Origin: an uncultured Anaerolineae bacterium
GTDB taxonomy: Bacteria > Chloroflexota > Anaerolineae > Aggregatilineales > UBA3940
Direction of reading: 5' to 3'
Assembly: GCA_964390105.1 (NCBI GenBank)
Contig: CAYMGV010000001.1
Location: forward strand, 132,088 to 196,087
Length of the DNA stretch: 64,000 bases
In this document: positions 1 to 64,000 of the stretch, piece by piece
How positions within the stretch are numbered: the first letter of the stretch is position 1
Layout: each line of letters begins with the position of its first letter
Made by a program: the position numbers and the translations under genes
Notes under the pieces: generated by a model
The model's database searches: none
Told to the model about the DNA's origin: nothing
Seen by the model: only the letters and a program-made list of their open reading frames with translations

Positions 1-987
1 CGACTGCCAAATCAGCAGCGACATAAACCCAACTACCAGCACAGTCGTGATCAGGTTGCTGACGACGGGGGAGACATCCATTACGATGCTGAGCGAGATC
101 ACGGCGGCATACCCGGCGCTGACGACCAGCATGTTGCGCCACTGTCGGAAGAACCCGCGACGTGGCAGCGCCTTCCCGGTGAAAACCTCGTAAGAGACGA
201 TGGCCTGCCCGAGCAGCAGCACCGCCACAGATACCAGCCCTGCGATCACGAGATCGAGCAGCGCGATGCCCCACACGGTATCAGTACGCAGCAGCGCGCG
301 CGGCTGTGCCCGCCCGCTCGATGCCGCCCAGATCATGAAGCCCGTCACGATGATGCTGACGATCAGCAGCACTATTGAGGTGCCGATCAGCCATGGGCGG
401 GTGCGCTGGCGGGCAATATCGCCCATGATACGCTCGGATGGGTCGGGGTTGATCAGCGCATCAATCGCCAATAGGATCAGAGCGATGATGAATCCTGAAT
501 AGAGCAGCAGGATCAGCGGAATGCCCCCCAGGCTCATCAGGCTGGAGCTATCCAGCAGCACCGCCTGCACATAAGTAGGGAATAAGCTGGAGAATGGCAG
601 CGCCATGATCATGGCCGCCGCGATGACGGCCATGACGATCAGCCACTTTTTGTGGCGTTTGCGCAACTGCTGGCTGCGAGCCGTCCAGAAGCCGCTGTAC
701 CACAGTGTCATCACATACCACGCCAGCGGCGCGACAATCACCAGTGCCCAGCCCGCTCGCCACCAGAAGTTGACCCCATAGCGCAGCATCGTGATGCCGT
801 AACCGAGGATGGCACTGTGGCTGAAGAAAAAAGCTGCGCCAGCCAGCAGGCCGCCCCCGGCAAACCACACACCCCAGTCACGGCGTTCGGCACTCAGCAG
901 CACCGTCAGCCCCAGCCACAGCATCACGATGGTATTAAACAGCGAGACGAACAGTGTTGCCCAGTCCGTCACCACATGACCGGTCAT
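1..987 (-). CDS. Polytopic membrane protein, N-terminal part only (gene runs off the left edge). It may be the sensor portion of a kinase partnered with the upstream response regulator.
   Basis: Absent from the ORF track because no stop lies in the window. My reverse-strand translation from ATG 987..985 stays open for all 329 codons (MTGHVVTDWATLFVSLFNTIVMLWLGLTVLL...) and is strongly hydrophobic. The ATG overlaps the TGA of the regulator gene (ATGA). Confidence 0.7.
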   Translation of the reverse strand, partial: MTGHVVTDWATLFVSLFNTIVMLWLGLTVLLSAERRDWGVWFAGGGLLAGAAFFFSHSAILGYGITMLRYGVNFWWRAGWALVIVAPLAWYVMTLWYSGFWTARSQQLRKRHKKWLIVMAVIAAAMIMALPFSSLFPTYVQAVLLDSSSLMSLGGIPLILLLYSGFIIALILLAIDALINPDPSERIMGDIARQRTRPWLIGTSIVLLIVSIIVTGFMIWAASSGRAQPRALLRTDTVWGIALLDLVIAGLVSVAVLLLGQAIVSYEVFTGKALPRRGFFRQWRNMLVVSAGYAAVISLSIVMDVSPVVSNLITTVLVVGFMSLLIWQS

Positions 988-1733
988 GGTGTTTCTTCTT
1001 TCCACGGAGTCAGCTTCCCGCGCGTATCATAAGCGTACACGGCCCCATCCACATCCCACGCCAGCAGACGGCCCGCCATCACGATGATAGCGGCCCGCGT
1101 GCGCGCAACCTTTTCATCAGTGTTCGTCTCGACCAACCCCCACGCCGCATAAATCTGGCCGTTGGTGCGGCTGATGGTGCGTTTGTCACGGAAACCCATC
1201 ACCGCCGCGATCTGCTCGTTGGTCATGCCAAGAGCCAGCATCCGCGCGACGGTCTGCTCGTTTGGTTCCAGCAGATCAAACGGATTCTGCTCGTCCTTAC
1301 GGCGGACTTCCTGCACACGCGCCTCGATCTCGGGGTCAATGTAGCTGCGCCCGTTAACGGCATCAGCTAATAGTGGGCGCACCATTTCGGGCAGCAGAAA
1401 GTTGGACTTGCGCACATAGGCATAGTGACTGAGGATGCCCGCCTCACGGAAGGCGCGGTAGTAGGCGTCATCGTCCTGTATCGAATAGAACACCACGGGC
1501 ATACGCGGAATCTCGCGCCGGATCGCTGCCGCCGCATCAATGCCCGTCATTTCCCCGGCTAACGCCACATCCATCAGGATGACATCGACCTCGCCAACAT
1601 GATCGAGACAGTAATCCAACGCATCCTCGCCGCGTTCAAACGCTTCAATCACCTCGGTATCTTTGCCCGAAAGCCCGCGCGCCATGGCCTTTTGCAGCTT
1701 TTTGTTGTCTTCCACCACCACGATCCGCAGCAT
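984..1733 (-). CDS. Response regulator, REC domain plus LuxR/NarL-type HTH
   Basis: 249 aa. N-terminus MLRIVVVEDN...DVILMDVALAGEMTGID is REC-like. C-terminal EPNEQTVARMLALGMTNEQIAAVMGFRDKRTISRTNGQIY is a LuxR-type HTH. Confidence 0.85.
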   Translation of the reverse strand: MLRIVVVEDNKKLQKAMARGLSGKDTEVIEAFERGEDALDYCLDHVGEVDVILMDVALAGEMTGIDAAAAIRREIPRMPVVFYSIQDDDAYYRAFREAGILSHYAYVRKSNFLLPEMVRPLLADAVNGRSYIDPEIEARVQEVRRKDEQNPFDLLEPNEQTVARMLALGMTNEQIAAVMGFRDKRTISRTNGQIYAAWGLVETNTDEKVARTRAAIIVMAGRLLAWDVDGAVYAYDTRGKLTPWKEETP

Positions 1734-1953
1734 TGATGTTCCCTTTCTTCTTCAGCTTACTGGCCTGCATAGGCCACCCTCAACCACCTGAGTGCAATAC
1801 GATCATCACTCAAACGCTCGAATCACCCTGCGCAGCAGGTTATGATCACAGTATAGGTTAAATGCAGTGTTTCGCATGCTTCAGACACACAGCGCAAACA
1901 AACCAAAAACAAACGGAAAATTTGTTCTAATAACGGGGTAGGGGGATACCATC

Positions 1954-2763
1954 GTGGCCGTGCCATCAGACACCACCAACCTCACAACTGGTCTGTACAG
2001 CCCGGACAGCCCAATCTGGCGTATCAACCGTGAGCTGGTCCTGCTGGCAACCGGTCCGCGTGCGCTGTTGCTGGAAGTCGCACACCCATTGGTGGCGGCA
2101 GGTGTGGCGCAGCACAGCAACTTTAAGCAAAAGCCGCTGGGGCGGTTGTTCCGTACCGTGCAGACCATGCAGCGCATCAGCTTTGGCGATGGTCAGGCCG
2201 TTCAGGCGGGATCGCGTCACGTGGCGTCCTGTCATGCCCCGGTGACAGGAACACTGCCAGAAACGGAAGGTCCGTACCCGGCAGGCACATCCTACAACGC
2301 CAACGATCCCGAACTCAAGCTGTGGGTGTATGCCACTCTGATCGATTCAATTCTGCTTGGTTATAAGCAGTTTGTTCGCCCACTTACCAGCGAAGAGAAA
2401 GCCGCGTACTATCTCGACAGCTTGCCAATGGCACAGCACCTCAGCGTGCCGGTATCGATCATGCCGCCAGATTACGCGGCGTTTAAGACCTACATGAGCA
2501 ACATGCTACACGGGGATGTGCTGCACGTCGGGCCAACGGCGTTGAGGATTAAGGACGCACTGTTTGGGCACCCAACCCTCGGAGGGCTGGTACGTTTTAG
2601 TGGGCAGATCGGCGTGGGGATGCTGCCTGATGGTCTACGCGCGGCGTTTGGCTTCACGTGGGCGGCAGTGCAGCAGAAGCGGCTCGCCAGGCTCTCCGCG
2701 TTCAGCCGCGCCGTTTATCCATATGTTCCGCTGCCACTGCGGATACATCCACAGGCGTGGTGA
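1954..2763 (+). CDS. MpaB/DUF2236-family oxygenase-like protein
   Basis: 269 aa with a GTG start. The segment PIWRINRELVLLATGPRALLLEVAHPLVAAGVAQHSNF is typical of the DUF2236 (ER-bound oxygenase MpaB) family. Confidence 0.7.
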   Translation: MAVPSDTTNLTTGLYSPDSPIWRINRELVLLATGPRALLLEVAHPLVAAGVAQHSNFKQKPLGRLFRTVQTMQRISFGDGQAVQAGSRHVASCHAPVTGTLPETEGPYPAGTSYNANDPELKLWVYATLIDSILLGYKQFVRPLTSEEKAAYYLDSLPMAQHLSVPVSIMPPDYAAFKTYMSNMLHGDVLHVGPTALRIKDALFGHPTLGGLVRFSGQIGVGMLPDGLRAAFGFTWAAVQQKRLARLSAFSRAVYPYVPLPLRIHPQAW

Positions 2764-2789
2764 CCGGGTCAGCGCAGGTGAAACAAAAA

Positions 2790-2815
2790 CGGCCCATGAG
2801 ATGGGCCGTTTTTTC
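2790..2815 (+). terminator. Intrinsic terminator hairpin after the MpaB-like gene
   Basis: CGGCCCATGAGATGGGCCG stem-loop followed by TTTTTT. An A-run upstream makes it potentially bidirectional. Confidence 0.7.
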
Positions 2816-2890
2816 TGGCTGGGGGAAAGGGACTCGAACCCCTACTGGCGGAGCCAGAATCCGCAGTTCTGCCAATTAAACTATCCCCCA
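2816..2890 (-). tRNA. tRNA-Gln (anticodon CUG), CCA encoded
   Basis: Hand-folded. Acceptor TGGGGGA/TCCCCCA has the U1-A72 pair typical of bacterial tRNA-Gln. Anticodon stem GCGGA/TCCGC with loop TTCTGGC. T arm contains GGTTCGAGTCC. The 3' end is GCCA. Confidence 0.9.
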
Positions 2891-2901
2891 GAGCAGGGGA
2901 T

Positions 2902-2930
2902 AGTATAGCGCGTATCTGTAGGGTGGGCAA
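2902..2930 (-). promoter_or_regulatory. Sigma70-like promoter for tRNA-Gln
   Basis: Reverse strand reads TTGCCC, 17 nt, TATACT. The -10 element ends 11 nt before the mature tRNA 5' end. Confidence 0.55.
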
Positions 2931-2955
2931 TGGTTTTTCGCCTGAATTGCGCGGG

Positions 2956-2984
2956 TTGGTCGGTATGCCCCCTTGGGCTATACT
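2956..2984 (+). promoter_or_regulatory. Sigma70-like promoter for the FhaA-like gene, predicting a (near-)leaderless mRNA
   Basis: TTGGTC, 17 nt, TATACT. The -10 ends 8 nt before ATG 2993 and no SD lies between them. Confidence 0.4.
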
Positions 2985-2992
2985 ACGAACCT

Positions 2993-3766
2993 ATGAAGGA
3001 TAACAAACACCTCGACCGCATTGAAGCAAACCTACAGCGCCTGTTTGAAGGCGGGCTGCTGGGCCGGCAGGCCACCCTTGAACTCGGTGAGATGCGTATG
3101 AAACTCGCCGATGCGATGCGTGACGCCGCCGTACCCAACCAGTCAGGCCGGGTCTGTGCGCCACAGCAGTACGGGATCAGTGTCAGCCCGGCTGACTTCC
3201 GTGGCCTGAATCCGCTGGAGGAAGCCCAGGAACACCTGGCGCTTGAGATCACGGCTATCGCTTCTGCGTTGGAGATGCATCTGACGCGCTACCCAAAAGT
3301 GACGATACAAGCCAGCGGCGAGATTGAAGCGGGTAGTTGTCAGATCGAGACACACCATGTCAACGAACCCGACGAATCAACGGCAACTCTTCAGCAGGAG
3401 CAGCCCGTCGTGCTGCCAGTGGTGCCGCCGGGCGCGGCGCTGCTTTATAATGGCACCAGCATTCCGCTGACGAAAACCGTAATCAACCTGGGTCGCCATC
3501 GTGACAACGACATCATCCTCGACAGTGCAACCGTCTCCCGGCACCAGGCGCAGATGCGCCTGCGCAGCGGGCACTTCATGCTGTTTGATATCAGCAGCAA
3601 AGGAACCACCCACCTTAACGGGACACCGGTCAGCGAGGCGTTTCTGAAATCCGGTGATGTCATGCTGCTTGCCGGGGAAACGCTGGTTTACCATGACGAC
3701 CACGAAGGCAGCATCCCCATTGACGAAGATTACACACGTCCCTTTGACCCAGACGGCACGGAGTAA
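2993..3766 (+). CDS. FhaA-like protein (DUF3662-type N-domain plus C-terminal FHA domain)
   Basis: N-terminus MKDNKHLDRIEANLQRLFEGGLLGR resembles the FhaA N-domain. C-terminus INLGRHRDNDIILDSATVSRHQAQMRL...FMLFDISSKGTTHLNG is an FHA domain. The track ORF starts at 2930; I prefer the internal ATG at 2993. Confidence 0.75.
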   Translation: MKDNKHLDRIEANLQRLFEGGLLGRQATLELGEMRMKLADAMRDAAVPNQSGRVCAPQQYGISVSPADFRGLNPLEEAQEHLALEITAIASALEMHLTRYPKVTIQASGEIEAGSCQIETHHVNEPDESTATLQQEQPVVLPVVPPGAALLYNGTSIPLTKTVINLGRHRDNDIILDSATVSRHQAQMRLRSGHFMLFDISSKGTTHLNGTPVSEAFLKSGDVMLLAGETLVYHDDHEGSIPIDEDYTRPFDPDGTE

Positions 3767-3773
3767 CGAGGCC

Positions 3774-4244
3774 ATGCCGTTGGACGTGCTGCTGCTTATC
3801 CTCAAGGTCATGATCGCACTCTCCCTGTACGGGTTTATAGGTGTTTTAGGTTGGATGCTGTGGAAAGATGTCAGTAGTTTTGCAGGAGAAAGGCTCTCAG
3901 GAGGTGTGCGTGCGGTGCTTGAAGTGACCCAAACGCACGAAGAAGTTACGCTCGCCATGGGCACTCGCTTCATTATATATAAGGAAGCGACCATTGGGCG
4001 CAGCCCGGCCAATACCATTTACCTGCCGGATAGTTATGCCAGCACACATCATGCCATTATCGCCACGCAAAACAACGCGCTGATGCTGCGCGACAACCAA
4101 AGCCGCAACGGCACGCTGCTGAATGGTGCCCCGATCTCAGATGGCGTGATCCTTTCGCATGGAGATGAGATCGGCATCGGGCGTGTTACATTCTATGTGT
4201 CGATGGGTGGCGCTGACAACACCATGAGGGAAAGCAACGCATGA
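3774..4244 (+). CDS. FhaB/FipA-like small protein: N-terminal TM helix plus FHA domain
   Basis: MPLDVLLLILKVMIALSLYGFIGVLGWMLW is a TM helix. ATIGRSPANTIYLPDSYASTHHAIIATQNNALMLRDNQSRNGTLLNG is an FHA domain. The track start at 3654 overlaps the previous gene, so I use ATG 3774, 8 nt after its stop. Confidence 0.75.
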   Translation: MPLDVLLLILKVMIALSLYGFIGVLGWMLWKDVSSFAGERLSGGVRAVLEVTQTHEEVTLAMGTRFIIYKEATIGRSPANTIYLPDSYASTHHAIIATQNNALMLRDNQSRNGTLLNGAPISDGVILSHGDEIGIGRVTFYVSMGGADNTMRESNA

Positions 4245-5113
4245 CAGACACATCTTTGATTCGCATCGGTGTGATTGGTGGATCGGGCCTGTACAACATG
4301 CCGGGCTTGAGCGATGTTGAAGAATACCAGGTCGATACGCCATTTGGCTCACCCTCGGATGCCATCGTGATCGGCACACTGGAAGGTGAGCGCGTGGCAT
4401 TCCTCGCACGGCATGGACGCGGACATCGGCACAACCCCAGTGAAGTTCCGTACCGTGCCAACATCTACGCCATGAAGACTCTTGGTGTGCAGCAGCTCAT
4501 TTCGGTGAGCGCCTGCGGTTCATTGCGCGACGATTACGCCCCCGGCCATATTGTGATCCCCGACGGTTTGTTTGATCACACCATTAAACGTCCGCGTACG
4601 TTCTTTGAGGACGGCATAGTGGCACATGTCAGCGTGGCACAACCCTATTGTGAAGACCTGCGGCAAGTGCTGCTTGAAAGCACAGAAGAAGCCGGGGCAG
4701 TCACGCATGATACGGGTGCATTCATTACTATCGAAGGGCCGCGCTTCAGCACCCGTATGGAAAGCAGCCTGTACCGTGCATGGGGGCTGTCGATCATCGG
4801 CATGACCACTTCTCCGGAGGCATTCCTCGCACGGGAAGCCAGCATATGCTACGCCGTGATGGCGCATGTCACCGATTATGACGTGTGGCATGAGAGTGAA
4901 GATCCCGTCACCGCTGAGATGGTGGTGGGAACATTGACGAAAAATATCGCTGTGGCGCAGCAGGCTGTGTCGAATGCCGTTCGCAGGCTCGCAGCATCGA
5001 AACAGGCGTGTGCCCATAACCGGGCACTGGCTGATGCCATCATGACCGACCGGCGCAAGATTCCCGTCGAGACGATTAAAAAGCTTGGCCCACTGCTTGA
5101 CGGATACCTGTAA
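4241..5113 (+). CDS. mtnP: S-methyl-5'-thioadenosine phosphorylase
   Basis: IGVIGGSGLY...VDTPFGSPSD...FLARHGRGHRHNPSEVPYRANIYAMKTLGV matches the MTAP/PNP family. ATGA overlap with the upstream gene. Confidence 0.85.
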   Translation: MTDTSLIRIGVIGGSGLYNMPGLSDVEEYQVDTPFGSPSDAIVIGTLEGERVAFLARHGRGHRHNPSEVPYRANIYAMKTLGVQQLISVSACGSLRDDYAPGHIVIPDGLFDHTIKRPRTFFEDGIVAHVSVAQPYCEDLRQVLLESTEEAGAVTHDTGAFITIEGPRFSTRMESSLYRAWGLSIIGMTTSPEAFLAREASICYAVMAHVTDYDVWHESEDPVTAEMVVGTLTKNIAVAQQAVSNAVRRLAASKQACAHNRALADAIMTDRRKIPVETIKKLGPLLDGYL

Positions 5114-5118
5114 TAGGT

Positions 5119-6441
5119 ATGATTATGAACCTGTGGCAGCCCCGGCAGGTTGACGCCCTGAACCACAGCCGCGAGCGATGGTTACTATTGCTCGCGTTTG
5201 TGTTTGTGGCGTTCAACCGCGTCACGCTGATGCTAACCTACGATCAACCCTTCCTTGCCCTTTGGCCGGTGGCCGCCTGGGCTGGTTGTGTGGTGCTAAG
5301 TCATCTCGCGTTGAACTGGCTGGCCCCGGGCCGTGACCCGTATCTGCTGCCCGTCACACTGCTGCTCGCTGGATGGGGCCTGACTCTCATCGCACGGCTG
5401 GCTCCACCGTTTGCCCCGCGTCAAACCCTGTGGCTCGTGATCGCCACTGGCGCATTGATCACGGCGGCGGCGCTGCCCGCCAACCTCGATATCCTGCGCA
5501 GGTATCGGTACAGTTGGCTGTTTGCCGGGCTGGCCCTGCTGGCCCTGACTTTGGTGCTGGGTGTCAACCCATCAGGGAACCAGTTTGCTCCGCGCCTGTG
5601 GCTGGGCTTTGGCCGGGTGTACTTCCAGCCATCGGAACTGCTCAAACTGCTGATGGTGGTCTTCCTTGCCAGTTATCTCGCGGAAAAGCGCACCGCGATC
5701 CGCACAGGGCAGTGGAAGCTGCTGCGCTGGCACCTGACCCCGGCCCCGTACCTTACGCCGATGCTGCTCATGTGGGGGTTCTGCATGGTGCTGCTGATCT
5801 GGCAGCGTGACCTTGGCGCGGCATCGCTATTCTTCCTTATCTTCCTCGCAATGCTGTATAGTGCGACGGGGCAATACGGCTACCTGATCGCCGGGCTGAT
5901 CATGCTGGCGACTGCGTTCATGCTGGGGTATACCCTGTACGGTGTGGTGCAGCTCCGCGTCGATACGTGGATTAACCCGTGGCCGGAAGCTGATAATCGC
6001 GCTTACCAGATCGTGCAGTCGCTGCTGGCGGTGGCATCCGGCGGGCTGACCGGAAGCGGGTTGGGTCGCGGCGCGCCGGAGTTCATCCCCGTTGTTCATT
6101 CCGATTTCGCGTTTGCCGCCATCGCGGAGGAATACGGCCTGCTGGGCAGCGCAGCGGTCACCATGCTGTTGGCCGTACTCGTCACACGTGCACTGCATAT
6201 CGCTATTAACAATGAAGGTGAACGCCCCTTTCATGCGCTGCTGGCTGCCGGGATCGGTTTTTCGCTGGGATTCCAGAGCTTGTTGATCATGGGTGGCGTG
6301 CTGAAGATCATCCCGCTGACGGGCGTCACGCTGCCGTTTGTCAGCTACGGCGGCAGTTCGCTTCTGTTCAGCTTTCTGATGCTGGGCCTGCTGCTGCGAA
6401 TATCAACACCCGCACGCACCGATGAAAATCCGAGGAGCTAA
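5119..6441 (+). CDS. rodA: SEDS-family peptidoglycan polymerase (FtsW/RodA/SpoVE)
   Basis: 440 aa polytopic protein. Contains QPSELLKLLMVVFLASYL, AVASGGLTGSGLGRG, PVVHSDFAFAAIAEEYG and TLPFVSYGGSS, which are SEDS hallmarks. Sits next to a PBP2-like gene. Confidence 0.85.
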   Translation: MIMNLWQPRQVDALNHSRERWLLLLAFVFVAFNRVTLMLTYDQPFLALWPVAAWAGCVVLSHLALNWLAPGRDPYLLPVTLLLAGWGLTLIARLAPPFAPRQTLWLVIATGALITAAALPANLDILRRYRYSWLFAGLALLALTLVLGVNPSGNQFAPRLWLGFGRVYFQPSELLKLLMVVFLASYLAEKRTAIRTGQWKLLRWHLTPAPYLTPMLLMWGFCMVLLIWQRDLGAASLFFLIFLAMLYSATGQYGYLIAGLIMLATAFMLGYTLYGVVQLRVDTWINPWPEADNRAYQIVQSLLAVASGGLTGSGLGRGAPEFIPVVHSDFAFAAIAEEYGLLGSAAVTMLLAVLVTRALHIAINNEGERPFHALLAAGIGFSLGFQSLLIMGGVLKIIPLTGVTLPFVSYGGSSLLFSFLMLGLLLRISTPARTDENPRS

Positions 6442-6445
6442 CGGC

Positions 6446-7840
6446 ATGGATTCAGAATCGATGAAAGGCCCGATGCGCCAGGGTGCTGCCTTTATGCTGA
6501 TGAGTTTCATGACCATCGCACTGACTGCCGGATACTGGGGCACTGTTCGAAGTGACACACTGACCGCGCGCGCCGACAACCCCCGCCTTGTCATCAACGA
6601 GCAGCGTATCCAGCGCGGCACTATCACCGACCGCGACGGCACTGTGCTGGCACAGTCGGTTACCGAGGACGGCATCCAGCAGCGCGTTTACCCAACCCCG
6701 TCAGCCGCATCCGCCACGGGGTATTACAGCCTACGTTATGGTGTCTCCGGGATCGAGGCCGTATTCGATGAACTTCTGCGCGGTGACACGGCTCTCAGCC
6801 CGGAAGAGGAATGGTGGGCGGATGTACTGGATCGCGCGCAGGTTGGTGGCGACATCCGCATGACGCTGGATGCCGGTATCCAGCAGGCCGCGGCTGAGGC
6901 CCTGGGTGATCAGCCGGGTGCGATAGTAGTGATGGATGCTCGCAGCGGTGAGGTACTGGCCGTACTCAGCAGCCCGCGCTATGACCCCAACCAGCTTGAT
7001 GCGGAGTGGGACACCCTCACCGAAGACCCATCGGCCCCGCTGCTCAACCGCGCAACCCAGGGCCAGTATCAGCCGGGTGCGGTGCTGGCCCCGGTGCTGC
7101 TGGCCGGGCTTGAATCCTATACCCTTACCGACATGACCCCCATCTGGTCGATCAGCGGCAGTGCGGGAGTCAACGGTGACTTTCTGCGCTGTTCAGGGTC
7201 ACAGTATGCCGCTACATTAGACGACGCCATCATCAACGGATGCCCCAGCCCACTCAGTGAGGCCGCCGAGGCACTCGGAAAAGAGAGGCTGGCGACGTTA
7301 TTCGACGATTTCGGGCTGCTGCAGGAGCTAGAGTACAACCGGCCCGGCGCGCAGCCTGCCCCGATCCCCATGCCAAATGACTCGCTGCACAGTATCGGCA
7401 TCGGTCAGGGGATGCTGACCCTCTCACCGATGCAGATGGCACGTGCGATTGCGGCGATTGCCAATGGCGGTGAGCTGCCCCCGGTGCGTTTTACCGCAGA
7501 AACACGCCTCTCGCCTAATTCGCCGTGGCAGGCGGCAGAACCCGCCGGGCGTGTGCGTGGCGTCACCGGGCAGAATGCGGTGGAATACGTGCGTGCGTTG
7601 ATGCTGGAGAGCGTGCAAAGTGGTGCCAGCAGCAAGGCCGCTCAACCCGGCATGGTGATAGCAGGCCACACCGCCTATGCCATCGCGGATGAAGCGGGCC
7701 GCCTTGATGAGTGGTTTGTGGGCTGGATCGAGCCATCAGGTGGTGATCCGATTGCCATTGCCGTCATCGTGGAGGACAGCGGCGAAGCGCCCGTCAATGC
7801 CGCCGAGATCGCAGGCCGGGTGCTTGCCGCTGCGCGATAG
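6446..7840 (+). CDS. Class-B penicillin-binding-protein homologue with degenerate catalytic motifs (likely pseudo-transpeptidase)
   Basis: PBP2-like stretches include IVVMDARSGEVLAVLSSPRYDPNQL and LLNRATQGQYQPG. The SxxK position reads AVLA and the KTG position reads HTA. Start chosen at ATG 6446, with SD GAGGAG 8 nt upstream. Confidence 0.8.
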   Translation: MDSESMKGPMRQGAAFMLMSFMTIALTAGYWGTVRSDTLTARADNPRLVINEQRIQRGTITDRDGTVLAQSVTEDGIQQRVYPTPSAASATGYYSLRYGVSGIEAVFDELLRGDTALSPEEEWWADVLDRAQVGGDIRMTLDAGIQQAAAEALGDQPGAIVVMDARSGEVLAVLSSPRYDPNQLDAEWDTLTEDPSAPLLNRATQGQYQPGAVLAPVLLAGLESYTLTDMTPIWSISGSAGVNGDFLRCSGSQYAATLDDAIINGCPSPLSEAAEALGKERLATLFDDFGLLQELEYNRPGAQPAPIPMPNDSLHSIGIGQGMLTLSPMQMARAIAAIANGGELPPVRFTAETRLSPNSPWQAAEPAGRVRGVTGQNAVEYVRALMLESVQSGASSKAAQPGMVIAGHTAYAIADEAGRLDEWFVGWIEPSGGDPIAIAVIVEDSGEAPVNAAEIAGRVLAAAR

Positions 7841-7891
7841 CAAAAGGACCGCCCTCGATGAGCGGTCCTTCGTCGTGAACTGCCCCTCTCT

Positions 7892-9238
7892 TTAAAGAAG
7901 GCCCTGCGCCTCAGCAGCGATGCGCTCAAGGCGCATTGCTACCGGCTCATTCCCCGCCATGCGGAGCTGATCGACGAGTTCGCCCATGGTCTCAACGACC
8001 TGCGGCGTCAGTTCGTCACGACGTTCGCGCAGCATTACCAACGAGGCTTCCTCGGTTTCAGCAGAAAGCACCTGGTTTATGAAGCGGATTTCGGGCGGTG
8101 CGCTGGCTTCGATCATGCTGATAACTTCATCGCGCACGGTTTGTAAGCGGTCCAGTATCTCCTGGTTGCCGGTGCGTGCCGCTTCTTCCATATTGAATTG
8201 AAGCACCTGCAGGAACAAGTCATCAACCAGGTCGGCGTTCTCGCGCACGGCGGCTCGCACATCCTCCGCCTGCAGAAACAGCAGCAGCGTATCGGACGCC
8301 TTCCTGGTCACAGCCTGCTGCTGCTGCTCGATCTCGGCGGCGATGGAAACCAGGCGCTCCCGCATCTTTTTCAGCGTCTTGCGCTCGATATCAGTCTCGG
8401 CGTTTTCAATGCGCCCGGTGATCAGTTCAAAGGTGTTGTAATCCAGCAGCCCCCCCGCCACCGATGCAATGGCATCGAGCTTGACATCATTGTGGGCATG
8501 ACGGCACAGCAGGTCCACAAAGCCTTCGCGCGTAAGGCCCGCTTCATTAAGTGCCTGGATTTCCTCGATGACGTCACGGACGGCCTGTTCACGATGCTTG
8601 ATGCGCTGGCCGACTTCAGTGGTTTCGAGCAGCTTGGCCCGCAGGTTGAGCAGGCGCAGGCTGGTCCGCGAGTCACCGGATTCCCCGGCGGCCCTGGCGA
8701 TCATATCCATCATCTCCAGGAATGATTCATCGACCATGTCGATATTATCCTGGAGCATCTGATCGGCCTCGGCGGACTTCACCCCAGCCAGCTCATTAAT
8801 AAACGCCGCCTTGTGGCGTTCGGCCTCGATGACCTCCGGTGTGATGCCGTCCGCTTCGAGCACCTGGTCGATCAAACCTTGTAGAGTCAGTGCCATAGCA
8901 GGTTGAAGCAAATAGCCCTTGTTGGCCTCTTCTGGCAGCGAACGCATAATGGCCTGCGTCATGGTGCCGATCAACTGCTCGCGGTCGGCCTCTGGCAAGT
9001 TGAGTTCCATCGGCACATGGATGATGGCGAGGTTCTTGGCGTGATCATGGTACATCAGCGGCGTCCCGACCATGCCCTGGTAACCACAGTGTGGGCATGT
9101 AATAACGTTAATGCGCCCACTGAACAGCCGTTCCTTCACGGAAGGGTCGATGCGGGTATCCAGGATTTGTTCGATAATCGCGCCAAATGGCTGCCCGCAG
9201 TTGGGACAGTTGATATTCGTTGGCGTTGGTTTTGCCAT
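7892..9238 (-). CDS. CpXC-domain protein with a long helical C-terminal region
   Basis: N-terminus contains INCPNCGQPF...VITCPHCGYQG (paired CxxC, CpXC-like). The remaining ~350 aa are helical and acidic with no recognised domain. Confidence 0.6.
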   Translation of the reverse strand: MAKPTPTNINCPNCGQPFGAIIEQILDTRIDPSVKERLFSGRINVITCPHCGYQGMVGTPLMYHDHAKNLAIIHVPMELNLPEADREQLIGTMTQAIMRSLPEEANKGYLLQPAMALTLQGLIDQVLEADGITPEVIEAERHKAAFINELAGVKSAEADQMLQDNIDMVDESFLEMMDMIARAAGESGDSRTSLRLLNLRAKLLETTEVGQRIKHREQAVRDVIEEIQALNEAGLTREGFVDLLCRHAHNDVKLDAIASVAGGLLDYNTFELITGRIENAETDIERKTLKKMRERLVSIAAEIEQQQQAVTRKASDTLLLFLQAEDVRAAVRENADLVDDLFLQVLQFNMEEAARTGNQEILDRLQTVRDEVISMIEASAPPEIRFINQVLSAETEEASLVMLRERRDELTPQVVETMGELVDQLRMAGNEPVAMRLERIAAEAQGLL

Positions 9239-9340
9239 TTCTGTTTATTTTCCTTTCATGGCCGGATTTGGATTTGGCAGCGTCACTCACAGCCAGAAGG
9301 CCGGGAGCGATGCTCATTATATGCGCGAGCGAACAACGGT

Positions 9341-10900
9341 TCAACCCTGCGGTGAAAGCCGTGGCAGCGCGACGATGAAAGATGCCCCTTCACCCGGCTG
9401 GCTTTCGACACGGATAGTGCCGCCATGCCCCTCAACGATGGACCGCACGATGAACAACCCCAGCCCGGCCCCCTGCGTAGCGCGGGCCAGCGTATTCTCG
9501 ACACGGTAGAAGCGGTCAAAAATCTGGTCCTGTTGATCGGCATCCAGGCCAACGCCTTCATCGCTGACGGCAATTTCAACCTGATCGGCATCAAAACGGC
9601 CCGCAACTGTGATCTCACCACCATCGGGTGCATACTTGATAGCGTTACTGATCAGGTTCGAGAAAACCTGGGCAAGACGGCGATCATCTCCCTCGATACC
9701 GGGCAGATCGTCAGGCAGATCAACGTGGATGGTGTGCTGATCCGTCTGTGTCTGGAAGGTTTGTGCCAGCCGGTTCAGCATATCACGCAGATTCACCTGT
9801 GCAAAGTGAAGTTGCAGGGTGCCCAACTGCACGCGGGACACATCCAGCAGATTGTCGATCAACTCGGCCAGCTTGTCGGCCTCATCCTCAATGACGGAGA
9901 TGCTGTTCCTCAAGGTCTGTGCGTCCCAGGTTACATCGTCACGGGTTAAGGTGCTGGCATAACCTTTTATCAGCGATACCGGTGTCTTGAGTTCATGCGA
10001 AATGACGGAGATGAAGGTATCCTTCGCCTCCTCAGCTTCCCGAAAGCGCGTGATATCACGCACATTGGCAATGATGTGACTGCACTGTCCGTTGACATTA
10101 AACAGCGGCGCATAGGTGATGCCCACGCTGAGATGTGAGCCACTGGAATGCTGTAGGTCGCCCTCCACGTAGAGGACGCTGTGCTGATTGAGCGGCCAGC
10201 CATTGGCGGCGGCCTCCTTTAAATCGATGCCGGTGGTTCGGTGCGCCCACCGGATCACCCGGTCATACGGTTGACCTGCTGCTGCATCGACCGGGACACC
10301 CGTCATGCGAGCCAGCGCCAGGTTGACGTTCTCAACACGCAGATCGTTATACAGCGTCATGATGCCATCGGCGCTGTGGCGCAGGATAGCATCCATCCGC
10401 TGCTTTTCACTCACCACCCGCTCATAGAGCCATGCGTTATGGACAGCAATCGCAGCCTGATCGGCAAAACTCTGCAACAATCGGCGGTCATTGTGAGAGA
10501 AGCTGCCCCCGGCCTCTCGGAAGATGTACACCACACCGACGAGATTTGCACCGATGATCATCGGCAGCGCCACCACTTGATGCAGCCCCATCCCGGCAGC
10601 CTGCGCCACCATGCGCATTTTCTCATTGAGTTCCGGGATCAAGAAGTCACTGGCATCCCCACGTGGGATGTCGGTAAGCAGCGGCTTGAAGTGCTCCAGC
10701 AGCGCAGGAGGAATGCCATAACTGGCACGAACGGCAAACACATCCTTTTGCGCAAGCGCAATGATTCCCGCCTGACCACCAAGCAATTCGGTGGCAGACT
10801 CGAGAATGCGGCGCAGGACTTCATTCAGGCTCAGTTCCGAAGTCAGTGACCGTGAGATATTGAGTAATTGATCGCGCTGCCGTATCAGGAGTTCAATCAT
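9341..10900 (-). CDS. Cytoplasmic sensor histidine kinase (GAF-PAS-HisKA-HATPase)
   Basis: H-box is ISVISHELKTPVS. N and G boxes are NLISNAIKYAP and DEGVGL...GAGLGLFIV. A GAF-like N-terminal half precedes a PAS-like segment. Confidence 0.85.
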   Translation of the reverse strand: MIELLIRQRDQLLNISRSLTSELSLNEVLRRILESATELLGGQAGIIALAQKDVFAVRASYGIPPALLEHFKPLLTDIPRGDASDFLIPELNEKMRMVAQAAGMGLHQVVALPMIIGANLVGVVYIFREAGGSFSHNDRRLLQSFADQAAIAVHNAWLYERVVSEKQRMDAILRHSADGIMTLYNDLRVENVNLALARMTGVPVDAAAGQPYDRVIRWAHRTTGIDLKEAAANGWPLNQHSVLYVEGDLQHSSGSHLSVGITYAPLFNVNGQCSHIIANVRDITRFREAEEAKDTFISVISHELKTPVSLIKGYASTLTRDDVTWDAQTLRNSISVIEDEADKLAELIDNLLDVSRVQLGTLQLHFAQVNLRDMLNRLAQTFQTQTDQHTIHVDLPDDLPGIEGDDRRLAQVFSNLISNAIKYAPDGGEITVAGRFDADQVEIAVSDEGVGLDADQQDQIFDRFYRVENTLARATQGAGLGLFIVRSIVEGHGGTIRVESQPGEGASFIVALPRLSPQG

Positions 10901-10925
10901 GGTTCAGATTGTAACGTGTCTGCGC

Positions 10926-10959
10926 CCAAATAAAATGAGCCGTGACCGTCACGGCTCAT
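10926..10959 (-). terminator. Intrinsic terminator after the class-III aminotransferase gene
   Basis: Perfect 12-bp stem ATGAGCCGTGAC/GTCACGGCTCAT, followed on the minus strand by TTTTATTT. Confidence 0.75.
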
Positions 10960-10987
10960 TTCTAACAGGCTTCTTATCCCGCAGCGG

Positions 10988-12307
10988 TTAGTTGAGGTCA
11001 GCCTCAATGTCACACAGCGCTGCATCCAGCAGATGCATGGCTTCCCCACCAATAGCCTCATCGATCATCAGGGCCGGGATGAGACGCAGCGCCTCATTAC
11101 CCGCGCCCAGCATCAGCAGACCCCGATTAAACGCCGCATCGACAATCGCGTCACGCAGATCATGGTTCGAGATGCTATCAAGCGGTGAGACAATATCAAG
11201 GCCGATCATCAGGCCGCGACCACGCACGTTCTGCATAAGAGGGTGCTTCTCCGCCATCTCATTGAGGCGATCCACGAAGAACTCCCCCATCCTGGCGGCG
11301 TTTTCCATATACCCGCCCTCGACCAGTTCCAGTGTTTTGAGCGCCGCCGCACATGCCACCGGGTTACCGCCAAAGGTGCTGCCATGTGCGCCGGGTTCCC
11401 ATGTCATCAAATCTTCACGGGCGATGACGGCTCCAATCGGCATACCACTAGCCAGACCCTTGGCTGATGTTAGTATATCAGGCTGCACAGCGACATGGTC
11501 AATGGCCCACCATTTCCCGGTGCGGCCAATACCGCTTTGGACCTCATCGGCAATTAACAAGATACCGTGACGATCACACAGATCGCGCAGGCCGGGCAGG
11601 AAGGTGTCGGGTGGAATGATGTATCCGCCTTCACCCTGGATCGGCTCAACCACGATAGCCGCGACACTGCCCGGCGCAACGATGGTACTGAATACATGCT
11701 GCTCAATGTAATTGAGAACATCTGCACCCACATCTTCCGATTTCGGGTTGAGGATCGGGTTAGCGGGATTGGGGTATGGCACATGGAATGTCCCCGGCAT
11801 CAGTGGGTAGAACTTCTGGCGCTGGCGATACTTACTGGCGGTCAGTGAGAGTGACCCCATGGTGCGCCCGTGGAACCCGCCGTGGAATGCGATAAAGTTG
11901 GGGCGTTCCGTCGCATAGCGAGCCAGTTTGAGGGCTGCCTCAATTGTTTCGGTGCCGGAGTTGGCAAAGAACATATTGACCGGCTCAGCAAACGGCGCGA
12001 TCTCGGCGAGCTTTTCCGCCAACTGCACACCGACTTCATAGTAGAAATCGGAGAAACAAATGTGCAGGAACTTGTCCGCCTGATCCTTGATGGCCTGAAC
12101 GACATCAGGGTGACTGTGCCCGGTGGCCGTCACCGCGATACCGGACATCATATCGATGTAGCGGTTGCCGTCGACATCCCACACTTCGACACCAAGGCCA
12201 CGCTTCATCACCAGCGGGTACACGCGCCCCATACAGCTTGACAGCAGGGCATGATCGCGTTCAATGATCCCGGCGGATTCCGGGCCGGGAACAGCAGACG
12301 GCTTCAT
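10988..12307 (-). CDS. Class-III PLP aminotransferase (GABA/acetylornithine aminotransferase-like)
   Basis: Contains FFANSGTETIEAALKLAR, LLIADEVQSGIGRTGKWWA and DILTSAKGLASGMPIGA (PLP lysine). Confidence 0.8.
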   Translation of the reverse strand: MKPSAVPGPESAGIIERDHALLSSCMGRVYPLVMKRGLGVEVWDVDGNRYIDMMSGIAVTATGHSHPDVVQAIKDQADKFLHICFSDFYYEVGVQLAEKLAEIAPFAEPVNMFFANSGTETIEAALKLARYATERPNFIAFHGGFHGRTMGSLSLTASKYRQRQKFYPLMPGTFHVPYPNPANPILNPKSEDVGADVLNYIEQHVFSTIVAPGSVAAIVVEPIQGEGGYIIPPDTFLPGLRDLCDRHGILLIADEVQSGIGRTGKWWAIDHVAVQPDILTSAKGLASGMPIGAVIAREDLMTWEPGAHGSTFGGNPVACAAALKTLELVEGGYMENAARMGEFFVDRLNEMAEKHPLMQNVRGRGLMIGLDIVSPLDSISNHDLRDAIVDAAFNRGLLMLGAGNEALRLIPALMIDEAIGGEAMHLLDAALCDIEADLN

Positions 12308-12346
12308 AATATTGACTCCTCTAATAGGTATGTGTTGACTGAGAAC

Positions 12347-13432
12347 TCACCGGCTGGCATTTAGCCGCTTGCCGGATGACTGGATCGAAGCGGCGCTAAT
12401 CAGCCCAAGCAGCGTGCCCTCCTGCATCACTGGCAGAACGTCCAGCCCACGGTGTTCCATCTCACGCAGAGCTACCCACAGCGCATCCTGTGGGGACATC
12501 ACCGGGTATTCCGTTTCCATAATATGCGCGACGGTTTTCTGGTTTTTTTGCCGTCTCAGCAGATCGCGATGACTGACCAGCCCGACCAGTTTGTCATCTA
12601 CCATTACGGCAAGGCCGTCGCTGCCACGCAGCATACTGCGCACGGCTGGAGATGACAGCGTATCCCACGGAGAAAGCGCTCCCCCGATAGGCTTCACAAG
12701 CTGGCCCACCGAAAGTTCAACAAAAGCCCGCTGTGTTTTATAGGCACGCCACTCGTACCGGCTGCCCAATACCACAATCACGGCCAGCAGCAGAAATATT
12801 GGATTGATGCGCCCCGGCCATGATACACCCATCAGGCCCAGCAGCACCAGCCCCACACTAACGACATACCCCGCGATGACTGCTATCAGCGTCGCGGCCC
12901 GGATGGGCATCATCAGTGCAAGGCCCGCCCGCAGAATACGCCCGCCATCGATGGGAAAGGCCGGTATCATATTAAACAGAAACAAGCTCACGTTGACCCA
13001 GAATAACAGCGCCACCGTAATGGACAGATCACGCTGCATGAACCACAACAGCAGCAGGTTTCCATCCGACTTGGGCATCACGACCATCAAAAAGGCCAGC
13101 AGGATCGCGATAACCAGGTTGACCAGCGGCCCAGCTAGTGTGAACAGGAGTTCGTGCCACGGGTTCAGCTCGGCAACTTCAAGGTAGGCCACTCCGCCCA
13201 CGGGCAGCAGTGCGATCTCACGTACGGAAATTCCAGCAGCCTGCGCCACCAGTGCATGGCCGAATTCATGAGCCAGCACAGCAGCAAACAGCAGGAGCAC
13301 CAGTATCATCCCCGGCAGAAGGCCCGGCAAGCCCGCGACCAGCCAACCTTGCCAGGCCCCCCAGATCAGCACCAGCAGAAACGTGATGTGGATGTTAACC
13401 GCGATCCCGTGAACTCGTGCGACCTGGATCAT
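12347..13432 (-). CDS. Site-2 protease (M50) with a C-terminal CBS pair
   Basis: Contains HEFGHALVA (HExxH) and NMIPAFPIDGG, with several TM helices. The C-terminus has CBS-like repeats (DGLAVMVDDKLVGLVSHRDL, LDVLPVMQEGTLLGLIS). Confidence 0.8.
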   Translation of the reverse strand: MIQVARVHGIAVNIHITFLLVLIWGAWQGWLVAGLPGLLPGMILVLLLFAAVLAHEFGHALVAQAAGISVREIALLPVGGVAYLEVAELNPWHELLFTLAGPLVNLVIAILLAFLMVVMPKSDGNLLLLWFMQRDLSITVALLFWVNVSLFLFNMIPAFPIDGGRILRAGLALMMPIRAATLIAVIAGYVVSVGLVLLGLMGVSWPGRINPIFLLLAVIVVLGSRYEWRAYKTQRAFVELSVGQLVKPIGGALSPWDTLSSPAVRSMLRGSDGLAVMVDDKLVGLVSHRDLLRRQKNQKTVAHIMETEYPVMSPQDALWVALREMEHRGLDVLPVMQEGTLLGLISAASIQSSGKRLNASR

Positions 13433-13441
13433 GAGCGGGTA

Positions 13442-14605
13442 TTATTCACCGGGCTTTACCGGCAAATCCAGCTCGGGCGCACCGGCCACCGCTCGGCCCT
13501 TCCATTTAATCTCTTTCCTGGAGGCAACAAGATACATACCTTCGGCAAGGATGGCACACACAATCAACGCCCCGATTGGATAGGTAATTGCCGTCCATGG
13601 CGGCATACGGAACCCCATAATCCGGATACCCCCGTAGAACACAAGCTGTATCGCAACAACGGTGCCGAGGATCAGAACAATATCCGCTGGCGCACCGGCA
13701 ACGTATGTAATCAACCACAGGATAACTGGCAGTACGTTGACCAGCAGCATCACAAATAGGCCAGCAATTGATGGCCCCCAACCCCCGGATATTTCAACCG
13801 CAGCCTTGATAGCACCGGAGCGAATCTCTTTGAGGTTATGATACAGGCGTACTCGCATCATGTCCGAGCCATCTACTACATGAATGCGGTGCCCAGCCCC
13901 TTTGACAACTTCTGCGAGTGAGAAGTCATCCATCATGCGCTGTTTGATAGCCTCATGCCCACCGATATCCTCGTAAACGTCGCGTCGTATCAGGATGAAC
14001 TGACCATTTGCCATTGCCAGGCTGGTGGATGGATCATTAACGCGGTTAGGGGGAAAGATCAACAGAAGCCATGGCAGGAATGGCAGCACGATACGCTCCC
14101 ATAACCCCTGCATTTCGTACCATGGCTGCATACTCAGCATATCGATGTGATTAGCTACGGCGAACGAGATGGTCCGTTCGATTAACTCTGGCTCGGCGTA
14201 GGTGTCAGCATCCATAAAACACAGCCAGTCGCCAGTTGATGCCGCCGCGCCTGAGTGGCAGGCCCACTGTTTGCCGTTCCAATTGGTGGGCTTACCCCCT
14301 GTATTGATGACCTTTAAGCGAGGCTCATCTTTGGCATACCTGCCAAGAATTTCGCCGGTGCGGTCTTCGGAATCATCATCAACGAAGATCATCTCGAGGT
14401 GTTCATAAGTTTGATGCACAATACCCGATGCACAGCGCCCGATGTTTCGTTCCTCGTTGCGGGCAGGCACCACCGTGGAAACCAGTGGCAGCTCAGCGGG
14501 GAGCGGCTCGTCAGCCAGGGTCCCTTTGAATTCCACCCCGATATAGCCCAAGATAGCCATCAGACCGATCACGGCAAAGGCATATAGCACGACCAGAACC
14601 AGCAT
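13442..14605 (-). CDS. Family-2 glycosyltransferase, membrane-anchored
   Basis: Contains VVPARNEERNI, IFVDDDSEDRTGEIL and FMDADT (DxD), with C-terminal TM helices. Confidence 0.75.
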   Translation of the reverse strand: MLVLVVLYAFAVIGLMAILGYIGVEFKGTLADEPLPAELPLVSTVVPARNEERNIGRCASGIVHQTYEHLEMIFVDDDSEDRTGEILGRYAKDEPRLKVINTGGKPTNWNGKQWACHSGAAASTGDWLCFMDADTYAEPELIERTISFAVANHIDMLSMQPWYEMQGLWERIVLPFLPWLLLIFPPNRVNDPSTSLAMANGQFILIRRDVYEDIGGHEAIKQRMMDDFSLAEVVKGAGHRIHVVDGSDMMRVRLYHNLKEIRSGAIKAAVEISGGWGPSIAGLFVMLLVNVLPVILWLITYVAGAPADIVLILGTVVAIQLVFYGGIRIMGFRMPPWTAITYPIGALIVCAILAEGMYLVASRKEIKWKGRAVAGAPELDLPVKPGE

Positions 14606-14635
14606 TAATCGAATTGCTCCTGTTGGTGTGGTAGG

Positions 14636-15070
14636 TTATTCCTGTTTTTCGGCGTCAACTGATGGGCGGACAGACCCATAAATCAGCACGCCAATGGCGG
14701 AGACTCCAAACCCCATCAGCATTCCGGTGGCTTGCAGCCAGCCGAGCAGCACGCCATCTGCCGCATTATGAGAGCCAAAGCCAAACACATCGGCGAGCAT
14801 GGCTGAATAAGCAAACACCAGCCCGGTAAATCCCAGCCGAATGCCGATGTCGTGACGCAGTGTGCGTGGATTGCCACGATGGAGGATAGCGTACACGATC
14901 ACGTATGCCCCCATGACCAACAGTGTCAACCCAACCAGGATGGCGATGATCTGTGCGATACCGATACCCGGCGTACCATCCGCACCCACTGCCGAGGGGA
15001 ATAACCCCAGTATCAATACGACGCCACCCAGCACTACACAAAATACACCGAGTTGAGTCAGCCTGCTCAT
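14636..15070 (-). CDS. Hypothetical integral membrane protein (4 predicted TM helices)
   Basis: 144 aa and hydrophobic throughout. Its start ATG shares one nucleotide with the stop of the upstream 86-aa ORF (TGATG). Confidence 0.55.
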   Translation of the reverse strand: MSRLTQLGVFCVVLGGVVLILGLFPSAVGADGTPGIGIAQIIAILVGLTLLVMGAYVIVYAILHRGNPRTLRHDIGIRLGFTGLVFAYSAMLADVFGFGSHNAADGVLLGWLQATGMLMGFGVSAIGVLIYGSVRPSVDAEKQE

Positions 15071-15330
15071 CAGAACCCGCCCGTCTCCAGATTGTGGGTT
15101 TCCGGAAGGGCATCCCGGAGAACGTGAATCCAGTTCTCCCCCATGATACCGTGAACGTCTCGTTCTGAGTACCCGCGTCTGCGGAGAAGTGCGGGGAGTT
15201 TCTGCAGATCAGCATCTCGTCCCTGCCGGCGAGTAACATAGGCGTTCTGGATGTAATCACGGCCAAACGTCTGGATATTCCATGCAAGGCCCTCATGCGC
15301 AGCAACGATGAGGTGCTGAGTGTCGTTCAT
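15070..15330 (-). CDS. 86-aa protein resembling fused N- and C-terminal ends of an M19 (renal-type) dipeptidase
   Basis: LIVAAHEGLAWNIQTFGRDY resembles the xIDxHxDLAxN..RDY N-terminus. LPALLRRRGYSERDVHGIMGENWIHVLRDAL resembles the ...LLRRGYSEEDIxKIxGxNxLRV C-terminus. Overlapping start and stop codons on both sides suggest translational coupling. Confidence 0.5.
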   Translation of the reverse strand: MNDTQHLIVAAHEGLAWNIQTFGRDYIQNAYVTRRQGRDADLQKLPALLRRRGYSERDVHGIMGENWIHVLRDALPETHNLETGGF

Positions 15331-16367
15331 GCGCCCAGGTACGCAATGATAAGCTGGGTGGTGGCAACGATGCTATCGATGTGAGTGCGCTCGTAATGGT
15401 GGGATGCATTGACACCCGGCCCAATCAGGCCGACACGCACATCACCACCAGCTCGCCAATACGACTCACCGTCCGAACCATAATACGGATACACATCAGG
15501 TTTATACGGAATCTCAGCGGCTTTTGCGAGAGAAACCAACTGACGGCGCATCCCGATGTGGTAGGGGCCACCTGCATCCTTGACACAGATACCTACCGTG
15601 AATTCATCGGAGTTTTGTGGGCCGCCGGCTGCCGCCATATCGATGGTGAGCAGTTCCTCCATCTCTGGCGGAAAGCCAGCAGAGCCACCATGCCCGACTT
15701 CCTCGTAATGGCTGATATGTACGATCACATCACGTGTTGGCTGCTTCCCTGCATCGCGCAGTGCTTTGAGTGCCCCGTAGATGCAGGCCACCCCGGCTTT
15801 GTTATCGAGATGACGTGACCGGATGAACCCGTTATCCGTCACCCTGACGCGGGGATCAAATGAGATGAAATCACCCACTTCGATACCGAGGTCGCGTGTT
15901 TCCTTCTCTGATGTGGTGCGTGCATCGATGCGCACCTCGTAGGCAGAGGCAGTGCGTTTGAAGTCACGTGCCTCGCCGCCAAAGATATGAACACTGGCTT
16001 TTACGGGGAGAATCGTGCCAGTGTATTCAGCTTCATCAGCGTGAATAATAACCCCTTCACCCTCAACTGATCCCCACGTCCAGCCACCAAGCTGGGTCAT
16101 CTCAAGGCACCCGTTCGATTTAACACGGGACACCATCGCGCCCAACGTATCGAGATGCGCCGTTACCCCTACGGGAGCCGCATCGGATTCGCCGGACACA
16201 CGACCAACAAGCATACCCTTGGGCGCAGCGTGTAATACCACGCCGATCTCGCGGAAGGCCTTTTGACAGTAGTCCACGGCCTGTTCATGGTAGCCGGTTG
16301 GGCTGGGAATGTTCAGTAGTGGTACCAGGAAATCCATGACTGCCGTCTGATCGACTGAATGTGCCAC
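15327..16367 (-). CDS. M42-family metallo-aminopeptidase (FrvX/PepA-like)
   Basis: 346 aa. Contains VTAHLDTLGAMV, RHLDNKAGV and HYEEVGHGG, which resemble M42 metal-binding motifs. Confidence 0.75.
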   Translation of the reverse strand: MAHSVDQTAVMDFLVPLLNIPSPTGYHEQAVDYCQKAFREIGVVLHAAPKGMLVGRVSGESDAAPVGVTAHLDTLGAMVSRVKSNGCLEMTQLGGWTWGSVEGEGVIIHADEAEYTGTILPVKASVHIFGGEARDFKRTASAYEVRIDARTTSEKETRDLGIEVGDFISFDPRVRVTDNGFIRSRHLDNKAGVACIYGALKALRDAGKQPTRDVIVHISHYEEVGHGGSAGFPPEMEELLTIDMAAAGGPQNSDEFTVGICVKDAGGPYHIGMRRQLVSLAKAAEIPYKPDVYPYYGSDGESYWRAGGDVRVGLIGPGVNASHHYERTHIDSIVATTQLIIAYLGA

Positions 16368-16440
16368 GAAGCGACCTCCTGTGCCGGGGGATAAATGAGA
16401 AATGCGCCCAGGGCAGACGCATTTTCATGGTGCATTCAAT

Positions 16441-16629
16441 CTACCGGGTTTCTTCGGCGGCTTCGTCAGTGATTTCGGCTTCTTCTTCCTGGCCACCTTT
16501 AAGGCCACGGCGGAATTCGCTGATGGCAGAGCCAAGCTCACGACCGATCTTGGAAACGCGCCCGACCCCGAAGATCAGCAACACAATCGCAAGAATGACG
16601 ATTAGTTCAACCGGGCTTAAGGTCCGCAT
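16441..16629 (-). CDS. tatA: Twin-arginine translocase subunit TatA/E
   Basis: MRTLSPVELIVILAIVLLIFGVGRVSKIGRELGSAISEFRRGLK is a canonical TatA TM helix plus amphipathic helix. SD GGAGG lies 7 nt upstream of ATG 16629 (the track ORF starts at 16644). Confidence 0.85.
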   Translation of the reverse strand: MRTLSPVELIVILAIVLLIFGVGRVSKIGRELGSAISEFRRGLKGGQEEEAEITDEAAEETR

Positions 16630-16664
16630 GGGGGATACCTCCAATATAACGATTAGGGATCCCG

Positions 16665-16693
16665 ATTATACCACTTTGGCAAACCATCACGAA
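16665..16693 (-). promoter_or_regulatory. Candidate extended -10 promoter for tatA
   Basis: Reverse strand reads TTCGTG, 17 nt, TGgTATAAT. Confidence 0.4.
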
Positions 16694-16883
16694 ACAATTT
16701 TATGCTATGCAACAAACAAGGCAGGGCGGCATAGAACATTTGTTCTTGTGCGGGGTTCCGGAAAGCAATGCCCCGTTCCGACCGAAAAAACCATTGCTAT
16801 GTTTTTGTTGATTTGTTCGTGCCGGTGACTTGACAAAAAAATGACCCGCTGCAATCTGATTGATCGCAATGGGTCGTAAAACG

Positions 16884-16912
16884 AAAAGGGCCGCTGACCA
16901 GCGACCCTTTTT
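16884..16912 (-). terminator. Terminator-like hairpin downstream of tRNA-Met
   Basis: GGGCCGCTG/CAGCGACCC stem with one mismatch. Flanked by an A-run and a T-run, so it could act on either strand. Confidence 0.5.
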
Positions 16913-16917
16913 AGTGA

Positions 16918-16989
16918 TGGCGATGACTGGATTCGAACCAGTAACCTACGGCTTATGAGTCCGCCGCTCTGCCATTGAGCTACATCGCC
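16918..16989 (-). tRNA. tRNA with CAU anticodon (elongator Met, or Ile2 if lysidine-modified); CCA not encoded
   Basis: Hand-folded. Acceptor GGCGATG/CATCGCC, D stem GCTC/GAGC, anticodon loop CTCATAA, T arm ACTGG-TTCGAAT-CCAGT. A G1-C72 pair argues against an initiator. Confidence 0.85.
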
Positions 16990-17004
16990 CTGAATTCGCG
17001 CTAG

Positions 17005-17032
17005 ATTATATCACACGCCGCTGCTTTGACAA
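17005..17032 (-). promoter_or_regulatory. Sigma70-like promoter for tRNA-Met
   Basis: Reverse strand reads TTGTCA, 16 nt, TATAAT. The -10 ends 15 nt before the mature 5' end. Confidence 0.6.
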
Positions 17033-17104
17033 GTTTGCTTGATTCTCACAGGGTATTCTGATACACTTTCATCCCGGTACTCAAATTGCATACAATTCAA
17101 GTAC

Positions 17105-17161
17105 CTTTCCGCTTTGCAACTCTCATCCCCCGGGAAACGTGCAAGGCAACACCGTGGAAAG
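17105..17161 (+). promoter_or_regulatory. Possible rpsF 5'-leader hairpin that sequesters part of the SD
   Basis: GCTTTGCA (17111-17118) pairs with TGCAAGGC (17140-17147). CTTTCC (17105-17110) pairs with GGAAAG (17156-17161), which overlaps the SD GGAAAGGAG. An S6:S18-binding rpsF leader is known in other phyla. Confidence 0.3.
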
Positions 17162-17172
17162 GAGAACCACAA

Positions 17173-17508
17173 ATGAGCCACAGGCTTTATGAACTGGGTA
17201 TCGTTCTGCGTTCAGAAATGAGCGAGGATGCCCTGAATAAGGAAATAGAAACACTGACCGGCTGGATCGAGCGAGAAGACGGCAAGATTGAGGATTCCCA
17301 GAGTTGGGGCCGCCGCCGTCTGGCGTACGAGATCGACGGTGAGCGCGAAGGCTTCTATTATTTCTTTGATGTGATGCTGCCACCCGAAGCACCTGCTGAG
17401 ATCGAACGCAACATGCGCATTGCTGACAACATCATCCGTTATTTGGTCGTCCGCAAAGAGGACGCGCAGCGCCTTTCAGCCCCAAAGACCTCCGAAGAAG
17501 CTGAGTAG
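17173..17508 (+). CDS. rpsF: 30S ribosomal protein S6
   Basis: MSHRLYELGIVLRSEMSED...SWGRRRLAYEIDGEREGFYYFF. SD AGGAG lies upstream of ATG 17173 (the track start 17086 is an upstream extension). Confidence 0.9.
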   Translation: MSHRLYELGIVLRSEMSEDALNKEIETLTGWIEREDGKIEDSQSWGRRRLAYEIDGEREGFYYFFDVMLPPEAPAEIERNMRIADNIIRYLVVRKEDAQRLSAPKTSEEAE

Positions 17509-17572
17509 CAAATAACACCCCGTACTCTCTGCTGTGCGGAATGGTTTGGTATCAGTCTGGAACGGAGCAGCT

Positions 17573-17971
17573 ATGAGAGGTCTGAACAAAGTCATGATCA
17601 TCGGGCATCTTGGGCGTGACCCCGAGATGCGCTATACACCGAGTGGGCGCCCTGTCACCTCATTCAGCGTTGTCACCAAACGGAGCTGGACATCCGCCGA
17701 GGGCGAGCGCCACGAAGAAGAAGAATGGTTTAACGTTGTTTCCTGGGGAAATCTGGCGGAAATCTGCAACCAGTATCTCAGTAAAGGGCAGCAGGTCTAC
17801 ATTGAAGGACGCCTGCAAACCCGTGGCTGGGAAGACGAAGAAGGCAAAAAGCATTATCGCACAGAGCTTGTTGCCAGCGAGATGATCCTCCTTGGCGATC
17901 GCCGCTCACCCTTTACGAGCGGGTTCAGCCCCGATGACGAGGACGATAACAAAGAGAACTTCGCTTTTTAG
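17573..17971 (+). CDS. ssb: Single-stranded DNA-binding protein
   Basis: MRGLNKVMIIGHLGRDPEMRYTPSGRPVTSFSVVT...WFNVVSWGNLAE is an OB fold. The acidic tail is DDEDDNKENFAF. Confidence 0.9.
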   Translation: MRGLNKVMIIGHLGRDPEMRYTPSGRPVTSFSVVTKRSWTSAEGERHEEEEWFNVVSWGNLAEICNQYLSKGQQVYIEGRLQTRGWEDEEGKKHYRTELVASEMILLGDRRSPFTSGFSPDDEDDNKENFAF

Positions 17972-17988
17972 CAGGACAGGAGTAAGCA

Positions 17989-18369
17989 ATGTCCGACCGA
18001 GATTGGAATAACTCAAACGATAATGATGATCGCAACCAACGCGATGATCGTCGCGGCGGTGGTCGTGGTGGTAACCGAGACAGCGGACGCAGTGGCGGCG
18101 GGCGCAGTGGTGGTGGGCGCAGTGGTGGCGGGCGCAACTGGGGTCGCCGCCCTCGCAGTTATTACAGCGACGCGATGAAGCGTGTGATGGTGATGGACTA
18201 CCGCGACGTGGAATCGCTCAAGTCTTTCGTAACTGAGCGTGGCCGCATCCGCCCGCGCCGTCAGACCGGGCTTTCTGCCAAGGAACAGCACCGCGTCACT
18301 CGCGCCATCAAGCGCGCCCGTCACATGGGCCTGCTGCCATACATCGGCGGCTCGTCCAACGATAACTAA
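17989..18369 (+). CDS. rpsR: 30S ribosomal protein S18 with a ~50-aa Asp/Asn/Arg/Gly-rich N-terminal extension
   Basis: The C-terminal 70 aa ([48 protein letters not shown]) are canonical S18. The N-terminus carries RGG and SGGGR repeats. Confidence 0.9.
18091..18135 (+). repeat. Three tandem 15-bp units inside rpsR, encoding (SGGGR)x3
   Basis: AGTGGCGGCGGGCGC / AGTGGTGGTGGGCGC / AGTGGTGGCGGGCGC at 18091, 18106 and 18121. Confidence 0.9.
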
Positions 18370-18435
18370 AATCCCGTGGGCAAGGCCGGTAACTGTAAAG
18401 GACCCGGCCTCTCCCATATCCAGGAGGATTTGTTA

Positions 18436-19668
18436 ATGGCAAAACACATGACCCGCGCACAATATGAGGCCCGCACGCAGAGATTGGTGATGATTGGCGT
18501 TATTGTTGTGGCGGCCCTTGTGGTGTTGGTCATCGGATACGGTGCGCTGAACGAACTGGTGCTCAAACCAAATCGGACGCTGGTCGAGGTGGGTGAAGAC
18601 AAGATCACACTGGCCTCATTTGAGGACCATGTCCGCTTTGATTACTACCTGCAGACCGGCGGTCTAAGCCCCGAAGAGCTATCGGCATATGCCGGGTTTG
18701 GTTTTGATCCGGCCCAGTATTACCCCGAAACCTTCGCAGAGAATGCACTCACTTCTCTGATCAATGATACGATTGTGCGGCAGAAAGCCGCCGAAATGGG
18801 AATCACGGTGACTGAAGATGAAGTTCGTGAATCCCTTGAGCTTGACTTCGGCTTTGATGCGGGCGAGCCGGAACCCACACCGACCGCATCAAACACCCCG
18901 GTACCAACCGCATCACCAACCTTGACCGCGACTTTTGTCTACACGACTACGCCGTTTCCGACGATGACCCTGGCGCCGGATGTAACCGTCACCCCCACGT
19001 TGGAACCGTCGCCCACCATTCCCACGGAAGACCTTGAACCAACGGAAACCCCCACCCCGCGCCCCACGGCTACCCAGGTGACGGAGGAAGGCTTCCAGGC
19101 GCAGTATGACAACTTGATCACGCAGGTTGCTGACGGCACTGGCTTGAGTGAGGCTCGTGTGCGCGAACTGTGGTATGAGGAAGTACGTGACGGCCTGCTG
19201 CGTGAACGGCTGTACGAAGCCCTGAAGGATGAGTACGAAGTCACGCAAACCAAGGAAAAAATTCACGTAGCGCACATCCTCGTGCTGACGCAAGAAGAAG
19301 CCAATGACCTTGCTGCACAGATTGCGGATGGGCAGGAATTCGAAGTACTTGCTGCGGACTTCTCACTCGATTCGTCCAACGCTTACCGGGGTGGCGACCT
19401 TGGCTGGTCATCCCCGGGACAGTTCGTGCCTGAGTTCGAGGAAGCCGCCTATGCGCTGGAACCCGGTGAAATCAGCGCCCCCGTGTTAACTGATTTTGGC
19501 TGGCACATCATCAAGATGTACGACCGTGAAACGGTTGATACCACTGAAGGTGAGCGCGAAGGTGAGCGCCAGGCGCAGTTCACATCACAGGTAGCGGAGT
19601 GGCGTAACGAACTCGTTCCGGATGTGGGTGATGAATGGCGGCGCTACGTCCCGGCCACCTTACCGTAA
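18436..19668 (+). CDS. Membrane-anchored parvulin-type peptidyl-prolyl isomerase (PrsA/SurA-like)
   Basis: N-terminal TM helix (LVMIGVIVVAALVVLVIG), a Thr/Pro-rich linker, and a PpiC domain (HVAHILV...GGDLGWSSPGQFVPEFEEAAYAL...FGWHIIKMYD). SD AGGAGG lies before ATG 18436. Confidence 0.8.
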   Translation: MAKHMTRAQYEARTQRLVMIGVIVVAALVVLVIGYGALNELVLKPNRTLVEVGEDKITLASFEDHVRFDYYLQTGGLSPEELSAYAGFGFDPAQYYPETFAENALTSLINDTIVRQKAAEMGITVTEDEVRESLELDFGFDAGEPEPTPTASNTPVPTASPTLTATFVYTTTPFPTMTLAPDVTVTPTLEPSPTIPTEDLEPTETPTPRPTATQVTEEGFQAQYDNLITQVADGTGLSEARVRELWYEEVRDGLLRERLYEALKDEYEVTQTKEKIHVAHILVLTQEEANDLAAQIADGQEFEVLAADFSLDSSNAYRGGDLGWSSPGQFVPEFEEAAYALEPGEISAPVLTDFGWHIIKMYDRETVDTTEGEREGERQAQFTSQVAEWRNELVPDVGDEWRRYVPATLP

Positions 19669-19694
19669 GACGTAAACCCAACTGAAGGAACAAA

Positions 19695-19721
19695 CAGGGT
19701 GCTGATCAGCGCCCTGTTTTC
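19695..19721 (+). terminator. Intrinsic terminator after the PPIase gene
   Basis: CAGGGTGC-TGATCA-GCGCCCTG hairpin followed by TTTTC. Confidence 0.65.
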
Positions 19722-19786
19722 AATTATGCAGCCTACCTGACGCTGCGCTAAGATCACTACAGATTACATCACAAGGAAGACAGGGT

Positions 19787-20842
19787 ATGCGTATACTGAT
19801 CTACGGCGCGGGTGCAGTTGGTAGTTTTCTTGGCGGGCAACTAGCCCTTGCTGGCAACGAGGTTGTTTTGCTGGGGCGTAAACGGCTGCGGGAGACAATC
19901 GAACGCAGCGGCGGCCTGACATTGAACCTTGCGGACGGCACCACGCACAAGCTGCCAGTAACCGTCGTCACATCGGCAGAAAAGGCATTTGACAGCGGTC
20001 CGTTTGACTGGATAGCCTTCACGATGAAGGCCTATGATACACCTGAAGCTATTCGTGAGATCATGGCGATCTCATCTGCCCCGCCCGCGCCCATTGTGTG
20101 CTTCCAAAACGGCATTGGCAACGAGGGACTACTGCGCACAATGTTCGGCGAAAACAGGGTTCTTGAGGCCACGCTGACCACCCCCGTCTCGATCCTGGAA
20201 CCCGGTTCAGTCACCGAGGAAAAGGCGCGTGGTATCGCCGTGGCAACTGATAAACCGTTTGCTCAGAGCGTCCGCGCGTCGTTTGATGGCAGCCCGTTTG
20301 ACCAGCTATATTACCCTTCTGGCGCTTCGATCAAGTGGTCAAAGCTGATCTCAAACATCATTGCAAACGCAACATGCGCCATTCTTGATATGACACCCGG
20401 TGAGGTGTATCGCAACAAAGACCTGTACCGTATTGAAATCGCAGCCCTGCGTGAGGCGCTTGACATCATGAATCGCTACGGGATCGAAGTGGTCGATCTG
20501 CCGGGCACCTCGATTAAAACACTGGCGTTTGGTGTTCAGTCGGTACCGGGTTTCATCCTGAAGCCAATCCTGACGGCCAAGGTAGCCGGAGGCCGTGGCG
20601 ATAAACCACCTTCATTACAACTTGCCGTGCGCAATGGCAGCAGCAGGACTGAAGTGGCATGGCTAAACGGTGCCGTGGTCAATGCCGCTGATCAGCTGAA
20701 GCGCTATGCCCCCATTAACCACATCCTTGCCTTGACCCTTTCTGACCTGGTTGCGGGGCGGCTTGATCGAAACAGCTATCGTCAGAACCCAGGCTTGCTA
20801 ATGACCACCGTGCGAGCGGCGGCTGGCCCCAGTGACTGGTAG
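19787..20842 (+). CDS. Ketopantoate reductase (ApbA/PanE) family oxidoreductase
   Basis: MRILIYGAGAVGSFLGGQLALAGNEVVLLGR is a Rossmann GxGxxG motif. Length and C-terminal half are consistent with the PanE family. Confidence 0.65.
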   Translation: MRILIYGAGAVGSFLGGQLALAGNEVVLLGRKRLRETIERSGGLTLNLADGTTHKLPVTVVTSAEKAFDSGPFDWIAFTMKAYDTPEAIREIMAISSAPPAPIVCFQNGIGNEGLLRTMFGENRVLEATLTTPVSILEPGSVTEEKARGIAVATDKPFAQSVRASFDGSPFDQLYYPSGASIKWSKLISNIIANATCAILDMTPGEVYRNKDLYRIEIAALREALDIMNRYGIEVVDLPGTSIKTLAFGVQSVPGFILKPILTAKVAGGRGDKPPSLQLAVRNGSSRTEVAWLNGAVVNAADQLKRYAPINHILALTLSDLVAGRLDRNSYRQNPGLLMTTVRAAAGPSDW

Positions 20843-20917
20843 CTTTGTGGCGCAGATCGGCGTGGGATGATACGATTGCGAACATACTCATCCTTGTGCC
20901 AAACGAGAATCTGATAC

Positions 20918-23353
20918 GTGGCATCTGAAACCAGTCCTTTCGAATCCCAGTACGATTCCAGCACAGTAGCCGGGATCATCCGCAGTGGTGCGAGCCTGTT
21001 AAAGGCACGCCATATTGCCGCGCGTGCCACCTCGCACCGTGTCAGCCTGAGAGAATTCGTCGCTGACTGGTTTATTTACGGTGCGATGATCGTGGGACCC
21101 GCCATTGTCCTCGATACGCTGCAAAACATCCGGACCGCCATCACAGGAAGACCGCGCGAGCATGTCGATGGCTCGTGGCAGTTCTACCTGTACACCGGCC
21201 TGCGTGAGGACCTTGCTCACCATACCAATGAGACCACTGGATACCAGGCTGATCGTCCTGCTGGTGCAACTGATCTGGACGATCTGACGGCGTGGGTTAT
21301 GACCCTGATCCAGTTCGCCTGGAGTTACGACACTTTAATGGGTGTGGTTTGGGATGAGTGGACCCTGCTGCGGCTGGTGAATAAATATGCGGTACAGGCA
21401 GGGCTGGCGGACACCAATTTATTCGACCGGCTGCAACGCCAATGGGAACTGAAACGCCCGTACGATGCCCCATTGAATGGCACCTACGCGGATGTGCGCA
21501 AAGCCGCTTTCGATGCATTTATCACTCCCCGGATCAGCCAGCTACCAGGGCAAGTCCAGCGCCAATTAAAGCATGAGATAGCAACACTACAGATTGAGCG
21601 CAGCCGCTACGTAGAACAAATGTCCTTACTGGCGTGTATTGCGCCGGGCCGCTACCTTGACAAGCGCCAACGCATTGAGATATGGGATGCGCACATCGCG
21701 ATCATCTATGAAGGTCGTTACCATCTGATCCAACTGATAGCCTGCGATGAGAGCGGGCATCCTCTGATGTTCCTGCCGGACGGCTCATGTGAAAAACTCA
21801 AGATCGTGGACGGCAGCCTGTATCATGGCAGGTACGGGCGTCTCGTTACAGATGGCGAGCAGCTTTTAGCCATCGAGTTCGAGAATCGCCCGGTAGGCTA
21901 CCTTGATATGGTGTCGGTGGCACAGGTGCGCGACCAGCTAAGCCAGATTCTTGCGTCGCCACGACAGGAAGACTGGGAGCGAGCCAACCAGGTCGATATT
22001 CTGCTATCGGAAACTCCACGCCGACACCACCAGGGCCTGCGCCGTGAGCTGCCGAGACGTACCCGGAATCAACTTCTGGCGCTGCAAAAAACCCCGGTGA
22101 TCATCAACTGGGATGAACGTGACAGCAGCAACACGTTAGCTGAACTACGCCGGGCACAGCGCGGCATAGGTGACCATGCGCTGACCGTCATCAAGACCGA
22201 TAGCACCATGGTGTTTGACCAGCATCATATCTTCTTTGATGGCACATGGTCACTGGCGATGGCTGAGGTTCTGACCAGCGCAGCGGCGCAATGGTGCAAA
22301 CGCAGCATGGCGATCCCGCCAGTTGAGACGCGCCCTGCCCGCGCGTTCCGGCTCGAGCCTTCCGAGAACTTCCTGGTCAAGGCGCGTGATTTGCAGCAGC
22401 AGCCAGAAGTGTCCGCGGAAACAACCATTTTCGATATCTCGCAGATATTCAAGCTTCGCAAGATGCTGTTTGAGGTGACTGGCACACAGCTTACCGTCAA
22501 CGACCTTTTAATGACGACCCGTATTTTTCACGCAGCGCATTACACGCCATCCCTGCCCGTACAATCAGCACTGGATGAGTTCCGCGCAACCGCCATCACC
22601 AAGGATGAAGAAGAAGCGCTGCAAGCCATTGAGGTTTCACTGGAGCGAGGACGCTTGATTAACCCGGCGCTGCTTATCCCGGTTGATGCATCACCAAGCG
22701 TGCCTTACGAGCGCATTTACCCGATCACATTCCGCAACCTGCTCGATCAAATGGTGTGGATATGGGATGAGACATGGGATGCTTACCAGGCATATCGACG
22801 CATTGAGCCACCAAACACGCCCGAAGGTATCGCAGCCTATGACCGGTTTGTCGAAAAGCGGCACGAGTTGGCATCAACGCTGCGTACCTTCAGCTCAGTT
22901 TTTGAGGCGATGAAGCGTGTCGCACTGCGCGGTGGCAGCGTCAACATTGCCATTTTGAAGCTGATGGTAGGCCTCCCGGTGTGGATGCAGTACTACATCC
23001 GTGGTTTTGCCGAGGTCTTCGCAGTAGTTAATGAAATCGCCCGTGGTGAAGAAGTGTACTCTAATGTAGGGCGTGTGGCGAAAGGCTCGACTCTTTCGCG
23101 CTTCATGAGTGCGCGGGATGACGGCAAGACCAAGACGCTGGTGTGGGGAATTATGACGGATGACCACAACCGCATGATCGTCACCATGCGGGACTTCAGG
23201 CTGCATGTCAAACCGCTGATGGAGGCCGGGCATGAAGAACTTGCCCGCAAATTGGCGCAGGATTATGTTAACAAATACACGGAAGCACTGATTGGGTTGG
23301 TGGCCCGAATGTGGGCCATGTTGAAGGCGACGGATCCGCGCACGATGGAGTAA
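20918..23353 (+). CDS. Large (811 aa) hypothetical protein with no domain recognised
   Basis: Long uninterrupted ORF with a GTG start, followed by a strong terminator. I could not identify any catalytic or structural motif by eye. Confidence 0.6.
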   Translation: MASETSPFESQYDSSTVAGIIRSGASLLKARHIAARATSHRVSLREFVADWFIYGAMIVGPAIVLDTLQNIRTAITGRPREHVDGSWQFYLYTGLREDLAHHTNETTGYQADRPAGATDLDDLTAWVMTLIQFAWSYDTLMGVVWDEWTLLRLVNKYAVQAGLADTNLFDRLQRQWELKRPYDAPLNGTYADVRKAAFDAFITPRISQLPGQVQRQLKHEIATLQIERSRYVEQMSLLACIAPGRYLDKRQRIEIWDAHIAIIYEGRYHLIQLIACDESGHPLMFLPDGSCEKLKIVDGSLYHGRYGRLVTDGEQLLAIEFENRPVGYLDMVSVAQVRDQLSQILASPRQEDWERANQVDILLSETPRRHHQGLRRELPRRTRNQLLALQKTPVIINWDERDSSNTLAELRRAQRGIGDHALTVIKTDSTMVFDQHHIFFDGTWSLAMAEVLTSAAAQWCKRSMAIPPVETRPARAFRLEPSENFLVKARDLQQQPEVSAETTIFDISQIFKLRKMLFEVTGTQLTVNDLLMTTRIFHAAHYTPSLPVQSALDEFRATAITKDEEEALQAIEVSLERGRLINPALLIPVDASPSVPYERIYPITFRNLLDQMVWIWDETWDAYQAYRRIEPPNTPEGIAAYDRFVEKRHELASTLRTFSSVFEAMKRVALRGGSVNIAILKLMVGLPVWMQYYIRGFAEVFAVVNEIARGEEVYSNVGRVAKGSTLSRFMSARDDGKTKTLVWGIMTDDHNRMIVTMRDFRLHVKPLMEAGHEELARKLAQDYVNKYTEALIGLVARMWAMLKATDPRTME

Positions 23354-23389
23354 AAAAACGATGCGAGGGCATCCCCGCATCGTTTTTTA
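23352..23389. terminator. Bidirectional intrinsic terminator between the 811-aa gene and tRNA-Leu
   Basis: AAAAAAA-CGATGCG...CGCATCG-TTTTTT. Confidence 0.75.
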
Positions 23390-23392
23390 CAG

Positions 23393-23474
23393 TGCCCTGG
23401 GTGGGACTCGAACCCACACGCCCAAAGGGCATAGGCCCTCAACCTACCGCGTATGCCAATTCCGCCACCAGGGC
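23393..23474 (-). tRNA. tRNA-Leu (anticodon GAG), class II long variable arm; CCA not encoded
   Basis: Acceptor GCCCTGG/CCAGGGC, anticodon stem GTAGG/CCTAT with loop TTGAGGG, variable arm GCCCTTTGGGCGT, T arm GTGGG-TTCGAGT-CCCAC. Confidence 0.9.
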
Positions 23475-23490
23475 TTGCAAACGAATTGCA

Positions 23491-23518
23491 ATTATAACAC
23501 GCACGCCGGGCCTGTCAA
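23491..23518 (-). promoter_or_regulatory. Sigma70-like promoter for tRNA-Leu
   Basis: Reverse strand reads TTGACA, 16 nt, TATAAT. The -10 ends 16 nt before the tRNA 5' end. Confidence 0.65.
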
Positions 23519-23588
23519 TGCAATTTTGCAGTCACAACGGTACACTAGAGTTAATCGTCAGGCGTGAGTGTGGAGCAACTATAACGAC

Positions 23589-24269
23589 ATGGGGCAGCTT
23601 CGAGAAATCCCTCTTTTCCCCCTTAATACAGTGCTGTTTCCTGGCATGGTACTACCGCTGCATATTTTCGAGCCGCGCTACCGGCTGATGATCGGGCGCT
23701 GCATCAAGGAGAACAGCCCATTTGGCGTCGTGCTGATCAAGGAAGGTATTGAGGTCGGCGGCAGTGCTGTCCCTTACGATGTGGGCACCACCGCCTACGT
23801 GACCCATGCTCAGCGCCTGCCTGATGGCCGTATGACAATCCACACGGTTGGGCATCAGCGCTTTCGGCTGCATGAAGTCCGTCATGATCTGCCTTACCTC
23901 ACCGGGATGATCGAGGAAATCCCAATAAATGACGGGGAAACGCCGGAGATCGCAGAGCTGGCATCAAGGCTATCTGAGAACCTCTCGAACTTTCTGCGGG
24001 TTTATTCGGCCAGCGTTGAGCAGCCACTTGAGATAGAGCGCATCCCCGATGATGCGCTTGGCATGGCATTCTTTGCCGCGATTGTTCTCCCCCTGCCCAG
24101 CGAAGAGAAGCAGAAACTGCTCTCAATTGAGGACCTGCTCCCACTGTTGAAAGCCGAGAAGGCTATCCTGCGACGCGAATGGATGCTTCTTCAGCACATG
24201 ATCGAACATCAGGCTAACGAGCCTGCCGCCCCTGCCACTGACGATCCGCCTCTGTTTTCAGCGAATTAA
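23589..24269 (+). CDS. Lon N-terminal (LON substrate-binding/PUA-like) domain protein
   Basis: LREIPLFPLNTVLFPGMVLPLHIFEPRYRLMIGRCIKENSPFGVVLIKEG. The alternative start is GTG 23568. Confidence 0.75.
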   Translation: MGQLREIPLFPLNTVLFPGMVLPLHIFEPRYRLMIGRCIKENSPFGVVLIKEGIEVGGSAVPYDVGTTAYVTHAQRLPDGRMTIHTVGHQRFRLHEVRHDLPYLTGMIEEIPINDGETPEIAELASRLSENLSNFLRVYSASVEQPLEIERIPDDALGMAFFAAIVLPLPSEEKQKLLSIEDLLPLLKAEKAILRREWMLLQHMIEHQANEPAAPATDDPPLFSAN

Positions 24270-24304
24270 CCAGAGACCGTCAACGATCAAAGGACAAGCC
24301 ACTG

Positions 24305-25297
24305 ATGAAAATAGCTGTTGATGCGATGGGCACCGATAACCGCCCTGCCCCCGATGTTGCCGGTGCCGTGATGGCCGCGAGAGACTACGGTGTTTCGATT
24401 GCACTGGTTGGTGATGAGACGTTGGTCTCCGCGGAATTAGCCAGGCACAACACCGCTGGACTTGATATCGATTTGGTACACGCCAGCGAAGATATCAAGA
24501 TGACGGACAAACCCGCAGAAAGTGCCAAGGAAAAATCCGGCTCCTCGATTCACGTCGGTTTAAACCTGGTCAAGAGCGGCTCAGCCGATGCATTTGTTTC
24601 GATGGGGAACACCGGCGCAGTGCTGGCGGTGGCACTGCTGCATTCCATCGGACGTATTCGCGGCATCAAACGCCCTGCGTTGACGGCCATTGTACCCACG
24701 TTAAAGGAGCCGATGATTCTGGCCGACATCGGTGCAAACACGGACTGCAAACCCGAGTACCTGGTACAGTTTGCACAGATGGCTGATATTTACGCCCGGC
24801 GAGCGCTCGGATATGATAACCCACGGGTGACTCTACTGAGCAACGGTGAAGAAAAAGGTAAAGGCAACCAACTTGTAAAAGAGACCACGCTGCTACTCAA
24901 AGAAGTGGCGGGCCTGAACTTCGTTGGGAATGCCGAACCAAAGGTGCTGCTGCGTGGTGAAATTGCTGACATTGTGATTCATGATGGGTTTGCCGGCAAT
25001 GTGATGATCAAGGCTTATGAAGGCGCGCTCCGTGCGATGAAGGACATGCTCAAAGAGGAGATCGCCAGTGGGCCGGTGACGGCACTTGGCGGTTTGCTAG
25101 CCAGGCCTGCGTTTAACCGCGTCGGGGAACGGCTCAGTGAGGAGACCATCGGCGGCGCGCCGCTGCTGGGTGTGGCTGGCGTGGTGATCATCGGGCACGG
25201 TAGTTCGAGCGCGTTGGCGATCCGGAATGCCATTCTCCGGGCAAAAGAGGCCATTGACGGCAAGGTTGTTGAGGCAATTAAAGACGGTGTTTCATAA
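24305..25297 (+). CDS. plsX: Phosphate acyltransferase PlsX
   Basis: MKIAVDAMGTDNRPAP...DAFVSMGNTGA...GFAGNVMIKAYEG...APLLGVAGVVIIGHGSS. Confidence 0.9.
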   Translation: MKIAVDAMGTDNRPAPDVAGAVMAARDYGVSIALVGDETLVSAELARHNTAGLDIDLVHASEDIKMTDKPAESAKEKSGSSIHVGLNLVKSGSADAFVSMGNTGAVLAVALLHSIGRIRGIKRPALTAIVPTLKEPMILADIGANTDCKPEYLVQFAQMADIYARRALGYDNPRVTLLSNGEEKGKGNQLVKETTLLLKEVAGLNFVGNAEPKVLLRGEIADIVIHDGFAGNVMIKAYEGALRAMKDMLKEEIASGPVTALGGLLARPAFNRVGERLSEETIGGAPLLGVAGVVIIGHGSSSALAIRNAILRAKEAIDGKVVEAIKDGVS

Positions 25298-25311
25298 CCT
25301 GTGCCTAAAAA

Positions 25312-25353
25312 TAAAAAGGCATGGGGCAGAGCCATTCTGCCTCACGCCTTTTC
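25312..25353. terminator. Bidirectional terminator between convergent plsX and rel
   Basis: 13-bp stem AGGCATGGGGCAG/CTGCCTCACGCCT with 2 mismatches, flanked by an A-run and a T-run. Confidence 0.6.
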
Positions 25354-25365
25354 TGTCTGCAACTA

Positions 25366-25404
25366 TCAACAATTGAGCCTTGTTTTCAACAATCTTTCAA
25401 CAAT
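25366..25404. repeat. Three direct copies of TCAACAAT in the rel/plsX intergenic region
   Basis: Copies start at 25366, 25386 and 25397. Confidence 0.5.
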
Positions 25405-25419
25405 TTATTAATACCGGCT

Positions 25420-27627
25420 TCAATTTGCCCGCCTGCGGGCATCCATAACATTAGGAACCCGTTCAATTTTGGTGAGAATACTGCTTAGTTGGGCCGCGCT
25501 TTCGATCTCAACCATGATCTGGAAGGTCGCGATATTCTTTTCAGTATTGACGCTAAGGTCGGTGATGTTAATGCGTTCCTCGGCAATCGCCGCGCCGATG
25601 TCGCGCATCAGACCCTCACGGTCATAGGCACTGATCATGACGGGAACCTGGTAGCGTTCTTCCTTCTGCCCGCCCCATTCAACACTGATCAATCGTTCGT
25701 GGGCAAATCCCAGCACGTTTGAACAGTCTTTGCGATGTACGGTGACACCGCGCCCGCGTGTAATATAGCCGATAATCTCATCGCCGGGCACCGGGTTGCA
25801 GCAGCGCGCCAGGTTGGTTAACAGCCCCCCTGCTCCCTGAATGGTCACCCCGCTGGTCGTCTTTGATGTAGCCGGTGCGATGGGAGATGTCTGCTGCTGA
25901 AAGGCATCGAAAATGCCGTTGCTGACCTGCTCTTTACGCTCGATCTCAACCAGTTTGGTAGCAATATGCTGTGGATGAATGTCACCAAAGCCGAGCTGCT
26001 CGAGCAAATCATCGGTTTTGTCAAAGCCAAGCAGTGCCGCGACATGATCGTGTGATGTCTTTTCCTCGCCCATGCGCTTCAATTCGCGGTCGAGAATGTC
26101 CTTACCAAGCTGGATCATCTTGTCACGATCCTGCTTGCGGAACCACTGCCTGATCTTGGAGGCGGAACGCTTGGTGCGGACATAACCCAGGTGTGGGTTG
26201 AGCCAGTCACGGCTGGGTCCGCCGCGCCGGGCCGTGAGGATTTCGACGCGATCACTTACCTGCAGCTTGTAATCCAGCGGAACCAACTTGCCATTGACCT
26301 TGGCACCACGGCAGCGGTGGCCGACGTCGGTGTGGATCATGTAGGCGAAGTCGATGGGCGTGGCCCCCATCGGCAGGTCAATGATGTCGCCGCGCGGCGT
26401 GAAGACATAGACACGATCTTCCTGTATTTCGCTGGCAACCGCCTCGACGTATTCCTCGGCGTCATCTTGCTGACCCACATCGAGCAGTTCGCGCAGGCGC
26501 TTGATCCGGCGCTCGAAGGCATCATCGGTCCCACTGCGGCCTTCTTTGTAGCGCCAGTGTGCCGCAATGCCGTACTCGGCATGCTCGTTCATCTCGTCCG
26601 TGCGGATTTGTATCTCAAGTGTTTTGCTGTCTTCAAGGAAGACGGCAGTATGCAGTGACTGGTAGAAATTATCCTTGGGCGCTGCAATGTAATCGTCAAA
26701 TTCACCGGCAATTGGCCGCCACGTCTCATGAATGACACCCAGGGCCTGGTAACACTCCGCCTTGGAATCAACAATGATACGGGCAGCGCGCACATCAAAA
26801 ATCTGGTCGAAGGGCAGCCCTTTGCGGTCCATCTTTTTATAGATGCTGTACATGTGCTTGGAACGTCCGCTAACCTCGCCTTTGATCCCCGCCTGTGCGA
26901 GGGTTTTACTAAGCCGTTCAACGATGCGCTGCACATAGTAATCGCGGTCCGTGCGACGTTCGGCGATCATGCTGGCTATTTGCTTGTAGCGGTCCGGGTC
27001 GATATAGCGGAATGAGAGGTCTTCCAGTTCCCATTTGATCTGCCAGATACCGAGACGGCTGGCAAGTGGCGCGAAGATATCCATCGTCTCACGCGCATTG
27101 CGCAGCTGCCGTTCGCGAGAGAGATGACCAAGCGTGCGCATATTGTGAAGGCGGTCAGATAGCTTAATCAGGATGACGCGCACGTCATCATTCATCGCAA
27201 GAAGTGTCTTGCGCAGGAACTCTGCCTCGCGGCCACGCTTGCCGCTCTCCCCCGTCTTTAGTGGAACGGCATCCAGCTTGGTGACGCCGTTGACCAGCAT
27301 CGCCACTTCCTCACCGAAGCGCGCTTCCAATTCTTCGATGGTGACGGACGTGTCCTCAACTGTATCATGTAATAACCCGGCAGCGATTGTTGCCGGGTCC
27401 ATACGAAGTTCGGTTAAGATGCGGGCGACTTCAACGCAGTGAAGGAAGTAGTCCTCGCCCGATTTTCGCTTCTGACCATCATGCACCATCCGCGCAAGGT
27501 CATAGGCCTGACCGAGAAAGGCGTGCTCCTGCATCGTGAGGTTGTCGTTGATAGGAGCGACCAGTTCCTCGAACGTAGCAATGGGCACCTGGGTTTTTAC
27601 GGCTTCCGTTGATTTTGGCTCGGCCAT
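25420..27627 (-). CDS. rel: Bifunctional (p)ppGpp synthetase/hydrolase (RelA/SpoT homologue)
   Basis: HD domain (HCVEVARIL...LLHDTVEDT), synthetase domain (RSKHMYSIYKKM...DVRAARIIV...YQSLHT), a TGS domain, and a C-terminal ACT-like domain. Start taken at MAEPKST (27627); the track start is 27684. Confidence 0.9.
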   Translation of the reverse strand: MAEPKSTEAVKTQVPIATFEELVAPINDNLTMQEHAFLGQAYDLARMVHDGQKRKSGEDYFLHCVEVARILTELRMDPATIAAGLLHDTVEDTSVTIEELEARFGEEVAMLVNGVTKLDAVPLKTGESGKRGREAEFLRKTLLAMNDDVRVILIKLSDRLHNMRTLGHLSRERQLRNARETMDIFAPLASRLGIWQIKWELEDLSFRYIDPDRYKQIASMIAERRTDRDYYVQRIVERLSKTLAQAGIKGEVSGRSKHMYSIYKKMDRKGLPFDQIFDVRAARIIVDSKAECYQALGVIHETWRPIAGEFDDYIAAPKDNFYQSLHTAVFLEDSKTLEIQIRTDEMNEHAEYGIAAHWRYKEGRSGTDDAFERRIKRLRELLDVGQQDDAEEYVEAVASEIQEDRVYVFTPRGDIIDLPMGATPIDFAYMIHTDVGHRCRGAKVNGKLVPLDYKLQVSDRVEILTARRGGPSRDWLNPHLGYVRTKRSASKIRQWFRKQDRDKMIQLGKDILDRELKRMGEEKTSHDHVAALLGFDKTDDLLEQLGFGDIHPQHIATKLVEIERKEQVSNGIFDAFQQQTSPIAPATSKTTSGVTIQGAGGLLTNLARCCNPVPGDEIIGYITRGRGVTVHRKDCSNVLGFAHERLISVEWGGQKEERYQVPVMISAYDREGLMRDIGAAIAEERINITDLSVNTEKNIATFQIMVEIESAAQLSSILTKIERVPNVMDARRRAN

Positions 27628-27711
27628 TTGTGCTACCAACACTTTCCTTTTTATCAGTATAGATAAGTTGGTATTGATAAGCAACAGGAATTATGCCAAC
27701 AAAAAGGAAGG

Positions 27712-28863
27712 CTACGGTTCTTGCACAAGTTGCAACTCCACCCAGTTTGTCATCCCGGCCTGTACCGTCAGATCAACCTCCCAGCTCAGGGTGCTGAAGC
27801 TGGCCTGAGCCAGATACCGCCCTTCGGGGACATCAGGAATCACGAAGTTCTCCTGCCAGTGATCATCCGGGTTGACACTGCTCCCGGCATAGGTCGTTGT
27901 GCGGTGAGTGATATAGCCTGTTTGCTGGCTGATGAGGATGATCTCGGCATCCAGTATTTCGATACCGGATGGCATTTCCAGCCGCCCCGCGACTACCCCC
28001 GTCCCAAGGTATGGTGCAATCCACAAGTCCGGGTTACGAACGGCAGAATAGCGATTCTCGCCCAGCCGTACCTCGACATGCACATGCGGGCCACTCACCT
28101 GCCCTGTGTTACCGATGAGGCCGATCACGTCACCTGAGGAGACGCGCTGCTGCTCCTCAACAAGGATCGAGGCCATGTGCGCGTACAGTGTATATACGGG
28201 CTGGCCTTTGTAGCCGAGGTCATGCTGTATAACGACCGTATTTCCATAGGATGTAATGCCCTCGTACTGGTTAAAGTGCCCTTTTTCAGCCCAGATTACC
28301 AGCCCATCAGCGGCAGCCTGAATCTCAACGCCGATCGGGTTGGAGAGATCAATGCCATGATGGATTCGAAGGTTATTCCCCGCGCCATCGGAGCCATAGG
28401 GATAGTATGGCAGGCCGGAGTTGCGGTAGTTCGCTGCCACCGGGCGAATGAACCAGTAATGATCGTTGGCCTGCCGGGCCAGCGGCACTTCAAACGACGG
28501 TGGGTTCCAGTCTATGGAGGGCGATTCCTCATCAGTGGGCTGCGTGGGTGATGCGATAATGGGCGCTTGCAGGTCATTGGCCGAAATGCCCTGTGACGGC
28601 CCCGAAACAACCGGTGCGGAAGTGGTTGGAGTCGGCCTTTCCGCTGCTTCGCCGGCCTCCGTTGGCAGATAAATAGCCGCCGCTTCAACATCGGTGGTGG
28701 GCAACTGCCCCGCATCAAACGCCTGCCCCCCGGCTAACTCCATCACCGGCACCGGAGCCTCATTGTCAGCAGAGAGATTCCGCGTGCCGCCGGAGATTTG
28801 CAGCAGGGCGACCATGATCCCCAGCGTGGCGAGAAGCCCCAGGATCGGACCCAGCCGTTTCAT
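27712..28863 (-). CDS. M23 (LytM-type) peptidoglycan endopeptidase, secreted
   Basis: Signal or TM N-terminus. HHGIDL (HxxxD) and GPHVHVEV (HxH) are M23 zinc ligands. A C-terminal beta-rich domain follows. Confidence 0.8.
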   Translation of the reverse strand: MKRLGPILGLLATLGIMVALLQISGGTRNLSADNEAPVPVMELAGGQAFDAGQLPTTDVEAAAIYLPTEAGEAAERPTPTTSAPVVSGPSQGISANDLQAPIIASPTQPTDEESPSIDWNPPSFEVPLARQANDHYWFIRPVAANYRNSGLPYYPYGSDGAGNNLRIHHGIDLSNPIGVEIQAAADGLVIWAEKGHFNQYEGITSYGNTVVIQHDLGYKGQPVYTLYAHMASILVEEQQRVSSGDVIGLIGNTGQVSGPHVHVEVRLGENRYSAVRNPDLWIAPYLGTGVVAGRLEMPSGIEILDAEIILISQQTGYITHRTTTYAGSSVNPDDHWQENFVIPDVPEGRYLAQASFSTLSWEVDLTVQAGMTNWVELQLVQEP

Positions 28864-30761
28864 TGAGTAAACACCTCGCTAATGCGGCTCGCCGGGTAGA
28901 TTTCAAGCATGGCCTCCTCCCACGTCAGGTCACTTTCCTTGTGGTATTCCCAGTAGCGAATGGCAGGCCAGTTGTAACGCCAGCTCGCATCGGACGGCAC
29001 CGGTTCCCAGCCATATATCCATGCAATCTGCGTAAAATCGATATAATACCCGCTGGGGATACTGTCCTTGAAGCGGCCACCGTTGTCATAAGCGGTTACA
29101 TCGCCGCTGCTGCGCGAGGAAAAATCCCAAGGCAGCCTGTGCAGCGGCTCGCCCACAGAACCATCCTGTACACTGGCTCGCACGTAAATGCGCCAGTACC
29201 GCTCCGGCCCCCGTGGGTCGGGCACCACCTCGACCTGAGCCGGGCTGCCTTCGTTGTACGCCTGCGCAATAGCAATGGCCCGGCCAGCCTTATGCCAGCT
29301 TTCGAAATCCTGACCTGGTTCGGCGGGCCGGTCGATCTCCCACCAGGCCTCATCGAGACGTCCGAGGAAATCCCAGCCTGCTTCCTGCGCGATTCGATCT
29401 CGCATCGCCACATACGAGGCATCGACCTGATCACTCAGATACGGGGAATCAACAATGACCCCCGGAAGGCTGAACAGCAGGTAAGGTGCATCACCGCCAG
29501 TTTGGGGTGTCACTACTTCTTCGTAAGCAGGAGGTATTGGTTCATCCTGGGCCAGCAAAATCTCACCCTGGTACGAAACCGGGAATGAGGCCGCACTCCA
29601 ATCCGGGTTTGAGACAGATGACGGCAAGGCAAACACTTGTGATGATGCTGACCATGCGCCGGCCTCCCCCGTCAGCAGCAGGTTGCTGTTAGGCCGATCT
29701 GCGATGAACGCTAATCTCGTGCCACCCGGACTCCATGCAGGCTGACGCCCCTGCCCGATCAGGGATGGGGCGTCAGCTTCTGTGTGTGGATCGATGGAAT
29801 AGACCAGGGAAATGCCGTCCTCTACCACGCGGTACGAAATCCGTGTCCCGTCATCGTTCCATGCAGGGGAATCCTCGCGCAGATCGTCTGTGGCCGTGAT
29901 GTTGCGGGCGCTTTCCTCACTCGGGTTATCGAGTGACATCAAGTAGATATCCTGCTGATGGCCGCGCTGTGAGGTATACGCCAGGTAACGTTGATTCGGG
30001 TTGGGAGACCATACTGGCGCATAATCAGCGCCCGATTGTGTGGTCAGTGGATAAGGCCCCTCGGCCCCGTCTGCACGTATGATATAGATATCCAGATTGT
30101 TATTATAGTAGGCTTCGTATGCAATCCACTGTCCATCGGGACTCCATGAAGGCGCGGATTCATAGGCAAGATTGGCCGTCAAACGCTGGATTTCACCGGT
30201 CTCGACCACCATGATGTACAGTTCCCAGTTGCCATCGCGTCGTGACGAGAACGCAATCCGTGAGCCGTCCGGGCTCCATGCCGGCATGCGATCATCCTCC
30301 AGCGAGGCAGTCAGGCGCACAGGCGCAGCGGAACCCGATGGCAGCGCGTACAAATCGCTTTGCCCCCCCACCAGCAGCGAGAAGATCAGGGTGCCTGAAT
30401 TGCCGGGCAATGCCGGTGCATCGATGACCGCCCCGCTGTCCACGGGGGTATCCCCTCCAATGGCTGACGGTGCGGCACCAACGGTAAAGAAGCGCACGAC
30501 CGGGTTTGCGGCTTCGAGGTTGGTGGACCAAAGCAGGACGGCAACAAATGAGAGGAGCAGAAGTACCACCAGGCTGCTTAGTGAACTGACGCGAGCGGTG
30601 GCCGCCCGGCTGCCTTCATGCTGCGCAGCACCAGCCGGCAAACGAGCGCCGCGCAGCGCCAGCCAACTCTGGGCACGCGGCAGCTGATCACCCAACCATG
30701 CCAGGATGCGTATAAAGAACTGGATGCTTCGATCAATGAGGCGTAGCAACCTGATAATCAT
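28860..30761 (-). CDS. TolB-like beta-propeller (PD40/WD40-like repeats) protein with an N-terminal TM anchor and a C-terminal unknown domain
   Basis: Repeated PAWSPDGSRIAFSSRRDGNWELY, PSWSPDGQWIAYEA, PVWSPNPNQRYLAYTS and PAWSPGGTRLAF. ATGA overlap with the M23 gene. Confidence 0.75.
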   Translation of the reverse strand: MIIRLLRLIDRSIQFFIRILAWLGDQLPRAQSWLALRGARLPAGAAQHEGSRAATARVSSLSSLVVLLLLSFVAVLLWSTNLEAANPVVRFFTVGAAPSAIGGDTPVDSGAVIDAPALPGNSGTLIFSLLVGGQSDLYALPSGSAAPVRLTASLEDDRMPAWSPDGSRIAFSSRRDGNWELYIMVVETGEIQRLTANLAYESAPSWSPDGQWIAYEAYYNNNLDIYIIRADGAEGPYPLTTQSGADYAPVWSPNPNQRYLAYTSQRGHQQDIYLMSLDNPSEESARNITATDDLREDSPAWNDDGTRISYRVVEDGISLVYSIDPHTEADAPSLIGQGRQPAWSPGGTRLAFIADRPNSNLLLTGEAGAWSASSQVFALPSSVSNPDWSAASFPVSYQGEILLAQDEPIPPAYEEVVTPQTGGDAPYLLFSLPGVIVDSPYLSDQVDASYVAMRDRIAQEAGWDFLGRLDEAWWEIDRPAEPGQDFESWHKAGRAIAIAQAYNEGSPAQVEVVPDPRGPERYWRIYVRASVQDGSVGEPLHRLPWDFSSRSSGDVTAYDNGGRFKDSIPSGYYIDFTQIAWIYGWEPVPSDASWRYNWPAIRYWEYHKESDLTWEEAMLEIYPASRISEVFTQ

Positions 30762-30846
30762 GGCGAAATCATAACACGCTCACTACCTGCGCGAAAGTGT
30801 CTATTATCGAGTTGCCCGCCCTTCTTGATCGGAATACCATATCGGT

Positions 30847-31686
30847 ATGAGACGTAACCGGAAGATCAGGCCAATCCAGGTAATTGTTAAAGGAATCGGT
30901 GTGGTGACTGCCGCAGGCATACTGACCCACAGTGCCAGCGCTGCCCAGCATCTGATTCACTACGAAATGCTGCCCGCTGATGACGTTAGGCAGCTTGGCC
31001 TGTTTTATGGAACACCCAGCCGGGAGATATTTGCCGTCAACGAAGAAGACTGGCGCTCCAGTAATTTACTCACCATACCCTTTGATGTCGCCGAGGGCTA
31101 TGTCGGTGCATCCATCCCACCAGGTGCCTACACCATCCGTCCGGGCGACACACTGTACAGCATCGCAGCACGCAGTAAAACGCCCATCGTGATGATCGCG
31201 GCATTTAACGAGATCGAAAATGTTAACGAATTGGAAGCTGGCAGCGAGATCGTCATCCCTAACGAGATCGAACTCCGGCAGATGGAATCAGGAGAGTACC
31301 CCTTACCCGGTGCCCCCTCCCCCACTGTCTATGACGGCAAACAGATTATCGTCGCTCTTTCGCAGCAGCGGACATACGCTTTTGAAGATGGCAAGCTGGT
31401 GCGGTTTTTCCTTGTGTCAACCGGTTTATCGAAAACACCAACCATCCAGGGCAACTATGAGATTTACCGGCAGTTGGAAACGCGCCACATGACTGGCCCC
31501 GGCTACGATCTGCCTGATGTACCCTATGTCAGTTATTTTATTGCTGGCTACGCTTTTCATGGTACCTACTGGCATGAAAATTTCGGGACGCCGATGAGCC
31601 ATGGTTGCGTTAATATGGTGACAGATGAAGCACGCTGGCTCTATGAGTGGGCTGAGATCGGCACCCCGGTCCGCGTGATTCCCTGA
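30847..31686 (+). CDS. LysM-domain L,D-transpeptidase (YkuD family)
   Basis: LysM domain: YTIRPGDTLYSIAARSKTP...LEAGSEIVIP. YkuD catalytic region: YAFHGTYWHENFGTPMSHGCVNM. Confidence 0.85.
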   Translation: MRRNRKIRPIQVIVKGIGVVTAAGILTHSASAAQHLIHYEMLPADDVRQLGLFYGTPSREIFAVNEEDWRSSNLLTIPFDVAEGYVGASIPPGAYTIRPGDTLYSIAARSKTPIVMIAAFNEIENVNELEAGSEIVIPNEIELRQMESGEYPLPGAPSPTVYDGKQIIVALSQQRTYAFEDGKLVRFFLVSTGLSKTPTIQGNYEIYRQLETRHMTGPGYDLPDVPYVSYFIAGYAFHGTYWHENFGTPMSHGCVNMVTDEARWLYEWAEIGTPVRVIP

Positions 31687-31721
31687 CCCCACACGCCAAG
31701 GCAAGGTGTACTGCTGGTAAC

Positions 31722-31950
31722 AGCGGGGATCGACAGGGGGCGAAAGCGGCGACATGCCCCTCTCGACTCGCCGGAGAAGGAGTAAGTCGCCATATTTAGC
31801 GATATGGTGTTGCCCGATCGCCCGGAGAGGGCATTGCCTACTGAGCATAGCGAAGTAGGTCAGTATATCGCTAAGTACTGGAACTAGTTTTCGGCAGCTT
31901 GCTGGCGAAATGTCCCTGAGCCGGGCGCGAAGGGGTAGTTCCAGTACCTG
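31722..31950. ncRNA. Candidate structured RNA of unknown class (hairpin-rich, GC-rich intergenic segment); strand unresolved
   Basis: Four non-overlapping hairpins. (1) 31730-31740/31757-31766, 9 bp plus 1 mismatch. (2) 31788-31795/31802-31809. (3) CCTACT/AGTAGG at 31837-31842/31854-31859. (4) Perfect 12-bp GTACTGGAACTA/TAGTTCCAGTAC at 31875-31886/31936-31947, enclosing two smaller GC-rich hairpins. The segment lies upstream of the consensus promoter at 32011, so it is not that gene's leader. No convincing ORF. Confidence 0.35.
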
Positions 31951-32010
31951 TTAATATCATGATTTACTCATTTTTGACCTAACGCCTTCACACAAACGCC
32001 ACAGACGGCT

Positions 32011-32039
32011 TTGACAGCATCATAGGGAAGACGTATAAT
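32011..32039 (+). promoter_or_regulatory. Consensus sigma70 promoter for the S1-domain gene
   Basis: TTGACA (32011-32016), exactly 17 nt, TATAAT (32034-32039). Confidence 0.75.
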
Positions 32040-32041
32040 CC

Positions 32042-32093
32042 AGCCCGGTATTCGGGCTTTGTTTTGCTTGTTCCCCTTTTTAAAAGCCCGGTA
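32042..32093 (+). promoter_or_regulatory. Leader element: duplicated AGCCCGGTA flanking the complementary CGGGCT and a U-rich tract
   Basis: AGCCCGGTA occurs at 32042-32050 and 32085-32093. CGGGCT at 32053-32058 can pair with either copy. TTTGTTTTGCTTGTT follows the first hairpin, and the SD AGGAG follows the second copy. Confidence 0.3.
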
Positions 32094-32104
32094 GTAGGAG
32101 AAGA

Positions 32105-32809
32105 TTGTCCGTGACTGAAGTAGCAGCAACATCCCTATCAGAGTTACAGCCCAAAATGCAGTTGACCGGCACAGTCAAACGTATTGAGTTGACTGGTGCC
32201 CTGGTGGATATCGGTTTCGAGCAAGATGCGATCTTACTGAATTCCCAGGTAAAGACGCGTGGCGGCGAAACCATCCGCGAGGCGCTGAAGCCGGGGCAGG
32301 AGATCAAGGTCTGGGTTCGCAGTGTGGCAGAGGACGGCTCGGCTGTCGATATCACTATGTTTCGCCCTCCGGAAGTGGAGTGGCGTGACATCGCTGAAGG
32401 CAAGGTCTTCAGCGGCACTGTCACCCGCATCAAGAAGTTCGGCGTTTTTGTCGATATCGGTGCTGAACGTCCGGGCCTCGTCCACATCAGCGAACTGGCC
32501 CACGACTATGTCGAGAAGCCGCAGGATGTCGTTGAGCGTGGTAACGAGGTGCAGGTCAAGGTAATCGGCTTCGACCGCAAGAAGAAGCAGATCGACCTGA
32601 GCATCAAGGCACTCGAGACGCCCCCGATGCAAGAGGTTTACACGAACGACGAAGAACTGCCAACAGCCATGGCCCTTGCGTTCCAGCGTGCACGTGAACG
32701 TAGTGACCCCATGGAAGACGGCAAGCCGTCAAAGCGCAAGCAAAAGCAGGAACAATCGGAAGAAATCTACCGTCGCACACTGGAGCGTCACCAGGACGGC
32801 GAAAGCTAG
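32105..32809 (+). CDS. Tandem S1 RNA-binding-domain protein with a basic/acidic C-terminal tail
   Basis: S1 domain 1: MQLTGTVKRIELTGALVDIGFEQDAILL. S1 domain 2: GKVFSGTVTRIKKFGVFVDIGAERPGLVHISELAHDYV...VQVKVIGFDRKKKQIDLSIK. TTG start at 32105, or GTG at 32111. Confidence 0.8.
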   Translation: MSVTEVAATSLSELQPKMQLTGTVKRIELTGALVDIGFEQDAILLNSQVKTRGGETIREALKPGQEIKVWVRSVAEDGSAVDITMFRPPEVEWRDIAEGKVFSGTVTRIKKFGVFVDIGAERPGLVHISELAHDYVEKPQDVVERGNEVQVKVIGFDRKKKQIDLSIKALETPPMQEVYTNDEELPTAMALAFQRARERSDPMEDGKPSKRKQKQEQSEEIYRRTLERHQDGES

Positions 32810-32849
32810 CGACGACTGTTCTGTATGTTGCTGCGCGTCTGCGGAATCA

Positions 32850-32880
32850 AAGAGGGGTAGTTCACACTCCCCCTCTTTTC
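32850..32880 (+). terminator. Intrinsic terminator after the S1-domain gene
   Basis: AGAGGGG...CCCCCTCT hairpin followed by TTTTC. Confidence 0.6.
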
Positions 32881-32929
32881 CTCGTTTATTCACAGGTTGC
32901 AGAGCCTGGCATCACACTGTATCGCTTCT

Positions 32930-34039
32930 CTATCTCACCAACATCGGCACATACTCATACAGCAGTCCTGTGTAAGAGAGATATATTCCCGCACTAAATG
33001 CTGCCGCTGCAAGGATTATCGCGGCCATTGAGGCGAGACAGCCACCACGTCGTCGGCGTATCTGCAGTTCCTGTGTTGTGATCGAGGCCGGGTCCTCAAT
33101 CTCTGGCAGATCGCGCGCGGTCAGATGTTGTGCCGCACGTATCGGGTTTGCCGTCATCCCCGGTGGGTTCGGACTGGCTGCAGACATTTTTGCGGGCAGG
33201 TTATTGAGGTTGCGCAGGTCGTATGCAAACTCACTGACCGTCTGGTAGCGATCATCGGGCGATTTGGCAAGTGACTGGTAAATAATGCGTTCAAGATTGC
33301 TGGGTATGCCGGGTGCCACCTTTGATGGCTGCGGAAGCGGGTCGTTGACGTGCTTCAATACAATCGCAACCGGGGTATCGGCATCATATGGGACAGCCCC
33401 GGTCACCATCTGGTACAGCACAATGCCCAATGAGTAAATATCGGAACGATGATCGCCTGATTGACCTAACCCCTGTTCCGGTGACATATAGGCTGGTGTT
33501 CCCACCATTGAGCCGCTTGCCGTCATATTAGGGCCGCTCACGATACGAGCGATACCAAAATCGGTCAGCACCACGCGGTTATCGGAATCGATCATGATAT
33601 TGGCGGGCTTGATGTCGCGGTGAACCATGCCACGATCATGCGCGTAGGCCAACGCATCGGCGATGTCGGTTGTGACTTTGATTGCCTCAGAGAGCCTCAT
33701 TGACTCTGATCTGTAGCCGAGTTCGATCAACCGCTGACGCAGAGTCGGGCCGTCAACAAATTCCATGACCATGTAGTACAGGTCGCGGCTGCCGTCGTGT
33801 TCAAAGTCATAGACCTGCACAATGCCGGGATGCTTGAGCCGTGCCACGTTACGCGCCTCACGCTCAAAGCGCTCCTTGAATTCCGGGTCTTCACCAAGGA
33901 AGGGATGAAGCACTTTCAGAGCGACATAGCGATCAAGCGATGAGTGGTACGCTTTGTAGACTTCAGCCATCCCCCCCCGCCCCAGGCGTTCGCGCAGTTC
34001 GTATTTGCCGATGGTTTTTCCAGCCAGATTTTGTGACAC
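32930..34039 (-). CDS. Hanks-type Ser/Thr protein kinase with a C-terminal TM anchor
   Basis: Contains GRGGMAEVYKA, VALKV, HRDIKPANI, DFGIA and GTPAYMSPEQ. The C-terminal hydrophobic helix is ASMAAIILAAAAFSAGIYL. Confidence 0.9.
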   Translation of the reverse strand: MSQNLAGKTIGKYELRERLGRGGMAEVYKAYHSSLDRYVALKVLHPFLGEDPEFKERFEREARNVARLKHPGIVQVYDFEHDGSRDLYYMVMEFVDGPTLRQRLIELGYRSESMRLSEAIKVTTDIADALAYAHDRGMVHRDIKPANIMIDSDNRVVLTDFGIARIVSGPNMTASGSMVGTPAYMSPEQGLGQSGDHRSDIYSLGIVLYQMVTGAVPYDADTPVAIVLKHVNDPLPQPSKVAPGIPSNLERIIYQSLAKSPDDRYQTVSEFAYDLRNLNNLPAKMSAASPNPPGMTANPIRAAQHLTARDLPEIEDPASITTQELQIRRRRGGCLASMAAIILAAAAFSAGIYLSYTGLLYEYVPMLVR

Positions 34040-34056
34040 CGCAGTTTATCCGATCG

Positions 34057-34422
34057 TCATGACGCCGAGTCAGGAATAGTGACGTCTTGGCTTATCTCAT
34101 GCTGGGGGTCTTCTTCATCATAGAACAGCTCCCCCTTTAATGTATAGACACCGGGTTTCGGTTCTGCAGTTTTAACATGCATGATAAACGTCATCTCGCG
34201 ATGAAGCGTTTCAATCACACTGAAGCTGCTTACAACAGAGCCGTCAGGGCCGCGCAATGCAAATGCCAGGTTCGGGCGATCCCGTGGGGTAAACGGCGTC
34301 ATGACCACTCGGACACGGATGCGTCGCAGATCATCGAACACCTCATGCGTGACATGCTCAATGACGATCTCTTCGCGCGGTTTCGGGACAAGGCCCGGAT
34401 CACTGATAAAATTAATATCCAT
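34057..34422 (-). CDS. Hypothetical 121-aa protein
   Basis: ORF lies between the ParB/Srx-like gene and the kinase gene on the same strand. No motif recognised; probably beta-rich. Confidence 0.5.
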   Translation of the reverse strand: MDINFISDPGLVPKPREEIVIEHVTHEVFDDLRRIRVRVVMTPFTPRDRPNLAFALRGPDGSVVSSFSVIETLHREMTFIMHVKTAEPKPGVYTLKGELFYDEEDPQHEISQDVTIPDSAS

Positions 34423-34486
34423 ACACCACCATTATAAGGTTCCGATCTGAACGTATCAAATATCCAAGATGTCCCAACACGGCCAC

Positions 34487-35344
34487 TCATTCATCAAACA
34501 GGAAGGTTGGCTCTGCATAGTAGCGTATCTCACGCTGCTGGAATTTGTGCTGCATCCATGACAGCAGTTCGCTATTTTTCTTCTCCAGTGATTTCGACGC
34601 CGCGAGTTCCTCAAGTGGGTAGTTCAGCCGCAGTGCCCTCCCCTGGATGAGGTGACGCGTAATGCCCGCGGGAACGCGCCAGCCGTTACGTGTCAGCGTC
34701 ACAATCTCATCTGGTTCCATGATGGGAAAGGATACAGCCGCAACAATCTCCGGGTAGGCGCGCATCAATTCTTCCATGTTGTTGGATGCCACGCGATCGA
34801 CCGCCGCCCGCTGGATGTATGCTGCTACGACAGCCTGAAGAAACTCTGTGAGCTTATGGAGATCCATCTGCTCACTGGGAAATGCTGTGACGGTGCCGTC
34901 AGTCCACGTACAGTATCCAATCACCGCGCGCTTTGCGATCAAGGCTTCTGCCTCGGACGGCTCAGTTTCAAACGGCGTTACACCACTCAGTTTGGTTATT
35001 CGCGCAGTCAGATCATCCTTGCTGATCCCCGAAATGGCGTGATGCCAGCTTAGCAGCGTGACGAATGGTTCTCGGTAAGGCACAACCTGCACGATGGCAT
35101 GTCCGATACCCAACAGGTCCAGTGATATTGAGCGGTTGGTGCCGTCAAGAACCATATAATCGACGGAGCCGTCAGAGGCAGGGATTTCAGTGACCAGCAC
35201 CGGACTTTTGAGAATGCTATCCTTTCGCAGTTGTTTTACGAGCGGCGTGGCACGCTGCTCATCGTGAAGCTCATGGGGGATGATACGTCCGACCGGCACT
35301 ATGCGCAGGTCGGGGATATCCTGCGAGGGTTGTTTGCCAGGCAT
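34487..35344 (-). CDS. ParB/Srx-fold protein resembling the SbnI / free-serine-kinase (SerK) family
   Basis: LRIVPVGRIIPHELHDEQRATPLVKQLRKDSILKSPVLV...YMVLDGTNRSISLDLLGIGHAIVQVVPY parallels the SbnI/SerK N-domain pattern (from memory: hHE...R...L...G.L.NPP.V...vLDGaNR...L..LG..h.lVQvV.Y). Confidence 0.6.
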   Translation of the reverse strand: MPGKQPSQDIPDLRIVPVGRIIPHELHDEQRATPLVKQLRKDSILKSPVLVTEIPASDGSVDYMVLDGTNRSISLDLLGIGHAIVQVVPYREPFVTLLSWHHAISGISKDDLTARITKLSGVTPFETEPSEAEALIAKRAVIGYCTWTDGTVTAFPSEQMDLHKLTEFLQAVVAAYIQRAAVDRVASNNMEELMRAYPEIVAAVSFPIMEPDEIVTLTRNGWRVPAGITRHLIQGRALRLNYPLEELAASKSLEKKNSELLSWMQHKFQQREIRYYAEPTFLFDE

Positions 35345-35346
35345 GA

Positions 35347-36321
35347 TTACCTCGATTCGGTGCTGTAGGTCTGGATCAGATTGTGGAGTTCGGCTACGAT
35401 GTCCGCGCGCAATGTTTCAGGTTCAAGCACTTCAACCTGCGCACCCCAGCTGCGTATCCATGGAGTCATTTCGCGTACGTCACCGATGGCAACCTCATAT
35501 TCGATTGTGCTGTCGGCATGTTCATGGATGATCTGTGAAGGATGCCAGATGCGTTCTTTGATATAGCCTGAGACTGACGGCTGAAACAACAGCCGCACCG
35601 TTGTCGTTGGGCCACTTCCGGACATGATCCCCCATGCATCCGCGAGATAGTTCTCCGGGTTAAAGGCTGACGGGATTTCGTAGGTTTCAGGCATCAGTTC
35701 AGTATGTTCGATACGGTCAAACTTAAAGGTGCGTATTTCGTTACTGAGGCTGTCATGACCTATCAGATACAACCCACCGGCACTTGACGGTTCTATGGTG
35801 TATGGACTGATGATACGTTCTTTGCTCGTTTGCGTACGTGCAGATTGATACCAGATACGCACCTGCCTGTTTTCAGCCCAGGCAACCGAGATTTCTTTCA
35901 ATACACGGACGAAACTCTCGTTAACAGGGCGCTTATGAATCGATGCTGCTGTCTGATTGATATAATCCAGCAGAGTATCCGGCAGCGCCGTCGCCAATTT
36001 GGTTAGTGCTGACACAAAGTGCGGGTTTTTCTCGTCGGAATGACGGCTCAGAAGCCGTGCGGCGATATAGAGTGCGATAGCTTCGTGAAAGGATAGTCTT
36101 ACTGTGGCAAGGTATTGATCACGAACGATACCGTAGGTTCCACGTTCCTGCCAGATGGGGACCCCTGCATCATCCAGCAGTTCAAGATCGCGATAAATGG
36201 TACGCCGATTAACCTCACACTGAGCGGCCAGCGTGGTAACCTTCACCCCCGATGGATTGCGAAACAGGATATTTTCAATCTCGCGCAGACGCGCTGCACG
36301 TGTCAGTGATTTGGACATCAC
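35347..36321 (-). CDS. HTH-WYL-WCX transcriptional regulator (YafY/PafBC/BrxR-like)
   Basis: N-terminal HTH: RLREIENILFRNPSGVKVTTLAAQCEVNRRTIYRDLELLDDAGVPI. WYL domain: VRIWYQSARTQTSKERIISPYTIEPSSAGGLYLIGHDSLSNEIRTFKFDRI. Confidence 0.85.
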   Translation of the reverse strand: MMSKSLTRAARLREIENILFRNPSGVKVTTLAAQCEVNRRTIYRDLELLDDAGVPIWQERGTYGIVRDQYLATVRLSFHEAIALYIAARLLSRHSDEKNPHFVSALTKLATALPDTLLDYINQTAASIHKRPVNESFVRVLKEISVAWAENRQVRIWYQSARTQTSKERIISPYTIEPSSAGGLYLIGHDSLSNEIRTFKFDRIEHTELMPETYEIPSAFNPENYLADAWGIMSGSGPTTTVRLLFQPSVSGYIKERIWHPSQIIHEHADSTIEYEVAIGDVREMTPWIRSWGAQVEVLEPETLRADIVAELHNLIQTYSTESR

Positions 36322-36333
36322 GTTTCTCGCTAG

Positions 36334-36858
36334 TCAGGACAAGGAGCCGTCAAAATCGATGATGATCTGATCGTTAATATAGTAGTATCTACCGAACAAT
36401 GGCCCTGCACTATTGTGTGCAAGAATAGCCGGTATCAGCACAGGCAGGTCAGGTACCATCTCATTCAGCGGCAGGTTTTCAATGGGATGCCATTCAAGCG
36501 CACCTTCAACTGAAGCGCTGACCGTATCGGAACTGACGGCACCATGAAATACGAACATGAGTATACCCACTGTATCATGATCGCCGAGTATGTTGACAAC
36601 AGCCTTAAGCGATAACCAGTTAATTATGTCTGTGATGATACCGGTTTCTTCTTCGATCTCGCGGAGTGCCGTCTGCTGAATACTTTCGCCCTTTTCGACA
36701 TGACCCCCTACCCCGTTGTAGCGGTTAGGCCATATTTTTTTTGTCGGCGCACCTTTCAGTAACAGCAGGTGGCTGTCATGTTCAAGGAATATGAGTACGC
36801 GTGGTATTGCCTGGTAACGATCAAGTGATGACGAGATACCTTGTTCCTGTGATGTCAT
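36334..36858 (-). CDS. NUDIX hydrolase
   Basis: Nudix box GVGGHVEKGESIQQTALREIEEETGI (Gx5Ex7REUxEExGU). Confidence 0.85.
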   Translation of the reverse strand: MTSQEQGISSSLDRYQAIPRVLIFLEHDSHLLLLKGAPTKKIWPNRYNGVGGHVEKGESIQQTALREIEEETGIITDIINWLSLKAVVNILGDHDTVGILMFVFHGAVSSDTVSASVEGALEWHPIENLPLNEMVPDLPVLIPAILAHNSAGPLFGRYYYINDQIIIDFDGSLS

Positions 36859-36889
36859 TCCTATTATCCTGTTGATTGCGCGTGTACAA

Positions 36890-36906
36890 CTACAATACTA
36901 TAGTAG
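36890..36906. promoter_or_regulatory. 17-nt imperfect palindrome in the divergent NUDIX/DUF2207 promoter region; candidate operator
   Basis: CTACAATA-C-TATAGTAG with 7 of 8 symmetric pairs. It contains the perfect 8-mer palindrome ACTATAGT (36897-36904). Confidence 0.3.
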
Positions 36907-36939
36907 GCAAAGAACCTATCATGCCAAGAAGAGGAGACA

Positions 36940-38847
36940 ATGCGACGTTGGCTTAGCATAGTCGGTATAGTCGTTTTACTGTTTTTCAGCTTTGCTTCAT
37001 CCGGGGAAGCAGCGGCACAGGACCGTACACTAGCCTGGAAAACATGGGATACAACCATTCGCATTAATGAGGATGGATCGTTTAATGTGCGAGAAGTGTA
37101 TGAGATTGAATTCATTGGTGGCCCGTTCACATTTGGCTTCCGCAACATCAGCCTGGATCAAGTTGAATCAATTGTCGATGTCCAGGTAAGTGAGCAGGGC
37201 CGGAACTATACGGCAGCCACCACCGAAGCCGCACAGACTTTCTACACCAACCGCGCTGATGGCGACCTCGTGGTGAATTGGTTCTACGCACCAACATCCA
37301 ACCAGACTCGTACGTTTGTAGTTGAGTATCGTGTGCTGGGTGGCCTGATCGTTGACGCTGAAGGCGATATCCTGAACTGGCAGGCCGTGGGCGAAGAACA
37401 TGCATACAGCATCCAGTCAAGTGATGTCGTGGTCGTGGTGCCTGCAGGGGCACAGATCGTCGTCGAAGACCCCCCTGCCTCACGCGGCGTTTCGGCTTCA
37501 CAGAACATCAGCAATGATGTGATGTCGGTTTCATTCAACACGTCGAATATCCCGGCCAACACACCGCTTGAGGTGTATGTACGCTTCACTCATGGTGTCA
37601 TCCCCGCTACAGCTCCGTCATGGCAGGCTGAATATGAGCGTCAAGCTGAGTGGGATACGACATGGGGGCCTGTTGCGAACCTGGCATCTGGCGCATTGGC
37701 ACTTGCCGTCCTGGTGTTCGGTGTATTGGGGGTTTATCTTCTCTGGGGCCGCCTGGGACGTGATCCCAAGACTGGGCCTGTTCCCAGCTATTTAAGTGTG
37801 CCACCTTCTGACCTGTCTCCTGGAATCGTTGGGGCCCTCGTAGACGAAAAGGTTGATTTACAGGATATCATGGCCGTGTTGATGGACCTTGCCACACGCG
37901 GCTATGTTCAAATGGAAGAACAGGAAGTCAAGGGATTTATCCGAAAAACGAGTACATTCACATTTCATCGGGTTGAAGGCTCCGGTGAACCGGAAAGAGA
38001 CTATGAACAAGACCTGCTCCGTGCTGTGTTTGGCCGCAAACAATCGGTTGACCTGGATGATCTCCAGTATAAGTTCTACGATGAAATACCCAAGTTGAAG
38101 CGAGCCATATACAACGCCCTGGTGACCGAGGGTTTATTTCCCAGGAATCCAAACGCCGTGCGCAGCCGGTGGATGGTGCTGGGTATTGGTGGTGTTGTGC
38201 TGTCATTTGGCGGTGGTTTTTGCAGCCTGGCAGCCGTTGGCAGCTACGCACCAGCGATCATCTGTTTGTTTGTTGCCAGCGGTGTGGTCTCACTGACGCT
38301 GATCGCCGTAGGCCAGGCGATGCCGGTTAAATCACAAAGAGGGGCAGAAGAAGCAGCCAAGTGGAAGGCATTCAAGGCTTATCTTACCAAAATCGAGAAT
38401 CTCGAAAACATGGAGGAGGCTGGAGACATATTCAATCGCTACCTGCCTTATGCCGTGGCATTTGGTATCGAAAAGCTGTGGATACGAACGTTTGCGAAGT
38501 ATCCTGCAACCCCCATACCGCACTGGTATTTCCCATACTGGGCAACTTCCGCACACAGATCGACGCTGGGCAAGCCTGTAGCGGGCCGCCCGACAATGCG
38601 CGATCTCAGTGCCGAACAGGTAACACCGGGGGCCAACCTGGACAGCCTGAGCGGTGGACTTGCCGGTGGCTTGGAACGCATGAGTGATGGCCTGACTTCG
38701 ATGCTTGACAGTACGGCACGAACGCTGACAAGTGTGCCGCAAAGTTCATCATCCAGTGGAGGGTTTGGGGGGTCAACGTTCAGTAGTGGTGGGTTTAGCG
38801 GCGGTGGCTTTAGTTCCGGCGGCAGTGGTGGTGCCGGGTTTGGTTAA
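36940..38847 (+). CDS. DUF2207-family membrane protein
   Basis: Signal peptide, a large N-terminal ecto-domain, and 3 or more TM helices. The characteristic Gly/Ser-rich tail is SSSSGGFGGSTFSSGGFSGGGFSSGGSGGAGFG. SD GAGGAG. Confidence 0.7.
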   Translation: MRRWLSIVGIVVLLFFSFASSGEAAAQDRTLAWKTWDTTIRINEDGSFNVREVYEIEFIGGPFTFGFRNISLDQVESIVDVQVSEQGRNYTAATTEAAQTFYTNRADGDLVVNWFYAPTSNQTRTFVVEYRVLGGLIVDAEGDILNWQAVGEEHAYSIQSSDVVVVVPAGAQIVVEDPPASRGVSASQNISNDVMSVSFNTSNIPANTPLEVYVRFTHGVIPATAPSWQAEYERQAEWDTTWGPVANLASGALALAVLVFGVLGVYLLWGRLGRDPKTGPVPSYLSVPPSDLSPGIVGALVDEKVDLQDIMAVLMDLATRGYVQMEEQEVKGFIRKTSTFTFHRVEGSGEPERDYEQDLLRAVFGRKQSVDLDDLQYKFYDEIPKLKRAIYNALVTEGLFPRNPNAVRSRWMVLGIGGVVLSFGGGFCSLAAVGSYAPAIICLFVASGVVSLTLIAVGQAMPVKSQRGAEEAAKWKAFKAYLTKIENLENMEEAGDIFNRYLPYAVAFGIEKLWIRTFAKYPATPIPHWYFPYWATSAHRSTLGKPVAGRPTMRDLSAEQVTPGANLDSLSGGLAGGLERMSDGLTSMLDSTARTLTSVPQSSSSSGGFGGSTFSSGGFSGGGFSSGGSGGAGFG

Positions 38848-38861
38848 GCAAAAGGTATAAC

Positions 38862-39362
38862 ATGTCAAAAACGGTTGGAGCCTTTCTGATTGCGGCAGGC
38901 GTGCTTGTTGGTCTACTTGGATTAGTTTTCCTGATGGTCAGTGGCGTGGCTGCTGGTGGCGCAGTTCTTGGTGCTTTTCTGCTGTTTGTCGTGCTGGTAC
39001 TTCCATTGATTGGTGGCGGTATTTACGTTATCACTCGAAGTAACAAGGACGAACAGGATGAAGACAAATCTGAAGCTATGCGCACGATCCTCAGCATGGT
39101 TGAGGCACGTGGCGCTGTCAGCATTTCCGATGTTGTGATTGAACTGAAGTCCACTACCGATGACGTAAAATCAATGGTGTATGACTTGGTGGGAATGGGG
39201 GTTTTTGAAGGCTATATCAACTGGAATGAGGGCACACTGTACTCTATGGAAGCCCAGAAACTAAAAGATATGACTGAATGCAAGAATTGTGGAGGGGCGA
39301 TCAAGCCCAGTGGTAAAGGCGTTTTTCAATGCCCGTTTTGTGGGACAGAGTACTTTCTGTAA
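38862..39362 (+). CDS. Membrane protein with a cytoplasmic winged-helix-like segment and a C-terminal zinc ribbon
   Basis: Two N-terminal TM helices. RGAVSISDVVIELKSTTDDVKSMVYDLVGMGVFEGYIN is wHTH-like. CKNCGGAI...FQCPFCGTEYF provides two CxxC pairs. Confidence 0.6.
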   Translation: MSKTVGAFLIAAGVLVGLLGLVFLMVSGVAAGGAVLGAFLLFVVLVLPLIGGGIYVITRSNKDEQDEDKSEAMRTILSMVEARGAVSISDVVIELKSTTDDVKSMVYDLVGMGVFEGYINWNEGTLYSMEAQKLKDMTECKNCGGAIKPSGKGVFQCPFCGTEYFL

Positions 39363-39386
39363 ATAGCGTGAAGGGACAAGGAGACT

Positions 39387-39914
39387 ATGCCAGACTTTTT
39401 TCAGAAAATCACGGAACAGCAGGGAACAATAGAGGAGATCGCGCGGAAGATTCCCGGCTTCAAAGGATACCTTGAAAACAATGATCGACGAGACGCAGAC
39501 CGCATGCTGCGCGAGACCCTTGTGCGTGGATTGGAAGAACAGCATCGTGAGTTTACGTCAGTGCAAAAAGATATCGTCACAAGTGGCGGCATTGCCCATA
39601 TGGAAACATTGTCAAGCATTGACAGCCGTATGCGGATGTTCATTGACAGAATAGAGAGTGCGGCGCAGGGTTATGCCGGGCTGTTTGATGCCGTGAAGGT
39701 TAAAGCCGAGCAGCTTGATAACCTTTATGCGTTTGATAACACCTTACTGGTCTATATTGATCAATTCCGCGATGGTCTTGCGGCGCTGAAAGACAGCATA
39801 GGGACTGACGCACTCGGTGAGGTTATCAAGCAGCTTGATGCCCTTGTTGACGAAGCGAATAACACATTCAAGCGTCGGGTGGAGGCCATGCAAGGCCTTC
39901 AGGATGCTGTATAA
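39387..39914 (+). CDS. Hypothetical 175-aa all-helical protein (weak PspA/ESCRT-III-like flavour, unproven)
   Basis: SD AAGGAG. The sequence is predicted helical throughout. It has an amphipathic-looking N-terminus (MPDFFQKITEQ) and heptad-like charged repeats. Confidence 0.55.
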   Translation: MPDFFQKITEQQGTIEEIARKIPGFKGYLENNDRRDADRMLRETLVRGLEEQHREFTSVQKDIVTSGGIAHMETLSSIDSRMRMFIDRIESAAQGYAGLFDAVKVKAEQLDNLYAFDNTLLVYIDQFRDGLAALKDSIGTDALGEVIKQLDALVDEANNTFKRRVEAMQGLQDAV

Positions 39915-39943
39915 TCCAGTAAATCGGGAAGCACAAGGAGAGT

Positions 39944-40960
39944 ATGATGGCACGAATTCTAGACCTTATCCAGCATCCGAATGTTGGTGGTGATGAACTG
40001 AGCTGGCGTGAGCCCCAGGGTGGCAGCGGTGATTTCCGCATCGGCTCGCAGGTTGTCGTACGTGAGAATCAGGCTGCCGTGTTTGTACGTGGCGGCGAAG
40101 CACTCGATACCCTTGGCCCCGGTACTCACACCATTACCACGGCCAATGTTCCACTGCTGATTGACTATATTGGCAGGGCATTCAACAACCAGAGTCCATT
40201 TACCGCTGAGGTGTATTTCGTCAACATTGGCGACTTCCCCCAGGTGGGTTGGGGCACATCGCAGCCCCTGGCACTGGAAACACCGGGGAAAGGCCTGGGG
40301 TGGCTCTTACTCCAGGGTCATGGCATTATGGATATCAAGATTGCTGAACCGCAGCGCTTTGCCAAACAGTATGGTATCGGCAAACCTGTCGTACGGCTCG
40401 CTGACATCCGTGAACGGCTGCTGACGATGGCCTTAGGTGAACTTCAAGATATAATCGCAACGCATGCGCCAGGTGATCTGATGGGTCTGAATCGTATGAT
40501 CCAGGAGATCGAGCAAGTTATGCTGGTTCAGCTTCGCGATAAGTTTGAAGCTGTTGGCCTGACCTTAAAGGCTTTCGAGATGAAGCCGCTTACGGCTGCC
40601 CCAACCTCCGCTGAAGACCTGCGGAATATGGGCCTGCTGGATGTGGCAACATACCAGGCGCTGCAGGCTGCTGATGCACTGCGTGATGCCGCTAAAAACG
40701 AGGGTGGCACGGCTGGTGCCGGTGTAGGGCTTGGTGCCGGACTTGGGCTTGGGCAGATGATGGCTGGAGCATTCGCTGGTCAACAGCAGCAGCAACAGCA
40801 ACCTCAGCAGCAGTCTTCAGCTCCGTCGAACCCACAGACTGCTGAAGAAATTCAGTCACTTCTGGATAATCTCGATATGAGGCTGGCTAACGGGGAAATA
40901 ACTGAGACTGCTTACAACCGGCTGTACGAAAAATGGCAGGGTAAGCTTAACGAGCTTTAG
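39944..40960 (+). CDS. SPFH/band-7 superfamily protein of the YdjI / 'virion core protein'-like type (COG4260), with a poly-Gln linker and a SHOCT-like C-terminus
   Basis: DLIQHPNVGGDELSWREPQGGSGDFRIGSQVVVRENQAAVFVRGGEALDTLGPGTHTITTANVPLL is typical of this family. The protein also has a QQQQQQQPQQQ linker and ends TAEEIQSLLDNLDMRLANGEITETAYNRLYEKW. Confidence 0.7.
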   Translation: MMARILDLIQHPNVGGDELSWREPQGGSGDFRIGSQVVVRENQAAVFVRGGEALDTLGPGTHTITTANVPLLIDYIGRAFNNQSPFTAEVYFVNIGDFPQVGWGTSQPLALETPGKGLGWLLLQGHGIMDIKIAEPQRFAKQYGIGKPVVRLADIRERLLTMALGELQDIIATHAPGDLMGLNRMIQEIEQVMLVQLRDKFEAVGLTLKAFEMKPLTAAPTSAEDLRNMGLLDVATYQALQAADALRDAAKNEGGTAGAGVGLGAGLGLGQMMAGAFAGQQQQQQQPQQQSSAPSNPQTAEEIQSLLDNLDMRLANGEITETAYNRLYEKWQGKLNEL

Positions 40961-40981
40961 ATTTTAAGGCGTATGGTGTCA

Positions 40982-41015
40982 ACGAGCGAAGCTAATCACT
41001 TCGCTCGTTTTTGTT
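40982..41015 (+). terminator. Intrinsic terminator after the SPFH gene (overlaps the recombinase 3' fragment on the other strand)
   Basis: ACGAGCGAAG-CTAATCA-CTTCGCTCGT followed by TTTTGTTTTTGTT. Confidence 0.75.
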
Positions 41016-42240
41016 TTTGTTGGGCGTCCCGGGGTCAAGAAAGTCCAGATACTTCCGGGTAGTTGCTGACGTCCCGTGCATTGCGGCAGCCTGGGTTTCA
41101 TGAACACTGCCAGTGCTGCTCAGACTCGACTTTATCCATTTTTGAGCAGAGAGCAGGGGCAGATTACGCATAAACCCAGAAATTCGTTCGAAATAGGTGA
41201 AGTCTGGGTCAGACTACAGACCCCATCCTATTTATTCGGGTTCCGCGATTGGTGTTGATGTTCCCTATGGTGGCGTTCTGAACAGATACATTATCGTCTC
41301 CTGCTGCTGCCGGTAGTTCGAGCGTAAACCCGGGCCGGTCTCGGCTTCTGACCGATGTCTTATGTTCATCATAACTCACTTTCCGTGAGTGTCTACCAAA
41401 TGGATAAAGTCGAGTCAGAGTCACTGCCACGAAATAGTGCCGGAAGCTGTGAGGAGTAATTGATATCCCTTTCTCAGCGATCTCTCGGCGTTCCTTGGGT
41501 GATAAGGCCATGCTCATTACGTGATCGATGATATTTGAGGCAGTCCAGCGTAAAATCGAGAGGAGGCTGTTACTGGCTCGTTTGTCATGGCGAGCAAAGA
41601 GTATCGATTGTGGGGTTGATTTGTAATCCCTGCTGCGTGCATTGAGATAGCGGCTTAACGCCTGTGTTGTTTGAATAGTTAGTGTAACCGCTTCTCCACC
41701 TACCGGTAACAGCATGCTTTCACCGGGGTTGAAGTTACTCTCACGCAGGCTCACGACGCCCCCTACCCTGAGGCCGGTCTCCGCAAGAACGAGTACAAAG
41801 GCTCGATCACGCAGATTGCGATATGTGGTGCGCGCGCTGCCTGGATCAGGTTGTGGTGACCAGTTGATCGCGAAAGCGTGGATTTTTTCGATTACATCAA
41901 GTGGCAAATCTGGGAGATTATGCTGTTTTGGCCTGCGCAGTTGGGTAATTGCTTCTTCTATTGCATGGTTATCTATCGGTAGTGATTCTGTGTTCGCAAG
42001 AAACTCGACGTAACGAAGCAGGGCACGGGAGTAAACATGCTCAGTCTCGACAGAAGCATTATTCTGGAGGTGGAGCAAAAATGTTTCAACATCAGTGATA
42101 TCAATGATGACTATGTTTTTATTAGTGTGATGGACCCAGTCTGCAAACTGTCTCACAGCCCGCGCATAAACATCGGCAGTCGAGGCCGAAAACTCGGCTG
42201 CCAACCAGCGTTCATAGGTATCAAGATGCCAGCCCGCCAT
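40992..42240 (-). pseudogene. Tyrosine recombinase (phage-integrase family) interrupted by a 290-bp insertion
   Basis: The track ORF 41209..42240 has a SAM-like N-domain, ETGLRVGG (Arg) and HSFRH (His-x-x-Arg), then a nonsense tail. The missing end ...SSTGSVHETQAAAMHGTSATTRKYLDFL... (His and Tyr region) is encoded on the same strand at 41119..40992. Joining 42240..41415 to 41119..40992 gives 954 nt, which is 317 codons plus a stop, in frame. Confidence 0.85.
41125..41414. mobile_element. MITE-like non-autonomous insertion (290 bp) with 17-bp perfect TIRs and a 5-bp target-site duplication
   Basis: TIRs are CTCGACTTTATCCATTT (41125-41141) and AAATGGATAAAGTCGAG (41398-41414). Direct repeat TCAGA lies at 41120-41124 and 41415-41419. 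There is no transposase-like ORF inside. Family unassigned. Confidence 0.8.
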
Positions 42241-42286
42241 TATTATTCACCATACCCTACTGTCATTTCATCACGCGATGAGCGTT

Positions 42287-42298
42287 ACTTCGTGTAGT
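42287..42298 (-). repeat. Motif copy A (ACTACACGAAGT, the only inverted copy)
   Basis: Plus strand reads ACTTCGTGTAGT. The copy is intergenic, 46 nt upstream of the recombinase ATG (42240). Confidence 0.95.
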
Positions 42299-42348
42299 AT
42301 AAGTTGATAATTAAAACGAAATGGAATGGAAAGGGGTACTGTGTTTCG

Positions 42349-42367
42349 ATATCACTACACGAAGTTT
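42349..42367 (+). repeat. Motif copy B (ATATCACTACACGAAGTTT)
   Basis: 19 nt identical to copy E. It abuts and overlaps by one base the hflX stop codon (42367-42369). Confidence 0.95.
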
Positions 42368-43743
42368 TATTCGCTATCATCTACCAGGTAATCGGAATAC
42401 CTGCCAAGCTCCGTTTTGAGAATCCTTGCTGATATCCAGTATCCATTATCACGCACTTCCTCGGCATCCACATGGCCGGTCTCAAATAACCCGGCACGAA
42501 CGGCACCATCGGCGAAGGGGATATGCAGATCAACAGGAGTAAATCGAAGATGAAGCATTTCCATCACATGGCTGAGCAGATCATTGATGCCCTGCCCAGT
42601 ATGTGCTGATGTATAAAACACGTCCCGGGCCAATCTGTCAAAACGGGTGAGGTCTTCATCCCCTTCCAGGGCATCTATTTTGTTGATCACAAGAATAATG
42701 CGGGTTTGCGGATCGAGTTGAATATCGTCTTGCAGAATGCGATTTACCGTGCGGATGTGGGCCTCACAATGCGGATGCGTGCCATCTACCACATGCATCA
42801 CAATGTCGGCTTCTCGAACTTCCTCGAGTGTGGCCCTGAAGGCAGCAATAAGATCAGTAGGCAACTTCTGGATGAAACCAACCGTATCAGAAAACAAGAC
42901 ACTTTGCCCATCGGGCAGATCAACACGGCGGGTTGTGGGGTCCAATGTGGCAAAAAGCTGGTCAGCAGTAAGGACCCTTGCCCCACTCAGACGATTCAGC
43001 ATCGAGGATTTGCCAGCGTTTGTATAACCAACCAACGCCACAACCGGAATAGCGGATTTCCGGCGCTGCTGGCGATGCCGCTCACGATGGGCGCGCACAT
43101 CCTCCAGTTCGACTTTGAGCTGCGAAATAATACGACCGATCTCACGGCGGTCAGTCTCAAGCTGGGTCTCACCGGGGCCACGCAAGCCGACACCACCAGA
43201 GCCACCTCGCGCGGAACCACCACCGGCCTGACGGGCAAGGTGTGTCCACTGACGTGTCAACCGTGGCAGCCGATACTCATACTGGGCAAGGGAGACTTGC
43301 AACGTTCCTTCGCGGGTGCGGGCATGCTGAGCAAAGATGTCCAAGATCAAGGCTGTTCGATCAAGCACCCGGATATCATCGCCAAACACCCGGTCCAGTT
43401 CTCGCTGGTGTCGAGGTGAGAGTTCATCGTCAAACAACAACACCTGAGCGTCGAGTTCCTCGGCCCACATCTTGATCTCCTCCACCTTCCCCGACCCTAC
43501 ATAGGTCCGAGAATTTGGGACGCGAAGACGCTGCGTCGTCTGGCCGACCACATGCATACCCGCCGTATCCGCCAGCAAAGCCAACTCCTCAAGCGAGGCT
43601 TCTGCTGGCAGCATTTCACGATTGCTATGGAGATCAACGCCGACAAGGAAAGTGCGTTCAGGCGCAGGTTGAATTATCTCGGTTATGGGATCACCCCCCT
43701 CATGACTACACGAAGCTACTTGTATTATACCATGCAGCAACAC
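42367..43743 (-). CDS. hflX: GTPase HflX
   Basis: ERTFLVGVDL...SLEELALLADTAG, RTREGTLQVSLAQYEYRLPRL, VALVGYTNAGKSS (G1), DTVGF and NKID. The track ORF extends to 44031 inside the upstream gene. I place the start at GTG 43743, with SD GGGAGG 9 nt upstream; there is no canonical start codon further downstream before the conserved N-terminus. Confidence 0.8.
   Translation of the reverse strand: MLLHGIIQVASCSHEGGDPITEIIQPAPERTFLVGVDLHSNREMLPAEASLEELALLADTAGMHVVGQTTQRLRVPNSRTYVGSGKVEEIKMWAEELDAQVLLFDDELSPRHQRELDRVFGDDIRVLDRTALILDIFAQHARTREGTLQVSLAQYEYRLPRLTRQWTHLARQAGGGSARGGSGGVGLRGPGETQLETDRREIGRIISQLKVELEDVRAHRERHRQQRRKSAIPVVALVGYTNAGKSSMLNRLSGARVLTADQLFATLDPTTRRVDLPDGQSVLFSDTVGFIQKLPTDLIAAFRATLEEVREADIVMHVVDGTHPHCEAHIRTVNRILQDDIQLDPQTRIILVINKIDALEGDEDLTRFDRLARDVFYTSAHTGQGINDLLSHVMEMLHLRFTPVDLHIPFADGAVRAGLFETGHVDAEEVRDNGYWISARILKTELGRYSDYLVDDSE
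43702..43716 (+). repeat. Motif copy C (ATGACTACACGAAGC)
   Basis: 15 nt identical to copy D. It covers the aminotransferase stop codon (…AGC TTC GTG TAG on the minus strand) and hflX codons …ASCS…. Confidence 0.95.
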
Positions 43744-44887
43744 GGCCCATGGCCTCCCGTATCCGCTGCACTTCCTGCACGATGGACATGCGCAGATAGC
43801 CACGCCCCATCTCACCATATACACTGCCTGGCACCATTGAGACGTGGGCATTCTCCAATACGTCTGCGCAGTACGCCTTGTCGTCTCCACCGGGAACCTT
43901 AGCCCACACATAAAGTGACGCAGGCGGCACGCTGGCAGCAAGGCCAATGGACGGCAGCGCTTCAAGAATGACATCTCGTCGGGCTGAATAGATTGTGTTA
44001 CGCTCCTCAATCCAATCTTGGTCCGTCTCATTGAGCGCTACAATCGCGGCTTCCATCACCGCCCGGAACATGCCGCTATCAACATTACTCTTACAGTGCA
44101 ACAAGCCCTGTACGACCTGGGAGTTGCCTACGCAGGCCCCGACGCGCCACCCGGCCATATTGTAAGCCTTAGACAGCGAGTTGAACTCGACAGCACTCTC
44201 TTTTGCCCCTGCGACACACAGCACGCTGGGCGGATCGACCCCATCAAAGCTGACCTCAGCATAGGGATTATCCGAGCATAGCAGAATGTCATGGGACTTG
44301 CAGAAGGCCACGATCTGTTCGTAATCCTCAAGGGTCGCAACGGCCCCGGTGGGGTTGTTGGGGTAGTTTACCCACATCATTTTTGCACGGGCCAGTATGT
44401 TTGCGGGGATCACATTGAGATCGGGCTGAAAACGATTCTCCGGATCAAGCCGGACAAAATACGGCTCAGCATCCGCAAGCCGCGCCCCACGCTCGTAGGA
44501 TGGGTATGCCGGGTCGGGAATCAACACCACATCCCCCGGGTCAAGGAAGGCAAGATTCAGATGCACGATGCCTTCTTTAGAGCCAATCAGCGGCAGTACT
44601 TCGGTTTCAGCATCAACACTGACACCAAATCGACGAGAATAGTACGCCGAAAATGCTTCACGCAGCCGCGGGATGCCTGCAAATCCAGCATACCCGTGGT
44701 GATTCGGTTGGCGGGCCGACTCATACAATGCCTCGACGACAGCAGGAGGCGGCGGCATATCGGGGCTGCCCATGTCAAGCCGGATGATGTCTTTGCCCTG
44801 AAGCTCCAGTTCCCGCACACGGGAGCTGATCGCAGCAAAGGCATAGGGCGGGATTGTTTTCAGGCGCTCAGAAAGCTCGAACTCCAT
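43706..44887 (-). CDS. Class I/II PLP aminotransferase (AspC/DapL-like)
   Basis: Contains IPPYAFAAI, NYPNNPTGAV and FNSLSKAYNMAGWRVG (PLP lysine). Confidence 0.8.
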   Translation of the reverse strand: MEFELSERLKTIPPYAFAAISSRVRELELQGKDIIRLDMGSPDMPPPPAVVEALYESARQPNHHGYAGFAGIPRLREAFSAYYSRRFGVSVDAETEVLPLIGSKEGIVHLNLAFLDPGDVVLIPDPAYPSYERGARLADAEPYFVRLDPENRFQPDLNVIPANILARAKMMWVNYPNNPTGAVATLEDYEQIVAFCKSHDILLCSDNPYAEVSFDGVDPPSVLCVAGAKESAVEFNSLSKAYNMAGWRVGACVGNSQVVQGLLHCKSNVDSGMFRAVMEAAIVALNETDQDWIEERNTIYSARRDVILEALPSIGLAASVPPASLYVWAKVPGGDDKAYCADVLENAHVSMVPGSVYGEMGRGYLRMSIVQEVQRIREAMGRVAAWYNTSSFV

Positions 44888-44901
44888 GCGCTGTCCTGTT
44901 C

Positions 44902-45870
44902 TTAACCTGGCGGGAAGATGCCACCCTGTTCCTCCAGGAAGACCTCCAGCGTCCGGCCTATGCGCTCAAGGCTATCCGGTGACACCTTATCTATTGTGTC
45001 ATCCACAGTGTGCCAGTACTCGTAGTCAAAGTCGATCATATCCACCGCAGGGATGCCAACCCGCAGAAAGGGGGTATGGTCATCCAAGATCGCGTACTTG
45101 TCCTGTGGGATGATGGTGTCACTGTAGCCCAATGATGCCGCGATCTCCCATAGATGTTCCATCATACCACGGTTAGAAGTCGTCTCATAGAACACCTGTT
45201 GATCCGCATCGCCTATCATATCAACAATCACGGCGTACTCCGGATACTGGGTTTCATCAAGTGATTGTACGAAATACGTTGAACCTTCAATCCAATCCCA
45301 GTCATCAATCCGCCCATTGTCTTCTGCATCAAAGAAGACAAGCCACGGTTGGATCTGTAGCGCAGCGGGTTCCATCACGCGAGCCAGTTCAAGCAGGACA
45401 GCAGTGCCACTTGCCCCGTCATTAGCCCCCGGCACAGGCTGCTGAGGATACAGCGGATCGTTGTCAGCATAGATGCGAGTGTCATAGTGCGCACCATAGG
45501 TTGCAGATGGCAGGCCTTCCATGCCGGGCAGGTGTGCTATCAGATTGACCCCGGTCACACCATTGACGGTAAATTCCTGGCGCACAACAGTCCAACCTGC
45601 CTCCTGGAGATGAGCAATGATGTATGCCTGCGCCAACTGTGAGCCTTCGGAACCCACGATACGCGGCCCCATATCCACCTGCGCAATCACATGATCATAG
45701 GCAACTACCCCATCAAAGGTCAGTGGTACAGGGTCAGCCGGTGTTGACGTGGGGAGTGTCTCCGTGACTGTCGCAGCGGGAGCCAGCGCCTCACCCTCCT
45801 GCCCCGAAGCGGCACACGCAGACAGAAGCAGAAGTATCCCAACCATCATGATCATCTGGTTACGAGTCAT
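44902..45870 (-). CDS. M28-family metallopeptidase, lipoprotein-type signal
   Basis: Contains [10 protein letters not shown] (lipobox-like), [24 protein letters not shown] and FFDAEDNG. Confidence 0.75.
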
Positions 45871-47192
45871 ACAAGCTCCGTCCGGGACAGGTAATCTTCC
45901 AGCGCCTGGCGGCCACGTTCGACGTATCGAGCATAGCGTTCGCGCTTGTTCCTGACCTTTTGGGGCAGAGCCGGCATGATGCCGAAATTAGCCTTCATCG
46001 GCTGGAATTGTTTGGCGTCCGACTTGCAGACATACGCGGACAGCGAACCGATCATGGTTTCCCCAGGGAAAACCAGCATCTCCTGTCCATGAATATATCG
46101 AGCCAGATTCTTGCCAGCGATCAACCCTGATGCAGCATTACCGACATACCCCTCAATCCCTGTAATTTGCCCAGCAAAGAACAGATCAGGGCGGGCAGCG
46201 TACTGCATGGTGGGGAGTAACAAGGTCGGTGAATTCAGGAAGGTATTGCGATGCATCTGCCCCAATCTGATGAACTCAGCGTCCTCAAGCCCGGGTATCA
46301 TCCGCAGAATACGACGTTGTTCTGGCCACTTGATGTTGGTCTGAAAGCCGACAAGGTTGTACATCTCCCCGGCCACATCATCCTGGCGAAGCTGAACTAC
46401 GGCATAGGGCCAGCGCCCGGTGCGGGGATCAGTGATACCGACCGGACGCAGCGGCCCGAAGGCAAGCGACTTTTCGCCGCGCCCTGCCATCACTTCAATA
46501 GGCAAACAGCCCTCGAAGAAGTTTTTGTCGTTCTTCTCAAAGTCACGCAGTTCGATACGCTCGGCACGCAGCAGTTCATGAACAAAGGCATCATACTCCT
46601 CCTTGTTCATAGGGCAGTTGATGTAATCCCCGGCTTCCTCCTCACCACGATCATAACGAGACGCACGAAACGCGATATCAAAGTTGATTGATTCATATGT
46701 GACAATGGGGGACAACGCGTCGTAGAAATACAGGTATTCTTCACCGATCAGGGTGCCGATCTCACCGGCCATGGCGCTGGACGTGAGCGGCCCGGTAGCG
46801 ATGATGGTCGGTTCACCGGGTATAGTCGTCGCTTCCTCACGGCGCAGTTCGATCCGTGGGTGATTATCGATGGCACCTGTTACCAGTTCACCGAATTTCT
46901 CGCGACCTACGGCCAGCGCACCACCAGCCGGCACGCGCGACTCATCAGCAGCCCGCATGATCAGCGAATTCATACGGCGCAGTTCTGCCTTGAGCATACC
47001 CCCTGCCCTGTCAGGCAGGTCTGAACCCAGTGAATTACTGCATACCAATTCAGCCAGTTTGTCCGTCACGTGAGCCGGGGTTGACTTCATCGGGCGCATC
47101 TCCCACAAAACCACGGAGACCCCGGCCTCCGCAAGCTGCCAGGCAGCCTCTGTGCCTGCAAGCCCACCGCCAATGACATGTACCTTCTGCAT
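45867..47192 (-). CDS. trmFO: Folate-dependent tRNA (U54) methyltransferase TrmFO
   Basis: [25 protein letters not shown]...LVCSNSLGS...[19 protein letters not shown]. The alternative start is GTG 47216. Confidence 0.85.
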
Positions 47193-47287
47193 GATGTTTC
47201 TCTCAATACCCAGCACTCGTGCCTTAAGCTGGCGATTTTAGCATGGTTTAAGGACAATGTGTATTGAGTGCTTGTCTACATTTTATA

Positions 47288-47302
47288 ATGACTACACGAA
47301 GC
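47288..47302 (+). repeat. Motif copy D (ATGACTACACGAAGC)
   Basis: It overlaps the last two bases of a TATAAT hexamer (47284-47289) and ends 8 nt upstream of the glycosyltransferase ATG (47311). Confidence 0.95.
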
Positions 47303-47310
47303 ATAGCTGC

Positions 47311-48402
47311 ATGGCACGAGTCCTTCTGCTTGAACCCTATTTCACCGGCTCACATCGCGCATGGGCGTTGGGCCTGAAGCGACACAGTCGACACCACATT
47401 GAGCTTCTGACGCTGCCAGGGCGTTTCTGGAAGTGGCGAATGCATGGCGCTGCCATCACACTCGCACGAATGGCGCTCGAACTACCGCATCGCTACGATG
47501 TTATCCTCGCAACCGATATGATTGATCTGGCATCCTTCATGGCACACGCACGGCATCGCTTTGGCAGCACGCCAACAGCGAGCTACTTCCACGAGAATCA
47601 ACTAACCTATCCCCCTCCCCCCGGCAGCAAGCAGGACCTGCACTATGGGTTTATCAATTACAATTCGGCACTGATCGCCGATCAAGTACTGTTTAATTCG
47701 CGCTTTCACAGGCAGGTGTTCATCAATGAATTGCCCCGGCTGCTCAAACACTTCCCGGATTTCAATAACCTTGAAACCGTTGGTGAGGTTGCGGGTAAGA
47801 GCCGGGTGCTCCCGGTGGGGATGGATTTCAGCGCACTGAAAGCCGCACAGTCTGCCGACCTGACGGAAGGTCCGGCTCGCATTGTGTGGAACCATCGATG
47901 GGAGTATGACAAACAACCGGAGGTGTTTTTCGAGGCCCTGTACGCCCTTCAGGGGGGCGGCAGTGCATTTCAGGTCATCATACTAGGGGAGAGCTTTAGA
48001 AACCAGCCTGAGGAGTTCCTGGAGGGCCAGGGGCGTCTACGCGATCATATCCTGCACTGGGGATATGCGGAATCAACGCAGCAATACGCAAAGCTGCTAT
48101 GGCAGGCCGACATCCAGGTAAGCTGCGCCATACAGGAATTCTTTGGTATCAGCACGCTGGAAGCGATGTATACCAACTGCGCCCCCCTGCTCCCAAACCG
48201 GCTGGCTTACCCGGAGCTGCTTCCTGAGGTGTACCATCTCGATCACCTGTATGATGGGTTTGACCCCTTTGTCCAGAAGCTAAAGTACATGGTTGACAAT
48301 GTAGGACATACGCGGGGAATATCACTACACGAAGTTTCGGCGCGGTATGCATGGGAGCGGGTCATCGGGCAATATGATGACATGATCGATGAGTTGGCAT
48401 AA
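47311..48402 (+). CDS. DUF3524 N-domain plus GT-B (group 1) glycosyltransferase, homologous in pattern to eukaryotic GTDC1
   Basis: MARVLLLEPYFTGSHRAWALGL...LLTLPGRFWKWRMHGAA parallels GTDC1 (…EAFYGGSHKQLVDLL…LPAKKWHWRARTSA…, from memory). The C-terminal EFFGISTLEAMYTNCAPLLP is an EX7E-type GT4 motif. The track start 47257 is an upstream extension. Confidence 0.7.
   Translation: MARVLLLEPYFTGSHRAWALGLKRHSRHHIELLTLPGRFWKWRMHGAAITLARMALELPHRYDVILATDMIDLASFMAHARHRFGSTPTASYFHENQLTYPPPPGSKQDLHYGFINYNSALIADQVLFNSRFHRQVFINELPRLLKHFPDFNNLETVGEVAGKSRVLPVGMDFSALKAAQSADLTEGPARIVWNHRWEYDKQPEVFFEALYALQGGGSAFQVIILGESFRNQPEEFLEGQGRLRDHILHWGYAESTQQYAKLLWQADIQVSCAIQEFFGISTLEAMYTNCAPLLPNRLAYPELLPEVYHLDHLYDGFDPFVQKLKYMVDNVGHTRGISLHEVSARYAWERVIGQYDDMIDELA
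48319..48337 (+). repeat. Motif copy E (ATATCACTACACGAAGTTT)
   Basis: Lies inside the glycosyltransferase CDS (codons G-I-S-L-H-E-V-S), 65 nt before its stop. Confidence 0.95.
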
Positions 48403-48434
48403 ACAAGGCCCGGCGTTTGCCGGGCCTTGTTTAT
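48401..48434. terminator. Bidirectional terminator between the glycosyltransferase gene and gyrA
   Basis: ACAAGGCCCGGC-GTTT-GCCGGGCCTTGT, flanked by AAA and TTTA. Confidence 0.75.
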
Positions 48435-48441
48435 GCCGTGA

Positions 48442-50901
48442 CTATTCGTCTTCCGGCAGTGGTTCACTGCTATTAAACACCCCAAGAACCTTGCGCTGAT
48501 ACAGTACCGCGCGGCTAACCACTTCACTGGCACCCAAAGCAATAACGGATGATCCCTGCGAATTCCGCCCCTGGTCGGGGGCAAGGCTGAGCCGCATATA
48601 CTTCGGCTTGCCCTTTGACGTCACAAGAACGAGATTGTCATCAATTGGCCCTACAATGCCACAGGCCAGGCGTGAGTTACCCAGTTTATAAGTGATAACA
48701 CCTTGCCCGTAACGGCCCTGCACCGGGTAATCCACAACCGGGCTGGACTTGGCAAACCCGGATTCGGTACAGACCCACACCTGCTGCCCCGGCACGATAA
48801 GATCCATCCCCACAACACAGTCATCGTCACTGGCGAGCTTGATACCTTTGACACCACCGGCACGCAGCCCCATCGGTCTGACGTCATCCTCGCTAAATCG
48901 GATTGCCTTGCCCTCCGCCGTAATCAAAAGAAGTTCACTGTCCCCGGTAGTCCAGGCGGCCCAGCCGATCTCGTCACCTTCAACGATCATGACCTGGAAC
49001 GCATTGGCAGCCATCTCGGGCAGGTCAGTGGCAATAATACGTTTGACCTCACCCATGCGGGTCGCCAACACGAGGTAGCCTTCGTCCGCTCCCATTTGCC
49101 GTGTCAAAGCGGCAACCACTTGCTGCTCCGGTTGCAGTGATGTCAGTTCAGAGTAGGGGGCACCATCCTGGAAATCGGCGGCCTGTGGAAGCTGATGAAC
49201 CGGGATCGTGACGGCTTCACCATCTGATGTAATCAGATATAGGACCTCACTGGTAGCCGCGCTCAGGATCGAGTGAGGGGCCTCCTTGACCGCTGTGGTA
49301 ACACGCGGCTGGTCATCTGAGAACGTGCGGGACAGACGCCCGTTTTCAGTCAACACCACCCACACATTTTCATCGGGAAGAAGCTCACTGAAGTCAAGGG
49401 CACTGCCTGCGGCGCTATCGACGATCAAGGTACGCCGGGAATCACCATAAGCGTCCTTGAGGCCATCAAGTTCCTGCTTGATCACCCCCCGCATGAGCTG
49501 CGGGCTTTCCAGCAGATTGGCAAGGTATTCAATGCGAGTAATAAGCTCCTTGTATTCATCCTCGATGCGCTTACGCTCAAGAGCCGCCAGCCGACGCAGT
49601 GGCATATTCAGGATTGCGGCTGCCTGGGCCTCACTGAGCTTGAATGTACGCTGGAGATTGCTGCTGGCGGTCTCTGCAGTGCGCGATTTACGGATAAGAG
49701 CGATGACCTCATCGAGGTTATCGAGCGCAGTGAGGTACCCTTCAAGGATGTGCGCACGCTCACGAGCACGTTCAAGGTCATATTCGCTGCGACGACGGAC
49801 GATCTCAAAGCGATGTTCAAGATAGACACGCAGTGCCTGTTTCAGGGACAGCATGCGCGGCTCGTCATCCACCAGTGCCAGCATAATGACACTGAATGTC
49901 TGGCGCATGGGTGTCATGCGGTACAGCTGATCCAGGATATCATAAGGGTCAACGGTGCGTGTCAGATCAATAACGATGCGCATCCCATTGCGATCCGATT
50001 CATCGCGAAGATCGGTCAGACCCTCAATGCGCTCATCACGAGCCAGCGTCGCGATACGTTCGATCAGGCTGGTTTTGTTGGTTTGATAGGGCAATTCAGT
50101 GACGATGATACGGTTACGATTGCGACTCAACTGCTCAATGTGCACCTTGGCCTGCACGGTGAGCTTCCCCCTGCCCGTGGCATAGGCGTGAGCAAGGTTA
50201 TCGCTGCCATCGTCGCTGCTGCGGAACAACACCCCACCGGTGGGGAAATCCGGCCCCTTGATAAAGTTCATCAGGTCTGATAGTGAAACGTCATCGAGGC
50301 CTTCCCAGTTGTCCAGCATATACATAAGCGCATCACACACCTCGACAAGGTTATGCGGGGGAATGCTGGTGCTCATCCCGACAGCAATACCCGACGCCCC
50401 GTTAACCAGCATGTTGGGCATACTGGCGGGCAATACTGACGGCTCGTAAAGGCTGCCATCGAAGTTTTCAGCAAAATCGACAGTAGCCTTCTCAATATCG
50501 ATGAGCATGTCGCGCCCCATGTGGTACATGCGGGCTTCGGTGTAACGCATGGCCGCTGCAGCATCGCCATCAATAGAACCGAAGTTCCCCTGCCCATCCA
50601 CCAGCGGGTAGCGCATTGAGAAATCCTGCGCGAGGCGCACCATGGCATCATAAACAGCCGCATCCCCATGAGGATGGTACTTGCCCAGAACCTCACCAAC
50701 AATACGGGCGCTCTTGCGATACGGTGTATTGGGTCGCAGCCCCATATCGTGCATGGCATACAGAATGCGGCGGTGAACTGGCTTCAGCCCGTCACGTGCA
50801 TCGGGTAATGCACGGCTCACGATAACACTCATGGCGTAGTCGAGGTACGCCGCACGCATTTCACTATCAATATCGACTTGGCGAACGGTGCCAACTTCCA
50901 T
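48442..50901 (-). CDS. gyrA: DNA gyrase subunit A
   Basis: Contains [24 protein letters not shown] and [11 protein letters not shown] (catalytic Tyr), plus C-terminal beta-pinwheel repeats. Confidence 0.95.
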
Positions 50902-51010
50902 CCGATCTCACCCTCAATTGTTTCATTGTTCAGTTTGCAGATAAAAGTAATGAGTTTGCAGGGGTTTGGCAACCCCTCGTATAGGCTCATTTGTTCTACT
51001 ACTATACTCA

Positions 51011-51039
51011 CGAGGCCTAGTTCTCGCAAGAGCAACCGA
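51011..51039 (-). promoter_or_regulatory. Sigma70-like promoter for gyrA
   Basis: Reverse strand reads TTGCGA, 17 nt, TATAGT. It lies about 105 nt upstream of the gyrA ATG. The leader contains the hairpin AGGGGTT/AACCCCT. Confidence 0.55.
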
Positions 51040-51054
51040 CAATCCAGCAGGTGA

Positions 51055-51090
51055 ATCAAAATGGCCCCACCCTGGTTGGGCAAGGCCATT
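51055..51090 (-). terminator. Terminator-like hairpin after rpoC
   Basis: AATGGCC...GGCCATT stem, followed on the minus strand by TTTTGATT. Confidence 0.5.
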
Positions 51091-51110
51091 CGATTTATGC
51101 AAGGCGTGAG

Positions 51111-55421
<4,311 letters not shown>

Positions 55422-55609
55422 TCGACTATGCAACACGAATCGGTACCTCCTGTATTGACACCGGCATTCCCCCAACAGGCCCGGCAAAACACAAATTGCG
55501 CTCGGAGATAACACCCCAGCGCAGGCCAGATTCCTGATTTATACCGAATTGTAAATTCACGCTGCTGCCACGCGACCTTTTGTTAGTCTTGTTTGGAACG
55601 CGAATTAAG

Positions 55610-55639
55610 ATTGTATCATTTTAGTACATACACTGTCAA
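55610..55639 (-). promoter_or_regulatory. Sigma70-like promoter for rpoC (extended -10)
   Basis: Reverse strand reads TTGACA, 18 nt, TACAAT, preceded by TGa. It predicts a 5' UTR of about 185 nt. Confidence 0.55.
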
Positions 55640-55742
55640 CCATGCAAATATCGGCGATTCTGACATTCTGTTCTTTCATGATTAGTTGAGTGGGGTAAGG
55701 TGGTTTATACCGCCCTACCCCAACACAGGTTAATTGAATGGA

Positions 55743-56975
55743 CTACCAGCGCATCACGGTGCCACAGTATTCACACTTGTGCTGTCGCTGCGTGGCCATC
55801 AGTTCGGGGATAGGAGCCCCGCATGACGAGCAGCAATCCGGGGCAGCCGTGAAGGCTTCTTCTGCCACAGCGGCAGTGTCTACGCCTTCAGCCGTTACTT
55901 TCTCGTTCACGATCTGGCCGGTGTTAACGCGGTTAAGGAGATTAGCCCACTCGTCACTGGCCTGCCCCTTGATCTTGCAGTTGAATACCGGGAGCGTGGC
56001 CTCACCCGTGAAGACGACATCCAGCATCTGCTGGCCGCCCATCATGCCTTTACGTGTCGCCTTGACCGAATCGAGACCCTGCATCCGTGCTTCGTAGGTG
56101 ACTTCCTGAACCATTTCCTTTTCCGTAGCAATGAACAATACCTTCTTGGTAGCCACCTGTTCCTTACGTTCGAAGATCAGGCGCTGATCGGTAGCGTAAA
56201 GGATGCCATCTTGCTCATCACCGCCATCCGGCTGGTATTCAACCTGAACAGCCTGCACCATACCTTCACCGGGGTACAAGTCAAACGATGCCGCACCAAG
56301 TTCATCATACATCCATTCGAGGTTCTCAAGCTGCTTGTTAGTCTGATAGAAGGTGCTTTTGATGTTGGCGTATGCCGCCCGCAGCGCACTCTCTGCCTGG
56401 GCAACACGAGATTCCACCCGGTCGATCTCGCTCTCAACAGCAGACACCCCCGCGGTCGAAGGACGACCCTGGTGAAGCTGATTAAAGCGACGTACTGCGC
56501 CTTCGTAAAGCGGCACGATCTCAGATTCTGCTGACCGAATCTCCTGGCGCACGCCAGCCTCGGCCTCGCCCCACTTGGCTTCAAGAACCCCGGCCTTGTT
56601 CTCAAGGAATGCCTTGTAGGCGTAACCCCGATCACGCAGGGCAGCGATGCGCGGGGCCAATTCCGCGATGCCCTGATCGAGATCGTTGACCGCCTGGTAG
56701 TGGTCATCAAGCCCGATCTTCTCAGTTAAGGCTTGCAAACTCGTCTCCACGCGATCCAGATCAGCAAGAATCGGGTCATCAGCCAGGGCTGCGCGATCCC
56801 ATGTTACCAGCGCATCTGACGGCATCTGAGTGCGCGAGAACGTTGCAGGTTTGGGTGATGACCCCGGTCGTGAGTACGGCGAGGATTTGGCAGTCTTCTT
56901 CATCCCTCCCCCCATGGATGACGAACTGCCACCCTGCTTTTTGCTGCCGCCAGTTGGTTGTCCTTTGCTTTTCAT
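55743..56975 (-). CDS. Hypothetical protein: disordered basic N-terminus, coiled-coil region, PH/GRAM-like segment, C-terminal zinc ribbon
   Basis: 410 aa. The protein ends CCSSCGAPIPELMATQRQHKCEYCGTVMRW. The middle part GILYATDQRLIFERKEQ... resembles bacterial PH (YokE-like) domains. Assignment is weak. Confidence 0.55.
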   Translation of the reverse strand: MKSKGQPTGGSKKQGGSSSSMGGGMKKTAKSSPYSRPGSSPKPATFSRTQMPSDALVTWDRAALADDPILADLDRVETSLQALTEKIGLDDHYQAVNDLDQGIAELAPRIAALRDRGYAYKAFLENKAGVLEAKWGEAEAGVRQEIRSAESEIVPLYEGAVRRFNQLHQGRPSTAGVSAVESEIDRVESRVAQAESALRAAYANIKSTFYQTNKQLENLEWMYDELGAASFDLYPGEGMVQAVQVEYQPDGGDEQDGILYATDQRLIFERKEQVATKKVLFIATEKEMVQEVTYEARMQGLDSVKATRKGMMGGQQMLDVVFTGEATLPVFNCKIKGQASDEWANLLNRVNTGQIVNEKVTAEGVDTAAVAEEAFTAAPDCCSSCGAPIPELMATQRQHKCEYCGTVMRW

Positions 56976-57032
56976 TACCGTCCCCTTCCTCGTATTCTGG
57001 CATGTTGCTGACTACCCCGTTTTACGGGAAGC

Positions 57033-58110
57033 TCAGGAACTGCGCAAGTAAGCTTCCATGAAATCATCCAGCGCACCATCCAGAACCGCGTTGACATTGG
57101 CAGTCTCATGACTGGTGCGGTGATCCTTAACCATCTGGTATGGATGCAGCACGTAGGATCGAATTTGATTACCGAAATCAGCGTTGATATAAGCACCCTT
57201 GAGTTCGGCCAGTTCCGCCTCCTGCCGGGCAAGCTCCTCCTCCAGCAGCCGGGCACGCAGCACACGCATAGCGGCCTCACGGTTCTGCGTCAGAGAACGC
57301 TCGTTCTGGCAGCTTACAACGATGCCGCTGGGCTGATGTGTAATGCGGATAGCGGTCTCGTTTTTCTGAACATGCTGCCCCCCTGCCCCGCCAGCCCGGA
57401 ACGTCTCAGTGGTCAGATCGCTGGGGTTAATTTCAATATCGATCTCGCCCTGGATATCGGGCCAGACTTCAACCATCGCAAATGAGGTGTGACGGCGGCT
57501 GGCCGCATCGAACGGGGAGAGACGGACCAGCCGATGAACACCGCGCTCGGAACGCAGATAGCCATACGTCCAGTCGCCGGACACCGCCATAGTAACGCTT
57601 TTCAACCCGGCGTCTTCACCAACACTACGGTCCAGTATATCGACCTTGATCCCGCGTGACTCAAACCAACGCAGGTACATACGCTCCAGCATCTGTGCCC
57701 AGTCCATGGCATCGACACCACCTGTCCCAGCATGAATAGCAAGAATGGCATCTTCCTGGTCGTGTTCGCCAGAGAGCATGGTAATGAATTCCAGGCGCTC
57801 GATCTCGCGATTGATCGCAGTGTTTTCCGCAGCGAGATCCGCGTCCAGCGATTCATCCTCCATTTCAGCCAGTTCGAGGGCATCACTGACCCGGGTGTTC
57901 AAACTGTCCCATCGCTCAATTTCGGAGCGAAGGCGGCTGGCCTGGCGCATCAGATCGCGAGCGCGATTGGTATCATCCCAGAAGTCCGGCTCCGCAGAAA
58001 GAGTCTCGATTTCATCCAGCCGCTTGCGCTTTGCGGCAAGGTCAAAGACGCCCCGCAAGGTTGCCGAGACGTTCCTTTAGTTCCCCGAAATTCATGACCA
58101 AGTGTTCCAA
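57033..58110 (-). CDS. prfB: Peptide chain release factor 2, requires a programmed +1 frameshift
   Basis: ORF0 (TTG 58110 with SD GAGGAG 7 nt upstream, or ATG 58095) ends ...GGG GCG? no: ...GCG GGG CGT CTT TGA C, with the TGA at 58044..58042. The +1 frame continues as DLAAKRKRLDEIE... through to 57033. SPF and GGQ motifs are present (LSPFDAASRRHTSFA, GGAGGQHVQK). Confidence 0.9.
58042..58056 (-). promoter_or_regulatory. RF2 +1 frameshift site (SD-like GGGG, 3 nt, CTT TGA C)
   Basis: Minus strand reads GGGGCGTCTTTGAC. It has the same architecture as the E. coli site AGGGGGTATCTTTGAC. Confidence 0.85.
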
Positions 58111-58122
58111 AGTATAGCTCCT

Positions 58123-59016
58123 CTAATCAAACAGGCTTTCAACAAAAGCATCCGGATCAAAGGGCAGCAGGGCATCGACCGACTCCCCTACCCCAATGTA
58201 GCGTACAGGCAATCCCAATTCGCGATTGATGGCAAACACCATCCCCCCACGCGCAGTACCGTCCAGCTTGGTAATGATGATACCGGTCACATTGACGGTC
58301 TCAGCAAACTTCCGGGCCTGAACCAAGGCGTTCTGCCCAGTGGTGCCATCGAGTACCAGCCAGACTTCGTGAGGGGCTTCATGGACGTTTTTACGCGCAA
58401 CCGTATGAACCTTCTTGAGTTCCTCCATCAGGTTGTACCGAGTATGCAAGCGCCCTGCAGTATCGATGATCAGCAGATCACACAAGCGTGAACGCGCTGC
58501 ACGGATGGCATCGTACGCCACGGCACCGGGGTCGCCGCCTTCCTGCCCCGCGATCACCGGGACGTCAAGACGCTCACCCCACATTCTGAGCTGATCCACT
58601 GCTGCTGCTCGGAATGTATCCGCAGCAGCAAGCATGACCTTGCGGCCCTGCGCCATGAAACGATGAGCCAGCTTGGCCGTGGTAGTGGTTTTACCTGACC
58701 CATTGACACCGACCACCAACACGACGCTGAGGGTGCGCTCGATATCCAGGGCAGATGACGGTGGCTCAACCAAACGGGAACGCAGGATCATCTTGAGGGC
58801 ATCTACAGCCTCATCCCGCTGGGTGATCCCCTGATCCTCGACCACGGCGCGTAATTCCTCGACGACTTCCAGCGCGGTACGAACACCGAGATCACCCTGG
58901 ATCAGGAGCGCCTCGATTTCCTCCCATGACTCATCATCAAGCTCTGAGCCTCCGAGAAGGGTTACCACCTTGCCAAAGAAACTCTTACGGGTTTTTTCCA
59001 AAGATTGCTTAAGCAT
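58123..59016 (-). CDS. ftsY: Signal recognition particle receptor FtsY (NG domain only)
   Basis: Contains [22 protein letters not shown], and [11 protein letters not shown]. Confidence 0.9.
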
Positions 59017-59165
59017 AGTCTCCCTCGTGCTAATTGACAGGGATTATACCAGCAGCAGGATGAATTGATCGACCGCATCACGATTGTCCTATTGGGGTTG
59101 TTGTATACTAAGAGCATTCCTAGCATTGCCCATTGAGACAGCCTTATACTTGACAGGAGGTAACG

Positions 59166-60395
59166 ATGCATCGTGTCGTTATTACGGGATATGGTGCGGT
59201 TTCCGCAATCGGTAATACAGCAGAAGATAGCTGGCAGGCGGCTTTGAAAGGCGTCTCGGGATTGGGGCCTATCACGCAATTCGACGCATCGGGCTTGCCT
59301 GTGAACGTCGCCTGCGAGGTCAAGGACCTCAACCCCGATGGTATACTGGACCGCAAGGAAATCCGGCGGCAGGACCGCTATGAATCGCTGGCAATGCTTG
59401 CCACGCATGAAGCCATCGAACACAGCGGTTTGGACGTGCCCGACGAACGGAAGGATCGTGTCGGCGTACTCGTGAGTTCCGCCAGCGGTGGCTTCATTTC
59501 GTTCCGCGAGGAGATCGAGAATATTCAGCAGAACGGGGCGCGCCGGATTGGCCCATTTACGATCCCCAAGATCATGGCAAATGGTGCCGCCGGTCTGGTC
59601 AGCATCAAGTATGGGTTTCGCGGGCCAGCACTGGCCGTGGCATCCGCCTGCGCAACCGGAGCCGACGCGCTGGGTATAGCGTTGATGATGCTGCGCAGCG
59701 GCATGATCGATGTCGTTGTTGCTGGAGGCGCTGAAGCTTCGATCCATGAGCTGGGGATTGGCGCATTTATTCGTGTGCAGGCATACACCGAGAAGGGATC
59801 GGCAACACCCACCCCTTTCAGCAAAGACCGTGATGGCATGGTAATGGGTGAAGGTGCCGGAGTGCTGATACTTGAAACGCTGGAACATGCCAGGGCACGC
59901 AGCGCGATGATATACGGGGAATTGGCCGGATATGCCGCAACCGCCGACGCTTACCACATCACCGCACCGACAGAAGACGGTTCAGGGTCCGGAGCAGCGA
60001 TCGCCAAAGCGCTGGACGACGCAAGGGTCAACCGAGACGAAGTGGATTACATCAGCGCGCATGGCACCGGAACGATCCTGAATGACGCAGCTGAGACGAA
60101 AGCGATAAAATACGCGCTGGGTGATGCCGCCTACAGCACACCGATCAGTTCAACAAAGAGCATGACGGGGCATATGATGGGAGCTACCGGAGCACTTGAG
60201 GTTATATTCTGCCTACAGGCGATCAACGATGGCATTGTGCCCCCGACCATTAACTACCATGAAGCTGACCCGGACTGTGACCTGGATTACGTGCCGAACA
60301 AGGCTCGCGAGCAAAAGACGGATATTGCCATCAGTAATGCGTTCGGGTTCGGTGGTCACAACTCAGTATTGGTAATGCGCAGATTTGACGACTAA
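59166..60395 (+). CDS. fabF: 3-oxoacyl-ACP synthase II
   Basis: MHRVVITGYGAVSAIGN, ASACATGA (active Cys), HGTGT and NAFGFGGHNS. Confidence 0.9.
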   Translation: MHRVVITGYGAVSAIGNTAEDSWQAALKGVSGLGPITQFDASGLPVNVACEVKDLNPDGILDRKEIRRQDRYESLAMLATHEAIEHSGLDVPDERKDRVGVLVSSASGGFISFREEIENIQQNGARRIGPFTIPKIMANGAAGLVSIKYGFRGPALAVASACATGADALGIALMMLRSGMIDVVVAGGAEASIHELGIGAFIRVQAYTEKGSATPTPFSKDRDGMVMGEGAGVLILETLEHARARSAMIYGELAGYAATADAYHITAPTEDGSGSGAAIAKALDDARVNRDEVDYISAHGTGTILNDAAETKAIKYALGDAAYSTPISSTKSMTGHMMGATGALEVIFCLQAINDGIVPPTINYHEADPDCDLDYVPNKAREQKTDIAISNAFGFGGHNSVLVMRRFDD

Positions 60396-60407
60396 CGGAA
60401 AGACATC

Positions 60408-61118
60408 ATGAGGCAGGAAGACCCCTTCACCCAACTACAGCGGAATCTCATGTTTGATTTCGAGCATCCACACCTGCTTGAACAGGCACTGACGCACCGG
60501 TCTTTCGTTAACGAGAATCCGCTGCCCGGCGTCGAAGACAACGAACGGCTTGAATTCCTGGGAGATGCAATCCTTGGCTTTATCAGCGGCGATTTGCTGT
60601 ACGCCCGCTTTCCCGAAGAACATGAAGGCCGCCTGACCCGGCTGCGTGCCGCGCTGGTCCGCAAGGAGACGTTGGCTGAATTTGCCCGTCAATGCGGCAT
60701 CAACGATGCGCTGCGGCTGGGACGTGGCGAAGAAGAAAGCGGCGGCAGAAACCGTGACACAAACCTGTGCGGTGCGTTTGAGGCCGTAATCGGGGCACTG
60801 TACCTTGATGGCGGATTGGAAGCCACGACACAGTTTATGCTGCCTGTGTTCAGTGATGCGCTGGCAAACATCATCGAGATGGAGCTGGACAAAGATGCCA
60901 AGAGCCTGCTGCAGGAGAAAGCGCAACAGGTGTTCAGCCGCATCCCGCAGTACAAACTGGTAGACAGCACCGGGCCAGACCATGCCAAGGAATTCACCGT
61001 GGCAGTGTACGTGGAAGATGAGCAATTGGGTGAAGGGGTCGGCAGCAGCAAACAGTCAGCAGGCCAGGCTGCCGCACGTATGGCCCTGAGAAAGATGAGG
61101 GAACAAGCCGCAGGATGA
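60408..61118 (+). CDS. rnc: Ribonuclease III
   Basis: Contains NERLEFLGDAILG, plus a C-terminal dsRBD (GPDHAKEFTVAVYV...GSSKQSAGQAAA). Confidence 0.9.
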   Translation: MRQEDPFTQLQRNLMFDFEHPHLLEQALTHRSFVNENPLPGVEDNERLEFLGDAILGFISGDLLYARFPEEHEGRLTRLRAALVRKETLAEFARQCGINDALRLGRGEEESGGRNRDTNLCGAFEAVIGALYLDGGLEATTQFMLPVFSDALANIIEMELDKDAKSLLQEKAQQVFSRIPQYKLVDSTGPDHAKEFTVAVYVEDEQLGEGVGSSKQSAGQAAARMALRKMREQAAG

Positions 61119-61963
61119 GATTGCTTATCACCGGAGCAAGCGGCACGCTGGGCTTGATCACATCGGCGCACGCGGAACGATCGGAGCATACGGTTTTTGG
61201 CGGATTTCACTCAACCACGAAAATCGGCGGCGGCAGACCTATCCAGATTGACCTGATGAATGCCGATGTAACTTCGGCCACAATCAGGGAGATCAAGCCG
61301 GACTGCATCCTTCATCTTGCAGTATCTGACCGGACAAAGCCCGTCGAAGACAGCATACCCAGGTCAACACGACATATTGTGGATGCGGCGCAACAAGCCA
61401 GCGCACGACTGATCTTTTTGTCAACGGATATGGTGTTTGATGGCAAAACACCCCCCTATGCCGAAGATACGCCTCCTTCCCCGATCAATCCGTATGGCCG
61501 CGCGAAGGCCAGCGCTGAGCAGATTGCATTACAGCATGCCCAATGCCTGATCGTTCGAACCTCACTGATCTACGGATTCCGCCGAGAGAACCGACAGCTT
61601 GGCTGGATGCTGAAAGCAATTGAGGAAGGAAAACCTGTAACCCTGTTTATCGACGAAATCCGGCAACCGATCTATGAGCACGACCTGGCTGATGCGCTGC
61701 TTCAACTCGCAGAGACCACTGACACCGGCATCATGCATATTATCGGGCCAAATGCCTTGAGCAGGGCAGACCTGGGATATGCCTTGCTGAAAGCTGCCGG
61801 GATCAATGCGACTGATCAGGTCCTTGAGATAACCGTACACGATCATCCCGGCCCACGACCGGAACGATTGATCCTGACCGATAAACGATTCAGGCAGGCA
61901 CTAAACGGGTTCAAACTGCGCAGCATCACTGAAGCTGAGCAGCACCATCACCAATCGACCTGA
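61115..61963 (+). CDS. RmlD-like NAD(P)-dependent sugar reductase/epimerase (SDR family)
   Basis: MRLLITGASGTLG, YGRAKASAE (YxxxK), and RTSLIYG. ATGA overlap with rnc. Confidence 0.7.
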   Translation: MRLLITGASGTLGLITSAHAERSEHTVFGGFHSTTKIGGGRPIQIDLMNADVTSATIREIKPDCILHLAVSDRTKPVEDSIPRSTRHIVDAAQQASARLIFLSTDMVFDGKTPPYAEDTPPSPINPYGRAKASAEQIALQHAQCLIVRTSLIYGFRRENRQLGWMLKAIEEGKPVTLFIDEIRQPIYEHDLADALLQLAETTDTGIMHIIGPNALSRADLGYALLKAAGINATDQVLEITVHDHPGPRPERLILTDKRFRQALNGFKLRSITEAEQHHHQST

Positions 61964-61966
61964 ACC

Positions 61967-63895
61967 TCACCAGCCAAACTCAACAACCACCAGGCGGTGA
62001 TCGGAGGCGATGCTATCCACCTGCCGGGAGTCGAGTGGGATCAGAGACGCACCGAACACATAATCATGGCGCAGTGCAGGCACATCGGCAGGCGTAGTGA
62101 AACCACGTTCTATGCCAAGCTGCTGGTCGGGATCGGTATACCCGGCCTGAAGAATCTGCTGCACAACCAAATCAGTTGGCGCTGCGCTCAGACTCCCGGC
62201 AAGAACACGCTGAGCCACACTCGACTGCATATCGAGCAGGACAGCAAGCTGCCTCAGCCGGACCTCCACGTTTGCGGCCTCAACCTGGGCAGCCATTACA
62301 CTCAAAGGTCGCCCACGCAGCGGCTCAATCACTGTGATCTGAAGTGCAAATGACTGGTTACCCCCCGGCAGATCGGTTCCCCGGACATCGGATATCGGCC
62401 AATGTGAAAGTACGGCAACCCCATCCAGGTACTCATTGTTGTACTGATAGGCGTAGTTCATCCCCAATTGGCGGGCCAGAAAGTGGGCCTGATCGACCTG
62501 AGCTGTGACTGGCTGCGCCCCGGCAACCTCCTGTAGCACGATGATATCGGCCTGTGCCGCCTGCACGGTCAGTGCGATTAATTCGATCTGAGAGACGCCA
62601 TTCGCATCACGCCCATGGTTGATGTTGTAGGTTGCCACACGCAAGCTGTCTGGACGGGAAGATGCGACCGCGACATCCGGCGACGTCGCGATCAGCATGG
62701 AAAGAACGAATACACCGACCACCAGCATGACAGGGACACCGGTTGGTGCAACCATACGGGATTGCCACACCACGCTCTGACCGGCAAATAACTGCGGAAT
62801 GTTGAGCAGCGCCACCGCAAGGATCAACACGAGCAACCCGGCAGCCGAAAGCGTCGGCAGGACGAGCGGAGATGCCACCATCACTCCATACAGGACCGTG
62901 AGGACATTCGCCAGCACAAAACCCAGGCCAACCCCCGGCCCTACCGTATCGAGCCGGGTATCACTGGGCGGTGCGGGCAGGCTCCACACCAGCCAGACCA
63001 CGCCAAACTGGGCCAGCATCAAACTGACGGATCCCAACACCCCCCCTACCCGGGCACCGATCAACAGGGTTGCCATGATGAGGAAAAACCACACCCAGCC
63101 GAGTAATCGATCATCGAACAGACCCTGCGTACCCGAAACTGAAATGCGCACCACCGGGATCAATGGCAGAGCGGTTGCCAACAGCACCCACGGAATCAGG
63201 CCGGTAACAGGAACCTGTGCCCAACGAGCCATCGCCGATGGGACCGCCAGCAACGAGGCTTCAAGCGCAATAAAACCGGCCAACCCCAAACCACCCAGTA
63301 ATGACAGGTTTGCTGGCTCAAAGGGTTCATCACGTACCCGTGAACGGATGTGACGACTCCAGGCGACAAGGAACAACGACAAGGGAATCTGCACAAATAA
63401 CCACGCGGCTGCATATGTGACGTTGTTAATCGTGATATAGTGTATGGAACGGAGGCTGATATCGAAGGTATCACCTGCCCGAAACAACTGGTCGAGCAGG
63501 CTGCTGGTCAGCAGGATGACCACCCATGATCGCCAGTTTGCACGAAGGAGAGTGGCCGCATAGGCAGCCGCAGCAGCAACCACAACATAAGCACCAATCT
63601 GCTGAGCCAGTGGAAGCGCCAATGCCATGACAACACGGCCAATCGCCGCCACAATACTGAACGTACTCAGCAGGTCTGGCAGCATCTTCCGCGTACCGGG
63701 CAGAAACCACACAATGAGCGGAATAACCACAAATAACACAGCACCGATAAGGTCGGGCACCTCAGCCTGCCTGACCAGAACAGTCTGGACGAGGCTATAT
63801 GTGATGCGCGCCGCAAGCCATCGATACGCCTGCCAAAAAAAGAGAAAGACCAGCGATCCTTCAACTATGCGCCGGACACGAGTGCTTTCCATCAA
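61967..63895 (-). CDS. Polytopic membrane protein fused to a C-terminal endonuclease/exonuclease/phosphatase (EEP) domain
   Basis: About 400 aa of TM helices. These are followed by LRVATYNINHGRD, IIVLQEV and SDHRLVVVEF, which are typical EEP motifs. Confidence 0.7.
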   Translation of the reverse strand: MMESTRVRRIVEGSLVFLFFWQAYRWLAARITYSLVQTVLVRQAEVPDLIGAVLFVVIPLIVWFLPGTRKMLPDLLSTFSIVAAIGRVVMALALPLAQQIGAYVVVAAAAAYAATLLRANWRSWVVILLTSSLLDQLFRAGDTFDISLRSIHYITINNVTYAAAWLFVQIPLSLFLVAWSRHIRSRVRDEPFEPANLSLLGGLGLAGFIALEASLLAVPSAMARWAQVPVTGLIPWVLLATALPLIPVVRISVSGTQGLFDDRLLGWVWFFLIMATLLIGARVGGVLGSVSLMLAQFGVVWLVWSLPAPPSDTRLDTVGPGVGLGFVLANVLTVLYGVMVASPLVLPTLSAAGLLVLILAVALLNIPQLFAGQSVVWQSRMVAPTGVPVMLVVGVFVLSMLIATSPDVAVASSRPDSLRVATYNINHGRDANGVSQIELIALTVQAAQADIIVLQEVAGAQPVTAQVDQAHFLARQLGMNYAYQYNNEYLDGVAVLSHWPISDVRGTDLPGGNQSFALQITVIEPLRGRPLSVMAAQVEAANVEVRLRQLAVLLDMQSSVAQRVLAGSLSAAPTDLVVQQILQAGYTDPDQQLGIERGFTTPADVPALRHDYVFGASLIPLDSRQVDSIASDHRLVVVEFGW

Positions 63896-63974
63896 AGTCC
63901 CCCTGAGAAGTGAGAAGGATTAGTAACGCCGATCACGCGGGGCTATAATTACAAAAAGTAACGGGAGAATGGAT

Positions 63975-64000
63975 ATGAAACAAGTTGATACCCTCCTCAC
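63975..64000 (+). CDS. Start of an unidentified gene running off the right edge
   Basis: ATG 63975 (MKQVDTLL...) with GGGAG 8 nt upstream and a TATAAT at about 63941. Only 26 nt are visible. Confidence 0.25.

What the first reader, a model, noticed from the sequence alone, without database searches (positions are those of the whole stretch)
6446..7840. RodA-partnered class-B PBP that has lost SxxK, SxN and KTG (pseudo-transpeptidase)
The protein aligns by eye with PBP2-type enzymes up to the active site. Where E. coli PBP2 reads ...NRATQGVYPPGSTVKP... (from memory), this protein reads LLNRATQGQYQPGAVLAPV. Both the nucleophilic Ser and the Lys are therefore Ala.

The KTG/KSG box position reads IAGHTAYA. 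No SxN/SxD motif is visible in the expected region (LDDAIINGCPSPL). No other S-x-x-K is present at a plausible position.

The gene is translationally adjacent to a SEDS polymerase with intact-looking motifs. An L,D-transpeptidase (30847-31686) is encoded in the same window.

This suggests a bPBP retained only as a SEDS activator or scaffold, with cross-linking done by other enzymes.
Basis: partly seen in the sequence, partly recalled or inferred. Interest (0 to 1): 0.6.

Follow-up and report, generated by a model that had tools for sequence, protein, structure and literature searches.

The report
RodA partner PBP without catalytic residues
The cell-wall polymerase RodA in this Chloroflexi (Anaerolineae-type) genome is paired with a penicillin-binding-protein homologue that keeps its fold but has lost every catalytic residue. 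The same dead-site protein is conserved, and sometimes fused to RodA, in hundreds of related species, so it looks like a natural enzyme-turned-partner.

Summary
ORF 6446-7840 (+) encodes a 464-aa PbpA-type class B PBP: TM helix, PBP_dimer_2 pedestal and transpeptidase fold (AF2 pLDDT 92.5; best structural match M. tuberculosis PbpA). SxxK reads AVLA, SxN reads GCP and KTG reads HTA. The protein has no SxxK or K[ST]G anywhere and only three lysines.

This is not a one-off or a decaying gene.
- The same losses define a monophyletic clade (98/100 bootstraps).
- A pattern scan found relatives in 435 species-representative genomes. All 80 loci inspected are motif-less and almost all are titled Anaerolineae/Chloroflexota.
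- 144 of the 147 best 50%-identity cluster representatives are also motif-less.
- The gene is under purifying selection: dN/dS is 0.084 overall, equal to RodA, and 0.068 in the TP domain.
- It sits in a conserved FhaA-FHA-MTAP-RodA-PBP operon and is fused to RodA in 16 of 80 loci.
- The partner RodAs keep all key motifs.

Best reading: a non-catalytic bPBP that serves as RodA's obligate partner or activator, with cross-links made in trans. That last step is inferred. An intact LysM-YkuD L,D-transpeptidase lies in the window, but I could not inventory PBPs across the genome.

I found no description of this in the searchable literature. I rate it a new variant of a known kind.

The parts
2930..3766 (+). 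FhaA-like protein (FhaA_N + FHA domains), first gene of the conserved operon
   Evidence: Pfam FhaA_N 42.7 bits and FHA 47.9 bits. Present upstream in most of the 80 related loci.
3774..4244 (+). Small FHA-domain protein (FhaB/FipA-like). The ORF is open from 3654; the likely start matches the 156-aa orthologue.
   Evidence: Pfam FHA 63.4 bits. Orthologue in L001 at 7330-7800. Conserved in the operon.
4241..5113 (+). S-methyl-5'-thioadenosine phosphorylase (MTAP) embedded in the operon. Its start overlaps the FHA gene's stop.
   Evidence: Pfam PNP_UDP_1 164 bits. NCBIfam TIGR01694 MTAP 313 bits, above its 274.85 cutoff. Found immediately upstream of RodA in most loci.
5119..6441 (+). RodA/FtsW-family SEDS peptidoglycan polymerase with intact catalytic motifs
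   Evidence: Pfam FTSW_RODA_SPOVE 237 bits. Aligned to P. aeruginosa FtsW (25hr/8bh1; RodA 6bar also matched): QPSE, RDLG, HSDF and SYGGSS are present. The same motifs are 100% conserved in 79 partner RodAs.
6432..6437 (+). Shine-Dalgarno GAGGAG for the PBP gene, lying inside the 3' end of rodA (translational coupling)
   Evidence: Sequence read directly.
6446..7840 (+). PbpA-type class B PBP homologue lacking all three catalytic motifs (pseudo-transpeptidase), 464 aa. Predicted N-terminal helix at residues 7-34 (read here as the TM anchor), pedestal about residues 56-156, TP fold about residues 157-464.
7079..7090 (+). Former SxxK box, now A212-V-L-A215
   Evidence: phmmer alignment to PbpA structures. 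Column counts: active relatives have S 43/43 and K 43/43; the motif-less clade has G/A/T/L at the Ser column and Q/E/Y at the Lys column.
7190..7192 (+). Cys249 in the beta-hairpin region, invariant in the clade; probable disulfide partner of Cys266
   Evidence: 70/70 clade members have both Cys, and the window protein has only these two Cys. In Mtb PBPA the SxN x-residue engages the beta-hairpin region through a disulfide bond (PMC9974482).
7238..7246 (+). Former SxN box, now G265-C266-P267. Clade consensus is (A/G)-C-P, with C in 70/70 and P in 68/70.
7667..7675 (+). Former KTG box, now H408-T409-A410. In the clade the first position is H 49/70, otherwise Y, Q and others.
30847..31686 (+). 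LysM + YkuD L,D-transpeptidase with an intact His/Cys motif. It is a candidate trans-acting cross-linker (inferred, not linked by evidence).
   Evidence: Pfam YkuD 85.7 bits and LysM 41.8 bits. Motif [21 protein letters not shown].

Best explanation
The gene encodes a catalytically dead descendant of the PbpA-type D,D-transpeptidase that partners RodA.

**Shown**
- It keeps the membrane anchor, pedestal and complete transpeptidase fold.
- It has no nucleophile Ser, no general-base Lys, no SxN and no KTG.
- The loss happened once in the stem of a large clade and has been kept under purifying selection since.
- The gene stays co-transcribed with, translationally coupled to, or physically fused to a RodA that keeps all its catalytic motifs.

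**Inferred mechanism**
- As in other SEDS-bPBP pairs, the TM helix and pedestal bind RodA and allosterically license its glycan polymerase.
- The TP-shaped domain no longer forms acyl-enzyme intermediates, so it can neither cross-link nor bind beta-lactams covalently.
- It persists as a rigid module, stapled by a Cys249-Cys266 disulfide. It may position the complex on the wall, bind stem peptides non-covalently, or dock the enzyme that does cross-link.
- Cross-linking of RodA-made strands is then done in trans by other transpeptidases: L,D-transpeptidases such as the one at 30847-31686, or other PBPs encoded elsewhere.
- The FHA proteins encoded upstream suggest Ser/Thr-phosphorylation control, as in the actinobacterial fhaA-fhaB-pstP-rodA-pbpA operon.
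For: **Family and fold.** Pfam PBP_dimer_2 + Transpeptidase. AF2 pLDDT 92.5, pTM 0.90. Foldseek top hits are Mtb PbpA 3un7 (E 3e-32, TM 0.75-0.80) and Atopobium PbpA.

**Motif loss.**

**Clade-wide and ancient.**
- 70 of 114 homologue clusters keep at most 2 of 7 catalytic residues; 43 keep all 7.
- The clade is monophyletic in 98/100 NJ bootstraps with the motif columns removed.
- 435 species-representative genomes matched the scan, with titles almost all Anaerolineae/Chloroflexota.
- 144 of 147 top 50%-identity representatives are motif-less.

**Selection.**
- dN/dS is 0.084, against 0.086 for RodA and 0.06-0.13 for neighbouring genes.
- The TP domain alone gives 0.068.
- Every unsaturated comparison among 59 clade pairs gives 0.05-0.38.

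**Pseudoenzyme-type conservation shift.** About 20 columns that are conserved in active relatives (the catalytic Ser and Thr positions among them) lose conservation. Gains fall in the juxtamembrane and pedestal region (R42, D44, R112, L128, H129).

**Coupling to RodA.**
- The FhaA-FHA-MTAP-RodA-PBP order is conserved.
- 16 of 80 loci are single-ORF RodA-PBP fusions with a topology-consistent junction. Independent gene calls confirm fusions by Pfam.
- Partner RodA motifs are 100% conserved in 79 loci.

**Orthology to active enzymes.** The active sister group P0018-20 occupies the same MTAP-RodA-PBP position.

**Precedent.**
- A catalytically inactive bPBP variant appears in the in-vitro FtsW activation assays (bioRxiv 10.1101/358663).
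- TP-dead B. subtilis PBP2b and C. difficile SpoVD still support septal synthesis if another PBP is present (PMC12713402).

**Circumstantial.** The cultured Anaerolineae member Thermomarinilinea lacunofontalis is insensitive to ampicillin and penicillin G but is inhibited by vancomycin (PMC4070665).
Against: - There is no biochemical evidence. Activation of RodA, loss of beta-lactam binding and trans cross-linking are all inferred.
- I could not inventory other PBPs or Ldts in this genome or any Anaerolineae genome, so 'who cross-links' is open. The Ldt lies 23 kb away and is near the operon in only 2 of 80 loci.
- The TP domain is more constrained than the pedestal. A pure RodA-activator model does not predict this, so the domain may have an unrecognised activity.
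- The SEDS partner scores slightly better as FtsW than as RodA, so the pair might act in division rather than elongation.
- The beta-lactam insensitivity datum was obtained at 60 C, where beta-lactams are unstable, and other resistance routes could explain it.
- The genome scan pattern contained 'YQP'. The count of 435 species therefore says how common the clade is, not how many Anaerolineae lack it.
Confidence: 0.72

Rival explanations
1. The protein is still an enzyme that uses a replacement catalytic set. One option is a Cys/His pair (invariant Cys266 with His408, which replaces the KTG lysine), acting as a thiol transpeptidase or peptidase on stem peptides.
For: Cys266 is invariant (70/70) and His replaces the KTG Lys in 49/70 members. 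The TP domain is the most constrained region.
Against: - Cys266 is the 'x' residue of SxN. In Mtb PBPA, the nearest solved homologue, this residue contacts the beta-hairpin region through a disulfide bond rather than acting in catalysis (PMC9974482).
- Its likely partner Cys249 is co-invariant, and these are the protein's only two Cys, which fits a structural disulfide.
- His408 is not invariant; Y, Q, I, F, V, N and L also occur.
- No new conserved nucleophile or base column appears in the TP domain.
- About 20 columns that are conserved in active relatives, the catalytic positions among them, are relaxed in the clade.
Confidence: 0.07
2. The gene is a decaying remnant (a pseudogene in all but name). 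It is carried along in the operon with no function, and RodA works alone or with a different bPBP.
For: All catalytic motifs are gone. Scores against PBP models are roughly halved relative to the active sister: TIGR03423 190 vs 337 bits, and Pfam Transpeptidase 77-116 vs 217 bits. PGAP named one clade member 'hypothetical protein'.
Against: - The ORF is intact in all 80 loci and in the 147 representatives.
- dN/dS is 0.05-0.38 throughout the clade and equals that of RodA in the window pair.
- The AF2 model is highly confident.
- Pedestal motifs gained conservation.
- Repeated in-frame fusion to RodA is hard to reconcile with a useless gene.
Confidence: 0.03
3. It is a non-catalytic wall sensor or regulator rather than a polymerase activator. 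The dead TP pocket would bind stem peptides or D-Ala-D-Ala and report wall status to RodA or to the FHA/Ser-Thr-kinase pathway, analogous to PASTA-domain or BlaR-type sensing.
For: The TP fold is strongly constrained. The operon starts with two FHA-domain proteins. A Ser/Thr kinase is in the window at 32930-34039. A new clade-specific conserved Trp (W361) appears in the TP domain.
Against: No direct evidence of ligand binding. Residues that line the pocket in active enzymes are the ones that became variable, which argues against conserved ligand recognition at that site. Fusion to RodA and gains in the pedestal point to the canonical partner role. This reading overlaps with the best explanation rather than excluding it.
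Confidence: 0.15

Closest known systems
M. tuberculosis PbpA (Rv0016c; PDB 3un7/3lo7) and the actinobacterial fhaA-fhaB-pstP-rodA-pbpA-pknA-pknB operon
   Same: It has the same architecture (TM anchor, PBP_dimer_2 pedestal, transpeptidase fold) and is the best structural match. It is encoded directly after rodA and downstream of FhaA-like and FHA genes. A Cys sits at the SxN x-position, the residue that in Mtb PBPA engages the beta-hairpin region through a disulfide bond.
   Different: Mtb PbpA has SxxK, SxN and KTG and is acylated by beta-lactams (PDB 3upn/3upo/3upp acyl-enzyme complexes); this protein has none of the three motifs. The operon carries an MTAP gene between the FHA genes and rodA, where (from my own knowledge of the actinobacterial operon) pstP sits in actinobacteria. 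It also lacks adjacent pknA/pknB.
Engineered or drug-inactivated TP-dead bPBPs that still support SEDS function (B. subtilis PBP2b S-to-A, C. difficile SpoVD S311A, E. faecalis PbpB with Pbp4 cross-linking in trans)
   Same: These are bPBPs whose transpeptidase chemistry is absent while the protein is still needed, presumably to activate its SEDS partner, with cross-links supplied by another PBP (PMC12713402; 10.1101/358663; the title of the Nelson et al. correction listed).
   Different: Those are laboratory mutants or antibiotic-blocked enzymes whose wild-type forms are active. Here the loss is natural and complete (all three motifs). It is fixed in a clade spanning hundreds of species and accompanied by clade-specific sequence changes.
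Degenerate LytM (dLytM) factors EnvC/NlpD and similar catalytically dead peptidoglycan-enzyme homologues that act as activators
   Same: Same evolutionary logic: a cell-wall enzyme fold that lost its catalytic residues and is kept as a regulator or activator of another wall enzyme (my own knowledge, not tested here).
   Different: A different fold and a different partner (amidases rather than a SEDS polymerase). There is no sequence relationship.
Chimeric SEDS-bPBP 'class B bifunctional synthases' (Microlife 2025, PMC12516126)
   Same: 16 of 80 related loci encode RodA fused N-terminally to the PbpA-type protein. This is the same kind of GTase-bPBP fusion that the survey described.
   Different: That survey was domain-based. 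A full-text search of it for 'active site', 'catalytic serine' and 'SXXK' returned nothing. The Anaerolineae fusions mostly carry a dead TP domain, so they are not bifunctional; one active fusion, P0214, also exists. The window gene itself is not fused.

Membership tests
Class B PBP, PbpA subfamily (structural/evolutionary membership) | N-terminal membrane anchor followed by a PBPA-type pedestal (PBP_dimer_2, PF21922) | tested here: met
   AF2 helix at residues 7-34. PF21922 scores 50.5 bits against a cutoff of 27.
Class B PBP, PbpA subfamily (structural/evolutionary membership) | Penicillin-binding transpeptidase fold (PF00905) | tested here: met
   PF00905 scores 116.2 bits against a cutoff of 22.1, covering profile positions 1-297 of 299. 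Foldseek E 3e-32 to 3un7, TM 0.75-0.80.
Class B PBP, PbpA subfamily (structural/evolutionary membership) | Encoded next to, and co-conserved with, a SEDS glycosyltransferase | tested here: met
   4-nt gap to rodA. Order conserved in most of the 80 loci, with fusion in 16.
Functional D,D-transpeptidase / penicillin-binding protein (enzymatic membership) | SxxK with nucleophilic Ser and general-base Lys | tested here: not met
   A212-V-L-A215; no SxxK anywhere in the protein.
Functional D,D-transpeptidase / penicillin-binding protein (enzymatic membership) | SxN/SxD motif | tested here: not met
   G265-C266-P267. The only S-x-[ND] in the protein is SPN at residue 356, which lies outside the aligned SxN column.
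Functional D,D-transpeptidase / penicillin-binding protein (enzymatic membership) | K(T/S)G motif on strand beta3 | tested here: not met
   H408-T409-A410; no K[ST]G in the protein.
Functional D,D-transpeptidase / penicillin-binding protein (enzymatic membership) | Covalent acylation by beta-lactams (e.g. Bocillin-FL) | not testable with these tools
   Needs purified protein. Predicted negative from the absence of the nucleophile and base.
Pseudoenzyme (operational definition) | Clear homologue of an enzyme family that lacks the catalytic residues | tested here: met
Pseudoenzyme (operational definition) | Maintained by purifying selection and conserved across a lineage (not a pseudogene) | tested here: met
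   dN/dS 0.084 and 0.05-0.38 across the clade. Monophyletic clade. 435 species genomes.
SEDS-bPBP peptidoglycan synthase complex | SEDS partner with intact polymerase motifs | tested here: met
SEDS-bPBP peptidoglycan synthase complex | Physical complex and allosteric activation of the polymerase by the bPBP | not testable with these tools
   Only indirect support: natural fusions and gained conservation in the pedestal.
Actinobacterial-type fhaA-fhaB-pstP-rodA-pbpA-pknA-pknB operon | FhaA and a second FHA protein upstream of rodA-pbpA | tested here: met
Actinobacterial-type fhaA-fhaB-pstP-rodA-pbpA-pknA-pknB operon | PP2C phosphatase PstP and the kinases PknA/PknB in the operon | tested here: not met
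   An MTAP gene sits between the FHA genes and rodA. Downstream is a convergent CpXC gene. The only Ser/Thr kinase found in the window is 25 kb away.

The most novel reading that the evidence does not exclude
A whole bacterial class (Anaerolineae) has permanently uncoupled SEDS glycan polymerisation from D,D-transpeptidation. Its RodA works with a bPBP that cannot cross-link, and in some lineages is fused to it. The strands are cross-linked only in trans, plausibly by L,D-transpeptidases as 3-3 links, which would make this synthase intrinsically blind to beta-lactams. The strongly constrained, disulfide-stapled dead TP domain would have acquired a new non-catalytic job, such as reading stem peptides or recruiting the cross-linker. 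A second, independent partial loss in the sister lineage (the P0023 group) hints that this operon context predisposes to giving up catalysis.
Probability: 0.3. Interest if true: 0.85.

Novelty: new variant of a known kind. Interest (0 to 1): 0.7.

Why it matters
SEDS-bPBP pairs are described in the current literature as two-enzyme machines: a polymerase plus its cognate transpeptidase. Experiments with S-to-A mutants suggested that a bPBP's structural or activating role can be separated from its chemistry, but only in the laboratory.

This clade is a natural, ancient and widespread case in which evolution kept the partner and discarded the chemistry. That has several uses:
- It provides a ready-made system, with hundreds of sequence variants and natural fusions, for asking which parts of a bPBP are needed to activate a SEDS polymerase.
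- It allows a test of what a transpeptidase fold does when it cannot transpeptidate.
- It raises the question of how filamentous Chloroflexi, abundant in activated sludge, sediments and hot springs, cross-link their walls and respond to beta-lactams.
- It warns that domain-based annotation ('penicillin-binding transpeptidase', 'peptidoglycan glycosyltransferase') and domain-based surveys over-count functional transpeptidases.

Tried and rejected
1. **Displaced catalytic motifs.** A regex scan and per-column scan found none.
2. **Cys266/His408 as a new catalytic dyad.** Rejected as unlikely. [quoted passage not shown]
3. **Pseudogene decay.** Rejected on dN/dS and conservation.
4. **Locating the window's own contig.** The look-up of encoding contigs had no record for P0001. 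Exact look-ups of window proteins returned no organism names. The organism is therefore placed only by its homologues (Anaerolineae-type Chloroflexota; best genome-representative identity 45%).
5. **Second PBP in the window.** An hmmsearch of all ORFs of at least 80 aa with a family profile found none.
6. **Genome-wide inventory of PBPs and Ldts.** Not possible.
7. **A wasted call.** A 67-aa fragment query against the PDB, meant to display the Mtb PbpA Cys positions, gave only chance hits.
8. **Supplementary tables of the Microlife 2025 survey.** Not held.
9. **Literature.** Ten searches found no description of a naturally motif-less bPBP.
10. **AF2 of a natural RodA-PBP fusion.** Not run. The tool returns no coordinates or PAE, so the interface could not have been examined.
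Full report
**1. What is at the coordinates**

The window is about 56% G+C chromosomal DNA; it also carries rpoC, gyrA and relA/spoT. Five genes run head to tail on the + strand:
- an FhaA-like protein (2930-3766);
- a small FHA protein (about 3774-4244);
- an MTAP (4241-5113);
- a RodA/FtsW-family SEDS protein (5119-6441);
- the ORF in question (6446-7840).

That ORF starts at an ATG 8 nt after a GAGGAG Shine-Dalgarno site and 4 nt after the rodA stop. It ends opposite a convergent CpXC-domain gene. Pfam assigns it PBP_dimer_2 plus Transpeptidase, the PbpA architecture.

**2.

The phmmer alignment to solved PbpA structures places AVLA where SSFK stands, GCP where SSN stands, and HTA where KTG stands. 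The whole protein contains no S-x-x-K and no K-[ST]-G, and only three lysines.

An AlphaFold2 model built on 114 homologues is confident (pLDDT 92.5, pTM 0.90). Its best PDB matches are M. tuberculosis PbpA and Atopobium PbpA (E about 1e-31, TM 0.7-0.8). The fold is intact and only the chemistry is gone.

RodA has QPSE, the RDLG Asp, HSDF and SYGGSS. Window 30847-31686 is a LysM-YkuD L,D-transpeptidase with the HG...SHGCVN motif.

**3. It is a clade, not an accident**

Among 114 aligned homologue clusters, 43 keep all seven catalytic residues and 70 keep at most two. One (P0023) is intermediate.

Residues at the former catalytic positions in the 70 motif-less members:

| Position | Residues seen |
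|---|---|
| Ser of SxxK | G, A, T or L |
| Lys of SxxK | Q (50), E, Y |
| SxN | (A/G)-C-P, with C 70/70 and P 68/70 |
| KTG | H (49), Y, Q, then variable residues |

With the motif columns deleted, the 70 form a monophyletic group in 98 of 100 neighbour-joining bootstraps.

A scan of one genome per GTDB species for the clade signature NR[AV][TIL]QGxYQP found 435 genomes with a confirmed relative. The 80 best are nearly all titled Anaerolineae, Aggregatilineales, Ardenticatenia, Thermoflexia or Chloroflexota; one 'Pleurocapsa' MAG is probably mis-binned. All 80 lack the Lys of SxxK, SxN and KTG. The pattern itself contains 'YQP', so this count measures how common the clade is, not the fraction of Anaerolineae that have it.

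A profile search of 1.84 billion 50%-identity representatives gave a further 147 top hits. Of these, 144 are motif-less and 3 are active.

The nearest outgroup (53/100 bootstraps) is P0018-20 plus P0023. P0018-20 are fully active and sit in the same MTAP-RodA-PBP arrangement. P0023 lies in the full FhaA-FHA-MTAP-RodA-PBP operon and has independently lost the SxxK Ser and Lys and the SxN Ser, but keeps N and K-x-G. The catalytic site was therefore given up at least twice in this operon context.

**4. The gene is maintained by selection**

- Against an 84%-identical orthologue on an independent contig (L001), Nei-Gojobori dN/dS is 0.084. RodA gives 0.086 and neighbouring genes 0.06-0.13.
- By region it is 0.11 for the TM part, 0.13 for the pedestal and 0.068 for the TP domain.
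- Across 59 other clade pairs, every unsaturated comparison gives 0.05-0.38.
- About 20 columns conserved in active relatives are relaxed in the clade. They include S212, S265, T409, T411, A315, F319, H421 and G446.
- Conservation is gained in the juxtamembrane and pedestal region (R42, D44, R112, L128, H129) and at W361.

This is the pattern expected of a pseudoenzyme that keeps a binding or structural role.

**5. The two cysteines**

The window protein has exactly two Cys, C249 and C266. Both are invariant in the clade (70/70), whereas in active relatives they occur independently of each other. C266 is the 'x' of the former SxN.

A structural survey reports that in M. tuberculosis PBPA (3un7) the interaction between the SxN x-residue and the beta-hairpin region is a disulfide bond. 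It also reports that this contact is functionally important in bPBPs generally (PMC9974482). I therefore read the pair as a structural staple, not a new nucleophile.

**6. Coupling to RodA**

- The FhaA-FHA-MTAP-RodA-PBP order recurs in most of the 80 loci.
- In 16 of them RodA and the dead PBP are one ORF of about 890-960 aa. The junction reads RodA C-terminus, short linker, PBP TM helix, which is topologically consistent.
- Independent gene calls of such fusions carry FTSW_RODA_SPOVE + PBP_dimer_2 + Transpeptidase.
- In 79 partner RodAs the key motif residues (the E of QPSE, the Asp of RDLG, H-x-D, and S-Y-G-G) are 100% conserved.

The polymerase is kept intact while its partner's active site is not.

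**7. Mechanism**

Shown: a non-catalytic, selectively maintained PbpA homologue genetically locked to an intact SEDS polymerase.

Inferred from what is established for SEDS-bPBP pairs:
- TP-dead PBP2b and SpoVD still function when another PBP supplies cross-links (PMC12713402).
- By analogy, the protein licenses RodA through its TM helix and pedestal, and cross-linking happens in trans.

The candidate cross-linkers are the window's Ldt or PBPs encoded elsewhere. I could not test this. No other PBP is in the window, Ldt genes lie near the operon in only 2 of 80 loci, and a genome-wide inventory was out of reach.

One cultured Anaerolineae species is reported insensitive to ampicillin and penicillin G yet inhibited by vancomycin (PMC4070665). 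This is suggestive only, because the test was run at 60 C. The tight constraint on the TP domain is not explained by a pure activator model and is the main open point.

**8. Comparison with what is known, and novelty**

Structurally and by descent this is a PbpA-subfamily bPBP. Enzymatically it fails all three defining motifs, so it should not be filed as a D,D-transpeptidase or a 'penicillin-binding' protein.

The closest functional analogues are laboratory S-to-A bPBPs and, conceptually, dLytM activators. Ten full-text searches found no report of a naturally motif-less bPBP. A full-text search of a 2025 domain-architecture survey of bPBPs and SEDS proteins for active-site terms also returned nothing. 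One clade member is annotated by PGAP as 'hypothetical protein'.

I rate it a new variant of a known kind, of clear interest to cell-wall specialists because it is testable and widespread. The central functional claims still need biochemistry.

Noticed in passing
window 4241-5113 (+); also L002-L081 upstream of RodA: A bona fide MTAP gene (TIGR01694 313 bits, above cutoff) is embedded between the FHA genes and rodA. In the actinobacterial operon the PstP phosphatase sits there. This placement is conserved in most of the 80 Anaerolineae loci and in the active sister group (L087). Why a methionine-salvage enzyme is locked into a cell-wall operon is unexplained.
   Followed up: partly
L018, L021, L022, L029, L030, L040, L042, L046, L048, L049, L062, L069, L079, L080, L081 (e.g. 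L029:4540-7293); P0193, P0202, P0237, P0242, P0251, P0255, P0275: Natural single-ORF fusions of RodA to the motif-less PBP (about 890-960 aa). One fused representative (P0214, 901 aa) keeps all catalytic motifs, so fusion and catalytic loss are independent events.
   Followed up: partly
L084:8001-9377 (P0023/P0131 cluster, 6 member sequences): A homologue in the same FhaA-FHA-MTAP-RodA-PBP operon shows a partial loss (A..N for SxxK, G-C-N for SxN, K-V-G for KTG). It groups with the active sister proteins, not with the motif-less clade. This is an apparently independent second loss, or a transitional state.
   Followed up: partly
window 7892-9238 (-) and 9341-10900 (-): A 448-aa CpXC zinc-ribbon protein converges on the PBP gene, followed by a GAF-PAS histidine kinase. 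The CpXC gene is found downstream in about 14 related loci (L001 included) and the kinase in 18, so they may belong to the same functional neighbourhood.
   Followed up: partly
window 27712-34039: A loose group of wall-related genes lies 20-26 kb from the operon: an M23 peptidase (27712-28863, -), a PD40 beta-propeller protein (28860-30761, -), the LysM-YkuD L,D-transpeptidase (30847-31686, +) and a Ser/Thr protein kinase (32930-34039, -).
   Followed up: partly
window 36000-42300: G+C drops to 0.51 (from about 0.56) and GC skew jumps to +0.16 around 38-40 kb. The stretch holds DUF2207 and SPFH membrane proteins and ends at a weak phage-integrase-like gene (41209-42240, -). It may be an integrated element.
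   Followed up: no
window 20918-23353 (+), 34487-35344 (-), 55743-56975 (-): Three sizeable ORFs (811, 285 and 410 aa) have no Pfam family at the thresholds used.
   Followed up: no
L004 and L005 (both from MAG DAOUES01, Anaerolineae isolate N6_304): Two copies of the MTAP-RodA-dead-PBP locus, 81% identical at the protein level, occur in one MAG. They are either true paralogous pairs or a mixture of strains in the bin.
   Followed up: no
P0125 (MBE2182487.1), member of the P0029 cluster: NCBI's pipeline names one member of the motif-less clade 'hypothetical protein', while JGI calls others 'peptidoglycan glycosyltransferase' or 'penicillin-binding protein A'. Annotation of this clade is inconsistent and functionally misleading.
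   Followed up: no

Follow-up and report, generated by a model that had tools for sequence, protein, structure and literature searches.

A Hairpin-Rich Intergenic Segment of an Uncultured Anaerolineae Bacterium: Possible Mobile Non-Coding Cassette at a dif-like Site

Introduction

In an uncultured Anaerolineae bacterium, the 418 nt between a gene for a short L,D-transpeptidase (LDT) and an S1-domain gene (31687–32104) contain a dense series of hairpins, which raises the question of whether this DNA specifies a structured RNA or is conserved for another reason. An earlier note had proposed a candidate structured RNA of unknown class at 31700–31960. The observation itself, i.e., that of a conserved hairpin-rich stretch, is confirmed here. 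We put the probability at about one half that the core of the segment is a mobile non-coding cassette at a dif-like site and, hence, DNA-level material and not a dedicated RNA gene. Throughout, “the window” is the whole stretch of 64,000 nt that was analysed, and all coordinates given without an L-number refer to it.

The Locus and Its Neighbouring Genes

The features of the locus are the following.

30847–31686, + strand: LDT gene, LysM-YkuD L,D-transpeptidase of the short one-LysM type (Pfam YkuD 6e-24, LysM 1e-10)
31687–31784, + strand: genus-specific spacer with small hairpins in predicted folds (ACGCC/GGUGU, GCUG-GUAA-CAGC, and the GCGAAAGC mini-hairpin at 31740–31747)
31785–31795, + strand: left arm AGTCGCCATAT of a 28-bp site, 10/11 to the left-arm consensus AGTCGCTATAT, which derives from the intact sites of L099 and L098
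31796–31947, + strand: 152-nt non-coding cassette, inserted precisely where the left arm meets the central region, with two three-way-junction domains and three tandem-GA hairpins
31948–31970, + strand: central region CTGTTA (31948–31953), right arm ATATCATGATT (31954–31964; 10/11 to consensus) and outer extension to 31970
32011–32068, + strand: promoter of the S1-domain gene (32011–32039), followed by a hairpin and T tract (32042–32068); context, outside the element

As the earlier note had read it, the S1-domain gene possesses a perfect TTGACA-17-TATAAT promoter, which is conserved in L001, L002, L003, L016–L020, and L097. The segment is not the leader of the S1 gene, because relatives that lack it keep the identical, perfect promoter directly upstream of S1. 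The hairpins that had been described are all in place, including the perfect 12-bp stem of 31875–31886 with 31936–31947, which in the predicted fold closes a three-way junction whose inner hairpins lie at 31889–31910 and 31913–31935, and the GCGAAAGC element; likewise present is a 140-aa antisense ORF (31426–31848), for which there is no Pfam match. The extent originally given to the segment, 31700–31960, describes a hairpin-dense region that is real, but the conserved unit runs on to about 31970 and the 5′ third (31687–31780) is not conserved beyond the genus. In the spacer, the first 25 nt are recognisable in the sister species (L013); no alignment with the distant relative L003 and no significant similarity to the cassette were obtained for it.

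Searches for RNA Families, Proteins, Signals, and Further Copies

No known RNA class fits the segment, as had been surmised: the intergenic region is without a match at the gathering threshold of Rfam 15, and a permissive scan returned sub-threshold noise, with GA-cis as the best hit (18.3 bits versus a gathering threshold of 34.7) plus two implausible eukaryotic or viral families. The same scan of the L003 homologue gave noise only. When 5.8 billion clusters were searched at the protein level with the six-frame translation of 31680–31975, nothing was retrieved at E ≤ 10; by this query, the cassette holds no ORF with homologues, and replication or phage functions were not found. At the scan criteria, there is no promoter-like site upstream of the segment on either strand, and a + strand promoter based on TAATAT was discarded, with no consistent −35 element on direct reading. 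Direct reading also revealed no terminator that would delimit an RNA gene; the outermost helix, P0 (see below), was rejected as an intrinsic terminator, since it is trailed by a U tract in the window (U5) and in L001 (U4) only.

A second copy of the cassette is found neither in the 64-kb window (BLASTN) nor in about 1–2 Mb of loci. In phage and plasmid collections, BLASTN with the region yielded nothing or chance matches, and a metagenome scan with a conserved promoter/hairpin 27-mer gave no match. Viral-collection scans with patterns of the cassette and the site were empty in two cases and gave 16 matches in a third, a chance-level number confined to AT-rich contigs. Searching a genome collection with the S1 protein led to unrelated phyla only, and a metagenome scan with the S1 alignment mostly to generic S1 proteins.

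Folding and Compensatory Conservation of the Hairpins

On the + strand, the region 31687–31960 has a minimum free energy of −118.9 kcal/mol (z = −4.80; 0/200 shuffles fold as well), and on the − strand a z of −3.51; the conserved core 31776–31975 reaches −82.5 kcal/mol on the + strand (z = −5.38), and z = −6.9 with DNA parameters. The window has 19 intergenic regions that measure 100 nt or more; of these, the one between LDT and S1 has the most extreme fold, with tRNA- and terminator-bearing regions going down to z of about −4. The predicted fold comprises two domains and three hairpins of a particular kind.

31793–31877, + strand: domain A; closing stem 31793–31805 with 31865–31877, enclosing H_a and H_b, each with a tandem G.A internal loop
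31811–31833, 31836–31860, and 31911–31937, + strand: tandem-GA hairpins H_a, H_b, and H_c, respectively, from a hairpin scan
31875–31947, + strand: domain B; perfect 12-bp stem P1 (31875–31886/31936–31947), enclosing P2 (31889–31910, CUUG loop) and H_c (tandem G.A)

The three hairpins have a common architecture—stem, GA, 2 bp, loop, 2 bp, GA, stem—which occurs at 0.034 per kb in the 2.0 Mb scanned on both strands, where this locus is the only one with two such hairpins within 200 nt. GUAA, GAAA, and CUUG loops are present in the segment. The closing stem of domain A is the inverted repeat I3 (13 nt, 92% complementary), the 3′ arm of P1, AGTTCCAGTAC, doubles as a pseudo-left arm adjoining the central region, and the outer extension GAGTAAGTCG (31780–31789) pairs with 31961–31970 to form P0, which is contained in both the core fold and the consensus fold. 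Internal or tandem duplication was not detected by TRF, and alignments of domain A with domain B and of the 5′ third with the cassette are not significant.

A homologous cassette exists in L003 (nhmmer E = 5.6e-12). The consensus fold of the window and L003 contains 55 pairs at −51.8 kcal/mol on the + strand, about ten of them G-U, versus 43 pairs at −38.6 kcal/mol on the − strand; hence, the + strand folds better in the consensus as it does in the core. All 55 consensus pairs are paired in both sequences (100%) and 16 are changed on both sides, compared with 0–2 double-changed pairs in slid-partner controls; this covariation is that of two sequences, from which the consensus structure was itself derived. 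In L003, the domain A stem is kept with 3 compensatory pairs and P1 with compensatory pairs 7/14, while P0 shows one compensatory G-C to A-U change. The inner pairs of H_b go from GC/GC in the window to AC/GU in L003, and the tandem G.A of H_a is replaced there by Watson-Crick GC/GC. The inner hairpin blocks GGGCATTGCCTACT and AAGTAGGTC are conserved, whereas the terminal arms differ strongly. Of the structured-RNA proposal, it stands that compensatory changes maintain the helices in a distant relative. What is conserved is not a single coherent RNA locus of 260 nt but the 152-nt cassette between the left arm and the centre of a 28-bp 11-6-11 site. Tandem G.A pairs, GNRA-type and CUUG loops, wobble pairs, and strand asymmetry are RNA-like features that are also compatible with folded single-stranded DNA.

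A 28-bp Site with 11-6-11 Architecture

Joining the split halves 31785–31795 and 31948–31964 gives the window's site as AGTCGCCATAT-CTGTTA-ATATCATGATT. The consensus, AGTCGCTATAT-N6-ATATCATGACT, consists of two 11-bp, partly symmetric arms and a 6-bp centre. Intact sites are present in L099 (AGTCGCTATAT-GAGTTA-ATATCATGACT), L098, L096, and L100–L102; in that of L099, the left arm and the reverse-complemented right arm agree at 8/11 positions. The arms of eight sites agree with the consensus, built from these same loci, at 17–22 of 22 positions, and TAATATCA is invariant in 8/8 related sites, with centres varying between GAGTTA, GAGTAA, CTGCTA, CTCGCA, CCGTTA, and CTGTTA. A search of 2.15 Mb on both strands at a threshold of at least 17/22 arm positions returned eight sites, all of which lie in LDT/S1-neighbourhood loci, each locus having a single site, as does the 64-kb window; none was found in about 90 unrelated loci. 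The recombination-type site is located downstream of the short LDT gene in several lineages (13–60 nt 3′ of the short-LDT homologues in each of L098, L099, L100, and L103).

The intact 11-6-11 site has the layout by which the dif/Xer core site is defined (PMC5357621). Its arms are conserved among related species—with the consensus taken from the same loci—and its central region varies. Its resemblance to the canonical dif consensus is loose, the GC skew across 64 kb has no clear inflection at 31.8 kb, and the published Dehalococcoides dif predictions, which are weak ones, were rejected as a match, being dissimilar to the site. The window also encodes a possible partner enzyme.

41209–42240, − strand: gene for a divergent Xer-like tyrosine recombinase, 9.3 kb from the site (Pfam Phage_int_SAM_4 and Phage_integrase, borderline scores)

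Its product has XerA, XerD, and XerC as best NCBIfam matches, all far under the cut-offs, and may be regarded as a candidate partner of the site. It was rejected as a syntenic partner, the gene being absent from that position in L096.

Insertion, Relationships, and Mobility of the Cassette

Deletion of 31796–31947 restores, on direct reading, an 11-6-11 site with arms at 10/11 and 10/11 to the consensus. The cassette meets the border precisely in the window and to within 1 nt in L003, where it fills the same site at another genomic position, between PD40 and LDT genes; in L096, the PD40/LDT locus is present with an empty site. The insert is likewise absent from L002, L016–L018, and L097.

The relationships of the cassette disagree with the host phylogeny. 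The last 30 nt of the cassette are identical (30/30) between L001, the sister species, and the distant relative L003, the S1 genes of the two sharing 64% nucleotide identity; between L001 and the window, the same 30 nt are 68% identical, as against 89% for the S1 gene and 86.5% for the flanking intergenic region. Thus, the L001 cassette end is nearer to that of L003, while the opposite holds for the host genes.

In Logan assemblies (k=31), same-strain contigs end at 31821 and begin at 31918, i.e., 30 nt inside 31792 and 31947. Given the value of k, these breaks place graph branch points at 31792 and 31947, the ends of the cassette. A contig of L001 begins exactly 30 nt before the pseudo-arm/central border, and L101 and L102 contigs, which serve as a positive control for k=31 breaks, end exactly 30 nt into the tandem repeat known from L100. 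The branch points show that the cassette occurs in more than one sequence context. Phylogenetic discordance, branch points at both ends, and a site that is found both filled and empty together speak for mobility. An inversion switch between the 12-bp arms was considered and dismissed, as the contig break points do not fit it.

The half-sites of the cassette itself are at 4–7/11 to the consensus (window pseudo-left 6/11 and pseudo-right 6/11; L003 pseudo-right 4/11), and matches of at least 7/11 arise by chance at 24 per kb. Weak inverted similarity extends past P1 into the site, as seen in minus-strand self-hits in L003 (E = 0.00025–0.028).

An Integrase-Less Element at the Same Border and the Proposed Mechanism

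L100 carries a unit of 2,897 bp. Its genes are those for an HTH repressor and a rolling-circle Rep (Pfam REP_ORF2-G2P; PHROG 9.6e-11), besides three small ORFs; it has none for a recombinase. The unit is integrated in tandem, with the repeat beginning at the first base of the central region, i.e., at the left-arm/central border, and its two copies do not differ at any of the 1,090 comparable nt. Because this integrase-less Rep element sits tandemly at the same arm/central border, the site is suggested to be dif-like (Xer-type). The attP region of L100 was also considered as a folded hairpin, and set aside as unstructured (z = −0.8).

In the mechanism that we propose on the basis of these sequence comparisons, the 28-bp site beside the short LDT gene serves as an integration site for elements without a recombinase of their own. 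Xer-type recombinases probably act on it, it may be the chromosomal dif, and the cassette would move by the Xer route, in keeping with its location at the left-arm/central border, the position of strand exchange by such enzymes. The cassette would consist of two forked hairpins, each closed by 12–13-bp inverted arms, and would be kept as a foldable unit, which is exchanged between lineages and found in more than one context; its folding presumably matters in the single-stranded DNA form. P0 would arise from the dyad symmetry of the site itself, the domain A stem and P1 from the inverted, half-site-like arms of the cassette, and the remaining hairpins would be its interior.

In a more specific and rather speculative version, which we consider doubtful, the cassette would be a “miniature IMEX” of non-autonomous type, which accompanies single-stranded-DNA (inovirus-like, rolling-circle) elements of the Anaerolineae as a satellite. 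Its body of about 150 nt would be made up entirely of folded-DNA signals, comprising a CTXphi-like forked-hairpin attachment site and perhaps origin or packaging hairpins, and host Xer-type recombinases would insert, exchange, and array it at the chromosomal dif. If true, this would jointly account for the selection for foldability, the strand asymmetry, the site specificity, and the horizontal exchange.

Alternative Explanations

The segment might, instead, be a true + strand structured RNA, namely a small RNA about 190 nt in length or else the long 3′ UTR of the LDT mRNA. P0 would close it, its two three-way-junction domains with their tandem-G.A hairpins would serve for protein binding or transcript stability, and the 28-bp “site” would be no more than the conserved base of the RNA. 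We regard this as unlikely, yet as an explanation to be taken seriously in view of the strong fold (z = −4.8 and −5.4), the 16 compensatory pairs with zero broken pairs between the window and L003, the preference for the + strand (55 versus 43 pairs; −51.8 versus −38.6 kcal/mol) with some ten G-U pairs, three clustered tandem-G.A hairpins that are unique in the 2 Mb scanned, the GUAA, GAAA, and CUUG loops, and the U5 (window) or U4 (L001) run after P0. However, conserved arms with a variable 6-nt centre in the “loop” of a hairpin are the pattern of a recombination site, for which an RNA hairpin offers no explanation, and the border of the cassette coincides to the nucleotide with that of an integrated replicon that has no integrase. 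A + strand promoter upstream is lacking, the compact 36-nt form in L098 and L099 is not followed by a U tract, and in L003 the tandem G.A of H_a has given way to Watson-Crick pairs. Given the insertion at the site border, the discordance with the host phylogeny, the multiple contexts indicated by assembly-graph branches at the cassette ends, the lack of a delimiting promoter or terminator, and features that suit single-stranded DNA as well, an RNA-level role is no longer the simplest reading. A transcript from the other strand is a highly improbable variant: minus-strand TGATATTA, found in 7/8 sites, would be an extended −10 promoter and the hairpins the leader of a transcript. In L003 and L096, where the PD40 gene is situated downstream on the minus strand, this transcript would have the sense orientation of the PD40 operon, and in the window it would be antisense to the LDT gene. 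The predicted start at the outer end of P1 agrees with this, but there is no −35 element at a conserved spacing, the hexamer TATTAA is without the conserved final T, the minus strand folds worse and retains fewer pairs, and the only course of the transcript in L098, L099, and the window would be antisense into a gene.

Small mobile elements of another type also have to be considered. Correia elements of Neisseria and bcr1 of the Bacillus cereus group are 100–160 nt long, carry terminal inverted repeats with TA-type target duplication, form strong hairpins with compensatory changes among copies, reside in intergenic regions and 3′ UTRs, and reach tens to hundreds of copies, dispersed over many sites. 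The cassette resembles them in size, inverted repeats, TA-type flanks, hairpins with compensatory changes, and intergenic location; in contrast to them, each instance of it that was seen lies in the same 28-bp site and its terminal arms are the least conserved part. It is improbable, in our estimation, that one or two MITEs, moved by a TA-duplicating transposase, landed by chance in a TA-rich conserved hairpin. Both domains are indeed TA-flanked with inverted arms in the window (TA-TTTAGCGATAT...ATATCGCTAAG-TA and TA-CTGGAACTA...TAGTTCCAG-TA), the empty site GTCGC-TATA-TGAG of L098 and L099 compares with a filled GTCGT-TATA-...-TATA-TGAG in L003, and several contexts occur in assembly graphs. 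Yet TA or TATA flanks fit microhomology at a recombination border equally well, and divergent terminal arms around a conserved interior are the opposite of what transposase recognition predicts. The same 28-bp site has been hit in three or four lineages, which favours site-specific over TA-random insertion; all instances are in that site, with no dispersed copy in 64 kb or about 1–2 Mb of loci, and no related transposase was seen. Still less probable is a vertically inherited, functionless intergenic expansion by slippage or duplication, with palindromic arms kept complementary by DNA-level template switching. The insert is missing in most relatives (L002, L016–L018, L096, L097), the 5′ third is genus-specific, and one architecture in three hairpins hints at internal duplication. 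Against this, such duplication is not significant at the sequence level, the L001 and L003 cassette ends are 30/30 identical despite host S1 genes of 64% nucleotide identity, the inner hairpin blocks GGGCATTGCCTACT and AAGTAGGTC are conserved, and the assembly graph branches at the cassette ends.

Relation to Known Systems

Known IMEXs that are integrated at dif include CTXphi, VGJphi, TLCphi, and the gonococcal genetic island (PMC5357621, PMC3089051). The L100 element is like these in its 28-bp 11-6-11 target, the lack of its own recombinase, integration at the arm/central border, tandem arrays, and degenerate element half-sites (PMC5357621, PMC3089051). The window's cassette, however, is 152 nt long and encodes nothing, whereas known IMEXs are phages, satellites, and islands of several kb or more; furthermore, their hosts are Proteobacteria, while the present one belongs to the Chloroflexota, with Xer action on the Anaerolineae site being putative.

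CTXphi integrates by way of its folded single-stranded attP(+), a forked hairpin of about 150 nt, in which two inverted dif-like sites pair as a stem (PMC3089051). Domain B is likewise a forked hairpin, with a 3′ arm that borders directly on the central region and the right arm. Its P1 stem has 12–13 bp versus a full 28-bp duplex, pairing across centre and right arm is, on direct reading, only about 50–60%, the coding IMEX at this site (L100) has an unstructured attP region, and there is no phage genome beside the cassette. The pdif modules of Acinetobacter plasmids (PMC7399989) are, as the cassette is, discrete units bounded by Xer-type sites and common to unrelated backbones; they are gene-bearing, with complete inverted sites, and located on plasmids, whereas the cassette is gene-less and its bounding sites are hybrid or degenerate. 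With the large non-coding RNAs of Rfam motif families, the segment shares multiple helices, GNRA-type loops, tandem G.A, compensatory changes, and a narrow phylogenetic range. It differs from them in being without transcription signals, inside a recombination-type site, phylogenetically discordant, and without an Rfam match at threshold.

Several observations count against the mobile-cassette reading. An element of 152 nt is without means of replication; the IMEX known at the site, that of L100, is not hairpin-rich, and further copies of the cassette are inferred from graph branches and not seen; the attP-like half-sites are poor; the covariation is that of two sequences; and the strand bias as well as the tandem G.A, GNRA, and CUUG motifs favour RNA.

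Implications

If the RNA reading were true, the segment would represent a novel structured RNA, about 190 nt long and confined to a few Anaerolineae. If the mobile-cassette reading is true, the site would be a candidate dif-type site for the Anaerolineae (Chloroflexota), a phylum for which the published dif predictions found are the weak Dehalococcoides ones only, and integrase-less rolling-circle elements would exploit such a site outside the Proteobacteria. The cassette itself would be an unusually small, gene-less passenger, the hairpins of which are preserved by compensatory change, and possibly a minimal substrate for Xer-mediated integration of folded DNA. For the discovery of RNA motifs, the locus would serve as a warning that intergenic covariation together with low folding energy can stem from mobile, hairpin-forming DNA at a recombination site.

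Intergenic segment and predicted fold

The hairpin-rich DNA lies between a LysM-YkuD L,D-transpeptidase (LDT) gene and an S1-domain (S1) gene, whose products have their homologues in Chloroflexota/Anaerolineae and which belong to the conserved gene order RelA, M23 peptidase, PD40, LDT, S1 and Ser/Thr kinase. The features reported in the earlier note were all recovered, namely the 418-nt gap, the perfect S1 promoter, the GNRA-like element, the 12-bp stem (P1), which closes a three-way junction in the predicted fold, and a 140-aa antisense ORF, for which Pfam gave no hit.

Features of the window
2819-2890, minus strand: tRNA gene
16918-16989, minus strand: tRNA gene
30847-31686: LysM-YkuD transpeptidase gene
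31740-31747: GNRA-like element GCGAAAGC
31785-31795 and 31948-31964: split halves of a 28-bp site
31793-31805/31865-31877: stem of domain A, with hairpins H_a and H_b
31875-31886/31936-31947: perfect 12-bp stem P1 of domain B, with hairpins P2 and H_c
32011-32039: perfect TTGACA-17-TATAAT promoter
32105/32111-32809: S1-domain gene
41209-42240, minus strand: divergent Xer-like tyrosine recombinase gene, 9.3 kb from the site

As the earlier note had suspected, the segment matches no known RNA class: Rfam gave no match there and, at the gathering threshold, only the two tRNA genes in the whole window. Folding of 31687-31960 yields -118.9 kcal/mol and z = -4.8 on the plus strand, and z = -3.5 on the minus strand; this is the most extreme z among 19 intergenic regions of the window, by a margin that is not wide. 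Four other regions (23354-23567, 25298-25419, 32810-32929 and 50902-51110), whose z on one strand ranges from about -3.6 to about -4.1, are probably intergene terminators. Three hairpins within 127 nt, H_a, H_b and H_c, share one plus-strand design (stem, GA, 2 bp, loop, 2 bp, GA, stem); such tandem-GA hairpins occur at 0.034 per kb in 2.0 Mb scanned, with no other pair at most 200 nt apart. The 5' third (31687-31784), which carries GUAA and GCGAAAGC hairpins, is genus-specific: no homologue was found beyond the genus, and similarity to the 152-nt cassette described below was not significant.

The view that the segment is not the S1 leader holds. The S1 promoter is kept in perfect form by all Anaerolineae relatives examined, and in three of them (L002, L003, L016) it ends an LDT-S1 spacer of only about 90-155 nt; this marks the hairpin-rich DNA as an addition. 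At 32042-32068, 3 nt past the S1 -10 box, starts a hairpin that, with its T tract, resembles a terminator, so that transcripts from this promoter would be devoid of its 5' arm, while upstream read-through would carry the entire hairpin; 32053-32060 may alternatively pair with 32083-32090.

Structural conservation in a distant homologue

Among all fetched loci, nhmmer returned a homologue (E = 5.6e-12), which aligns with 31781-31970 of the window. It is on the 537-kb JGI contig L003; the S1 proteins of L003 and the window share 56% identity. There it lies between PD40 and LDT, upstream of LDT. In the ~970-nt intergenic region concerned, an ACAGGC...GCCTGT hairpin bordered by runs of A and of T (L003:1240-1270) resembles a bidirectional terminator; it separates the site that carries the cassette from the long LDT gene.

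The RNAalifold consensus of the two sequences comprises 55 pairs, all formed in both. Sixteen of these are changed on both sides, including seven in P1, three in the domain A stem, two in the inner H_b stem and one in P0, the helix closing the unit, as against 0-2 in partner-slid controls; the minus-strand consensus is weaker (43 pairs, nine compensatory). The covariation that the earlier note proposed to look for was seen, in two sequences from which the structure itself was derived, and within that frame it is good evidence of maintained foldability.

A putative dif-like site split by a 152-nt cassette

A profile of the window and L003 sequences gave short matches in three related loci (L099, L098, L096), and L097 was added by inspection. 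In these loci the two ends of the unit conserved in the window adjoin one another (e.g., GGTAAGTCGCTATATGAGTTAATATCATGACTTACT in L099), immediately after the stop codon that ends a short LDT paralogue. The site has an 11-6-11 layout, AGTCGCTATAT, GAGTTA and ATATCATGACT; the left arm and the right arm's reverse complement agree at 8/11 positions. Eight sites show conserved arms, an invariant TAATATCA and a variable 6-bp centre; a scan of 2.15 Mb at >=17/22 arm matches returned only these eight.

Sites and element in related loci
L096:8341-8368: 28-bp site
L097:1519-1550: 28-bp site
L098:6886-6913: 28-bp site
L099:6828-6855: 28-bp site, AGTCGCTATAT-N6-ATATCATGACT
L100:4846-4873: 28-bp site
L100:4857-8843: exact tandem copies of a 2,897-bp element

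The cassette occupies 31796-31947 (152 nt) and is made up of two forked hairpins, domains A and B. Deleting it from the window restores AGTCGCCATAT, CTGTTA and ATATCATGATT, with correct spacing and 10/11 matches in each arm. In L003 the insert meets that arm/central border to within 1 nt, the ambiguity stemming from a TATA microhomology, and L096, with the gene order of L003, carries an empty site. P0 arises from the site's own dyad symmetry. The pseudo-left arm of the window, AGTTCCAGTAC, has only 6/11 matches, and neither of the hybrid sites makes a good complete one.

In L100 (GCA_964451875.1, CAYVJV010000002.1), a 2,897-bp unit fills the site that follows the short LDT gene. It carries genes for an HTH repressor and for a rolling-circle replication initiator (Pfam REP_ORF2-G2P; PHROG "rolling circle DNA replication initiation", 9.6e-11), as well as three small ORFs, and it lacks any recombinase or integrase gene. 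The unit is repeated in tandem, the repeat opening with the first base of the site's centre, and the copies are identical across all 1,090 comparable bases. The unit has the same appearance as the integrative mobile elements exploiting Xer (IMEXs) VGJphi and TLCphi at dif, and it is a candidate IMEX in Chloroflexota.

Arms plus a centre in 11-6-11 spacing define dif and other Xer-type sites (PMC5357621). Because of this architecture and the integrase-less, IMEX-like L100 element, we read the site as a putative dif-like, Xer-type recombination site, with identity as the chromosomal dif only a candidate assignment; GC skew over 64 kb was uninformative on this point, and the sequence is unlike the (weak) dif predictions that Kono et al. 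made for Dehalococcoides. The recombinase encoded at 41209-42240 best matches XerA, XerD and XerC models, far under their cut-offs, and no solved structure matched its sequence. Its gene is missing from the corresponding position in L096 and not syntenic there; any link to the site is conjecture.

Signs of mobility

The sole close relative, the species of SRR28370423 (amino-acid identity 93% for S1, 88% for LDT), has contigs broken on either side of the segment, as have the same-strain contigs of SRR7048222. Since these Logan assemblies use k=31 with every 31-mer distinct, a contig extends exactly 30 nt into any stretch that also occurs in a second context. The contigs from the same strain stop at 31821 and start at 31918, implying branch points at 31792 (the cassette start plus the arm's 4-nt ATAT) and 31947 (the pseudo-arm/central border). 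The sister-species contig L001 likewise starts exactly 30 nt ahead of that border; as a control, two contigs (L101, L102) terminate exactly 30 nt inside the L100 tandem repeat. The first 30 nt of L001, the end of its cassette, are 30/30 identical to L003 968-997 and 68% identical to the window, opposite to S1 nucleotide identity (64% with L003, 89% with the window); the intergenic flanks of L001 and the window share 86.5% identity. L103, a contig from a further lineage in which the gene order is shared, also breaks 115 nt past the LDT stop; in its tail are ACTCGCTATTT, which is left-arm-like, and a block similar to H_b and the domain A stem of the window.

Logan contigs from four samples (L014 end, L015 start, L001 start, L013 end, L101/L102 ends, L103 end) all have breaks at most ~120 nt past the end of the transpeptidase gene, exactly 30 nt inside the repeat wherever its boundary is known. 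L013 instead stops 25 nt past the stop codon, suggesting extra strain-level heterogeneity in that spacer.

Interpretation

We favour, at a probability of about 0.5, the reading that the conserved core is a cassette of non-coding DNA that forms hairpins and undergoes integration and exchange at the dif-like site; it is also the most economical one. CTXphi, in which a forked hairpin of ~150 nt acts as attachment site (PMC3089051), offers a precedent. A genuine plus-strand RNA, serving as a 3' UTR element or small RNA, is an unlikely alternative; the RNA-like features would suit folded single-stranded DNA equally, and with DNA parameters the core folds at z = -6.9. A MITE that duplicates TA is more doubtful still, and an inert expansion is the least probable of these readings.

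The cassette reading has its weak points. Half-sites derived from the cassette are poor, matching at 4-7/11, a level frequent by chance; the attP of the coding L100 element at the same site is unstructured, unlike the hairpin-rich cassette; replication of a 152-nt element has no explanation; and further copies are inferred rather than seen. Apart from the cassette, the 28-bp site beside short LDT genes in several Anaerolineae lineages is a candidate dif-type site for the class.

Follow-up and report, generated by a model that had tools for sequence, protein, structure and literature searches.

Organization of the locus

Within the window, that is the whole 64-kb stretch of DNA analysed here, an ORF listing recovered 5 of 5 minus-strand ORFs where the original prediction had placed them, with intergenic gaps of 12, 2, 64 and 17 nt in order, and profile searches bore out the identities it gave to all five (NUDIX, WYL, SbnI/SerK-like, unknown and Ser/Thr kinase). 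The features are as follows.

36859..36939, no strand, 81-nt divergent spacer between the NUDIX gene and DUF2207, with a promoter-like site and a near-palindrome
36334..36858, minus strand, NUDIX hydrolase of 174 aa (PF00293, 1.1e-16) with a complete Nudix box, GGHVEKGESIQQTALREIEEETGI
35347..36321, minus strand, HTH_11–WYL–WCX transcription regulator of 324 aa (Pfam HTH_11, WYL and WCX)
34487..35344, minus strand, putative free L-serine kinase of SbnI/SerK type, 285 aa (NCBIfam SbnI and SerK matches)
34423..34486, minus strand, spacer from the SerK-like gene to the 121-aa gene, with a promoter-like TTGATA-17-TATAAT inside
34057..34422, minus strand, stand-alone 121-aa protein, here called u121, of an uncharacterised Chloroflexi family, with a predicted Ig-like β-sandwich
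32930..34039, minus strand, Hanks-type Ser/Thr protein kinase of 369 aa (Pkinase 8.9e-50) with one C-terminal TM helix

The genes flanking the cluster are housekeeping genes (HflX, S1, YkuD, PD40, M23 and DUF2207/SPFH), and the surroundings are syntenic among relatives and do not form an island. Neither an ACT_7 gene nor genes of serine, cysteine or glycine metabolism were found in the 64-kb window.

The SerK-like protein resembles SbnI and SerK over its full length

The 285-aa protein gave no match in Pfam. With NCBIfam it matched SbnI (1.7e-25, model positions 7-252 of 254) and SerK (1.7e-09), scoring far under the equivalog cut-offs (89.8 vs 350 for SbnI and 37.2 vs 380 for SerK), so that serine as its substrate stays putative. 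A profile of its family searched against the PDB retrieved SbnI at ~1e-24 and SerK at 3.6e-11, and the homology spans the whole protein, which consists of a ParB/Srx N-domain and a SerK C-domain. When the AF2 model (pLDDT 89.8) was submitted to Foldseek, the top 9 PDB matches were all SbnI/SerK (TM 0.77-0.81 by target). Below these the matches fell off steeply and were confined to the N-domain, of which canonical ParB, Noc and Srx cover only ~85 residues. Alignment of 25 diverse homologues revealed 42 invariant columns. The catalytic residues of SbnI/SerK align to E25 and D67 of the window protein, and these putative catalytic positions lie in HE and DG motifs that are invariant in the 25 members; T229-R230-H231 is also conserved. 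A passage in PMC9641203, citing Verstraete 2018, states that SbnI kinase activity needs Glu20 and Asp58, and E30 of SerK is the residue mutated in PDB entries 5x0e, 5x0g, 5x0j and 5x0k. Sequence profile, predicted fold and catalytic residues thus all strengthen the SbnI/SerK call that had been made from the ParB/Srx-like N-domain pattern.

SbnI of Staphylococcus aureus and S. pseudintermedius is the free L-serine kinase of staphyloferrin B biosynthesis. The window protein shares its two-domain architecture over the full length (profile ~1e-24, Foldseek ~1e-18, TM 0.77-0.80 by target), the equivalents of Glu20 and Asp58, the C-terminal PAG-TR motif and the final YxE segment. It is however only ~23% identical to SbnI, ~30 residues longer and far under the equivalog cut-off, and its locus contains neither the sbn siderophore operon nor SbnA or SbnB, its neighbours being NUDIX, WYL, u121 and the Ser/Thr kinase (STK). 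With SerK, the ADP-dependent free serine kinase TK0378 of Thermococcus kodakarensis, it has in common the fold, the equivalent of Glu30 and the DGxxR and TRH motifs, but identity is only ~20% (profile E 3.6e-11) and, unlike archaeal SerK, the family described here is bacterial (Chloroflexota, Eisenbacteria); clear-cut bacterial SerK homologues were not reported (Makino et al. 2016). An archaeal SerK-like protein is reported to bind CTP and not ATP (PMC12704722), so the window enzyme may use a phosphate donor other than ATP. The DUF1015 'SerBK' proteins, which are proposed serine kinases with an SbnI-like fold acting on serine/phosphoserine and encoded next to serA (GapMind 2026 preprint, 10.1101/2024.10.14.618325), pose, like the SHMT–X–SerC–SerA operons of SerK-like orthologues (X) described below, the question in which direction the reaction runs. 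Unlike the window protein they form a separate family whose resemblance to SbnI is remote and structural only, and the Pfam search of the window proteins gave no DUF1015 match.

We also considered that the 285-aa protein is mainly a ParB-like DNA-binding regulator or nuclease, in the manner of the regulatory role of SbnI or of the nuclease PF0380, and not a metabolic kinase. In its favour, annotation describes SbnI as a bifunctional transcriptional regulator/O-phospho-L-serine synthase, nuclease activity has been reported for the P. furiosus homologue PF0380 (PMC5120207), and the name that JGI gives to some of the members is 'L-serine kinase (ATP) / ParB family transcriptional regulator'. This appears highly improbable given that Pfam detected no HTH or other DNA-binding domain in the protein, that the structural match is to a complete two-domain kinase with invariant catalytic residues and to canonical ParB, Noc and Srx in the N-domain only, and that sister-clade members lie in metabolic operons.

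Sister-clade orthologues belong to operons of serine, glycine and cysteine metabolism

In sister clades, the SerK-like orthologues (36-44% identity, one tight family) are found in operons of the order CBS>X>SerC and GcvH-GcvP-GcvP-SHMT>X>SerC>SerA. The neighbouring SerC and cystathionine β-synthase score above the NCBIfam equivalog cut-offs, and the identities of SHMT, GcvP and GcvH were confirmed by Pfam. The same enzymes have been proposed as SerK partners for cysteine synthesis and serine assimilation (PMC5120207); as in that proposal, the sister-clade orthologues adjoin a cysteine-synthase-type PLP enzyme, phosphoserine aminotransferase, 3-PG dehydrogenase and GlyA. An NJ tree indicated that gene context is clade-specific inside a single family. 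These operons suggest that the core enzyme of the cluster is most likely metabolic, acting on serine/O-phosphoserine. The original prediction had favoured a signalling unit and 'not a metabolic pathway', which does not agree with the explicit serine, glycine and cysteine operons of the orthologues nor with ACT_7 as the usual partner.

A module of NUDIX, SerK-like, ACT_7 and u121 genes is conserved across Anaerolineae

Across Anaerolineae the linkage NUDIX / SerK-like – ACT_7 – u121 is kept. Among 47 u121-centred loci with varying flanks, 35 contain the SerK-like gene, 36 ACT_7, 31 NUDIX and 27 all three, with ACT_7 lying between the SerK-like gene and u121 in 36 of the 47. ACT_7 was assigned by PF13840; its domain is of ACT type, and amino acids are the typical ligands of ACT domains. 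The NUDIX orthologous group adjoins the SerK-like gene, mostly divergently, in 13 of 81 SerK-centred and 31 of 47 u121-centred loci. The literature consulted gave no account of this gene association.

One alternative is that the five genes form no functional unit: inherited synteny in one Anaerolineae lineage would have kept side by side a housekeeping NUDIX of MutT/MTH1 type, an unrelated WYL regulator, a kinase for serine, a small orphan protein and a kinase resembling PknB, each working on its own. The closest relatives are indeed syntenic region-wide, including the DUF2207–SPFH, S1, YkuD and TolB-like genes, so that co-conservation there is uninformative; in addition the WYL and STK genes are patchy, two promoter-like sites are present, MTH1 and NudI are the solved proteins closest to the NUDIX, and in one locus (L088) the SerK-like gene and u121 are ~7 kb apart. 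Outside the closest relatives, however, the module persists with u121 proteins that are 31-45% and kinases that are 36-50% identical, next to flanks as different as FtsH, peptidase S9, DnaG/sigma-70, POR and methylase/MDH. Moreover the NUDIX gene is divergent or co-directional to the module and once lies downstream, in a CBS context (L031), and such varied orientation and placement with kept linkage argues for selection on the linkage. We therefore regard independent action of the five genes as unlikely. The co-conservation expected by the original prediction thus holds across deeply diverged Anaerolineae for NUDIX (31/47), SerK-like (35/47) and u121, but not for the five genes as one unit: the WYL gene is present in 6 of 11 members of the window clade and adjacent in none elsewhere, and the Hanks kinase follows u121 in just 4 of 55 u121-centred loci. 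With WYL lineage-specific and patchy and the Hanks kinase rare, the five genes are not one conserved unit, and the window lineage has lost ACT_7 and gained WYL, the Hanks kinase being an uncommon neighbour elsewhere.

The u121 protein gave zero matches in Pfam, NCBIfam and PADLOC and has no evident signal peptide or TM segment. At least 834 homologues were found; their only name is 'hypothetical protein', and Pfam recognises no domain in any of them. An exhaustive search gave 463 representatives, of which the best 150 are all stand-alone proteins of 73-208 aa. Its AF2 model (pLDDT 90.6, pTM 0.82) is a 7-stranded Ig-like sandwich, for which Foldseek found generic Ig-like domains of GH2 enzymes only (TM 0.5-0.63).

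The NUDIX, WYL and Hanks kinase proteins

The closest solved relatives of the NUDIX protein are MTH1/NUDT1 (5e-10) and NudI (2.5e-06), both weak matches, and no equivalog was reached in NCBIfam. It shares with these NTP pyrophosphohydrolases a complete Nudix box, and differs from them by the weakness of the similarity. The NUDIX assignment of the original prediction stands, and as far as such weak matches indicate, the role is nearer to a 'housekeeping MutT' than to the degradation of a signal that had been suggested. To our knowledge, enzymes of the MTH1/NudI type have no known pairing with a SerK-like gene, ACT_7 or u121. The NUDIX partner is conserved, yet has no obvious role in serine metabolism, which counts against a metabolic reading of the cluster.

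The WYL regulator matched HTH_11 (3.6e-09), WYL (1.4e-15) and WCX (7e-18) in Pfam and, in PADLOC, WYL models (1e-38 and 1e-35) and the N-terminal part of a Cas3c model (1e-86). Like PafBC, DriD, BrxR and CapW it has the HTH–WYL–WCX order and the same size, and like regulators of this type it is encoded at the head of an operon, alongside a divergent promoter. Unlike them it has no associated defence, DNA-damage or CRISPR genes and no conserved operator, and the gene is absent from most module instances: at the cluster position it was found only in the window and in L001, L002, L006, L007 and L008, and none of the u121-centred metagenome loci has it, nor do the close relatives L003, L004 and L028.

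The Hanks kinase domain is strongly supported by the PknB-type NCBIfam model (7e-113, below the equivalog cut-off) and by the PADLOC PD-T4-6 models (6e-107), the latter matches covering mainly the kinase domain. As in PknB/Stk1 there is a single TM helix, which follows the kinase domain and a linker (aa 334-352 by hydrophobic peak, nt 32984-33040). Unlike PknB/Stk1 the window kinase has no PASTA repeats nor any extracellular domain; its relatives, which do have an extracellular domain, are 490-632 aa long, and that of L086 carries an N_BRCA1_IG domain, of which no remnant was seen in the window.

Promoter-like sites and the near-palindrome

For the minus-strand genes, the 81-nt divergent spacer offers a promoter-like TTGGCA-16-TACTAT (36927-36900). 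A second, TTGATA-17-TATAAT (34459-34431; 11/12 matches in a scan), ends 8 nt before the u121 ATG, and in the window, L001-L004, L007 and L028 the u121 start codon is preceded by a TATAAT at a distance of 7-11 nt. This second conserved promoter-like element makes two transcription units likely, and not one five-gene operon.

The near-palindrome CTACAATACTATAGTAG, proposed to be a WYL operator, does exist at 36890-36906 in the divergent spacer (17 nt, 7 of 8 pairs complementary). The 64-kb window contains 24 near-palindromes of equal quality, as many as expected by chance (~1 per 2.7 kb), so that its presence is just mildly unusual for an 81-nt spacer (~3%). The operator proposal was not supported by comparison with relatives, which keep only the −10-like half, ACTATA(A/G)T, whether WYL is present or absent.

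Interpretation of the cluster

It was originally proposed that the cluster is a small-molecule or nucleotide signalling unit. In such a unit, perhaps serving defence or stress, the ParB/Srx-fold kinase would make a phosphorylated signal, the NUDIX would degrade a nucleotide-derived ligand, the WYL protein would sense this ligand to control transcription, and output would be passed on by the Hanks kinase. Linkage of NUDIX, SerK-like and u121 genes across deep divergence, in both orientations and with unrelated flanks, is consistent with such a unit, as are the match of the WYL protein to CRISPR/defence-associated WYL models and a u121 family that lacks any known function. Furthermore the NUDIX–ACT_7–u121 trio is kept without the kinase in L093, L096, L155 and L170, and in one locus (L119) a tandem TIR_2 protein occupies the kinase's slot beside it; a sensor cassette whose enzyme can be exchanged would explain these cases no less well than a metabolic operon. 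TIR was seen at one locus only, however, and the remaining members of the kinase's single tight family lie in SerC/SerA/SHMT/GCV and CBS operons. The patchiness of WYL, the scarcity of the STK, the lack of conservation of the proposed operator and the housekeeping, syntenic neighbourhood also speak against signalling. PADLOC was silent on the SerK-like protein and u121 and found no system-specific defence signature, only generic WYL, kinase and NUDIX matches. Altogether a signalling unit seems doubtful.

On balance we consider it somewhat probable that the cluster serves regulated amino-acid metabolism, with a small uncharacterised partner protein, and does not represent a new system of defence or nucleotide signalling. 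At its centre is a bacterial SbnI/SerK orthologue; what the analysis shows is the homology, the predicted fold, the conserved catalytic residues, the neighbourhood patterns and the conservation of promoter-like motifs. The enzyme, whose substrate and direction we infer, would most likely interconvert L-serine and O-phospho-L-serine with a nucleotide phosphate donor, with E25 as base in catalysis and with D67/R71, from the DGxxR motif, at the nucleotide site. The window holds a lineage-specific variant of the Anaerolineae module in which the ACT_7 gene, of amino-acid-sensor type, was lost, the WYL gene was inserted between the NUDIX and kinase genes, and a membrane-anchored Hanks kinase without sensor domain came to lie downstream of u121. 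In this variant u121 may be a protein-binding accessory or regulatory subunit of the module, and the Hanks kinase may add a phospho-regulatory layer. A NUDIX–WYL–SerK-like unit would be transcribed from the divergent promoter, with WYL as its putative local regulator, and a u121–STK unit from the conserved promoter 8 nt before the u121 ATG.

Gene layout and domain assignments

The ORF table agrees exactly with the original prediction of five consecutive minus-strand genes separated by gaps of 12, 2, 64 and 17 nt.

Genes of the cluster (window coordinates)
36334-36858, minus strand: NUDIX protein, 174 aa (Pfam PF00293, 1.1e-16)
35347-36321, minus strand: WYL regulator, 324 aa (Pfam HTH_11 3.6e-09, WYL 1.4e-15, WCX 7e-18)
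34487-35344, minus strand: SerK-like protein (X), 285 aa (NCBIfam SbnI 1.7e-25, archaeal SerK 1.7e-09)
34057-34422, minus strand: u121, 121 aa (no Pfam, NCBIfam or PADLOC match)
32930-34039, minus strand: Hanks kinase (STK), 369 aa (Pfam Pkinase PF00069, 8.9e-50)

The NUDIX, WYL and Ser/Thr kinase assignments made from the sequence are each supported by a Pfam match. The Pkinase match of the STK covers positions 1-253 of the 263 in the PF00069 model, and the HTH_11, WYL and WCX matches of the regulator all lie above the Pfam cut-offs in the standard HTH–WYL–WCX layout. The 285-aa protein had been called SbnI/SerK-like, and this call is borne out by a full-length match to the NCBIfam SbnI model (positions 7-252 of 254). 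The protein scores 89.8 bits against an equivalog cut-off of 350 for SbnI and 37.2 bits against a cut-off of 380 for SerK, and it is a homologue, not an equivalog, of these two characterised enzymes.

Fold and conserved residues of the SerK-like protein

We built a SerK-like family profile from 25 homologues, with 42 invariant columns, and compared it with solved structures; it matched SbnI at ~1e-24 over residues 7-251 and SerK at 3.6e-11 over residues 14-240. An AlphaFold2 model of the window protein (pLDDT 89.8) was searched with Foldseek, and the nine best PDB matches are all SbnI or SerK (E 1e-18 to 5e-14, TM 0.77-0.81 by target). After these nine the matches fall off sharply to Noc, ParB and sulfiredoxin, for which only ~85 residues of the N-domain are aligned, and the ParB and Noc structures reach a TM of 0.24 by query. 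Because the ParB/Srx matches are confined to the N-domain and the SbnI/SerK match is full-length, the protein is not an ordinary ParB or nuclease, in line with the original prediction, and has the complete two-domain architecture of free-serine kinases. It has no Pfam match and no ParBc or HTH domain at E ≤ 0.1, so that a canonical ParB or ParB-like nuclease identity was rejected.

Residues H24-E25 are invariant in the 25 homologues and align with H19-E20 of SbnI and H29-E30 of SerK, and the equally invariant D67, within an LDGxNR motif, aligns with D58 of SbnI (HMMER). The family-wide invariant T229-R230-H231 is the counterpart of the SerK TRH motif. The deposited SerK structures E30A and E30Q carry substitutions of Glu30, according to the PDB entry titles, and Glu20 and Asp58 are needed for SbnI kinase activity, as stated in a passage of PMC9641203 that cites Verstraete et al. 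2018. Some family members carry the JGI annotation 'L-serine kinase (ATP) / ParB family transcriptional regulator'. A DNA-binding, ParB-like role of the SerK-like protein is nevertheless disfavoured by both the fold and the conserved residues, and we regard it as very improbable.

As enzymatic offshoots of the ParB-CTPase fold, a survey from 2025 names only SerK, SbnI and Srx, and it also records that a SerK-like protein binds CTP (PMC12704722). The SerK-like enzyme represents a bacterial branch new to the SbnI/SerK family, and our literature search found nothing on the Chloroflexi/Eisenbacteria SerK-like family, on its operons or on the association of ACT_7, u121 and NUDIX. To our knowledge, the free-serine kinases characterised so far are limited to SerK, from a few hyperthermophilic archaea, and SbnI, from the siderophore pathway of staphylococci. 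The locus leads to a large bacterial SbnI/SerK family in Chloroflexota and Eisenbacteria.

Genomic contexts of the SerK-like family

Scanning one genome for each species gave 173 SerK-like relatives, and we analysed the loci of the best 80 of these 173, which come from Chloroflexota (mostly Anaerolineae) and Candidatus Eisenbacteria. Genes at the loci were defined by choosing ORFs by conservation weighting and then clustering them. Four context types were found among the analysed loci, and a neighbour-joining tree places them as clade-specific arrangements inside one family.

Context types of the SerK-like gene (X)
Context 1, clade of the window: DUF2207< >NUDIX [WYL] X u121 STK
Context 2, second Anaerolineae clade: divergent <NUDIX, then X, ACT_7 (an amino-acid-sensor-type gene), u121, sometimes then STK
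Context 3, Anaerolineales clade: CBS>X>SerC and GcvH–GcvP–GcvP–SHMT>X>SerC>SerA-like
Context 4, Eisenbacteria: X>Zn-dependent dehydrogenase>small membrane protein>CCG/4Fe-4S protein

The enzymes of context 3 are well assigned for SerC (505 bits against an equivalog cut-off of 253) and cystathionine β-synthase (529 against 510); SHMT, GcvP and GcvH are confirmed by Pfam, and PGDH is the nearest relative of the SerA-like dehydrogenase. As partners of SerK, Makino et al. proposed a PLP-dependent sulfhydrylase that would convert O-phosphoserine to cysteine and, for serine assimilation, phosphoserine aminotransferase together with 3-phosphoglycerate dehydrogenase (PMC5120207). Context 3 of the sister clade thus holds exactly the enzymes proposed to work with SerK (PMC5120207). 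Replacement of SerB by serine kinases is an open question (bioRxiv 10.1101/2024.10.14.618325), echoed here by the presence of X in a serA/serC operon. The GCV–SHMT–SerC–SerA and CBS–SerC operons of some lineages suggest that Chloroflexota and Eisenbacteria may have a serine-kinase route serving serine assimilation, cysteine synthesis or SerB replacement, a topic of current interest in the filling of pathway gaps (GapMind 2026).

Enzymes linked to O-phosphoserine (CBS, SerC, SerA-like, SHMT, GCV) adjoin the sister-clade orthologues and none lies within the 64-kb window, where tblastn found no gene for ACT_7, SerC, CBS, SerA, SHMT, GcvP, GcvH, Zn-ADH or a GlcF-like protein. Since the family is tight (36-55% identity, with invariant residues in common), we infer that the window protein probably carries out the same chemistry as its orthologues in metabolic operons. 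Taken together, we lean modestly towards reading the cluster as a regulated serine/O-phosphoserine kinase module. In this reading the catalytic core would be the SerK-like enzyme, acting on serine/O-phosphoserine, with u121, and elsewhere ACT_7, as accessory or regulatory proteins of the kinase; NUDIX would be a conserved but unexplained partner, and the WYL and Hanks-kinase genes would be regulatory additions of this lineage.

Three of the SerK-centred loci (L014, L019 and L020, ~0-12 kb each) carry a GcvH–GcvP–GcvP–SHMT–SerK-like–SerC–PGDH-like operon, a compact set leading from glycine cleavage to 3-phosphoglycerate via a serine kinase step. Rfam detected no glycine riboswitch in L014 or L019, and its scans of the window and of 10 related loci, GCV operons among them, were likewise negative for any riboswitch. 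In ~28 Eisenbacteria species (among L026-L079) the SerK-like gene is followed by a gene for a 342-aa Zn-dependent dehydrogenase (PIG3/quinone-oxidoreductase-like), and often then by those for a small membrane protein and a CCG/4Fe-4S (GlcF/HdrD-like) protein.

Genes that travel with u121

In the nearest relatives (loci L001-L008 and L028) co-conservation of the five genes is uninformative because the entire region is syntenic there, including DUF2207–SPFH, S1, YkuD and the PD40 protein. We therefore turn to an independent, u121-centred sample of metagenome contigs, analysed with HMMs. Among the 47 u121-centred loci whose upstream sequence extends for 2.6 kb or more, some of which are duplicate copies of one locus (for example most of the seven that lack all three of the following genes), the SerK-like gene is present in 35, ACT_7 lies immediately upstream of u121 in 36, NUDIX, usually divergent, is found in 31, and all three occur together in 27. 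The flanks of the u121-centred loci differ and are unrelated between loci. The conserved module is therefore NUDIX, usually divergent, with SerK-like–ACT_7–u121. Synteny alone, with no functional unit behind it, would account for the arrangement in the nearest relatives; the module outlasts changes of flank and orientation, which fits poorly with pure synteny, and we consider this explanation unlikely.

The other two genes of the cluster are patchy. The STK gene lies 3' of u121 in the clade of the window and a few others, but in only 4 of 55 u121-centred loci. Within the window's clade, WYL stands between NUDIX and the SerK-like gene in 6 of 11 members, with L003, L004 and L028 lacking it, and it is adjacent nowhere else. 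In the window, the position of ACT_7 is taken by the 64-nt spacer. Thus, of the predicted five-gene association, the NUDIX, SerK-like and u121 part recurs in distant loci and the WYL and STK part does not hold, and the five genes are not a single conserved unit.

The main rival is the original prediction, which took the cluster for a nucleotide or small-molecule signalling unit. In its favour, NUDIX–ACT_7–u121 persists without the kinase in four u121-centred loci (L093, L096, L155 and L170), where NUDIX and ACT_7–u121 diverge directly from each other and no SerK-like gene intervenes; in another (L088) the SerK-like gene is ~7 kb away from u121, so the trio can be separated from the kinase. In addition, one locus (L119) encodes at 3843-4697, plus strand, a protein with two TIR_2 domains (Pfam 3e-28) between a divergent NUDIX and ACT_7–u121. 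This protein fills the SerK-like slot exactly and, as a single case, hints that the slot is exchangeable. We nonetheless hold a signalling unit to be doubtful. A more elaborate version, which we judge distinctly improbable as a joint reading, would make NUDIX–ACT_7–u121 an autonomous and undescribed Anaerolineae sensor/regulator cassette with an exchangeable enzyme slot, usually occupied by the SerK-like kinase, by a tandem-TIR protein in one locus and left empty in some. The SerK-like enzyme would then make or use a phosphorylated small-molecule signal, not serve bulk metabolism, a nucleotide co-product would be cleared by NUDIX, and the lineage of the window would have swapped ACT_7 for the WYL regulator and the Hanks kinase.

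For the favoured reading, a regulated serine/O-phosphoserine kinase module, the sample defines a conserved set of partners of the kinase, of which we found no earlier description, namely ACT_7, a small Ig-like Chloroflexi family and NUDIX, which are candidates for the regulation of a free-amino-acid kinase. In the second Anaerolineae clade (L082 3242-4029, minus strand; L084 2113-2860, minus strand; and ~26 more loci) NUDIX is followed on the same strand by genes for two small membrane proteins. The first, found at 28 loci, is ~140 aa long and combines an N-terminal TM segment with a Cys-rich tail; the second, found at 19 loci, is ~100 aa long and has several TM segments. Both are without a Pfam match and are absent from the window and its clade.

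Fold and homologues of u121

A word-indexed search with the u121 sequence alone returned only u121 itself, and homologues were therefore collected with a profile made from locus-derived homologues. This gave at least 834 homologues, none of which has a name beyond 'hypothetical protein' or a Pfam domain; all those with an organism name are from Chloroflexi. AlphaFold2, run on a 56-sequence alignment, predicts with confidence a 7-stranded β-sandwich (pLDDT 90.6, pTM 0.82). Residue T42 of u121, part of a TPF motif, is invariant. Foldseek matched this model only to Ig-like domains of GH2 glycosidases (TM 0.5-0.63, 11-19% identity), a likeness that we discarded as a functional clue since it is a generic Ig-like fold match. 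An exhaustive HMM search gave 463 u121 representatives, of which the best 150 are all stand-alone proteins of 73-208 aa; with no fusion among these best 150 of 463, the search gives no Rosetta-stone clue. The fold, domain and fusion searches gave no hint of catalysis, and the most economical reading of the model is that u121 may be a protein-binding accessory.

NUDIX, WYL and STK proteins and their surroundings

The translation of the NUDIX gene contains a complete Nudix box (GX5EX7REUXEEXGU), GGHVEKGESIQQTALREIEEETGI. Its best solved relatives are MTH1/NUDT1 (5e-10, only 42.8 bits) and NudI, and it reaches no NCBIfam equivalog. It does not qualify as a MutT or 8-oxo-dGTPase equivalog, the MutT models scoring 18.7-18.8 bits, far under the NCBIfam cut-offs of 97.9 and 148.

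The STK is PknB-like and has one TM helix (residues 334-352) with 17 residues beyond it, and its relatives are 490-632 aa long with an extracellular domain (annotated N_BRCA1_IG in the locus L086). Because the window holds no remnant of the extracellular domain of these orthologues, we conclude that the sensor part of the STK has been deleted in this lineage.

A link to defence, raised in the original prediction by the WYL regulator, found no support in the PADLOC search (PADLOC-DB v2), which returned generic domain-level matches only (WYL; Hanks kinase/PD-T4-6/mad6; NUDIX PDC-S07, 2e-08), with no system-specific protein and no match for the SerK-like protein or u121. On present evidence the cluster does not extend the list of defence or second-messenger systems. 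What it contributes concerns pathway biology and a defined protein family without known function, rather than a new class of system. The WYL protein (35347-36321, minus strand) also matches positions 2-318 of the 1009-position PADLOC 'Cas3c' model at 1.1e-86, a model that evidently includes an N-terminal WYL-regulator fusion.

The surroundings are housekeeping genes: HflX, S1, YkuD, PD40, M23, an XerC-like recombinase (itself syntenic) and DUF2207/SPFH. The last group (36940-40960, plus strand) reads DUF2207 – 166-aa protein – 175-aa protein – SPFH (Band_7_1) and shares synteny with the five-gene cluster among the closest relatives. Hydrophobic segments open the 166-aa protein and a CxxC…CxxC zinc-ribbon-like motif closes it, and neither this protein nor the 175-aa one has a Pfam match.

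Promoters and base composition

A 17-nt near-palindrome, CTACAATACTATAGTAG, is present at 36890-36906 as predicted. It lies within the 81 nt that separate the cluster from the divergent DUF2207 gene, and 7 of its 8 pairs are complementary. Its proposed role as a conserved WYL operator finds no support: the near-palindrome is unique to the window, its second arm being absent from relatives, which keep the −10-like half only, and near-palindromes of equal quality number 24 in 64 kb, exactly the chance rate. When the NUDIX–DUF2207 spacers of relatives were aligned, the sole conserved element was ACTATA(A/G)T, which is kept both with WYL (L002, L008) and without it (L003, L004, L028). A promoter scan places TTGGCA-16-TACTAT over this element. 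Because the arms read TACTAT and, on the DUF2207 strand, TACAAT, the 'operator' is most simply read as two back-to-back −10-like hexamers. A search of 25 other loci for a conserved operator between the divergent NUDIX and SerK-like genes yielded only an extended −10-like motif, TGCTA(A/C)(T/G)CT.

The spacer before u121 (34423-34486) contains TTGATA-17-TATAAT, with 11 of 12 matches in the promoter scan, and seven of eight close relatives (the window itself, L001-L004, L007 and L028) have a TATAAT 7-11 nt ahead of the start codon of u121. This conservation suggests a second transcript, for u121–STK, which may be leaderless or have a very short leader.

ARAGORN identified a tRNA-Leu(gag) at 23392-23474 on the minus strand, and Rfam at the gathering threshold found only tRNA-Gln and tRNA-Met in the window. 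G+C is 0.51-0.53 at 34001-44000 against 0.54-0.62 in most of the remaining window, and the stretch at 38-42 kb has a positive GC skew. A recent island at 34001-44000 is unlikely because this interval is syntenic in relatives.
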